DNA of 62,079 nucleotides, filler included, from Jimgerdemannia flammicorona (Eukaryota): assembly GCA_003990765.1 (NCBI GenBank). It is 3 parts of 3 records of this genome, joined end to end, with 100 filler letters (N's around TTAATTAATTAA, not from the genome) between each part and the next. Parts side by side here need not be neighbours in the genome. Positions count along the whole stretch, not along the records: positions 20,732 to 41,360 come from RBNJ01001631.1; 2 more parts are not named here. One strand, 5' to 3'. The notes under the pieces are model-generated. The model worked only from the letters and a program-made list of their open reading frames with translations, made no database searches and had not been told where the DNA came from. A program made the position numbers and the translations under genes. This document shows positions 1 through 62,079 of the stretch, piece after piece; the stretch's first letter is position 1; the number at the start of each line of letters is the position of its first letter.

Positions 1-246
1 CTTCTTATAAATACTAAGTCTTATATTGTCTTAATCTCTTCTTTCTCAATTTTCTTATCTATCTTCTCTTTCTTTATCTTCTTTACTCTTTACTATTTTC
101 TTTTCTTTATTAGCTTACTTATAAGTTTCTGATTTCTATAAACTATTTTTCCAGACCTTAAAAAACTAGATACTAATATTATCAGTACAACCTTTCAGCA
201 AAGCACCTTTCTCTAGTACAATTCATGTTACACGAAACTTCAAGTA

Positions 247-2312
247 ATGGTTTTCGACACAATGAGGAGAAAAGGTACTATCAACATGTCTTCAAGCAAG
301 GGTTCTGATGGGCATACTGAGTCAGGGAGAACTGGGGCCTTTGGCTGGCAGAAGGTGGGGAGGGGTTATGGCCTGGGGATGGGGGCCTTTGGAGGGTCGA
401 AGGGTGGAGAGGGCTCTGGAGGCAGACCGGTGTCGGGTGGTAATGGGGGAAGGACTGGCCCCTCCAGCTTTGCTGACAAGGTGAAGGGGAGTGGATGGCC
501 AGCTGGAGACAGGACTGGTGCTGCTGTGGGGAAGGGCAAGGCGAGCCTAGGGAGGGGGGGAGGTCCTCAGGTTGGAGGTATGAGCATAGGGTCTGGAGGA
601 GCTGTGGCTGGGAGTGGGACTGCTGATGGAGGTGTGATAGTGAATCAGGAAAAAAAAAGAGATGTGACAGCTGATGGCCAGGGGGGGCAGGGGTTCCTGA
701 TGTGGGAGGGGGACCTGGCAGATGGTGTAACAGGGCTGGTGGTGGCCCTGTTGCTCAAGAAGTCAATTTCAGAGTTTGCAGTCACCTTGTGCTTCCAGGG
801 CTTGGCGGTGATGGCGAGGATGGTTCTGGGGCTGATTTTGAAGCAAGTGGTGGGGGCAGCCTCGGTGAAGTTCTTGAAGGGCTTGGAGGGGGTTGAGGTG
901 GGTTTTGAGGAAGTGGGCCTACTGGATGAGGCCCTGAAGACTGGAGTTGTGGTTGGAGAGGTGGTGGTACCCATGGTGCGGTACTTGAGGTGGGACCCCA
1001 GAGTGGTGCAGCTTCTGGTGAGAGGGGTGCCCACAGTGACTAAGGAGGAGACTAGGAAGAGAGTGGAGGAGGTGATGGTAGAGTATGGTGACGTGGTGGA
1101 CATTGGATTTCAGGTGTGGGAGGGGACTACATTCAGGACAGGCGATGTCGATGTCAAGATTTGGCTGGCAGGGAAGGAGGCCATGGGGAAGATGAGTGAC
1201 TGGCCCTCAGTGCTGATGTGAGGGGCATTCATCTGTAAGGTGTTGAGGGTGAAAGAGAGTGACGAAGAGGAGGAGGACCTGTTGGAGGTACTGGAGGAGT
1301 TGGGTGGTGCTGTGGAGAGGAGGACGAAAGCCTGGAAGCTTTATGAGAAGTCGACACATCTGGAGGTTGTGGATGGGAAGCGTGTACATACTGATAAGAA
1401 GCAGTGAGAGAGGGCCCAGGGCTGCAAGAGGCAGAGGGAGCTCTTGGCGAGTATGACAGGAGGGAGAAGAGGAAGGTGGATGGGGCTGAGGAGTCTGGAG
1501 GTGTCAAAGCCAGTGTATGGGCTAATGAAGAAGGAAAGGAGGCAGTGGTGACAGAAGAATGGGCTGCAAAGATACTGGGCAAGGATCCCTATGCCGATGG
1601 TACTTTTGAGGTTTAGGAGGAGGAGTCTGATAGCACCCCCCCCCCACTGGTCAGGAGGGGCCCGGTGGGGCAGAGAGTGGCGGCAGAAGATATACAGATG
1701 CAGGGGGCCCAGCGTGTTACCTTTGGGGTCCCAGATGTAGTGAAAGGGGGCCAGGTGGTGGCGGTTGGTGAGGATGAGCTGGTGGATGTCCCTGAGGAGG
1801 CGTGGGATGAGGCTGCCAGTGTAGGTGCTGACACCATGATGCTGGATACCAGGCGGCCAGGGACTCTGGGAGGGAAGGAGGTGGGGAACTTGCTGTGGAT
1901 GAGCAAGGTGATAGATAACCTCGTGGCTGAGGCATTGGGGGAAGTGGACCTGCAGGTAATGCCTGAGGAGCACTGGATGAGTATTCTGCATGGAGATGGA
2001 GTGATGGAGGCACTGGGGGTTGAGATTCTGGCAATCCTCTTGGAGAAGGAGGAATATGAGGTTGATGAGGCGAGGAAGGTAGAGCTGGTAGTGGTTGCAG
2101 GTGAGCAGGCAGCCTACTATTGGGCTGAGCATCGTGGTCTGCAGTTCTGGCAGAAGGCTTGCCTGGAGTATCGTGAGGACTTTGAGGAGAAAGAAGATGG
2201 GGCAATGGTAGAACTTCTGAAAGGGTTGGAGGCACAGGATGCTGGGGAAAGGGAACTAGCTGCTGAGCATGACTTGGACTTGGCGCAGGAGGAGCAGAAT
2301 GTAGACTTGTAG
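247..2312 (+). pseudogene. LINE ORF1 (gag-like), broken by stops and a frameshift
   Basis: ORF pieces 247-1221, 1404-1616 and 1665-2312 align with ORF1 pieces of copy 2 (LLLKKSISEFAVTLCFQGL, YLRWDPRVVQLL, SVGADTMMLD). The TGA at 1219 is shared with copy 2, probably from CGA. No CCHC knuckle seen. Confidence 0.8.
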
Positions 2313-2344
2313 ATGATGGGATCGCTTTTTCAATATTATTTCTT

Positions 2345-5300
2345 ATGAACAGTACAACTAACATTTTCTTGTTGAATGTGAATGGGTTGCAGAGATCTGG
2401 GAGGCATAAAAACATTTTTACTTGGCTCAAGGAATTGGAGGTTGATCTCTTTTTACTATAGGATGTTCGATGTGAGGATGAGGATGATCGTGTGGAGTGG
2501 ACTAGAGAATGGGGAGGGGCTACTGCTTGGTTTGGAAAAGTGGCGATTCTGGTGAGGAAGGGTAGAGAAGACTTGGAGGGAATCAAGAACTGGGGTGATC
2601 ATTTGGTCTGGGGTGATTGGCAGCGGCCGGGGTGGGAGCCAGTGAGGGTTGGCTCTTGCTACTGCCCTGCGGTTAGGGGCAAGAGGACTGTGTGGATTGA
2701 GGAGCTAATGGCGGAGGGTATTCTGTTGGAGGAAGGGGTGGATGTTCTCGGTGGGGACTTTAATATGGTTCGGGATCAGCATCTAGACTGAACTGATGGA
2801 GGGAGGAGTGCAGGGGGAGAAGTGGGGGTCTGGATGCATGGGAGGAGGTGGAGAGGTTGAGTTCCTTAGGGGATATGGGCAGATCTAGGTGGGGTGACAC
2901 CAGGGTCTATACACATTGGGTGAATGGCTTAGGTACAAGGATTGACTGGATTCTGACAGCTGAGTGTTGGGGTTCAGATGTTTGGAAGATGCTGGGGGTG
3001 GAGTGGTGCCCATGGTCTGATCACTGGGGACTATTGGGGCAGGGGCAGTTTGGGGGGAGTGGAGATGGACCTGGACATTGGCACCTTAACTCCTCCCTGC
3101 TGGCTGAGAAGGGGTTGTGGGACTCATGGGCAGAGGACATTCAGGCAAAGATTCTTATTTGGAGGCATGAGGGTTTGTCAGTGAGTGTCCATTGGATAAG
3201 ACTGAAAGAGGCTGCGAGGGTCTATTGGGGAGGGGCTGGTAAAGATGCTGGGAGGTGGAGGAAGGAGCGCATGAGGTGTGCTTCTAGCAGGCTGAGAAGA
3301 CTGCAAATGGATTGGGCGGGTTTACTTGCTTCTGATGGGGTGGAGGATTGGAGGTTAGAGCAGGTTAAATTAGAGATAGTGGAGCTGAAGCAGGTGTTGA
3401 GAGATGAGAAGGAGACTCATATGCATGGTATGGCTGCTAGGCTACAGTGGCAGGGACTTGAGGAGGGTGAGAGGCCTACTAGGTACTTATCAAGACTCCT
3501 TCAAGCTAAGAGGGTGCGACATCGGTGGGAGGAGATCTTAGATGCTGAGGGTGACATGGTGCATGGTACACAACAAATCTTAGAGGTATTGAAGGAGAGA
3601 TGGCAGGGTTTGTGGAGCGAGGGAGAAGGGGGTACTGATGGGGAAGCGATAGCGGATACACTAGGAGAGTGGGGGCTGCCGCAAGTAGATGGACTGGGTG
3701 ACTTGATCTTACCGGTGTAAGGAGAGGAGATCCAGAGTGTCCTTGCAGCCACTAAGCTTGGAATGGTGCCAGGGGAGGATGGGTTACCATGGAACTTCTG
3801 GAAGAAGATGGTAAAGGTCTCTGGTGTTTTGGGTGAGATGGCTGCTCTCTGTGACCATGTCCTTCAGAGTGGTGAGTGGGTTGGAGAGCAGGACCTCGGA
3901 CTGGTGGCCTTATTGTACAAAGATAAGGGGAGGAGGGAAGATTGGAAGAATTGGAGACCAATCATACTGCTGGATATGGACAGGAAGATGGTGACTAAGG
4001 TGATTGTCACAAGGCTGCAGAAAGTTGCCCAACAGGTACTGGGGGAGGAGCAGCAAGGCTTTGTTGGAGGCAGGCTTATAAGAGATGGAACTGTATGGGT
4101 GCATGGTGTCATTGAAGGGGCTCGGGCTTGTGGTCTGGATGGAAGGTTGGTCTTTTTGGACCAGGAGAAGGCCTATGACCACATATGATGGGTATGGCTG
4201 GGCAAGGTGTTAGATTGAATTGGTGTTCTACCAGGATTTCAGACTTCTATGTTGCATTTGCTGGAGAGTAGTCGGGCGGCGCTGATGTGTAATGGTCACC
4301 AAGGTCTGGCATTCCCCTTGGATAGAGGAGTTCCTCAGGGGGACCCTCTGTCCCCTATTCTCTATGCCCTTTTATTAGAGCTATTGATGGATAGGATTTG
4401 CTAGAAGGTGGTAGGGCTTTCTATATATGGTATAGTGTGGAAGGTGGGGGCTTTTGCTGATGATATGGTGGTTAGACTTGGGTCTGTCGCAGACGTCGAG
4501 GCTCTCAAGGAGACAGTGGAATAGTATGAGGTGCACTCAGGGGTGAAGCTCAACTGGCATAAGTGTGAGACAATGGTGCTTGGAAATGGGCTAGTGGGTG
4601 AGAATGTCATTGGAACAATTGTCCCCACAGGTAAGGTGGTGAGATACCTGGGCATCTTCCTGTCTGTATATAGTTCTGTCTTGCCATGAGGGTGGTGGGA
4701 GAGCAGGGTGACCATTTGGGGGGAGGCCCTTCGAGGCTGGGGAGGCCACCGTATCTCTCTGGCAGAGAGGGTGTCGATTCTGAATGTGTACTGGTTCCCC
4801 AAGCTGTGGTACATGGCCTATCACCTAGACTTCCCAGCTTGGGTGGTGAAGAGGCTGACGAAGATGGCAAGAGATTGGATTTGGGCAGAGAGGAGGTCCC
4901 AGATTGGTTGGGATACTCTTGCAATACCGGTGGTCAGGGGGGGTCTTGGCCTTATAGATTTCCCTAAGAGGTTGCACTGCTTGCAGGCCTGGTGGTTGAA
5001 AAGAGCTGCTGAACTGCAGGGTGGGAGTTGGGTACCGCTGCTGCAGAAGGTGTGGGAGATGAGGACCTCCCCTCAAGGGTCCTCCAGAGATCTGCTCTCT
5101 CTGGTAGGGCTGAATAGAAGTAGGAGGCTGCGGTTTAAGGGCTTTTGGTGGGGGGTGGTAGATGGCACCCACCAGATTGGTCTGCGCTGGCATGGCAATG
5201 AGGGAGAGGTAGTGTGGGGGCCTGATATGTGGCAATGGGATAGACTGCTCCTGGGGGGTGCTCCAATTAAAACATTTAATCTTAGAGATGGGGTGGAGTG

Positions 5301-6003
5301 TCAGCAGGGTCTTGGCCAGGATCTTCAGCCAAGTGGCTGGCAGGGGGCAGGGATCGGCGAGGAGTGGGACTGGGCAGATATCTGGTCTTAGAGTGCTGAG
5401 GTGCAGAGATGGCTTCCTCTCAAGTACTGGGTGGTATGGTGGTGAATGCTGTGGAGGAATATTATGCTGAATTTTCACACTGGGCATCTGGTGGATGGTG
5501 GCCATTTTGATTGTAAGGAGTGTTACAATGTAGGACAAGCTGGGGGATTTGTGCAGATGCCAGAACATTGGCTGGGGGAGTGTGAGGTATTGGGGGACTT
5601 TTGGATAGAAATAGGAAATAGACTGGGTGTGGAGCGGAGGCCGGCAGGTAAGGGAGACCGCTGGGAGGACTTGAGATCTCAGCTTGTGGGGGGGGTGGGT
5701 AATAGTTGGCTCACTGTAGGGTGGATGTTGGCAGTGTGGGTGGGGATGGCGGGCCATTGGCTTTTTGTATTTGAGGAGGGGCAGCAGATGGGGTGCCGGG
5801 AGAAGATATTATGGTGGGAGGAGCTGTTGGGAGATCTTTTGACTGGATGGTGGGTGGGCTGGGGTCCTCAGGGTGGATGCTGTCACAGTTTGGTGGCGAG
5901 GATCTGTGAGCAGAGTGGAGGGAGGGTGGAAATGGTATTAGACAAGGTGGTCTTTCATAGAGAAGGGGTAGAGAGGGGGGGCCCCCCTAGGGGGATTGGA
6001 TAG
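2345..6003 (+). pseudogene. LINE ORF2: APE endonuclease, reverse transcriptase and C-terminal Zn-finger, with internal stops and one frameshift near 2810-2845
   Basis: APE motifs NVNG, GGDFN, TRIDWIL, SDH; RT motifs WKNWRPIILL, QQGFVGGR, LDQEKAYD, GVPQGDPLSP, FADD; C-terminal CKEC...EHWLGEC. Confidence 0.95.
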
Positions 6004-6067
6004 GGGGTGGGATCACTGTATTTATATGGGATAGATGGGCGTAATAAAGGAAGGGAGTCCAAGTGAC

Positions 6068-6106
<39 letters not shown>

Positions 6107-6303
6107 CAACCTTTCAGACTTTATTATATTGTTATAATCAGAATAGTTATATTGGAATTATAGAATATATATAATATATAAAGATAGTATATATAAGTAA
6201 AATATCAAGAATAGTTAAAGATAGAATAGTCAAAATTGCAATAAAATAGAGTAGTCAGAATAGTGTATTGATTATAAAGAAGATTTTTTTATGCACTCAA
6301 CTT

Positions 6304-6528
6304 TAGTGCTTTCAATAAATTGAATATATAAAAGATCTAATTTGATTTGATTCAAATCAAAATTTAATTCAAACTCTATTTTTTAAAATATAATAATTCA
6401 ATAAATACATATCATATATTTTTATTAAGTTATTATATTTCTAAAAATAGAGTTCAAATTGGATCTTTAATTTAATTTAAATTTAATTTAATTTAATTTA
6501 AATTGATTTAATTTATTTAGAAGTATTA
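6304..6528. mobile_element. Heavily mutated hAT-type MITE
   Basis: Ends TAGTGCTT...AAGTATTA (degenerate inverted repeat); 8-bp flanking duplication CTCAACTT (6296-6303) / TTCAACTC (6529-6536) differing only by C/T; internal (ATTTA)n. The left end resembles the unmutated end at 40919. Confidence 0.55.
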
Positions 6529-7048
6529 TTCAACTCTAATTTATCTGACTTTTTAGTATAGTAATTTAGTTTAGTTAAGATACTGTTTAATATATATAAT
6601 TGAACTATATATAATATTGATAATACTAATAATACTTATTTAAAAATTAACATTATTTAGTAAAATAAAAAAATATTAAAAATGATATTATATCTATATT
6701 AAAATTTAATTTATTCCTTAAATAATATATGGAAACATCTTTTTAGCAGTGATTTTTTATTGAAAAAATCTGATTTTTTCAAGTTTGCATTTTCTGTTAA
6801 AAATATAACTCAATTTATCTAATTTTATTTTTTATTTTTTTTTTGATAAAATTTTACTCAGAGGTAAAAAAAAGTATAAAAAATCAATAATTAAAAAATT
6901 ATTATGATTTTCAGACTTATGAATTTTTAAAAATTTGAAGCCAAATTTGGCTACATTACCATCTAAGGGATATATTAAAAATATTTTTTGATATATAAAA
7001 AAGTTTTTTATCTAAATAATGAAGTGTAAAAATAATAAGTACAAGGTT

Positions 7049-7190
7049 ACGCGTCCAATGAAATTGCTTTATTGGCTAATGAAATGACGCTAAGGTGATG
7101 GTGTGTAATGTCAATTGACTCTGCCTCTCAGGGGTGGAATTTAAGCATCGGTAACGTGTTTAAACGCGCCTTTTAATTGGAACGAACGCG
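7049..7190 (+). promoter_or_regulatory. MCB-like (ACGCG) cluster and CCAAT boxes upstream of UNG
   Basis: ACGCGT at 7049-7054 followed by CCAAT; ACGCG at 7164-7168 and 7186-7190; all within 200 nt of the UNG ATG. Confidence 0.5.
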
Positions 7191-7244
7191 ATATCACCCC
7201 AATAACATTATCTTCTCGAGGCAAATTTCAGCATTATACACAAT

Positions 7245-8928
7245 ATGACCACCGTGCCCAACCCAAACCCCACCCTCCCCGCCGCCATCGCCGACGCGCC
7301 GGTGCCGACCACTCACATCAACAAGAAACGCCAACTCGACGCGTCCCCCGTAGATGAACCCGCCGCCGGCCCCCCGCCAGCCAAGAGAAAGAAGTTGGAA
7401 GCTACGCCCGCGAAAGCCACGCCGACCATCAAGAGGCAGCAGTCGTTGCTTGGGTGGGCTAAGCCTACTAAGGACGCGACCTCCGATGTGCCTGAGCCGG
7501 AGTCCTCGACCTCCCTGGTCTTGAAAAGGGACGCGACGCTCGAAATAGTGTTCCGCGGGCTGGATGACGAGACAAAGGCCTTGTTAAAACTGGAGAGCGA
7601 CACGATGGAGATTGGGTGGTTGAAGGTGTTGGGACCGGAGTTGAGAAAGGGGTATTTCATCGAGGTTGGTGTTGATTGAATATAGTGTTAGGATGTTCGA
7701 ATTGGCGGGAGTGTATTGATGGATTGTGCGTATACGCCTATTGAGCTTTTATTGACCACATTTTATTTCGCAGCTCAAAAAATTCTTGCAGAAGGAGAGA
7801 GACGGCGGCAAGCAAGTCTTTCCTCCTGGTATATACGCCATATGACTTTTTCTCATCGTTCCTGACCGCACAGGCGGAAGCGAAACGAAATTGAAATATT
7901 TTCCATCACGAACCCTCGCTAGAGAACCAAATTTACAGCTGGTCTGTCTTCACCCCTCTCTCCAACGTCAAGGTCGTTATCCTCGGCCAAGGTAAGTTCC
8001 TCATCCAGGACTTGGCCCCCACTGCGAACATAGCATCATCTCACCCCCCTATTCCCGAACAGACCCCTATCACGACCGCGGCCAAGCGCACGGGCTATGC
8101 TTCTCTGTCCCCAAGGGTGTTCGGTCGCCGCCGTCACTTGTCAATATTTATAAGGCAATGAAGAACGATATCCCGATGTTCACAGAGCCAGGGCACGGGT
8201 AGGTTGATGAGCGGGGTTTGGGGGTAGAGAACGGGGAGTGCACAGGATGGGATTGATTCAGAGGATTATGGGGACTATTTACGCAATTCGAAATTCTTAC
8301 ATGTTAAATCGTGAGAAGCGCGGGATGGTAACATTTCTTCTTTGGACCATAATCATATTTCTCTTCAGTTACCTTGAAGCTTGGGCTAAAGAAGGTGTCT
8401 TGATGCTCAACACGTCGCTGACAGTGCGTGCTCACGAGGCCGCAAGCCACGCGGGGAAGGGATGGGAGAAGTTTACCGGTATGCCTTGTTCCACATACGT
8501 TTACCTGTTGTTTTCATGATTCTTTTTCTTCCACGCAATTGCTAATACTTCCGGATTTGTTTATATTTCAGATGCAATTATCAACTATCTGAATGAGAAA
8601 AAATCCGGCCTCGTCTTTATGCTCTGGGGAAGCCATGCGCAGAAGAAGGGCGCCAAGATCAACAAGAAGGTGGGATCACGGGTGTGCTTGGGTGTGTCAC
8701 TCTCGTACGCCAATTGAGCCAAGGCAAGGCTGTTACTTCATCATATACTAAAACATCATACTGCTTCCTCCGCCTCTGCTCCATTAGAATCACCTGATTC
8801 TCAAAGCTGTGCACCCGTCCCCGCTCTCGGCGCACAAGGGGTTCATGGACTGCAAGCATTGGTCGCAGGCGAACGCATACCTGGAGGAGAAGGGGAAAAC
8901 ACCAGTGAATTGGAAGAGTCTGATTTGA
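7245..8928 (+). CDS. UNG1: Uracil-DNA glycosylase (family 1), 7 exons, 342 aa
   Basis: Exons 7245-7664, 7774-7828, 7923-7991, 8063-8198, 8369-8478, 8572-8669, 8788-8928, all GT-AG, total 1029 nt. Motifs [32 protein letters not shown] and HPSPLS; N-terminal NLS-like PAKRKK and PIP-like QQSLLGW. Confidence 0.97.
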
Positions 8929-10426
8929 AGGGACGGAGGGGATGCGAAGGATCGATGCGCAGAATTTTGTACGATGATGATGCTTTGCCAATCATCCGGC
9001 TGTTTTTTTTGTTTATTATTTTGCTTCCCATTTGCGGACATAGTTTTACTCGATGAGAATGCCGTGGATGGTCATATTACGTAGGTTACTTTGATTATGA
9101 AACATCCAACCTTATTCACAACTTCACCTCCTTTCATATTCTTTGGAGATATTTTGTGTACATACATCATCTATACCGGCAGTTTCTATTTATTGTTCAT
9201 AAAATTTTGCTGACGTGTTTGCGTTCGCCATAATTCGTCATGTCTTTGAGATGGAAGACTGAACCATCTATCCAGGTGAGCCCTGCAGACGTCCTTTACG
9301 CCAGCCATGTCCCTACAAACGCAGTCTGGAGCGTGTGGCAGCGTTCATGTAACAGATGGATATGAAGGACATTATCCAAAAACCGTGGCTTCATTTCTTT
9401 ACCGTTTCCTACGGCAAGTACCCACCACACCCAGTACCCTGGTCGGTTCGCAATCCTTGCGTGCGACCGGTTTCTGGAGCTCTATCGGGCGTTCTCTCGG
9501 TTCATCGACCCCTCGTTCACTTCAAGGACAAACCTTCCAGGCTCTCGATAGCGTCTCCAAAGCGGGTAGCATGGGCCGCACGCGTGCAAGGCGAAGCGCT
9601 GCCATCATCGATTGCGGGCAAGCATAGCGGCGCGTTCGGTGTCATGATGAGTCATCTTCCACGCTCGCAAAGGCAGAAGCTTATTTAGCTGAGAGATCGG
9701 TTTGATCGAGCTGTCCGGAATCGTTGGCGATGCTCGCTGATTGGTCTGCTCGTGATTTGGATGCTGCTTTTCCTGGCTTGTGTTTCAAAATGCATCTACT
9801 TGCTGTAGCATTTGCGGTGAATGAATGCCCAAGATGAAATATCGTGTCGATCGTCCCAGATAAACCATATCGATCGATATTTGACAGCTGTCTCACATAT
9901 AGCGGTTGTCTAAGTTTGCGGGTTCAGGGACCAATAAATTTATTTTTTTTATTACATTCACGATAGAAATAATATTAAATCTAAAATTCTATAGAGAGAT
10001 CGGGCTCCTAGCCCCAAATATAAGACAATGTAACCATCAACCATACAGAACCATTGACAAGAAGCCGACAATCATTCTCTATTTTCTAATCCACTACAAT
10101 GTGATGGTTCCTCTTCCAGACGTCCGGCGTGTAAACCAGAGAACTGTCTCGCTTCTACCTCGAGAGGTTGTCATCAGAATCTATAATCATATTTTCAAAA
10201 CGTTAGCAAAGGGTCAAATTCAAAACTATAAACAAATCCCAAAAGTATCATATCCTCACCTTCATGCACGCTCATATCCGTTTGCATCGCAATGATCTCC
10301 AGCGTAGCCGAACCAGTCCAAAAAGAGTCCAGCTCCAGCTCAATCTGATGCAGCTGCTCGACGGAGTAGAACCTACTCGTGCCCAACTCCACAGCCTCGG
10401 ACGGGCTGCAGCTAATCAAGATAAAA

Positions 10427-11535
10427 CTATCGATCATTACCTGCATCTCCATCCGATGCGCGGCCCTGCACGTCCCAATAAATTTCATCGTAGCCAGCGA
10501 CATTACGTACGCGTAGCGGCGACTCGAACAGATCCCGGGCCGGTAGGCGATTGCGCACGGCGAGTGCCGAAGGTCTTTCGGCCGAGCATGGATTCCAACA
10601 CGCTGCCAGGAGTTCCATGAATCCTTCTAGTGCGTCCGGTATGGTGTCCTCGCACAACCCGTCCGTTCGCCCTCGGATTGCAGCGGTGGCTGTTCCGCGA
10701 GATGACGTCTTCGCGACGAACTGCTATGTGAGAGTTCCAAAACAGTATACGTTCGAGTGCATTATATATGATTGGCCGTCCGAAGACTTCTGGAGGTAGG
10801 TATTGGAGCCTTCTGTAGACGCCGTCACCAGCGTGAGCCTTTTGAATGGATCGGCTGAGGCCGAGGTCAATAATCATTGGGCCGGAGATTTTGAAGACGG
10901 AGTCAAAGACGACGGGGTGGAGGTCGTTGTAGGTGAAGTCGCTGGCGTGGATAACGTAGACGCGATAGGCAAGAGCTTGGGCGATGCCAAGAATGCTGTC
11001 CCAGTCTTTGAGGGATTGGGATTTCGTCTCGAGTTTGCCTTGGGTGACGTGTTCCATGACCATAAAGTATTGGCCAAGTAGATTTTTCGAGAGACCCACC
11101 ATCTTGGCTGTTGTGGGGGCGTGCAAGCTATGCTGTAGGACAAACTGGAGCGAAAAGGAGGGATCAGGAGTGAGGAACGGAAAGAAAGGAACAATGGCCA
11201 ACGACCAGTGAGAGCACTAGACGTCGGGTAGCATTGAAGATTACATCTGTTTCGAGCGCAAAAGATTCTGACGCCAGTACTGCGTCGTCGAGTATCCATC
11301 ATTGAGGTCAACACGCCAACCCTGAGGGTCGAGCGGCCAGACAGTTCCCTTATAGACGGTTGCAAAGCCACCTTAATCATTCAAAGGGATTGTAGATGAG
11401 GGAGTAGGCGAGCTTTTCTACAAACCTCTGGAGACGCGTCTAGGGTGCTTTCGTAGCTCATTCTTGGGTCTGGGTGCATGCACTTGCGGACCCAGACGTC
11501 GTATTGGTCCGCATTACGCAAAAGGGAGTAGGGTT
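10427..11535 (-). pseudogene. Decayed protein kinase (tyrosine kinase-like family) gene
   Basis: GGFATVYKG (11372-11346), YFMVMEH, YNDLH, IIDLGLSRS, YLPPEVF, SNVYCFG and ACWNPCSAERPSA are spread over different frames. The catalytic loop is partly deleted. Boundaries approximate. Confidence 0.75.
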
Positions 11536-12192
11536 TCAAGAGTGCGGCGTACCTTTGTAAGAGTTCGACATGATGGGTGGCTTTCGTCCTCGGTTACATA
11601 TTTCCGTATAGGTTGTATAGAAATGCAGGGTTAGGGGTTACGTACAAATTAGAGCTTCTTTCGAGAGATGAAAAAATAAAGACATCTCCGTTCTTCATTC
11701 TGCTTGTTTCCCAACAAGCTGAGCAATGTGACAAGACCAATCTCCACTCAGCCATCAGTCAACAAACTAGTTGCTATTGAACCTGAAGTCTAACAATAAT
11801 AATAGATAATATAAACAAAATATAATATAATTATATATTTTTTGCTTTATAGGTTTAGATGATTAAAATTTAATTTAATTTGAAATATTTAACTATTTCA
11901 AACTAGAGTTAAAATATAAATAAATATAAATATTTATTAATATAATAAATTTCTAGTATTTTAATCTAAACTATATATTTTAAAGCACTAATATTAATGA
12001 TAATTATTTATATTAAAATATATATTTAATATTTTTATAAAAAAAAATAGAAAATAGTAAATATCTATAATATTTAAATTCATTTGTTGTAATTATTTTT
12101 TGACTCAAAAAACCAAACATACTACATTACTCTTGCAACTATATGACTGGAACACTTCCTTTATATTTCGAGTAAAAAAACCAAAATGAATC

Positions 12193-12265
12193 CGCCCCCA
12201 CTAGGACTCGAACCTAGAACCTCTGCCTTAGGAGGGCAACGCCATATCCATTAGGCTATGAGGGC
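12193..12265 (-). tRNA. tRNA-Arg(CCU), 73 nt, no intron
   Basis: GCCCTCA/TGGGGGC acceptor stem, D-arm TAGCCTAATGGAT, anticodon arm TTGCC-CTCCTAA-GGCAG, T-loop GGTTCGAGTCC; oligo-T Pol III terminator downstream (12174-12180). Confidence 0.97.
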
Positions 12266-13475
12266 ACTAGTACTTAATGGGAGGTCGGAATAATATATTG
12301 ATATTCTTTTTGTTTAGGAACAAATGCCAAGAAGCTGGACAATTTATCAAATGCCACACACATTCTTTTTGCATACAATCCGGCCATCTTTAGGTGGTTT
12401 TCTCCGTCACTGGGGGCACAATCGCGTGGTGCGAGCAAAATGGTTTGTCTGTGATCGGCGTGTGGCGACATGTGGTCGACGTAGATCAATCCCTGAGGGG
12501 CGTAACGTTACGATATGAGATGGATCCGGGCACGGCCCAGGAGTGGGCGGATGCATTATGTAAGGGTGTTGGGATGCAGGGATCTACGGATGGTGAGACC
12601 GCGCGGGAGAGAGGCTAGTGGTGTGGACAGAAGAAAGGAAAGAAAGGAGCAAGGGCTGTTACGTCATTGGGAAATGGGGGCAACGTCTCCAAGTGGGCCT
12701 GTGGGTGGCACGGAATAAATTTCTGAGTCCTAGGTCAGATGCAGATAGCACACGAGGTTCGTGCAGTCGAACCGTGCCTATCAACTTGGGCCCAGGACGT
12801 CGCACACGCTCCCAATAATCCTGCAACGGCTTTCTCTTGCCCTCCGCCCTCCTTCCCACCTGCGACCCAGATCTTAAATCTTCTTATCCTGTGCAGCAAA
12901 CCGGCCTACGCCCGGCCCCTTCGCTCCCTGCCCTACATAGCAACCACAGTGGGTGTGTGTCATATGACTTGCTTTTTGTGGCCGAGCTGCGTAGACAAAG
13001 AGGGCAGACAACAGCCAGCCATCGCTGTCAGTCTCTGCACATCGTCTTATCTCGTTTGTAACCACAAACAGTCCGTACGACCACCTGAAACCTCCTCCCT
13101 ACCCCGACCTCTCGTGACTCACTTTTTTCCCCTTCTCCTTTCCTCCCTTCCCTCCGCCTTTCCCGCAATAAATATACTCTCCTCCCCCTCCCCCACCCAC
13201 ACACACTCCCACCTCACCTCCTTCCCTCTCCTCCTCCCTTCTCCTTCCCTTCCGAACAGGTCATCTCCGTCCTGTCTTCATCCTCCCACCCTCCTCTCAT
13301 CACCCACTCGCACGTGCGATAGACGCTCTTGGTCGCAAGGCCCCAGCTCCACGCCTCACACATCAATCGCCGCTTTAATATAAGCTTCTGCACAACAAAC
13401 AGCCACAATAAGGCACAGCCCGTAGCCACTTCACATACAATCCCTCTTCCCCTTCCTTCCCCCCATTCGTAAAGC

Positions 13476-15103
<1,628 letters not shown>

Positions 15104-18100
15104 GCGCCAGCCGGTGTTAAGCCTGTTTGTGGCGCCGTGGGGGACGAAAGGGATGGCCGGTGTAGCGCAAGGGCGGAAGGCATTGAGGGCGAGGAGTGGT
15201 GGTGTGGAAGGAGTATTTTCGATCGTTGCGTGAGTGGTGTCTGCAGCTGTGTGGGCCCGTGGGTGTGGTATGTGGTGAACGATGCACGCAGAGTTTTTGT
15301 CGGTGCCCCGTGTGACAGTTGTTCGTTTCTCCTTGTAGCCTTATCCGTTTGGTGGAAGAATGAAAAGATAGCCTGTCGGTCATGTTTAAACGAATGTGTA
15401 TCCAAATATCTCGTTCTTTTTTTTCGTCCGGGGGCGGCCGTCCCGGAAAGTTCATTCCACCCTTCAGTTGGTGTTCTCCCTCCCGCCCCCGCGTCTTATC
15501 GTTTCCCTATCCTTCGTGACTGTTCCCGCATGTTTGTTTTTCTTCTTCCCCTTCGGCTCCTCTTCTCTCAAAAGAACCTTACCTTTTGTTTTCTTTTTGT
15601 TTTGTCTACACCCCTACCCCTCCCAATTTGTTTTGTATCGTCTTCTTCATTACCCTATTTTAGCCTTCTCAGGCTTAACCTCCCAATCTCATCTAACTTG
15701 TTTTGTTTCACCTCTGCACCCGCGTATATCTTACCCCTGTCTGTTTTCTTTGTCCTACGCTATCCTTACCCCCGCGTTTGGCCTGGTATCCGTGTCGTAG
15801 AGTTGAATCAATATAAACATCCATTTTTCTTTGTTTATCTTTATCGAGATAGCTTTGTGCGGTGGTGGGTACGGAGGATAGTGCGTTGTGTCGGTATGGT
15901 TTGCGGAGTGCTCTTTTGATTCATATTGTGCCTTGATAGTTTGGATATGTGCGTCGACCTGTGGCAAAATTTGTATAGATCAACGCCACATTCCATACTT
16001 TGTGATCCATTGAAATCACATACCATTCACATCTCCTGTTTTCTCGGATACGTTCTTTACATGATTTGTGATTTGAGAACCGATTTTGCGGCCAAAACAA
16101 ACAAACAAAAATCAGGCGTGAGCTGGACTCGGATAAAATTGGTTATTAGTCAGTGTAGTCTCTAACGACATCATCCAACAGTCTCATAAACTCACAGATA
16201 CATGGTTTAGCTATACTACAACATAAAATTTTTATTCCTAGTTATCTTTTATCAAATAACCGGATAGAAATAAATTTAAAAAATGTTTTGGAGGAGAAGA
16301 GTTGAGAGAATTAATTAGATAACACGTTTCATTTTTGAATAAATAAAATTTTCGAGATATTTAAATACTTGATAAGTAGAAGGAAGAGATATGGTTTGCA
16401 AGTGTCCCGACAAAAAAGAAATATGAACGATTAATTACCAAAGAGGTAGCAGACAAGTAACTAAGAAAAGCTGATCACAGACTTAGCCATTAACATTAAC
16501 CATGTTAATTGCAACTTTTTATATGGAATTAGGGAATTGATCCGCCACTTTACGACATATATCTACGCATATTACGACGGCCGAACTAAATGAAAGCCCA
16601 TAGCGTTTCAATTTTTTTTTTAAAAAAAAAAACAAAATAAAATTAACTCACGTTTCCAAGATTCACAAAGATCCCCTAAAAAGGAATGAATCTAAATCCA
16701 CGTTGCAGCAGAGAGAGCACACCAATAAAAAACAAGGCGGGAAGGGGGGGGCCATGAAATGAGTCTAGCCACGCCGTTTGCCTTAAATGTTTGAAAGCCA
16801 ATAGTAGTACGGGAAGCAGTGTGCAAACCGGTATATTGTGCAATATTCACATCGCGGGGTGCCGGATTACGATTACGAGTTGTCCATCTTTGCGACGCAA
16901 GTTACTTTCCGTCCCGATTATGTGTTTGTGACGCAACTTTCACTTTGCCGCTTTTTGCCTGTCTCGCTTGTCCCATAGGGTTGAACCAGACATTTCTCAC
17001 GCACAAAGTGAAAATTGAACTATGTATTATGAACAACCAAATACAACAAATTGGTGACACCTCTCGGCCCACTCCAGGGGACCGACAAGGGTCGTTTGGA
17101 TGTTGAGTTCGACCGAATGCATGTGCGCGGTATTACCGGTCGAGACATGGTTTCGAGTCGCAAGCGGTTTGCATGCAACTTGTAAATTGTGACGTTTTTG
17201 AGTGATGTGCTCGTGCAGAAGCACGTGGGCGCCTCTCGGAAGATGCTTATGGGTGGACGTTGTGGCGGGGATGCCAATCATGTTGCGAGGCTTCGAAGGA
17301 GAAAGGGGCCGGGATGCCTTCTTGGCTTTCAGTATGGTTGGCGTGGAGAATCTGCATTGAAAAGTTGGACGGCGACGCATATCAAGCGTAGAAGGCGGCA
17401 TATGAGACAGTAGTACATACATACATATCACCTTGAGAATGCATACACTGCTTCGTCCGAGTTAGCTGTCACAACGGCGTCGACAGGTTGACGTCCTTTG
17501 TTCTTGGTTTGTCACGTGACGATCAACAAGACTTACGATTTCTATATCTCTATTTTGCATTTAGTAAATGACATCAATTTAATATCCGCTTAAATGTATT
17601 GCTGTGAGCTCTAGAAAACTACAGTAACATCTCAGTCCGCGATATCTGGAATCGCAATAATATTGTTCGTGGTCGATTTTAACAGGGATCACCGATTTTT
17701 GGGTGGAGCGACGGCGGCAACCCAAAAATCCTATTTCTGATCATTATCGTTATGCAGTATTTTGCAACATGATGTTGGAGAAACGCGTATGGAGCAGTTA
17801 TTTGTACACCTTAAGTCCTATCACGCACCGAAAGTGTGCCAAACGCACTTGGTGGACAAGAGGGGAACCACCATTGAGATCTATTGTTTCGGGTGATTTT
17901 CAATAACCGTTACATGTAAGACCAACGAGTATAGAAGTATAATTTGATTAACCTTCTCAATTGAAATACCCAATCCGGTGTTGTTTGTCTCGTGGATACC
18001 ACGTTGCTTACATTTCCAATGTTAAATAATTCCACACCCTTTTCAATATTCGCAAAACCCTCACTATCTCTGTTGCATTTAAACAATGCATCGATAGACA

Positions 18101-19262
18101 TCCTTAAATAGGTAGATCAAATGTATACATACCGAGAGAACATTCCGATTCCTTCGACCACGGTCGATGCAAATATTTCGGCACAATGCAAACCAATCCG
18201 CATTGTCCTGAATCGCATCATTGATGGGAATAACTTCTTGGTTATACTCGGTCACCTGGACAATTCTGATTCGTCATGCGCAAGCAACGAAACGTGATTT
18301 TTTTTTTTTTTTTTGGGAGATCAGCGTAGACACCATATCTTTCTACGGGGTGTGGTAGAAGACGTTAAAGCCCGAGGCGTTGAAGGTGCCAAATGTATCT
18401 GCACTATTCGCGGTACAGGGAAAGCTGCCCAACGGTGGGATACCAAGCACTATCTTTAATCAAACACAGACGTTCTTAGAGGCTGGGCGAGAGCGGATTT
18501 CCGTAGTAGTATTCATATTTGCCACATCAACATTGGCGCAAAAATCTATATAGAACTATAGATAGTACGCAATAGGTGGCGAGAAAATCGATTACGTCTC
18601 TTTTCACGAGCTGGCATATTGAGGATATAATTGTTAGGAATACTGAGAGGTAGAAGGATTCTTTTCGACAGTTTTTATTAGGAGGCTTTGAATTGTTTAC
18701 TTTATAGCATACTTTTACATTCCAACGGACCGTTTTTCATGACGTCTGTGGAATCGAGGTGCAAAAATAGAGGGTTCATGAAATACATGGCAGAAATTGA
18801 TTTTTTTTTATTACAATCGTTTGGGGGACGCATTGATGGATTGCGACATTATCTCCCCAGGATAAAACGTTATGGTTATACCAAGGGTACCTTCTCAGAT
18901 GCGTGAGTAGGGTTGAAACAGTTGCAAACAAGCAAGATTGCTCATCTGGATCGATTACCTCTTTTGGAAAATTTCTTGTTCTATTTTTTAGATTGGGAAC
19001 GAGACTAAGAAGGGTGCACTATATCATAGTGCTCAATTAAACCTCTTATTTCATCCTTATCGGTGATACGAATAATGAATATGGTTTACCCTTATGATTG
19101 ACAGGTTTTTTCCCTTTTTTTTTTTTTTTTTTTTTTAGGGAAACGGAATGCAATGGGAAATTTTGAGGTTTAAGGGTGTGACAAAATCAATTCAGGATGG
19201 CAAGCGTGGCCAATAAAAGCAGGACGTCCATGACCCCTCCCACCGAACAACAAGTAATCCTT

Positions 19263-19268
19263 TATAAA
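19263..19268 (+). promoter_or_regulatory. Putative TATA box of the reductase gene
   Basis: TATAAA about 50 nt upstream of ATG 19314, with a pyrimidine-rich leader between them. Confidence 0.4.
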
Positions 19269-19313
19269 GCGGCAAAAAGACTGCATTGTCTCTCTCCCCA
19301 ACACTGCCCCACA

Positions 19314-20579
19314 ATGTCCCACGTTACCAACTTCTTTAACGACAAGACGATTCTTCTCACCGGCGGAACTGGCTTCTTGGGCATGTGTCTTGTCGAAAAG
19401 CTCCTTCGCACCGCCAACATATCGAAAATATTTATTCTGGTGCGAGGTTCAACAGATCGCCTAACTCAGATATGGCGAAACCACCTTCCCCACCACGCCG
19501 AGGCGATGATCAGATCTGGCAAGGTGACGCCTTTGGTTGGCGACGTCGCTCTGCCTCAACTGGGTCTCTCCGTTGCTCAGATAGACGAACTATCTCGAAC
19601 GGTCCAGATTGTAATTCATGGTGCGGCCAACATCAGCCTTAAAGCCTCGCTCGCCACGCTCTTCAAAGACAACGTCAAAGCCTCATTAGATCTCGCCGAG
19701 TTGGCGACACGGTCGTTTGTTCGGTTGGAGAGGTACATCCACATTTCAACCGCATACGTAAATAGTCATCTCGCCGACGGCTCTATCATCAAAGAAGATT
19801 TCTACTGGCACACATCTAGCAACGCTGAAGAAGAATACCGACAGGTTTCCCAGACCGGCGACTCCCCTTACACCAAGCTCTTCCCATTCCCTTACGCCTA
19901 TGGCAAGCATCTCGTCGAGAGGCTCCTGCTCTTGAGATATCCGAATCTCCCTCTCCTCATCATGCGTCCCACCTGTATCGGTCCCGCGGTACAAGAACCG
20001 CACCCTGGATTTGAAATCCGAGGGTCTTCTCCCGCTTCGGGATTCGTGTTCGGCTTCCTCTCTTCCAAAAAGCCCGTAACCTACTGGCCGTCCACCCGTA
20101 ATATGGATGGTCACAACATCATCGACGAGATCCCGGTGGACTTTGTGGTGAACAGCATCATCGTCCACGCAGCATACGGCACGATGGGCATCGCCCACTC
20201 GTCGACTAGCTGCTCCGCCCCACTGAAGCTCCGTGACCAATTAGAGTGCGCGTGGAAGACAATGCCGGCGGCCGGCCGGCCGCAGTTCGTGTTCACGAGC
20301 GACCTCAAGCACTCCGAGTTCTGCAGAACCGCCAGGCTTTACTTCGCGTTTGGCAACGAGTGGTTCTACGACGACCAAAAGACAAGGGAACTAATGGAAA
20401 GGATGTCGCCGGCGGATGGGATTGCGTTCAATGTGGATGTCAGGAGCTTCAACAGGTGGTCGCACAATAGTAAAAGGGCTGCGGTGTATTGGTATGAGTT
20501 GACAAAGAACGAAAAAATGAAGCAGAAAAAGGGAATCATGCCAGTGCAGGCAGGCCAGCTCGCTCTGGCTCGGCTATAA
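19314..20579 (+). CDS. Fatty acyl-CoA reductase / male-sterility-2-like extended SDR, intronless, ~421 aa
   Basis: FFNDKTILLTGGTGFLG Rossmann motif, IFILVR, GDV, VIHGAA, HISTAYV, YAYGK (YxxxK), IMRPTCIG, DEIPVDFVVN. ATG 19314 is preferred over 19197 because of the TATA box and the family N-terminus. C-terminus is -ARL. Confidence 0.88.
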   Translation: MSHVTNFFNDKTILLTGGTGFLGMCLVEKLLRTANISKIFILVRGSTDRLTQIWRNHLPHHAEAMIRSGKVTPLVGDVALPQLGLSVAQIDELSRTVQIVIHGAANISLKASLATLFKDNVKASLDLAELATRSFVRLERYIHISTAYVNSHLADGSIIKEDFYWHTSSNAEEEYRQVSQTGDSPYTKLFPFPYAYGKHLVERLLLLRYPNLPLLIMRPTCIGPAVQEPHPGFEIRGSSPASGFVFGFLSSKKPVTYWPSTRNMDGHNIIDEIPVDFVVNSIIVHAAYGTMGIAHSSTSCSAPLKLRDQLECAWKTMPAAGRPQFVFTSDLKHSEFCRTARLYFAFGNEWFYDDQKTRELMERMSPADGIAFNVDVRSFNRWSHNSKRAAVYWYELTKNEKMKQKKGIMPVQAGQLALARL

Positions 20580-20631
20580 GTCACGGGTAGTTGTGGTATT
20601 CTTTATGTTTATGTTTTTTTTTTTTTTTTTT

Positions 20632-20730
20632 NNNNNNNNNNNNNNNNNNNNNNNNNNNNNNNNNNNNNNNNNNNNTTAATTAATTAANNNNNNNNNNNNN
20701 NNNNNNNNNNNNNNNNNNNNNNNNNNNNNN
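20632..20730. other. Assembly gap/linker
   Basis: N run with central TTAATTAATTAA (stops in all six frames), the same design as 41361-41460. Confidence 0.97.
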
Positions 20731-21100
20731 NAAAAAAAAAAAAAAAGGACGAAAGTCCCCATGACCACCGTTCTGAATTTATGTATGTAGCGCCTGCGGC
20801 CATTATACCTCAGCGCTGAAATGTATATGGAGTACGCCAATTTATAAATAGCGGTTATGGGTCCTTCAAAATCAACGCATTAACTCCATACGAGTGTACA
20901 ATTAAACGCAATCGGACCAGGCCACCCTGGAAAAGAAAAAGTGTTGATTCCCTTCTTACACAATTGTTCTTTTTTAAGTATGATTGCAGCACTTACTTGC
21001 ACAGTAAAAATTTGTTTGGGAACACAAGTTAGAGGTAGTCTGCAGTGGCAGTCTGGGATGGACTAGAATCATCTCTAGCCTGCAGTATTGTGGTAAATGT

Positions 21101-21337
21101 GCTAGCCAATGGAACCGTGGCGGCTGCTGCTAGCCAATGGAACCGTGGCGGCTGCTAACACGGGGCTGCTAGCCAATGGAACCGTGGCGGCTGCTAACAC
21201 GGGGCTGCTAGCCAATGGAACCGTGGCGGCTGCTACACGGGGCTGCTAGCCAATGGAACCGTGGCGGCTGCTAACACGGGGCTGCTAGCCAATGGAACCG
21301 TGACGGCTGCTAGCCAATGAACCGTGACGGCTGCTAG
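21101..21337. repeat. CpG-rich minisatellite, ~39-nt unit GCTAGCCAATGGAACCGTGGCGGCTGCTAACACGGGGCT
   Basis: Seven copies of the GCTAGCCAATG(G)AACCGTG core; four full units (one 38 nt) plus shorter units. Confidence 0.95.
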
Positions 21338-21399
21338 TGAATACAGTCATTAACATTGGCCAACAAGTGCTCAAATTCAACTACAGAGAAAAGAAATAT

Positions 21400-23751
21400 A
21401 GAATCAAGATGACCAGCTATGAGCAATTGAAGAAGAAGAAGATCACTATTCAGAATCTATTATAGAAGAAAAAGAATCTGAAAATAGAAATGATTCTAGA
21501 CTCAACTTATCTTTATTTCAATTGGAGCTATTGTAGAATAAGCCAGAGGATGTCCCACCTATCTCAGAAGATACAAGTATCTCAAAAATTTCTCCAAGAT
21601 TATTAGAATAAGAAATTCATCTAATATTGCCTATCCTGAGTATAGAAAAAGAAAGAAGAAATATAACCACACTCTAAAGATACCTATAACTGAAGTTGTA
21701 GAAGTATAAGTAATATGAGGTTAAGAAATATCTGAAGAAGAAACTCCTGAATAAAAAGTCTTCAAACAGAAGAAGCTCTCTGAACTTATTTTCTAAAATG
21801 ATATTTACTAAATACTACTAAAAGATAATGATCTCTAAAATACTGAAGAAGGATAAAGTATAGTTACTATTGTTCTAAAATAAGAAATATACCAGAAAAG
21901 AGCCTTTTGGCTAAGAAGATATTAGTAATAAAAGGTCTTCTACTCTCTCTAAGACTACTGCTATTAGTATTATTTATTATATTAATAAGAAAGATAGAGC
22001 TACTATAGACTAAGATCTTTAATTATAATTATACAGATAATTATTTTTCAAGAAACCACTATAATGTTAAAAAGACAAGCTAATAGATAAGACTAATTCA
22101 TCTAAACAAAAGTATAATTCTTAGTTACTCTTCTACTAATCTATAATAAGAATAAATACTAATTTCTAAAGTAGTATAAAATCAATAACTGAGAACTATA
22201 TTTTCAAATAATGAGATATTATAATTATGAAAAATACTCAGATTATCAAGACTGTCTATATCAGAAGATTTATCTCAGCTGAAATATTACTATATACATA
22301 TTGAAAAAAGAAGATAATAGAGCTTAGATCTAAAGAAATCAGAAAAAAAAAGACTCTTAAGATCTAAAATCTAAAAAATAACATTCTAGCCTTTATTTAA
22401 TATATAACTTATCAAGAATAGATAGAAGATATCATCAACCTTATAGAAGTCTTAGATTCTATGAGAAAAAGAGAATCAATTATCTCTAAGATCTCTAATC
22501 TGGAGCCAGATGACCATATCTCAACCTTAAAGTCTGGAGGCTCATCTTCACTAGAGTCTTTGCTCAAGAATAACTCAAACTTAATAAAGATATTACTCAG
22601 TAAATCTTATAAATATCTTAAGACCAAATCTCAACCAAAAGCTTACTAGAAAGATATATATAATATATGATCTTTATAGCCTTAGAGATAAATCTTATAA
22701 GCCTGAAAGAATAATAGTACTTAGTACAGAACTAACTATACAACTATCCAAAAAAATATATATCTAACTGATCTCAAGGTCTGGATAATATACTAGATAA
22801 GAAATAACTATAGAAAAAGAAACAATAGATACTAAATATATAGGTAAAATCAGAATTATCCTGAATAACAAAAGTATCAAATAGTATCAAATCTATTAAA
22901 AATAAAAATTATACAGATAGTCTTTGTAAAAGTCAAGATCTCCCAACTATAAGAGATCTTCAAATTAACTCAAAGTATAAGATAAATCAAAGGATTTGGA
23001 AGCTCAGATAAGAAAAAGTATATCTGCTATAGATTATTACTTTAAAAAGAATATTTCTCAATAAGTATACTATCAATTAGTCAAACTATATAAGAATCTC
23101 ATATTAGAATTAAGAGAGCAGACTATCTTTGAAATCTCCATATCACCCAATCTAAGAAATCTCTTCTTTAAACTCAATATATATCTAGCAGAAGCCTTAT
23201 AGAATACCCTATTACCTAAAGATATTCAAGAAGGAATATATTCAGAAACTCTTAGATAATAGTGTTATCTAACCCTCTATTAGTTTCTAGATCAGCCTTA
23301 TACTTATTATACTAAAGAAAGAAGAATGGAGACTCTGTATAGACTACAGAAAGCTCAACTTAGTTATAGAAAAAGATATCTATCTCCTGCTCAGAATCAA
23401 TGATCTCCTAAACTAATTACAAGATACCAGATACTTTAGCAATATAAATCTCTTTACAAGATTTTACAAAATCTCTATAGACTCTAAGAACATCCAGAAA
23501 ACAGCTTTTCTTGCTCTAAGAAAATTATTTAAATATCTCTAAATATTCTTTAAACTCTACAATATACTCTCCATCTTTCAGAGAATGATGACTCAGACTA
23601 TAGCCTACTAATCCACTACTATCTAATTATATGTATATATAGATAATTCTAATATCTATTTAGTAAATTTCAAAGAACACCTATACTATCTAGAAGAATT
23701 CTTTTAGCTCATCTATAAGAACTATCTGAGACTCAATATCAAGAAATGCTA
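21400..23751 (+). mobile_element. Old, heavily mutated Ty3/Gypsy relic, left part (up to end of RT)
   Basis: Frame ~23220-23751 reads WRLCIDYRKLN...KTAF...IFQRMM...YVYIDN...LRLNIKKC, a degenerate RT. The upstream boundary is approximate. Confidence 0.75.
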
Positions 23752-24312
23752 TTTTTTTTTTTTTTTTTTTTTTTTTTTTGTTATAGTCACTCAGACTTGC
23801 CATTTATTACCATTCTATTATATAAAATTACAATATCCCCTCCTACTACCCAATATCCCTAGGGAGCCCCCCCTCTTACTCCTTTATGCTTAAAAAACAC
23901 CTTACCACTTACTACTCTAACTTCCCCTCACTCTACCCACATATTTTCTCTACTAAGCAGTACTGCTGACCTCTCTACAGACCCCATCCCAGCCACCAGC
24001 CTGTCAAGATGTCCTCCATCAACCCTTCCCACCTCGCCAGCTGCTCTTCCAAACTCAAACTCTTTCCTTTCTTAAATATAAACAGCCAGTGATCTACCAG
24101 TCCCACCCATATCACTAATACTAAACCCAAAGTCAGTTACTCCTTTCTCACCCCCCTCACTAATCTATCTCTCAGATTCTCCCATTGACCCTGCTCACCA
24201 TCCTTCCTATGCACAGGATCCAATCTATTCCTAACTACTAATCAGAAATTACCAAGTACTTTACACTCCCCCAGCCAATTTTCTGGTATCTATATAAATC
24301 CCCCTTCCTGAC
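23752..24312 (-). mobile_element. LINE copy 3, 3' part with poly(A) tail (interrupted by copy 2)
   Basis: Poly(T) 23752-23779, then the reverse complement of the family 3' end (AAGTCTGAGTGACTAT) and the ORF2 C-terminus. Confidence 0.9.
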
Positions 24313-27300
24313 CAACCAACACTCTTTCCAGTATCATTCAGGTTACACAATCTTTGAAAAGTACTTACAACATCATTTATTGGAGAAAGTGACTAGCAAC
24401 ATAGTGACCAACTGGCAATCTGAGGTGCATACTGGGCAGGGTGGCCCAAGTGCATTTAACTGGCAGCAGGTGGGGTGAGGTCCTGGGCTGGAGAGAGGTA
24501 TGAGGGGGCTGCTGACAGGAGGATGTGGTAGAGGAGGGGGCAGTGGTGGAGGACCAGGGTCTGGAAGGGCGAGCTTTACAGAGACAGTAAAGGGGAGACA
24601 ACAGGTGACTGGGCTGGAGGGATGGCTGAGGAGAGGCAAGGAAGTGGGGAGAATGGTGGCACAGGGGGGAGTAGCCCTTGGTGGTGGGGGCAGTGGAGCT
24701 GGGGGTATAGTGGCTGAGAGAGCATGACAGCTGATAGAGAGGGGACTGCCAATCTGGAAAAAAATCCAGATATGACTGCTGATGGTGGGGCTGAGCAGCA
24801 GGGGCTTAGAAGATTGGGGGATTTGGCAGATAGTGTGATGGGCCTGGTGGTGGCTCTGTTACTCAAGAAATCGATCTTGGCATTTGCAGTTACTCTGTGC
24901 TTCTGGGGCCTAGTGGTGACAGTGAAAATGATGCTAGATCTCATTGCTAAACAGATGGCTGGAGCTGTGTCTGTAAAGTTTCTGAAGGGTTTGGAGGAGA
25001 TGGAGGTGGGATTTGAGGAGGCTGAGCCTTTGGAGGAGGTGCTGAAGGTGGGACTGACAGTTGAGGAGGTGTGTATTCTGATGATACGCTGTCTGAGATG
25101 GGATCCCAGAGTGGTACAATTGTTGGCAAAAGGAGTACCTATAGTGATGGCAGTGGAGATGAGAAGGAGAGTTGAAGAGGTTATGGCAGAGTATAGTGAT
25201 GTAGTGGATATTGGCTTTAGAGTATGGGAAGGGACCTTGCTCTAGACTAGAGATGTTGATGTGAGGATTCAGCTGGCAGGGAAGAAAGCTACCAGGAAGG
25301 TGAGGGACTGGCCTTTGATAATAGTCTGAGGGGCAATCTTATGCAAGGTGACAAGGGTGAAGGGGAGTGAGGAGGAGGAAGAGGACTTGCTGGAAGCACT
25401 GGAAGAGCTGGGTGGCACAGTAGAGCAAAGGGAAAAGGCTTGGAAGGCATTTGAGGAGACCACACACCTGGAGGTGGTGGATGGAAAGCAGATCCAAGTA
25501 GACAAGGGGCAGTGGGAAAGGACTCAGGGGCACAAGAGACAGAAGGAACTGCTGGCGAAGCTGGAGGAGAGGCCACAGAAGAATGCAGGCAGAATGGTGG
25601 AGACAGCAGATACTAAAGCAAGTATCTGGGCAGGCAAGAGTGGTGGGAGTACTGAGAAGGGGACTGGAGAGGACAGAGAGGTGGCAGGCAATAACCTCTA
25701 TGCTGATGATATGTTTGAGGTCTGGAAGGAGGATGGGGAAGCCTCACCTACCCCTATCCCACTTATCAGACATGGTCTAGCTTCCCAATGCAGGATGGAG
25801 GAGGATGTGCCTATGTGGGGGGCCCAGCGAGTTCAATTTGGAGTTCCAGAGGTGGTGGACAGGGGACAAGGAGTAGCAGTTGGGGAGGAGGAACTGGTGG
25901 ATGTCTCTGAGGTGTGGGATGAGTCTGTGAGTGCCGGAGCTGACACCATGATGCTGGATGGAGGGAGGCCAGCAACTCCTGGAGGGAAGAAGGTGGGGAA
26001 CCTACTTTGGATGTGTCAGATGATGAATAACCTGGTGGCTGATGAGTTGGGGGAGGTGGACTTGAGAGTCATGAGTGATGAGCATTGGGCGAGGATCCTG
26101 CAGGAGAATAGAGTGGTATTGGCATTGAAGGTGGAAATTCTTGCCATATACTTGTGGGAGGAAGGGTATGTATGAGGTGGATGAGGAGCAGGAGGCAGAA
26201 TTGGCAGGCATTGCTGGTAAGAGAGCTGAATACTGCTGGACCAAGCATCATGGATTGCAGCTCTGGAAGAAGGCCTGCCTAGAGTACCAAGAAGAGTTCG
26301 AGGAGATGATGGATGGGGAGATGAATGAGCTGTTGGCTGGGTTGGAGGCTCAGAGGGCGGAGGAGGAAGCAGTGACTGCAGAACATAATCTGGACTTGAC
26401 ACAGGAAGAGAGGAACATGGAGTAGTAGGGATGGATGGGATGACACACTATATTTCACTATGAATAGTACAACCAATATTTTTTCTTTGAATGTGAATGG
26501 GCTGAGGAGTACTTTTCAATGTAGGAATATTTTTACTTGGCTGAAGAATTGGAAGCCAATCTCTTCTTATTGCAGGATGTCCAGTGTGAAGATGATTTGA
26601 ATAGACTAGATTGGACGAAGGAATGGGGAGGAGAAGCAGTTTGGAAGGGCAAGGTGGGAATTCTGGTCTGGAAAGGCAGAGGGGAGATATGGGATGTGAA
26701 GAGCTGGGGGGATAAATTGGTCTGGGGAGAATGGATATGTATGGGTTGGAAGCTGGTCATGGTGGGCTCATGTTATTGTCCTGCCATATGGGGTGAGTAT
26801 GTGGATTGGGTACAGGGTCTCCTGGAAAGTGGGGTTCTTGCAGAAACTGGAGTGGATATGCTGGGTGGAGATTTCAATATGGTCCAGGATGTGTGGTTGG
26901 ATAGAACAGATGGTGGCTGGGGAGCTGAGACTAGGAGTGGAGGGCTGGTGGCATAGGAGGAAGTGGAAAGGCTTAGTGCTCTGGTAGATGCAGGTAGGAA
27001 ATGCTGGGGAGATAGGAGAGTGTACACACATTGGGCAGGGGTCTGGGGATAAGGATTGACTGGATTCTGACAGCTTGCTGCTGGGGCTTAGATGTCTGGA
27101 AGTCACTGGAGGTGGAATGGTGCCCATGGTCAGATCATTGGGAGTTGTTAGGATGAGGACATTTCAGGGGGAGTGGGGATGAACCTGGACATTGGTGCCT
27201 TAATACCTCTTTATTAGATGATAGGATCTGGTGGGATGTATGGGCTGAAGATATACAACTAAGGATGACAAGCTGGAGACAAGAAGGTGCCCCTGTCAGT

Positions 27301-30159
27301 ATCTGGTGGATGAGATTGAATGAGAGGGTAAAGGCCTACTGGAGTGAGGTTGGTAAGGAGGTGGGGAAGCAGAGGAGGTGACGGGTGAGATGGGCTACTG
27401 GTAGGCTGTCTAGACTCTTAGAGGATTGGGCAGGCCTGGCAATATTGGTAGGAGGTGAGGACTGGAGGATGAGGAGGGCTAAAATGGAAGTTAGAGAATT
27501 ACAACAGGTATTGCGGGAAGAGGAGGAGACAAGGGTACAGAGCTTGACCATGTAGCTTCAGTACCTTATGAGGGCCCTTCAGGCAAGAAGGGTGCAGCAA
27601 TGATGGGAAGGGGTGATTGACTCTGAGGGTATATTAGTACATGGGGTACAAGACATTCTTGGATCGCTGAAGGAGTGGTGGAGTAGATTGTGGAGTGAGG
27701 AGGAGGGTGGAGCTGACCCTGATGCCATTGATTGAGCATTGGAAGATTGGTACCTCCTACAAGTGGATGGGCTGGAGGACTTGGTGCTATCAGTTCAAGA
27801 AGAAGAGATCTACTAGGTTCTTATGGCGACAACATGGGGTACTACACTGGGGGAGGATGGTCTGTCCTGGGACTTCTGGAAGAAAATGGTGGGAGTTCCT
27901 GGAGTACTGGGTGAGATGATGGTACTGTGTGACTTTATCCTGCAGATGAGGAGATGGGTGGGGGAGCAGGATCTGGGGCTGGTGATGCTGCTTTATAAGA
28001 ACAAAGAAAGGAGAGAGGACTGGAAGAACTGGCAGCCAATCATGCTACTGGATATGGACAGAAAATTGGTGACGAAGGTGGTAGTTGTGAGGCTATAGAA
28101 GGTGGTCCAGTAAGTTTTGGGTGTTGAGCAGAGGGGCTTTATAGGTGGCCAGCTCATTTGGGATAGCATGGCCTGGGTACATGGCATTATTGAAGGGGCA
28201 CGAGCTTGTAGATTGGATGGGATACTGGTCTTCTTGGATCAAGAGAAGGCTTATAACCAGATGTAGCGAGTCTGGTTAGCTAAAGTATTGGACAGAATTG
28301 GAGTTCCACACCAGTTCCAGTTGGCAATGGTCAGCCTGTTGGAAGGAAGTAGGGCTGTGCTCATTTGCAATGGGCATAGAGGGGTATTATTTTCCCTAGG
28401 AAGGGGTGTTCCACAGGGAGACACACTGTCCCCCATTCTGTATACTCTTTCACTGGAACCCCTAATGGACAGAATTCAGAGAAAGATAGAAGGGCTCAAC
28501 ATCTTTGGTATTGGGTGGAAAGTTGGAGCCTTTGCAGATAACATGGTAGTTGGCCTGGGATCTATTGCTGATGTTGAAGAGCTACAGAAGACAGTAGAGT
28601 GGTATGAGATGAACTCGGGGGCCAAACTCAATTGTCATAAGTGTGAGATGATGGTATTAGGTAATGGCCTGGTGGGGGGAGACATTATTGGAACAATAGT
28701 CCCTACTGGCAAGGCAGTGTAGTACTTGGGCATTTATTTGTTAGTATATGGATCAGTACTTCTCAGACTCTGGTGGGAATAGCGAATTGGAGTCTGGGGG
28801 AAGGCCCTGTGGAGCTGGGGTGGTTGCCACTTTTCTTTGGTAGGGCATGTATCAGTTCTGAATATCTATTGGCTGCCAAAGCTGTGGTACCTGGCTTATT
28901 ATTTGGACTTCCCAGCCTGGGTGGTGAAGAGACTATTGAAGCTGGCCAAAGGGTGGATCTGGGCTTGAAGGAGGAGTCAGATCAGTTGGGAAGTCTTGTC
29001 CTTACCAGTGGAAGAGGAGGTCTTGGACTGGTTGACTTTCTGAAGAGATTACATTGCCTGAGAGTATGGTGGTTGAAGAGAGTAATAGAGCTGAGAGGGG
29101 GCAGTTGGGTTCCACTTCTGCAGAAAGTTTGGGAGTTGAGGTCTGCACCAAGAGACTCAACAGGAGATTTTCTATCATTGGTTGGGCTTCAGAACATTGC
29201 CCAAGTGCATTACAAAGGTTTCTGGTGGGAAGTAGTAGAGGGGGCACACCATATTGGAATTTGTTGACATGGAAATAAAGGAGATGAGGCTTGGGACCCA
29301 GCAATGTGGAGATGGGATCAAGTGTTGCTGGGAGATATGCCCTTAGCTGAGTTTGACATTAGTGATGGGATAGGTTGCCAATGAGGACCAGACCAGAATC
29401 TGTGGTCTAGTGGATGGCAGGGGGTGGGGATCGGTAAGGAGTGGGACTGACATGGTATTTGGACATGGAGTGCTGAGGTGCAGAGGTGGATGCTACTGAA
29501 GTACTGAGTGATCTGGTGGTGCATATTGAGGAGGAATGTCATACTCAACTTCCATTTGGGCCATCTTGTCGAGGGGGGTTGTTTTGACTGTGAGGAGTGC
29601 CACAATGTTGGGCAGGTTGGGGGATATGTGCAGATGCCTGAACATTGGCTAGAATAGTACGAGGTACTTAGTGACTTTTGGAGAATCATTGGGGATCATT
29701 TGGGAGTAGCATATAGGGAATATGGTACATAGGGCTGGTGGGAGGACTTGAGGGATAGACTGGTAGGGGGGGTGGGAAAAGAATAGCTCACATTGGGTTA
29801 GGCTTTGGCAATTTGGGTGGGGTTGGTGGCTCATTGGTTATTTGTTTTTAAAGGTGAGAGGTGATTGAGCCTGGAGGATTGGCTGCGGTGCTGGCATAGA
29901 CTGGTGGAAGACACCCTGACAGGCTGGTGGCTGGGTTGGGGATTGCAGTGTGGATAATGGCATCACTTGGTAGAGAAGATTTGTGGGCAGAGTGGGGGTA
30001 GGATGGGAGTAATAGGTGCAAAGGTGACTTTTGTTGATAATAGTGCAGGGGGAGGTTCCCCCATGGGGATCGGGTAGTGGGAGGTAATATTGTATACTTG
30101 TTTTATAGAATGGTAATAAATGATGAAGTCCAAGTGACTATAAAAAAAAAAAAAAAAAA
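24313..30159 (+). mobile_element. Full-length L1/Tx1-type LINE, copy 2, inactivated
   Basis: TSD AAATCCCCCTTCCTGAC (24296-24312) / AAATCCCCCTTTCTGAC (30160-30176), one mismatch; ORF1 remnants to 26425; ORF2 26460-30077 with GGDFN, SDH, WKNWQPI, GVPQGDTLSP, FADN; poly(A) tail. Confidence 0.95.
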
Positions 30160-30176
30160 AAATCCCCCTTTCTGAC

Positions 30177-30550
30177 TTATATTATAGCACTCCTTATAGT
30201 CAAAGTTCCTCTCCTTCACAAGATGGCCCAAGCAAAAGTTGAGTATAACATTTCTCTATAGTATGTACCACCAGACCACCCAGTACTTGGGTGGCAACTA
30301 TCTCCTCACTTCTGCACTCTAGACCCAGACTCTATTCCAGTCCTACTCTTTATCAATTTCTACAATCTGTCAGCTGCTTGGCCATACATCCTGTCCCACC
30401 CCCCTCTGGAACTCTACTCTATTGCCAATATCAAAGTTCATAAGGAGAGTACCCCCCAGCAATACTTGATCCTATTTTTACATTGCTGGACCCCAAGGCA
30501 CCTCTCTCTCATCTCCCTATTAACAAATTCTGATACAGTGAGCCCCTCAA
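30177..30550 (-). mobile_element. LINE copy 3, continuation to its 5'-truncated end
   Basis: The reverse complement continues ORF2 seamlessly across the copy-2 insertion site; homology stops at about 30547-30550. Confidence 0.85.
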
Positions 30551-32015
30551 GATATATCTCTTAGACTAACTCAAGTTTGTCATAAGCAAGTTCTTATTGG
30601 AGTACCTTCCCAAGATCTTATAGTCCTCAAACATCTTATCTTTAAACTGTCTTGTTATCTCTTGGATTGCTTGCAAGGAAGTATGTATATTGCACTAAGT
30701 TGACTGACTTTATTTCAGAGGAAATAAGAGAGGTATTTATACAAAATATAATTCAATAGTTGCTAAGATATAAAGCTAAATATAAATTCCAATAACTAAA
30801 ATAAAATGCCAGGACAGAAAAACTGCTAAGTTCCAAGGTTGGCACTAATGGTTGCACAAGTTCAGGATACTGGTATAATTCAGTGTCACCTCAGAATGCC
30901 AGTGCTGGAACAATTCAGTATCACCTCAGAATGCTGGTGCTGGAACAATTCAGTGTCACCAAGAGACTTAGAGCAGAATATTCAGGACCATGGAGGCTTC
31001 ATCCTCATTATCACTGAAGGAGATGAGATCCACAAATTCATCATCATCATGTAGGTTGCATGTTTTGCATGCTTTGATATTATGCAGGATGATGTCATCA
31101 CCAATGACATCATCACATTCAGCGGCAGTGGGAAGGAGGTCTGGGGCTCTCCAGTCTATGAGGTTCTCTTCCACAAAATAAGGGACAAATGTGGGATCTT
31201 GGAGAGGTCTAACCTAGATGCTTGGGCCTTGGAATACTGAGATCAATCCTTGTAGAAATTGGTCTGGGTTTTTCTGAAGAATAGAATGCCAGAAGTCTTC
31301 TACTTCATCACTATTGAGGGTGATAGTGGACTGGGCCTCTGTAGCTACCCTGGTTTCTAGTGCATTGATATGGCAGGATCTGAAGTTGGAGACTCTAACA
31401 TACTCCAAGTTAGGGATTGACCATGGTGCATGCCTGAAGATCTGATAGATCTTCTTAGCTGTCCTTGCCTTATATATATCTATGGGAGTGGTATCTTGTA
31501 GCTCTTGAGGGCTGGCCTGTGGGAACTCCTGGCAGAGAAGGTTTTCTATTTCATACTCCTACCACATTTGGAGGTATTCAGTAGCAATGGTGATCCTTGT
31601 TTCCATTTCATGGTGGTAGAGAATATAGTGATAAGGGTCTGCAGTACCCAGGTTGACACTAGGAGTCCTTCTTGTGCAGGTCCCCATGGCTCTTCTGATG
31701 TCTTGGAACATCCTTTCTTCAACTGTGGTGCCTTGGTGGTTCCTTGATCTTGAGGTTTGGTAAGTGGCAGGCATTTCATTTGTGATAAGTCTTTGAGCTA
31801 TTTTGGAATTGGTGGGTCTTGTTGGTTGCTACTACTGTGGTTCCTTAATATTTCTTTTATATTCCTCAAGATACTCATACTGTAGTCACAATGACTTATA
31901 GTTGGTCATTATTGCTCATCTTATATACTGTATGATCTTCTTGTGCTCTGATCTGGTGACTTGTAAGGAAAGGCTGTCTCCTGTACTGATGTCATATTCT
32001 GGGGTCACCATTACA
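30547..32015 (-). repeat. 3' LTR of copy A (terminal ~45 nt lost)
   Basis: Begins TGTAATGGTGACC immediately after the PPT; colinear with 37753-39266; TATAAATA (30734-30741) and AATAAA (30709-30714) on the minus strand. Confidence 0.93.
30968..31909 (-). pseudogene. Accessory ORF of unknown function inside LTR U3 (314 codons including stop, 5 internal stops)
   Basis: One frame from ATG 31909 to TAA 30968 links ORF-track pieces 31559-31774, 31214-31408 and 30968-31174. Homologues lie at 38209-39159 (-) and 49084-50075 (+) with the same terminal TAA. Confidence 0.75.
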
Positions 32016-32025
32016 TCTTCCTCCT
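32016..32025 (-). other. Polypurine tract
   Basis: AGGAGGAAGA directly abutting the TG of the 3' LTR. Confidence 0.85.
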
Positions 32026-32339
32026 GAATAAAGATTTTCTTAAGCATCCTTATTCATTAGTCCAGTCCTGAAAAATTTGCTAATCCCATAACCTCTGGCA
32101 AGGAGTCGAAAAGTGGTGTTTATGGGCTGGCATCTTCTCTATGTATTTTGGTATGATGGTGAAGGGTCACTCCCTTCATATAGAACAAAGGCCTAATTCT
32201 GATCTTGACTGATCAGTTGATAGTTTGAACTCCTCTGGCTTCGAAGTCTCACAGATGAGTAGTTGCTGGTACCATATCTCTTAGAGAATGGTCCAGACAG
32301 ATAGCCTGCTGGTCATGGGACATGCTGTTATGATCTGCA

Positions 32340-35300
32340 GACTAGAACCTCATGGGTGATCATTATGTTTTGCTTCTCTTGTATAGGTTCATGTTACTTC
32401 TTGAGTCTGTTTCTGTATACTGTGGTAGGCAGTATGGTCCCTGAGATTTTTCTAAGCCAGAAGGTAGTTCTCTTGATATCTTGTATATAGAAGGGTCTTT
32501 TTTATTTGGGCTCCAGTTTTCACAACTATGAGGCTTCTACCATATTTTGATACAGCAGGATCTTTTCTCTAATTCAGATAGGTTCTAGGGTCTTGTGATT
32601 CTTTTCTGCATTCTTCCTTATCAGCACTTGTAACTTGATAATGTAATCTTTGGCCTTCTTTCTGATTTGGTGTAGTCTCTGAATTTCTGCATAAACCCAT
32701 CTCCAAGTTAGGTCTAGATTTGTGGCTGAGGTTCCATCAGAATCTTCTTCTCCAAAGAGCAGTTCTCTTGAAGTAAAGTGTGTACTCTGTGACTATATGT
32801 CTCATAGGACAGAGAGGGCAGTTAGGAGGTAGTTATCCCAATTCTCATATATCTCTGAGATTTTTGCCAGAATGTTCTTGAGGGTCTTGTTGGTTCTCTC
32901 TGTCTGTCCATTTTCTTGAGAGTGGTATGTGGTAGTCTTGATGTGCTGAATCTTGTATTTCTGATATATTATCTCATGAAATCTATTGACAAATTCTGTG
33001 CCATAGTCTGTTGTGATTTGCTTCAGTGTCTTGTAGTGGCAGATGATTTCTCAGTGCAGGAAGTCAGTTATGGAGAGGGCATTGGCTTCTTGTAATGCTC
33101 CTACTTCTATCCATTTGGTAAAGAGGACTACAATAACTATAATATAGCAGTTTCCTGATAGTGTTACTGGTAGTGGCCCAATGATATCCATTGTGATGTG
33201 GTGGAAGAGAATAGGCTCAATTCTTGATGACCCAGGTGCCTGGTCTTGTTGATCTTATTTCTGTTTTTGGCACTTGTCATACCCTTTGACAAATTGGTAC
33301 AGGTCTTCTTCTATTTTGGGCCACCATATGGTTCTTTTTGCCTTGTTATATATGTTGGTTCCTCCTAAGTATCCTTGCTTGTATACTTTCTTCATTACTT
33401 GATATATCTTGTGTTTGGGTATTACTAGCTTTCCTCCTTTTCTGAGTATAGTGTTATCTAGTTCAAACTATTTCCAAGTCTGATTGATGATAGTGATTGT
33501 CCAGGGTTTGAGGTGGTTGGACATCTTCCACTGCTCAAGATAGCTGATTAATCTATAGTATAACTTCTTATTCATGTTGAATAGTCTTAATGGGGATGTT
33601 TTGGGATGTCCTTGAGAGTGCATCAGCATTGATATTGGTTCTTCCTGAGCAGTGCTTGACAGTACAGTCATACTCTTGCAGCCTGTAGATCTATCTAGCA
33701 TATATTTCTTTGGAGTTCAGAGTGTGGAATAGCCAGACAAGAGTGGAATGGTCTGTTTGAATAGTGAAATATTTTCCCGCTAGGTAGTGGTGGAACTTGT
33801 CGACTGCCCAAATTACTGCTAAGCATTCAAGCTTGCATAACTTGTAGTTTTGTTCTGCTCCACAGGTACCTCAGCTTGCATAAGAGATGACATATTCATG
33901 TCTATCTTTCTTCTGAGCTAGGACTGCTCCAAGTTCTATAGCAGTTGCATCTGTCTGCAGGATGAATTCTAGGTTCTAATCTGGTCTTCTGAGGATAGGT
34001 GCTTGGGTCAACCTGGTCTTGAGTTCATTGAAGATTTCTTGGCATTTCTTGGTCCTTTTGAATTTGGTTTCCTTCTTCAGTAGCTCATAGATAGATGCTG
34101 CAATGTTGGAGTATTCTTTGATGAATCTTCTGTAGTAGCTGGCCAGTCCAAGGAAGGAATGAACTTCTGTGATTGTTCTGGGTCTTGGGTAGGCTGCAAT
34201 AGCCTTGATCTTCATGGGGTCTGTGTGGATTCTGATCTGGTTGATGAGATGTCCTAGGTAGGTGATTTCCTGAGCTACAAACTTGCATTTCTTGGGCTTG
34301 ATGTAGAGGCCATACTCCTTGAGCTTCTTGAGAGCTAGCTGTATATGATTGATATGTTCCCATGCAGTATTGTTGAAGATGATCACATCATCAATATAGA
34401 CAAAGAGCTATTTTCCAATTTCATTACTGAAGACTCTGTTCATCATTCACTGGAAACTTGCTGGGGTATTGCACATTCCAAATGGCATTCACAGATAGAT
34501 ATAGGTGGCATCAGGTGTGATAAAGGCTGATTTCTCACTGGCATCTTGAGAGAGACCAATCTGATAGAAGCCTGAAAACAGATCCAAGGTGGTGTAGTAT
34601 TAGGCTTCACTTCCAAGAGTGGTAAGGATTTCTTAAATATTTTGCAAGGGCTGCCTAACCTTCTTGGTGATTGCATTGAGCTTCCTGTAGTCAATGTAGA
34701 GTCTTGGTACAAACTCTCCAGACTTGCTTCCTTTCTTTGGGACAAGGACAATGGGTGAAGTCCAGGGGCTGATAGCTTGCTTGATCATTCTAGCTTCTTC
34801 CATTTCCTTGAGTTCTGCTCACAGCCATTCTCTGTAGGCAGGTGATATGGGTCTGGCTTTCTGATAGATGGGCTTGGTATTACTGGTGTCAACTTCATGA
34901 TAGTACTTGGGTTCTTAATTGTAGATATCTCTAAAGTCTGTAGTAAGTACTCCTTCATTCTGATGTAGGATCTTGAGAAGTTGTTCTTCTAGGGGAAAGT
35001 TTTCTCCAATGGTATATGTGTACTTATTCTGATCCTTGTCTTTCTTGTGCTCAAGTTCAGTAATCTTGATAGTGGCATAGGCTCCTCTTCCTGTAGATCT
35101 AAAGCCTTGTTCTCCTCTCTTGGTCTTGATGAGTTTGATGGCTTCAGTGATCTTGGGCTTTTTGATTTCATGGATAAGCATCTGGCCAATCCTGTCATGC
35201 TTCTTGACTTTGAATGGAGTGGTGGGGTTGTGATTCCTGACTATGAGGAAGATCTTGCCAGTATAATCAGGGTCAATTACTCCTCCTTTAACTAAGATTT

Positions 35301-37650
35301 CACTTTTGGACAGACTGCTCCTAGTCTTGATAATTCCAGCATGATTCTCTGGTAACTTAACTCCAATTCCAGTGCCAAGTAGAGTAGTGGTCTGTGGTTT
35401 GAGGGTAGCATCTTGGATGCTGGCAAGGTCCATTTCTATGGCTCCTTCAGTCTTGTATTCTGGGATCTTGGCTTCAGGGTGAAACCTCTTGACCTTGAGG
35501 GTGATGTCTGATTCTTATTCCTCCTCATCATCACTGTCAGCTTGAAGCTTGGGGGGTTGGTCATCTTCTTCAACTTTCCTCTTTGCTTTGACAGCTTCTT
35601 GCTCATGCTTCTGTTAGCAGATTTTCCTGACTTCACTGATACAGAACCAGCAGTCATTCAGGTATTTAGAGTAGTACATCCTAGTATCATGAGGGCATCT
35701 TCCTTGAGGGGTATAGCTATTGATGATCTTGTTGTACCATTGCTCATCTGTGAGCTTGGGTGTCTTGTTCTTGTTCACCAAGTGTATGAAGACTTCTATG
35801 TCCTCTTCATCTCCTTTCTCCATGTCTGGTAGGACTCTTTTGTAGATATTGATAGAGACTCATACCTTTCTTCCTCAATAGTTGATCTGCATCTTCTGGG
35901 CATTGAGGTCAATGATAGCCTTGGTCTTGTGAAGCCATTGGTTGCCAATGAGGATGTCATAGTTGGTGGCACTTGTAACAATCACATCTACTGGGATGGT
36001 AGCTCCTCCTATCTTGATGGGGACTTCTCGGATTTTGTCAAGGGGGGTAGCTTGTGTACCATTTGCTGTAATATAGACCATCTTGGTGAACTCTTCAATT
36101 TCCCATCCTAGGCAGTCAATTGCCTTCTTGCTCATAAGGTATCCTCTAGTACTAGTATCAATAATGGCATCAAAGATACAGTCTTCGATTTGACATGGGG
36201 TATAGGCTGATGTCTTGTGCTGGTCTTCAGATTCTTTGCCTGAGTCTTCAGATTCTTCTTGTGCATTGTGAGCCTCTACAATCTTGTACTCTTGATTCTT
36301 GGCAGTAGTTGCGAGTCCTACTCTCAACTGTTATCTGAAGGCAGGGACTTTAGCTAGTTGTCCAAAAGTAGCATTGACCTTCTATTCCTTGAGATCCTTG
36401 TAGATATCATACTGATGGATCTTGATCTTGTACAGCTTCTGTTCCTTCTTGCTTTTGCTTTCTCCTGAGACTGGAGTAGTGCCTTCAATGATTTGGCAGG
36501 CAGCTTCATCTAACTCCATATCTTGATCAATCTCCTTGGGTTGGGTCTTGCTTTGAATAGTGACAGCTGGGGTCTTCTTTGGTCTTCCAACTGGCTTGCT
36601 GTTGCTCTTCTTATCATAGAGCTTAGACTGGGTTCTGGTATCTTCAGTAGCAGGGTAGAATTCGAGTTCCTCATAGTATTCTTCATCATCAGTGTCACCA
36701 ATCTCCTCAATGACTACTGCATTGATTTGTTCTCTAGTTCTGCTAGCATTGCTTGATTGGGCTTTGCATCTTATTTCAGTCATACAATTCTTTGCATAGT
36801 GACCTTCTTCTCTACATCTGAAGCATATAGTATTGTATTCTTCTATAGCAGCTGCAAATCTCTGCACTGGTCTCCTGTTGGCACTTCAGACTTCTCTAAC
36901 AATATTACTAAGGTATGTAGTCATTTCGGCAAACTGCTTGGCAAGTTCCTCCACTGGGTCAGCTTTGGCTGTCTTGGGTATAGGTGGGAATAGTTGTCTG
37001 TTTACAACTGTAGTGGGTATAATACTGGTTGGCTTCAATGGCTCTATCTTGATGCCATTTATTTTCTCCATTGAGTATTCAGCAGAGTGTCTGGCAGTCC
37101 AATATCTCTATACAAAGACCACTTTCTGATCAAGGATCAGTGCAGCTGGGGTAGACCAGATTTCTAGGGCAATTTCAGGGTGAACTCCTTTGAGGAAGGT
37201 TGAATCCACTATTTGTTCCTTGAGGGCATCATCATAGCCAGCTAAGATAATCTGATAGCATATTTGGGTATAGAATGAGTTGGGATCTTCACTGAGTCCC
37301 TGGCAGATAGTGTTGGGTTGATCCTTGAGAGCTTGCTTGATCTCTTCAGTATAGTATGTTGTTCTGAGGAAGGCCTTTATGTTTGCAAGTTTGGCTGCAC
37401 CATTATCAGCAATAGTGGCTGTATTGAACTTGTCTCTGGCAGGTCCTCTGAGGCCGACTGGTAGAAGGGCCAATTGTGCATCCATACCAAGGGCTCATAC
37501 AGCAGTGAATTGTTCAAAGTCTTCAATGAAGGTCAAGATTGACTCTTCAGTAGTATATCCATAGAATATGGGGAGATATATTTCTATCTTGTCTTGAATT
37601 CTTGCAGGGGTGACTCTTGTAGTCAGGGTAGTTGTTGTGGGAGTTATTCA
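32340..37650 (-). pseudogene. gag-pol of copy A (single frame from gag through RT/RNase H; one frameshift before integrase)
   Basis: CFRCREEGHYAKNC knuckle, DAIIDTS protease site, dUTPase, LYIDYRKLN, YIDDVII, FLGLASYYRRFI, QTDA, NADALSR, GCDKCQK, HITMDIIGPLP. ORF pieces from 37485 to 33976 share one frame. Confidence 0.93.
35089..35505 (-). pseudogene. Trimeric dUTPase domain within pol (copy A)
   Basis: All five motifs recognisable: AIEMDL, KTRSSL, GGVIDPDYTGKI, DRIGQML, RGEQGFRSTG. Confidence 0.93.
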
Positions 37651-37686
37651 TTTTTCAGCTTAAAAGTGTTGGATTCATCTTGAATC

Positions 37687-37704
37687 ACCAGCCAATGGCC
37701 ACCA
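37687..37704 (-). other. Primer-binding site (tRNA identity not assigned)
   Basis: TGGTGGCCATTGGCTGGT begins 3 nt after the LTR terminus ...TGACA; the homologous sequence is at ~50547 in copy B. Confidence 0.65.
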
Positions 37705-37707
37705 AGT

Positions 37708-39266
37708 TGTCATGTAGTGGTTGCTGAGTCCTTCAAATATGCCAGATTCTCTTCAAGATGTATCTCTTAGACTAACTCAAGTTTGTTATAAGTAAGTTCT
37801 TATTGGAGTGCATTCCCAAGGTCTTATAGTCCTCAAACTTCTTATCTTTAAACTGTCTTGTTATCTCTTAGATTGCTTGCAAGGAAGTGCGTATATTGCA
37901 CTGAGTTGACTGACTTTATTTCAGAGGAAATAAGAGGGGTATTTATACAAAATATAATTCAATAGTTGCTAAGATATAAAGCTAAATATAAATTCCAATA
38001 ACAAAAATAAAATGCCAGGACAGAAAAACTGCTAAGTTCCAGGGTCGGTACTAATGGTTGCACAGGTTCAGAATGCTGGTATAATTTAGTGTCACCTCAG
38101 AATGCCAGTGCTGGAACAATTCAGTGTCACCTCAGAATGCCAGTACTGAAACAATTCAGTGTTACCTCAGAATGCCAGTACTGGAACAATTCAGTATCAC
38201 AAAGAGTCTTAGAGCAGAATATTCAGGACCATGGGGGCTTCATCCTCATTGTCAGTGAAGGAGATGAGATCTGCAAATTCATCATCATTGCATAGGTTGC
38301 GTATTTCACATGCTTTGATATCACATGGGATGATGTTATTGCCAATGACATCATCATGTTCGGCAGTAGCAGGAAGGAGGTCCAGGGCTCTCCAGTCTAT
38401 GAGGTTCTCTTCTACAAAATAAGAAACAAATGTGGGGTATTGGGGAGGTCTAACCTAGATACTTGGGCCTTGGAATACTGAGATCAATCCTTGCAGGAAT
38501 TGGTCTGGGTTGTCCTGAAGGATAGGATGCTAGAAGTCTTCTACTTCATCACTATTGAGGGTAATAGTGGACTGGGCCTCTGTAGCCACTATGGTTTCTA
38601 GTGCATTGATATAGCAGGATGACAGGTCTCTGAAGTCTGAGACTCTAATATACTCCAAGTTGGAGATCAACCATAGTGCATACCTGAAGATCTGATGGAT
38701 CTTCTTAGCTATCCTTGCCTCACATATATCTATAGAAGTGGCATCTTATAGCTCTTGAGGGCTGGTCTGTGAGAACTCCCAGCAGAGGAAGTTTCCTATT
38801 TCGTACTTCTGCCACATTTAGAGGCATTCAGTAGCAATGGTGATCCATGTTTCCATTTCACAGTGGTAGAGAATATAGTCATAAGGGTCTGCAGTACCTA
38901 GGTTAACACTAGGAGTCCTTCTTGTGTTGGTCCCCATGACTCTTCTGATGTCTTGGAATATCCTTTCTTTAACTGAGATGTCTTGGTGGTTCCTTGATCT
39001 TGAGATTTGGTGAGTTGCAGGTATTTTGTTTGTGGTAAGTCTTTGAGCTATTTTGGAATTGGTGGGTCTTATTGGTTGCTGCTACTGCAGTTCCTTGATC
39101 CTTCTTTTATATTCCTCAAGATACTTATACTGTGATCACAATGACTCACAGTTGGTCATTATTGCTTATCTCATATACCATATGATCTTTTTGTGCTCTG
39201 ATCTGGTGACTTGTGAGGAAAGGCTGTCTTCTGTACTGATATCATTATTCTGGAGTCATCATTATA
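37708..39266 (-). repeat. 5' LTR of copy A (1559 bp)
   Basis: Termini TA(from TG)TAAT...TGACA; contains the U3 ORF (38209-39159), 35-nt tandem repeats (38083-38200), TATAAATA (37940-37947) and AATAAA (37915-37920). Confidence 0.93.
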
Positions 39267-40448
39267 ATAAATAGATAGAATTATAAGAATTAGTCTTCAG
39301 AGAACTCAAGTACTATATGACTATAGTACTAATCTCTATATAATCTAATCTATAGAGATCATTCATCTTATATACAGATACTTCTAAAGACAGCCTTAGA
39401 GCAGTTCTAGTCTAAGAAAGACCTGATCAGTAGTATTATATAATAACTTATACAAGCTAAACTACTAACTAGTAGCAAACTAATTATAGTAACACAAAAC
39501 TAGAATATCTTATAGTTATATAGATAGTCACTCTGTTCAAATACTATTCTATCGGAAAAAAGTTTACTGTGATAATTGATCATACTGCTCTCAAATAGCT
39601 ATTTAACTATAAAGAACCTACTGAAATTCTAGCCTACTGGTTCCTTATTCTATAGAATTACAAAATTACCATTATTTATAAAGTAGAAAAAGCTCATAAT
39701 AATGTTAATATACTTTTCTATCAACTCTAATGAATTAGAAGAAGAGTATACTAAAGAACTACATCTTAAAGAAAACTCCTATAACTATCAAAGTATAAGA
39801 AGACCTCATTTAAAAAGAACACCAGAAAGCTCATTAGAGACAAATAAATATAAAAGAAAAACTATAAATAATACATCAATATTAGCTCAATCTCAGAATA
39901 TAAGTTAGAGGTATACTCAAGAAATGTGATACCTATCAGAAGTACTAAGAAAAGAAAATTATCAAGCACTACTATAACTAATTATATCACTAGACAATAT
40001 CTTTCAGAGATAGAGTATAGATATTATTAGACTACTGTCAGTTATATCAAGAAAGAACAAATATATTCTTATATTTATAGAATATCTGACTAAATATATC
40101 GAAGCTTTTTTAATAAAAATTATATATATCTTGATCATTATTGGTCTCCTCTATAACCTCACAATTAGATATAAACCTCTAACAGAACTTATTTCTGACT
40201 GAGATACAGAATTTATTAATAATAAAATTATGGATTATATATGCTTAAATTTACAAAATCTATCTCAAATAAACTATATTATACTACTCTCAAATCAATA
40301 GTATGATAGAACAAATAAAACAAACCATTAAGAAAGAACTTACTCAAGTCAATTCTACTAACTGAGACCTCTGCTAATCTGAGATTCTATGGAAAATTCA
40401 GAACATCCCTATTATCTCTACTAAATAAAAGCTATTCAAAATAATATT

Positions 40449-40532
<84 letters not shown>

Positions 40533-40918
40533 GAACTACTGATTATGAGAACCTTTGAAACCTCCTCTAAAAGGCAGAACAATTATATAATCAAGCCTGA
40601 GCTCAGATAATTAAGACTCAAAAAAGACAAAAGAAGTTCTATAACTAGAAGTAGAAAGATTAGAAGATTAAGATTAGAGATCAAGTATACTAGTCTGGAG
40701 AAATAAACTTTGCTACCAAACTGAAGTCCAAATAGAAAGAACTCTATTTTGTACACAATATTAGAGAAACCAGTATCTATATAAGAAGTATGGATAGATA
40801 TACCCTGAGGATCTCAGTTTATATCAACTATCTCAAGAAATACTTACTCCTATATAATAGTTTAGAGAATTGACCAGTATCTCCAGATCCTCTGAAGAAC
40901 AGGAATAAGACCTAGAAT
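39267..40918 (+). mobile_element. Old Ty3/Gypsy relic, right part (RNase H and integrase)
   Basis: FILYTDTS, LRAVL, FTVIIDHTALK, HNNVNIL, SIDIIRLL, YILIFIEYLTKYIEAF and a GPY/F-like tail. Same orientation and decay level as 21400-23751. A 77-nt A run sits at 40453-40529. Confidence 0.8.
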
Positions 40919-41360
40919 TAGTGCTCCGAACGAATGGAGTTGATCCGGGTGAGATTCGATTCAGATTCGTCATGTGATGGATTCGAATCAACTCGGATTG
41001 GTCTCGTGATCTGATCCGGATTGATCCGGATTGATCCGGATTGATCCATCCGGATTGATCCATCCGGATTGATCCATCCGGATGATCCATCCGGATGATC
41101 CATCCGGATGATCCATCCGGATTGACCCATCCGGATTGATCCATTCAGATTGAAATCTTTGGTGACGTCACCCTTTCTTTTGTTCATTTCGCTCTTGTTT
41201 TTTTTTCTGCCGCACTTTGGTGACATCACCCTATCCTTTGTTCCCTCTCTTTTCTTTGTTCTTTTTCTTTGTTCTTTCCTGCCGCATCACGAGCAAACAA
41301 AACAGCAGCCCTAAATTCGTACGTTGGTCCAGTCTACTCATTTTTCACCCTGCAATGATC
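40919..41360. mobile_element. Unmutated end of a probable hAT-type DNA transposon with GATCCGGATT subterminal repeats, cut by the gap
   Basis: Abrupt switch to CpG-rich sequence at TAGTGCTCCGAACGAAT; GATTCGATTC motifs; tandem 10-14-nt (GATCC(ATCC)GGAT(T))n at ~41011-41150. The other end is not visible. Confidence 0.5.
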
Positions 41361-41460
41361 NNNNNNNNNNNNNNNNNNNNNNNNNNNNNNNNNNNNNNNN
41401 NNNNTTAATTAATTAANNNNNNNNNNNNNNNNNNNNNNNNNNNNNNNNNNNNNNNNNNNN
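41361..41460. other. Assembly gap/linker
   Basis: N44-TTAATTAATTAA-N44. Confidence 0.97.
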
Positions 41461-41629
41461 AAAAAAAAAAAAAATCACCATATGCCCACCACTCTGTGTA
41501 CAGATCCCTTCCACCAGACCACAATGTCACCCACCCTGGGGACCCCTATGGGAAGCTCTACACACTCACCACATGCAAGTATCCATGTCAAATAGGTTCC
41601 ACCTAAAATCACAGCTATTCAATATATGA

Positions 41630-44600
41630 ATAAAGCCTAAGGAATACATCTGCAATTATACCAATCATATTGACAACCTGGTGAATGAGGTGAATTCTAT
41701 CAGCACATTAATAGATTGTATTAGAGATGAAGATAAGGTCCTAGTGTTCACAAGAGGTCTTCTGGAGGCATATAATGTAGTCATTGCTGCCATATATGAG
41801 AGTAGAAGTCTCATAAACTATACTCAGGTGATTATGAGCCTCATGAATGAGGAAATGTGCTAAGAAAACAGTTCTAACAGTGCCAAAGATGACAAAAGGG
41901 CATTCTACAGGTCTCACAGATACAGATTCAGCAGCAAATGAGGTCCAAAGCACTAGCAGAGCCAAAGAGGAGAAACCTAAACCCAAAATCAATATGATAG
42001 TAGCCAATTAGATAAGATTGATGGGTATTACTACTACTGTAGCAAGTATGGACATATGCAGTGTGATTGCTATTGTAAAGATAAGGAAAGTGGTAAAAAT
42101 GAAAATAAGCAAGAAAAAGAAAAGTATAGAGAAAATCATAGTAAAGAGAAATGTGACAATACAAATATTGTCAAAACTGATAAAAGTGATGATCTACTTT
42201 TTACACAAGATGTCAGTTCTACTGCTAATCTCACCTCCATATCTATGAAATCTGGTCAGAAGGATGACAATTTTGGACCAAAAAGTTCTGCCAATTCTGC
42301 CAGCACAAGTTCTGCCAAATCTACCACAAGCACCAATTCTACTGTCAGTAGTGTGAGATCTATGGAAAGATCTACCACTAATCCGTCATCTATAACTAGT
42401 CAGCAAAATACTTTTGAGCCAACAAAAAGTAGTGATGTCAGCAATCCTAGTGTGGATAGAATAATTAACTATATACTGAGTGAATATACTAATACAGTCA
42501 ATGATAACAATATCTGGCTTATAGATTTAGGAGCCACACAACATATGATAGCCCACCAGGAGTAGTTCTCTATATATGAGTCATTTAAACACCTGGTGCC
42601 TATCAAACTGGGAAATAACAATGTGATATATGCCCAAGATAAAGGAAATATTGAGATATATCTCTATAGGAATGTCATCAAGACTGCAGCCATACTTGAG
42701 GACATACTATATACTCCAGAGATAGGAAAGAATCTCTTCTCCATAGGTAAGATGATGGCTCGAGACAATAAGAAGATATACATACATCTAAAAGACACAA
42801 CCATATATGGCCTATATGGTAATAAACACAACAAGATGTTGATAACAGCCTCAAAGTAAGGTAATCTATATATGATCAATGATATACTGAATAGAGCAAA
42901 AGCCTTTACATATGACAACAACTATATATGATGCATACAATATATGGCATAAATGTTTGGGGTACATTGGCAAATCAAGCCTTGAATGGATGATCAGGAA
43001 CAGCTCAGTGAGTAGATTGCCAGCATATCATGACAAATAAGGCATTCTGATATCCATTTGAAGAATGATGAAAGTACACCTCAGGGATCCTAGATCTCAT
43101 CCACACCAATATATGTGGACTGATGCATATAGTATCACATTCTGGCAAGAGATATTTCCTTACATTTATTGACAATAATATGTGTAAGATATATGTATAT
43201 CTTCTATTGGTGAAAAGTGAAGCCTTGGAGAAATTCAAAGAATTTAAAGTGATCACTGAGAATAGAACAGGATGTAGAATATATACTATATACTTAGACA
43301 ATGACCAGGAGTACATAAATGGCCAATTTAGGCAATTCTTGATGAAATATGGTATATGCCATCAGACAACAGCTTCCTATATACCTTAGCAAAATGGCAT
43401 GGCTGAGTGATTTAACCATATAGTCATAGAAATAGTACATATGATGATTAATGCAACTGGATTAGAATACTCCTATTGAGAAGAAGCTGTGAATATAGTG
43501 ATATATATTCATAACTGGTGTGTATTTTAATTATTAAGCAAGGATTTCAGTAATAAGCATTCCAGAGATACTGATTGTACCCCCAAGGAATTATGAAGTG
43601 GAATAAAGCTGGATATATCCCATCTATATATATTCAGTTGCAAGGCATATGTTCTCAACAAAAGCAATATTAACCAGTATAAATTTGAGTCAAAGGTAAG
43701 CAAGCACATCCTTCTAGGATATAGTGAGAGATTATATAGGCTCTGGAATCTGCATACAAGATATGTGGTGATCTTGCATGATGTATAGTTCTGAGAAAAG
43801 AGAGATTTGGAATATATGGAAGTACAGGTCAAGACCTCTATATTCCAGTCAGTGCAACTGTCACCAATATCTTGAAAGGCTCAAGTAGTGAATCAAAATT
43901 ATTATTAACCACTGTATGAGCTCAAGCCAATGTTACCTGAAGAACCAGAAGTAACAGAGATCAAAGATAACAGTAAATCCTCTGACAATGAGGAAATCAA
44001 AGGAAAGGACAAACAAAAGCCAAAGCATAAGCTCAGGAACAAAATGTATTCCAACTTAAGGAGTTATTGAGATGCACCAGCAAGCCCCAGGTAGTAATAT
44101 AAGGATCACATGAGCTATGCTTAAGTGTATAAATATATATATATAGCTACATCTGGAGAGCCACACATATGATGAGGCTATGTAATACTCAGATAGCAAG
44201 AAATAGGAATATATGATAGATGAGAAATACAATTCACTTATCAAGAATAGTATCTGGGATCTGGTACCTCTTCTGCCAAACTATCAAGCAATAGGATCCA
44301 AGTAGGTATATAGGATAAAGTGTAATGCTGATAGAAATGTAGAGTGATATAAGGCTTGTTTTGTAGCTAAGGGTTATTCGCAGAATTATGACATAGACTA
44401 TAATGAAACATTTTTACCTGTATTCAAGCTTACTTCCTTAGAATACTCCTTGTGATTGGTATGCTATATGACCTAGAGATCTATCAAATGTATATGAAGA
44501 TGGCATTTCTGAATAGTGATGTAGACACTGAACTATATATCTATCAACTGCAAGGATACTAAAATGGTGAAAAACTCATATACAAATTATACAAGAGACT

Positions 44601-46201
44601 ATATGACATCAAACAAGCAGTACAATTATGGAACAAAAGGATCAATAAACATCTCCTTAATAATGAGTTCACATATTGTAAAGTGGATAATTATGTATAT
44701 GTCTGATATTATGACAATAGTATAGTATTCATTGGCATATGGGTGGATGATATTATCATTATTGCTAGCAAGAATAGGCTTAATAAAGTGAAAGAAACTC
44801 TATGCTGAGAATTCAAGATAACTGACATAGGTAATATGATCTTTCTTTTGAGAATATCAATTACACATAATAGAAGCACATATGCCATATATCTCTTACA
44901 AGAAATATATGCCAAAACCATCCTCAAAAGATTCAATATGAGTGAATGCAAGTCTATTAGCACTCTAATAGAGACTTCTGTGAAGTTAAGAAAGCCCAAT
45001 ACTATACTCAAACTCACTGACAACATTCCCTATTGATAAGCAGTTGATTCTCTCATATATCTCATACTTTGAATGAGATCTGATATATCCTACACCATCA
45101 ATAAGATAGTATAGTATTACTCATACTATGACAACTTGTATTAGATAGCAATCAAGAGAATTTTCAGATACTTAAAGAGGTCAGCATACTATATACTTAT
45201 GTTGGGTGGTGACATTGGATTGAGTGAGAGTAACAGTAAGAGTAACAGTAATAGCAATGGCAATAGTATCTGGCTATCTGGTATATATGATACCAATTGG
45301 GCTAGAGACTTAGATGATTGCCAGTCTATAACTAGGTATCTCTTTCATATTGGTATAAATGAAGATAAAGGGTCTGTCATTTCATGGCAAATACATAAGC
45401 AGAGTTCTGTGGTGATATCATCAATGTAGGCAGAGTACTAGACATTGTTATTAGTAACAAAGGAGGCTGTTTAGCTCTACAAACTATTAAAAGAACTCAG
45501 CTTCACTCAGGAACAGAACTCTACACTAATCAGGCAAGACAACCAATCAATGATAGTACTTACCAAGAATCTGGTACACTATAGCAGAATTAAATATATC
45601 AATATACTCCATTATTTCATTTGGAAATATATAGAGTATGGGAGTATATACTTAGAATACATCTCCATGGAATATATAATTGCTGATTCACTTATGAAAG
45701 CCCTTCTAAAGCTGAAGTTCAAGCTATGCACCAAAGGAATGGGTCTTACAAGCAGGTTACAAGACTTTTCAGGCTGTTAAAAGTCTCTTATACTATATTG
45801 AAATATGTTGGTTACATCTCTCATCTATGAGTGGATTACATATATTAGATTCTTCACTTATAGGTAAGTTATAATACATTTCTGTAGATATTATGGGCAT
45901 TTTTCAAAACACTTTTCAACTTGTGAAAATTTCTTAGTTGTAGGATTTTCTAGTTATAATCTGGGTTATATGTAGTTCTAGTCTTTTGCATGTAGCTTTT
46001 TGTCTATTTTGCATTTATTTTTTTTTTAGTACATATCTCCTTGAGCGAGAGTGTTGAGATATGACAACTCAATATATATAATGTCATCCATAAAAGACAT
46101 TACTAATCAGTGCAATCAGTATATGTAAATTCACATTATATGTATTATCCAATAAATTACTGCCTCTTCACCATATCCCAAAGGAGTACTATTATACAAC
46201 A
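41630..46201 (+). mobile_element. Ty1/Copia LTR retrotransposon, degenerate, 5' end missing
   Basis: Degenerate gag knuckle YYYCSKYGHMQCDC, PR WLIDLGATQHM, IN (IHTNICG, YFLTFID, DNDQEY, QNGMAE), RT (FVAKGYSQ, WVDDII), RNase H (TNWARDLDD, ADSLMKAL) in Copia order; PPT-like GAGCGAGAG; 3' LTR 46052-46201 with TGTTG...CAACA ends. Confidence 0.92.
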
Positions 46202-47140
46202 CAATTCTCTAAGATTATCTTTATTCTTATAATAGATTTCTGAGCCTTATAGTAGATCTCATTTTCTGTATACTTTTCAATAAGCTAATGGATTATGGCT
46301 TTATACTCTGTCAGCCAAGTTGGTACTATATTGATGGCTGCTCTAAGATCTGAATGTAGATCATTTCTTGCTCAGATAAAAATTCCTATAGCTGACTCTT
46401 TAAGTTGGGCCTTGTAGATAACAACTTTTCTTTGAAAGAAAGGTTCTTCAGAGCTATAATTCCTTTAATTTCATTAAGAAATTCTCTTGGGTCTTCTTCT
46501 GGGTATCCTGCAAAGATTGACAATGGGGTGACTATTTCATCATCACTGTCTTCTGACTCTGGTTCTGATTCTGGTTCTGATTTTAATTCCAATTTTGATT
46601 CTAATTTACTCTCTGAATTGTTACTAGAGTTTAGAATACTTAAGTATTCTGATAATAGTGTTGGAGATCTTGGGTAAGGTAGAATAGGTCTAAGTATCCT
46701 TGAAGGAGCTACTCTCTGGTCTTTTTGTTCTGTGATAGCTAGTAGTAAAAATTCAATAGGTGAAATTGATAGATCTCCTGCAGAAAGTTGGACTTGTACA
46801 ATGAGATCTTTTAGTTCTTAAGCAATTTAGTCAAAGTTAGTAGCAGGGCTGTTTGTATAATCTGGTTGGTCTGGTAGAAAGTCTGTTGATACTGGCTGAG
46901 GATTCTATACTATACTGGCTTTCTGTTGAGATCCTTCTAATACTGAGTAATTAGCAATTCTTGAAGTAATTACTTCTCTTCCTGTCTAGATACTAGTAAT
47001 TACTAGTTCTCCTATAGTAACAGGGATTGGTGTTATATCAAATATATTTAGTTTGACTATAGGATCTTGGAAGCTGAAAAGTTACATTAATTTTGAGTAT
47101 AAATTTCGAAAATCATCTCAGTTGAGCTCCTAAATATAAC
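46202..47140 (-). mobile_element. Another Gypsy-type relic (PBS and gag N-terminus) hosting the Copia insertion
   Basis: Gag-like LSIFAGYPEEDPREFLNEI (46386-46592); LTR-end-like TGTTATA followed by TAGGAGCTCAACTGAGAT (47132-47115), a degenerate tRNA-Pro-type PBS. The LTR probably extends rightwards. Confidence 0.55.
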
Positions 47141-48962
47141 ATACCCAGCTCAATGAAGTCAAAAAGCAATAAAATATTTTATAATTCCTGGGGTCCTTAG
47201 TATTTAGTGGTATATATAATAGTTAAAGCTAGATATCTGTAAGTGATTCTGATAATTTCCTTATTAGAATAGTTCTCAGGTATAGTAGTGATTTGATAAT
47301 TTCAGTAAGTGATCTTTGTATAGCATAATATTCTCTGTATAGTGTGAGTGAGTTCCTTATATAATTTCTATATAATAATCTTATATAGTATAATAATTTT
47401 CAAAAATATATGATTTCTAATAGAATGATCTTGGAAGTATTCTATATTTGGTAGAAAACTTAGTTTGGTATAGATAACTTAGTTTGATACAGATTCTCCT
47501 GAACCAGTGACTCTCTGGGAATATTGGAGAACTTAATAACTCAAATAACTAGATTGGTAGAAAACTCAAAAATAGTAGATGATATAGATTCTTCCTGAAT
47601 TAGCAGGCTTCTGGAAAATAACTCAGATTGTATAAATCTTAGTAAGTTACATTAAAGACTGGCTTTATTTGTGCAAGGTTATATTATAGACTAGCTCTAC
47701 TATAAAGTTACATCAGAAGACTGATTTGTAATAAGATTTCTTAAAGTAGATTCTCTGGGAATAGTGGGTTCTTCTCTGGGAATTAACTCAGATTCTCTTC
47801 AGGCTTATTTAGCAAGTAAACCAAAATATAACAAACTCTTCTTTATATCAAAAAATAGACTGGAGTAGAAAGTAAGCTCATAATCTCCTAGCAGTAGCTT
47901 TAGAATTCCTCTCAAAGTATAGTAGGCAGACTTATTTTTTGCTTTTAAACTTTTTGAACTGAGGTTTATTCACTCTTATCTCTGAGGTATTTTATATAAT
48001 CTGGTTGCTATATAGCTAATTATAGATAACTATCTATAGCAAGTATTTCTAGATAGTATATATACTGGTTCAGTACAGATAAATATACTATTTCTAGTAT
48101 ATTTGGCTAATTATACAGATTGGTACAGTAAAGCAGTCTTGGTTACTTAGTATACTAGATATAATATGTGGCTAATTTATACTTTTGGTAGTATAGTTAT
48201 ACTACTTATCACAATATTAATAAAATTATAGACTAATTTAGTTTTGTGATATCATAAGTACTAATAGTCTATTTCTAGATATAACTATAGTATATAATAT
48301 TAGTGAGATTATATACTAAACTAATACTAAAGCTAGTATGACTATATAATATTATAAGTTGAAATTAGTGTGAAATTATTATAATCTTATTAATATTTCT
48401 GAATCTTATAGCATATAATCCTACTGGTAATATAAATCTGATGATATTATATTTGGTAATATCATCTTTATAATATTAGGTTGTAATTTTATTATATTAC
48501 TACTATTGCAAACTTCTAAGTAACTTTAGTCTAGATTTTCTTCTCTCTAATCTCTTAAAGTCTATTAATTTCTAACTTATTATTTCTTCAAAACTTAATA
48601 GATTTCAATAAAACAGTATTAAAAGAAAAGTAGACTTATATATACTATATCTAGATACTAGAGAAGATAAAGTAATATAGTTTTTTCTCTACTATTATAT
48701 TAGTTACAAGATTCAATAAGTAATTAGCTAAGTCTTCTTTCTCTAACTTACAATCTCTCTACTTCAATATAGTTTACTATACTTATTGTAAGATAGTAAG
48801 AAGAAGACAATAGTGATAGATTGCCTCTTTATTAATATTGAATTAGTGTTTTTTTTCTTCTTTTTATTAGTTTCTAATACTACTGGCTATATCTAGTATA
48901 TATTTATTTTGATACAGTATCTTCTTTCTTTTACTATCATCAATAAGATATCATCTTGATAT

Positions 48963-62079: not shown

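Follow-up and report, generated by a model that had tools for sequence, protein, structure and literature searches.

Can a protein gene lie wholly within a fungal retrotransposon's long terminal repeat (LTR), and if so, what might its product do? Accessory genes are what divides the "complex" retroviruses from the simple ones. LTR retrotransposons seldom have them, and the usual place is then between pol and the 3' LTR. The window analysed here, a stretch of 62,079 nucleotides from Jimgerdemannia flammicorona, raises the question through an open reading frame (ORF) that an earlier note had located in the LTRs of a Gypsy element and proposed as an uncharacterised accessory gene of about 315 codons. 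The proposal holds in its main point. Upstream of the TATA box, the LTRs of a dUTPase-bearing Ty3/Gypsy element contain an accessory ORF that, judging from its sequence relatives, very probably represents a real gene under selection.

Element A is a Ty3/Gypsy (Metaviridae) LTR retrotransposon, as seen from a pair of LTRs that are 87% identical and from the order of Pfam domains on the minus strand. Its 3' LTR comprises 1469 nt at positions 30547 to 32015 (minus strand; boundaries read from the sequence) and is 87% identical to positions 37753-39264. The 5' LTR lies at 37753 to 39266 on the same strand, and its upstream flank bears no relation to the 3' end of pol. The internal region between them (32016 to 37752, minus strand) is fragmented by stop codons and encodes gag with a zf-CCHC domain, protease, dUTPase, reverse transcriptase, RNase H, and integrase in that order (Pfam: zf-CCHC, 4.7e-05; RVP_2, 8.9e-09; dUTPase, 4.6e-27; RVT_1, 3.9e-12; RT_RNaseH, 3e-17; Integrase_H2C2, 1.2e-10). 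Element B, whose identity to A is about 75%, belongs to a related subfamily; its 5' LTR lies at 48963 to 50498 on the plus strand and is followed by internal sequence to about position 54009. The 3' LTR of element A begins with TGTAATGG immediately after the polypurine tract, and in each of the three copies LTR similarity sets in at this TGTAATGG, with unrelated flanks upstream. A polypurine tract and a TG start are thus visible, and the other end of the LTR reads ..TTGA. In contig ends from four runs, the sequence beyond position 30547 is the same as that following the 5' LTR. By eye, no target-site duplication was recognisable in the decayed flanks, and no convincing splice donor or acceptor or primer-binding site was seen in the decayed window copies. 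For a neighbouring host gene in the window, the nearest Atlas clusters are mostly from Ascomycota.

The ORF is contained entirely within the 1.47-kb LTR, and together with its downstream signals it recurs in three LTRs, the two of element A and the 5' one of element B. The copy in the 3' LTR of element A (A3; 30968 to 31774, minus strand) consists of 268 codons and a TAA terminator and is a pseudogene, with internal TAG codons at 31561-31559 and 31216-31214. The copy in the 5' LTR (A5; 38209 to 39024, minus strand), defined by frame and stop counts and by alignment to homologues, has ATA as its start codon and four internal stops. Copy B (49216 to 50075, plus strand) also starts with ATA; eight stops precede the frameshift in its acidic tail, and three follow. 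As had been reported, all three share one sense-strand frame and a TAA that follows VLNILL (VLNFLF in copy B, past its frameshift). The indels of 9 nt between the LTRs of A and of 15 nt and 3 nt in B preserve the frame, and the late frameshift of copy B was traced to changes of +32/-6 nt. The A3 frame has three stops (two internal and the terminator), compared to 8-27 in the five other frames. Shuffled sequences had 14.1 +/- 3.5 stops with a minimum of 4, and 0 of 2000 were as open as the A3 frame. In tblastn searches across the window, homologues of the protein match the three LTR copies and nothing else.

The extent of the gene had to be revised. The frame of about 315 codons was thought to begin at 31909, but the ORF starts with a conserved Met-Pro-Ala at 31774, 45 codons downstream of the ATG proposed earlier, and runs to 30968 as 268 codons plus a stop; intact homologues begin with the same three residues. 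The proposed 5' extension (31775 to 31909, minus strand) is a non-coding leader, with an in-frame TGA and an in-frame TAG common to the three copies. Five internal stops had been counted in the longer frame. Three of them (codons 27, 117, and 232 in that numbering) have CAG in another of the copies, as stated. The other two, codon 8 TGA and codon 26 TAG, had been explained as mutated sense codons; they are present in 3/3 copies and belong to the leader, and the codon-26 TAG is retained in a contig end from another organism's run.

The signals around the ORF suggest how the LTR is organised. On the 3' side of the ORF, between its stop codon and the LTR TATA box, are 35-nt tandem repeats that are a candidate enhancer (30870 to 30960, minus strand; 2.6 copies, Tandem Repeats Finder score 147); their counterpart in element A's 5' LTR has 3.6 copies at 38076 to 38200 on the same strand (score 201). 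These are followed by TATAAATA (30734 to 30741, minus strand), read from the sequence as the presumed LTR promoter marking the end of U3, and, 20 nt past the TATA box, by an AATAAA polyadenylation-type signal (30709 to 30714, minus strand). Both are kept in 3/3 LTR copies. In the three LTRs the ORF is located 5' of TATAAATA and AATAAA, with a second TATA-like site upstream of it. The description of the ORF as U3-encoded is positional only and is best regarded as an anatomical guess from the positions of TATAAATA and AATAAA. The upstream site, TATATAAG (31920 to 31927, minus strand), is a candidate ORF-specific promoter 146 nt 5' of the ORF ATG, and the metagenome relative L001 has TATAAAAG 73 nt 5' of its own ATG, both being pattern matches only. 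With the ORF wholly inside the LTR, in U3 by anatomy, every LTR holds a copy of the gene.

The three window copies are dead relics, destroyed by hypermutation (C>T/G>A) of a RIP or methylation-deamination kind. A single C>T or G>A change separates each of the in-frame stops before the frameshift of copy B (14/14) from a glutamine, tryptophan, or arginine codon of intact homologues. Of 62 C>T changes, 38 are at CpA, and the 344 C positions that are unchanged include no CpG. Both internal stops of A3 align to glutamine (CAG) in intact homologues, and position 31561 is G in almost every contig from four runs, so that the coding strand has CAG there. Because all three copies are dead, nothing is expressed as protein from them. 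The dN/dS of 0.57 between A3 and A5 is attributed to transition bias in neutral decay and not to selection, and the differences between A and B at codon positions 1/2/3 (42/31/57) show only a mild bias.

Intact relatives of the gene are present in metagenome protein sets. Homologues made up 5 of 222 scored candidates in the first protein search and 12 of 8000 in the third, and 6 matches, one of them spurious, were found among 1.84 billion representatives. P0010 (1364 aa, 22 matched stretches) was discarded as a spurious match to a low-complexity repeat protein. Four homologues are intact, full-length ORFs: P0003 (271 aa), L001 (291 aa), P0015 (325 aa), and P0009 (342 aa). They represent four subfamilies with 33-56% mutual identity, and all begin with MP. 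P0003 matches A3 across its residues 1-271 with 68% identity (tblastn, E 3.6e-117). All homologues come from short metagenome contigs (JGI/ENA), with no NCBI or UniRef homologue among 5.8 billion or 1.84 billion proteins. No cellular homologue outside the element was found in the protein sets searched, where absence is no proof, and the lack of fused or longer forms among 8000 scored candidates is weak evidence. Scans for the DNA of further relatives gave 1 locus from 105 pattern matches in metagenomes, 0 from 101 in viral contigs, and 0 from 55 in prokaryote genomes.

Protein sequence is conserved between A3 and L001 where the DNA is not. The contigs of intact homologues are at most 4.8 kb, and the one that is readable, the 1535-nt contig of L001, provides the one relative with DNA against which pN/pS could be computed. 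The comparison gave a pN of 0.42 and a pS of 0.75, which is saturated, and a dN/dS of about 0.16, while the same alignment in shifted frames gave pN/pS values of 0.90 and 1.08. The comparison favours a gene, with the shifted-frame controls near 1. The L001 DNA is alignable to the window solely in a 29-nt block around the ATG, which is 93% identical, yet in the ORF frame tblastx reaches an E value of 3.5e-46. Outside this block the flanks of L001 show no similarity to the window LTR or pol. L001 also has in-frame stops 5' of its ATG. Since the window copies and L001 alike have such stops ahead of the ORF, its fusion to pol was rejected. It is likely that the LTR location applies to living copies as well.

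The protein has a basic N-terminus, a core that is helical and constant in length, and an acidic tail. In the three proteins measured, the net charge of the N-terminal segment ranges from +1 to +8, the core is 173 aa long in each case, and the tail has a net charge of -15 to -22. The alignment of homologues shows tail motifs of the F-x-x-L-I type and repeated D-L-I-x-F motifs followed by runs of Ser, Asp, and Glu. In the AlphaFold models most of the protein is helical, and the C-terminal tail is modelled with low confidence (pLDDT <50 in the full-length model). The statement that the protein has no recognised domain agrees with the Pfam, PDB, and fold searches, and no characterised relative was found. 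Pfam gave no family at E<=0.01 for the window copy and just three weak families at E<=1, none retroviral, for 16 homologues; a PDB sequence search returned nothing at E<=10; and neither search recognised a DNA-binding or other known domain. The models used for fold searches have pLDDT values of 44.6 and 54.5, and since they are of low confidence the searches carry little weight. With them Foldseek found nothing at E<=0.001 (best E 0.59 in PDB and 0.26 in BFVD), and VIA-align reached a best Z of 4.1, with none at Z>=5. The ESM Atlas gave feature scores of at most 0.83, short of the usable level, and structures with a TM by query no higher than 0.33.

The leading interpretation, to which a probability of roughly 0.55 is given, is that the ORF is an LTR-borne accessory gene of a dUTPase-bearing Ty3/Gypsy family and that its product may be a nuclear trans-acting regulator. 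A nuclear or transactivating role is suggested by the charge layout, the F-x-x-L-I type motif in the tail, and the tandem repeats adjoining the TATA box. Acidic, disordered regions with bulky hydrophobic motifs, as present here, occur in acidic transcriptional activators, although the feature is not specific; the acidic tail weakly favours a transactivator, and its motifs may resemble those of an activation domain. Transactivation as the mechanism is accordingly put forward tentatively. In living copies the gene has about 270-340 codons (268 here), and it has a conserved ATG of its own, set in an A-rich leader and preceded by in-frame stops. The gene would be carried at the 3' end of the genomic RNA. 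The regulator would presumably be expressed from the 3' LTR copy, its source being either a promoter located in the LTR's 5' part or a subgenomic RNA. Its targets would be the repeats that lie upstream of the LTR's TATA box, and it would raise the expression of the element itself. A more speculative extension is that this Gypsy lineage is "complex" in the sense used for retroviruses. Each LTR would be a gene unit with a TATA box, a leader and ATG, an ORF of 270-340 codons, and a poly(A) signal. Its product would be a trans-acting regulator of a new class, a transactivator or else an anti-silencing factor, that drives the main promoter via the downstream repeats.

The basic N-terminus and the hydrophobic end of the protein could also indicate an unlikely alternative, a Rev-type factor for RNA export or expression, comparable to the CERV protein of Cer1. 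Its Arg-rich N-terminus would bind element RNA, and its Leu/Phe-rich C-terminal end would recruit the export machinery for unspliced genomic RNA. P0003 has 10 K+R in 39 residues at its Arg-rich N-terminus, but the basic charge is weak in one subfamily, P0009 having a net +1. The C-terminal (I/V)LNFLL is kept in 3/4 subfamilies, but its spacing is not that of a classical export signal. Cer1, also a Ty3/Gypsy element, needs an accessory protein for genomic RNA export (PMC10309623). For the present element splicing, and hence a need for regulated export, is hypothetical, and there is no sequence match to solved structures.

The mutational history of the copies raises the improbable idea of a counter-defence (anti-silencing) factor, whose acidic tail would dock on host chromatin or a SUMO-linked silencing component and shield new copies from methylation or RIP-type inactivation. 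The family has clearly been inactivated in its host by C>T mutation, and truffle genomes are said to control such elements via methylation-based defence (PMC12581995). The window copies were silenced nonetheless. The D-L-I-x-F motifs and Ser/Asp/Glu runs could be read as SUMO-interaction motifs, and the protein has no homology to known silencing suppressors. It is very unlikely that the ORF is a transduced host gene, or a piece of one, riding along in the LTR with no role in the life cycle of the element. LTR retroelements do take up extra ORFs of many kinds (PMC5408684, PMC7264820). However, no cellular homologue appeared among the 5.8 billion or 1.84 billion proteins, and the gene is intact in four subfamilies diverged down to 33% identity with its start and core length conserved, which argues for selection within the element lineage. 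Finally, a chance open frame in non-coding LTR DNA is close to refuted: although all three window copies have stops and gene callers for metagenomes predict ORFs on any open stretch, the shuffles, the protein similarity that persists where DNA is saturated, and the origin of all 14 stops in single RIP-type steps from sense codons stand against it.

Among the closest known systems is the superantigen gene sag of MMTV, a complex retrovirus, which is a complete sense ORF in the U3 of the LTR and hence present in both LTRs. The window ORF is likewise complete, in sense orientation, inside the LTR, and duplicated in both LTRs. It differs in its fungal host and an element without env, and in its basic N-terminus and acidic tail, with no membrane anchor noticed; no sequence or fold similarity to sag was found by Pfam, PDB sequence search, or low-confidence models. 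Foamy virus Tas/Bel1 and other retroviral transactivators are encoded by a 3'-end accessory gene that reaches into the LTR, and they have an acidic activation region that acts on their own promoter. The preferred regulator would resemble them in its proposed acidic activation region and possibly in a separate internal promoter, both of which are candidates here. The window gene, in contrast, lies wholly within the LTR, no homology was detected, and its DNA binding and activation are putative.

Accessory proteins of other retrotransposons are similar in kind and differ in location. CERV, from the Ty3/Gypsy element Cer1 of C. elegans, is an accessory protein that is lineage-specific and has no known domain; it acts as a regulator in the nucleus, a role that the window protein may share. 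It is encoded by a spliced Cer1 mRNA, and the available part of its description does not place it inside the LTR (PMC10309623); no sequence relation was found. The additional ORFs (aORFs) of plant and rotifer elements, such as ORF0 of Retrosat2 and ORF3 of bdelloids, are also family-specific extras beside gag-pol, often of obscure function (PMC7264820, PMC3485330, PMC5408684). They show no detected homology to the window ORF; ORF0 of Retrosat2 is upstream of gag-pol rather than in the LTR (PMC3485330), and the aORF review (PMC7264820) contains none of the expressions "in the LTR", "within the LTR", or "inside the LTR". The Tmt1-type Gypsy elements of Tuber are ascomycete Ty3/Gypsy elements that likewise have a dUTPase domain; compared by description only, the parts of the descriptions at hand mention no ORF in the LTR (PMC2864245, PMC12581995). 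A literature search, with most subscription journals outside its reach, turned up no account of a fungal retrotransposon whose LTR contains a protein gene.

A conserved gene, its protein family unknown, is situated wholly within the LTR of a fungal element. All of its homologues come from unannotated metagenome contigs, and, given an LTR location in living copies too, repeat masking has probably hidden the family from genome annotation. In soil metagenome runs, contigs at least 80% alike over the LTR have summed depths of hundreds to about 2000; the family is seemingly abundant there and should therefore be easy to study. If the LTR location holds in living copies, fungal retrotransposons can carry their own regulator in a part of the element that every insertion duplicates and that persists in solo LTRs. 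If the lineage is indeed "complex", these scattered solo LTRs would stay expressible regulator genes. Given the LTR location, the family would also offer a testable case of how a retroelement copes with fungal genome defence.

Two related Gypsy elements of the window carry a protein-coding gene inside their long terminal repeats (LTRs). The earlier note had placed a gene of about 315 codons at 31909-30968 in the LTR; the gene is real, and its boundaries are corrected here to 31774-30968 (minus strand), giving 268 codons and a stop. The sense-strand frame with a common terminal TAA is present in all three copies, namely A3 in the 3' LTR of element A, A5 in its 5' LTR (39024-38209, minus strand), and copy B in the 5' LTR of element B (49216-50075, plus strand). 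A start at 31909 is too far upstream: codons 8 (TGA) and 26 (TAG) counted from there are stops in all three copies, and the second of these is also retained at the end of a contig belonging to another organism. The A3 frame has three stops (two internal and the terminator) versus 8-27 in the five other frames, and 2000 shuffles gave 14.1 +/- 3.5 stops with a minimum of 4. The openness of this frame is not due to chance.

The repeats that contain the gene are true LTRs. Element A is a minus-strand Ty3/Gypsy retrotransposon (30547-39266) whose LTRs, at 32015-30547 (3') and about 39266-37753 (5'), are 87% identical. Internally it has, in order, gag with a CCHC knuckle, protease, a dUTPase domain, RT, RNase H and integrase, with stops throughout. 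Element B, a plus-strand relative, opens with a 5' LTR (48963-50498) and extends to about 54009. The dUTPase domain lies between protease and RT in both (34918-35514, minus strand, E 4.6e-27 in A; 52700-53032, plus strand, E 8.8e-19 in B); dUTPase is described in some fungal Gypsy elements, from basidiomycetes and Tuber (PMC2864245). Similarity among the three LTR copies opens at the same TGTAATGG, which is preceded directly by a polypurine tract in the 3' LTR and by unrelated flank in both 5' LTRs. In four public runs, contig ends cross position 30547, where the LTR ends, and enter the sequence found after the 5' LTR, showing that the repeat unit is an LTR of 1469 nt.

The rest of the window holds other repeats and host genes. 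A LINE-like non-LTR retroelement occurs in two copies about 70-74% alike (1-6000 and 24000-30400), with RVT_1 matches at 3721-4185 and 28267-28719, an extreme plus-strand GC skew of +0.41 to +0.50 and an AT skew near 0. Another decayed element at about 40000-47000 looks Copia-like, with a zinc-knuckle-like gag and an aspartic protease motif seen by eye; one of its ORFs (41981-42562) had no Pfam match. Between tracts of AT-rich repeats there are host genes with a GC content of about 45-52%, namely a protein kinase fragment (10506-11216, minus strand), a Ras-family (Rho/Rac-like) GTPase exon (14597-15100, plus strand, E 3.9e-27) and a fatty acyl-CoA reductase (19197-20576, plus strand) whose nearest Atlas clusters are mostly from Ascomycota. 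A long T/A homopolymer-type tract at 61142-61525 reads as poly-Phe in one frame. Four 44-N runs, read as masked or unknown bases, occur in two pairs, at 20632-20731 and 41361-41460, none of them within the LTR gene.

On the minus strand the 3' LTR starts at 32015 and continues with a TATA-like TATATAAG (31927-31920) upstream of the leader, a leader with a conserved block between this site and the ATG, the ORF (ATG 31774, stop 30968), 35-nt tandem repeats (30960-30870; 2.6 copies, and 3.6 in the 5' LTR), the LTR TATA box TATAAATA (30741-30734), AATAAA (30714-30709) and, at 30547, the end of the LTR. Judged by these landmarks, the ORF would lie in U3. The metagenome homologue L001, the sole relative with DNA in the comparison, has a TATA-like site 73 nt ahead of its ATG. 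These sites hint at an ORF-specific promoter, though they may be due to chance. A 29-nt block over the leader and ATG is 93% identical between L001 (355-383) and the window (31794-31767), which suggests a conserved cis element or translation-start context.

Searches for homologues show that the ORF belongs to a real protein family, with intact relatives in metagenome protein sets. The query was the A3 translation with X in place of the two stops. A phmmer search of 1.84 billion representatives gave six matches, one of them a repeat protein discarded as spurious; a word-indexed search gave five and a profile search 12. The homologues all come from short JGI or ENA metagenome contigs, and none from NCBI or UniRef. 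Four are intact and full-length (P0003, 271 aa; L001 ORF, 291 aa; P0009, 342 aa; P0015, 325 aa), with 33-56% pairwise identity, and each of these opens with Met-Pro and a brief segment rich in Arg, Ser and Thr. P0003 and 31774-30971 can be aligned over their whole length (68% identity, E 3.6e-117).

The LTR is shown to hold a selected gene, which has decayed in the window copies. At the nucleotide level L001 and the window LTR are unalignable outside the 29-nt block; tblastx in the ORF frame gives E 3.5e-46. The comparison of A3 with L001 (Nei-Gojobori) gave pN 0.42, pS 0.75 (saturated) and dN/dS about 0.16, versus pN/pS near 1 (0.90 and 1.08) when the alignment was shifted by one or two bases. 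In-frame stops lie just 5' of the L001 ATG, so the ORF is not the tail of pol. Differences between A and B fall at codon positions 1/2/3 as 42/31/57 (chi-square about 7.9, p about 0.02), which reads as a slight remnant of earlier constraint beneath heavy later decay. A3 and A5 separated after insertion and differ at 40/24/32; their dN/dS of 0.57 is attributed to transition-biased neutral decay.

All three window copies of the gene are dead. A3 keeps its ATG and has two TAG stops, A5 has ATA for ATG and four stops, and copy B has ATA for ATG, 11 stops and a frameshift in the tail. Each of the 14 stops ahead of that frameshift differs by a single C>T or G>A change from the Q, W or R codon that an intact homologue has at that position. 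Nearly all contigs of four runs have G at 31561 (459.7/465.5, 64.6/64.6, 27.4/27.4 and 43.2/43.2 depth units), so the first A3 stop is CAG in the wider family. Among polarised C>T changes 38 of 62 are at CpA, and CpG survives at 0 of 344 unchanged C positions; in the intact relatives, by contrast, Arg codons are plentiful, and L001 is CpG-rich. Such a pattern is the signature of RIP-like or methylation-linked deamination.

The protein may be a regulator of its own element. In P0003, L001 and P0009 an N-terminal stretch of 39-43 residues (net charge +8, +4 and +1) precedes a core of 173 residues in each and a tail of 59-126 residues with net charge -15 to -22. The tail has short D-L-I-x-F and F-x-x-L-I type motifs, which presumably resemble activation-domain or SUMO-interaction motifs, and its end is hydrophobic in three of four subfamilies. 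AlphaFold models are mostly helical and weak (pLDDT 44.6 full length, 54.5 core; core pTM 0.50). Pfam, PDB sequences and the ESM Atlas gave nothing usable, nor, with these weak models as queries, did Foldseek against PDB and BFVD or VIA-align (best Z 4.1). A protein with a basic N-terminus, a helical folded core and hydrophobic motifs in an acidic tail would suit the role of a nuclear regulator whose tail is of the activation type, and its obvious target would be the tandem repeats that separate the gene from the TATA box. This charge and fold layout, together with the repeats beside the TATA box, favours a transactivator encoded by the element itself, at a probability of about 0.3.

A Rev- or CERV-like RNA export factor is somewhat less likely; CERV of Cer1 is a precedent for a lineage-specific accessory protein in Ty3/Gypsy (PMC10309623). 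A counter-silencing factor, which might be considered beside the RIP-like changes, is more doubtful still. A passenger host gene is improbable: tblastn of four family members against the window matched only the three LTR copies, so the gene is not a duplicate of gag, pol or a neighbouring host gene. That the frame is no gene at all, as the stops in the window copies might suggest, is very hard to reconcile with the dN/dS against L001.

The element family that carries the LTR gene is shown to be common and diverse. The LTR is covered by contigs of at least 80% similarity in two runs from soil metagenomes and two from another organism. In one public run the word depth, summed over all contigs and so not a copy number, is roughly 530-1690 across most of the ORF and 200-560 across the adjoining pol end, and falls to 11-35 across the variable acidic tail.

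Complex retroviruses have ORFs inside U3, such as MMTV sag, with partial overlap for nef and the foamy virus bel genes. In the available parts of the sources, Retrosat2 ORF0 precedes gag-pol (PMC3485330) and the bdelloid ORF3s form units of their own, expressed by way of spliced mRNA (PMC5408684); these extra ORFs of plant and rotifer elements are outside the LTRs. The accessible text of a plant aORF review (PMC7264820) has no phrase for an ORF in an LTR. No report of a protein gene within a fungal retrotransposon LTR was found in a literature coverage that was incomplete and left the original Tmt1 description outside it. The LTR ORF represents a new protein family, its place inside the repeat is unusual, and the gene belongs with the accessory genes of LTR retroelements.
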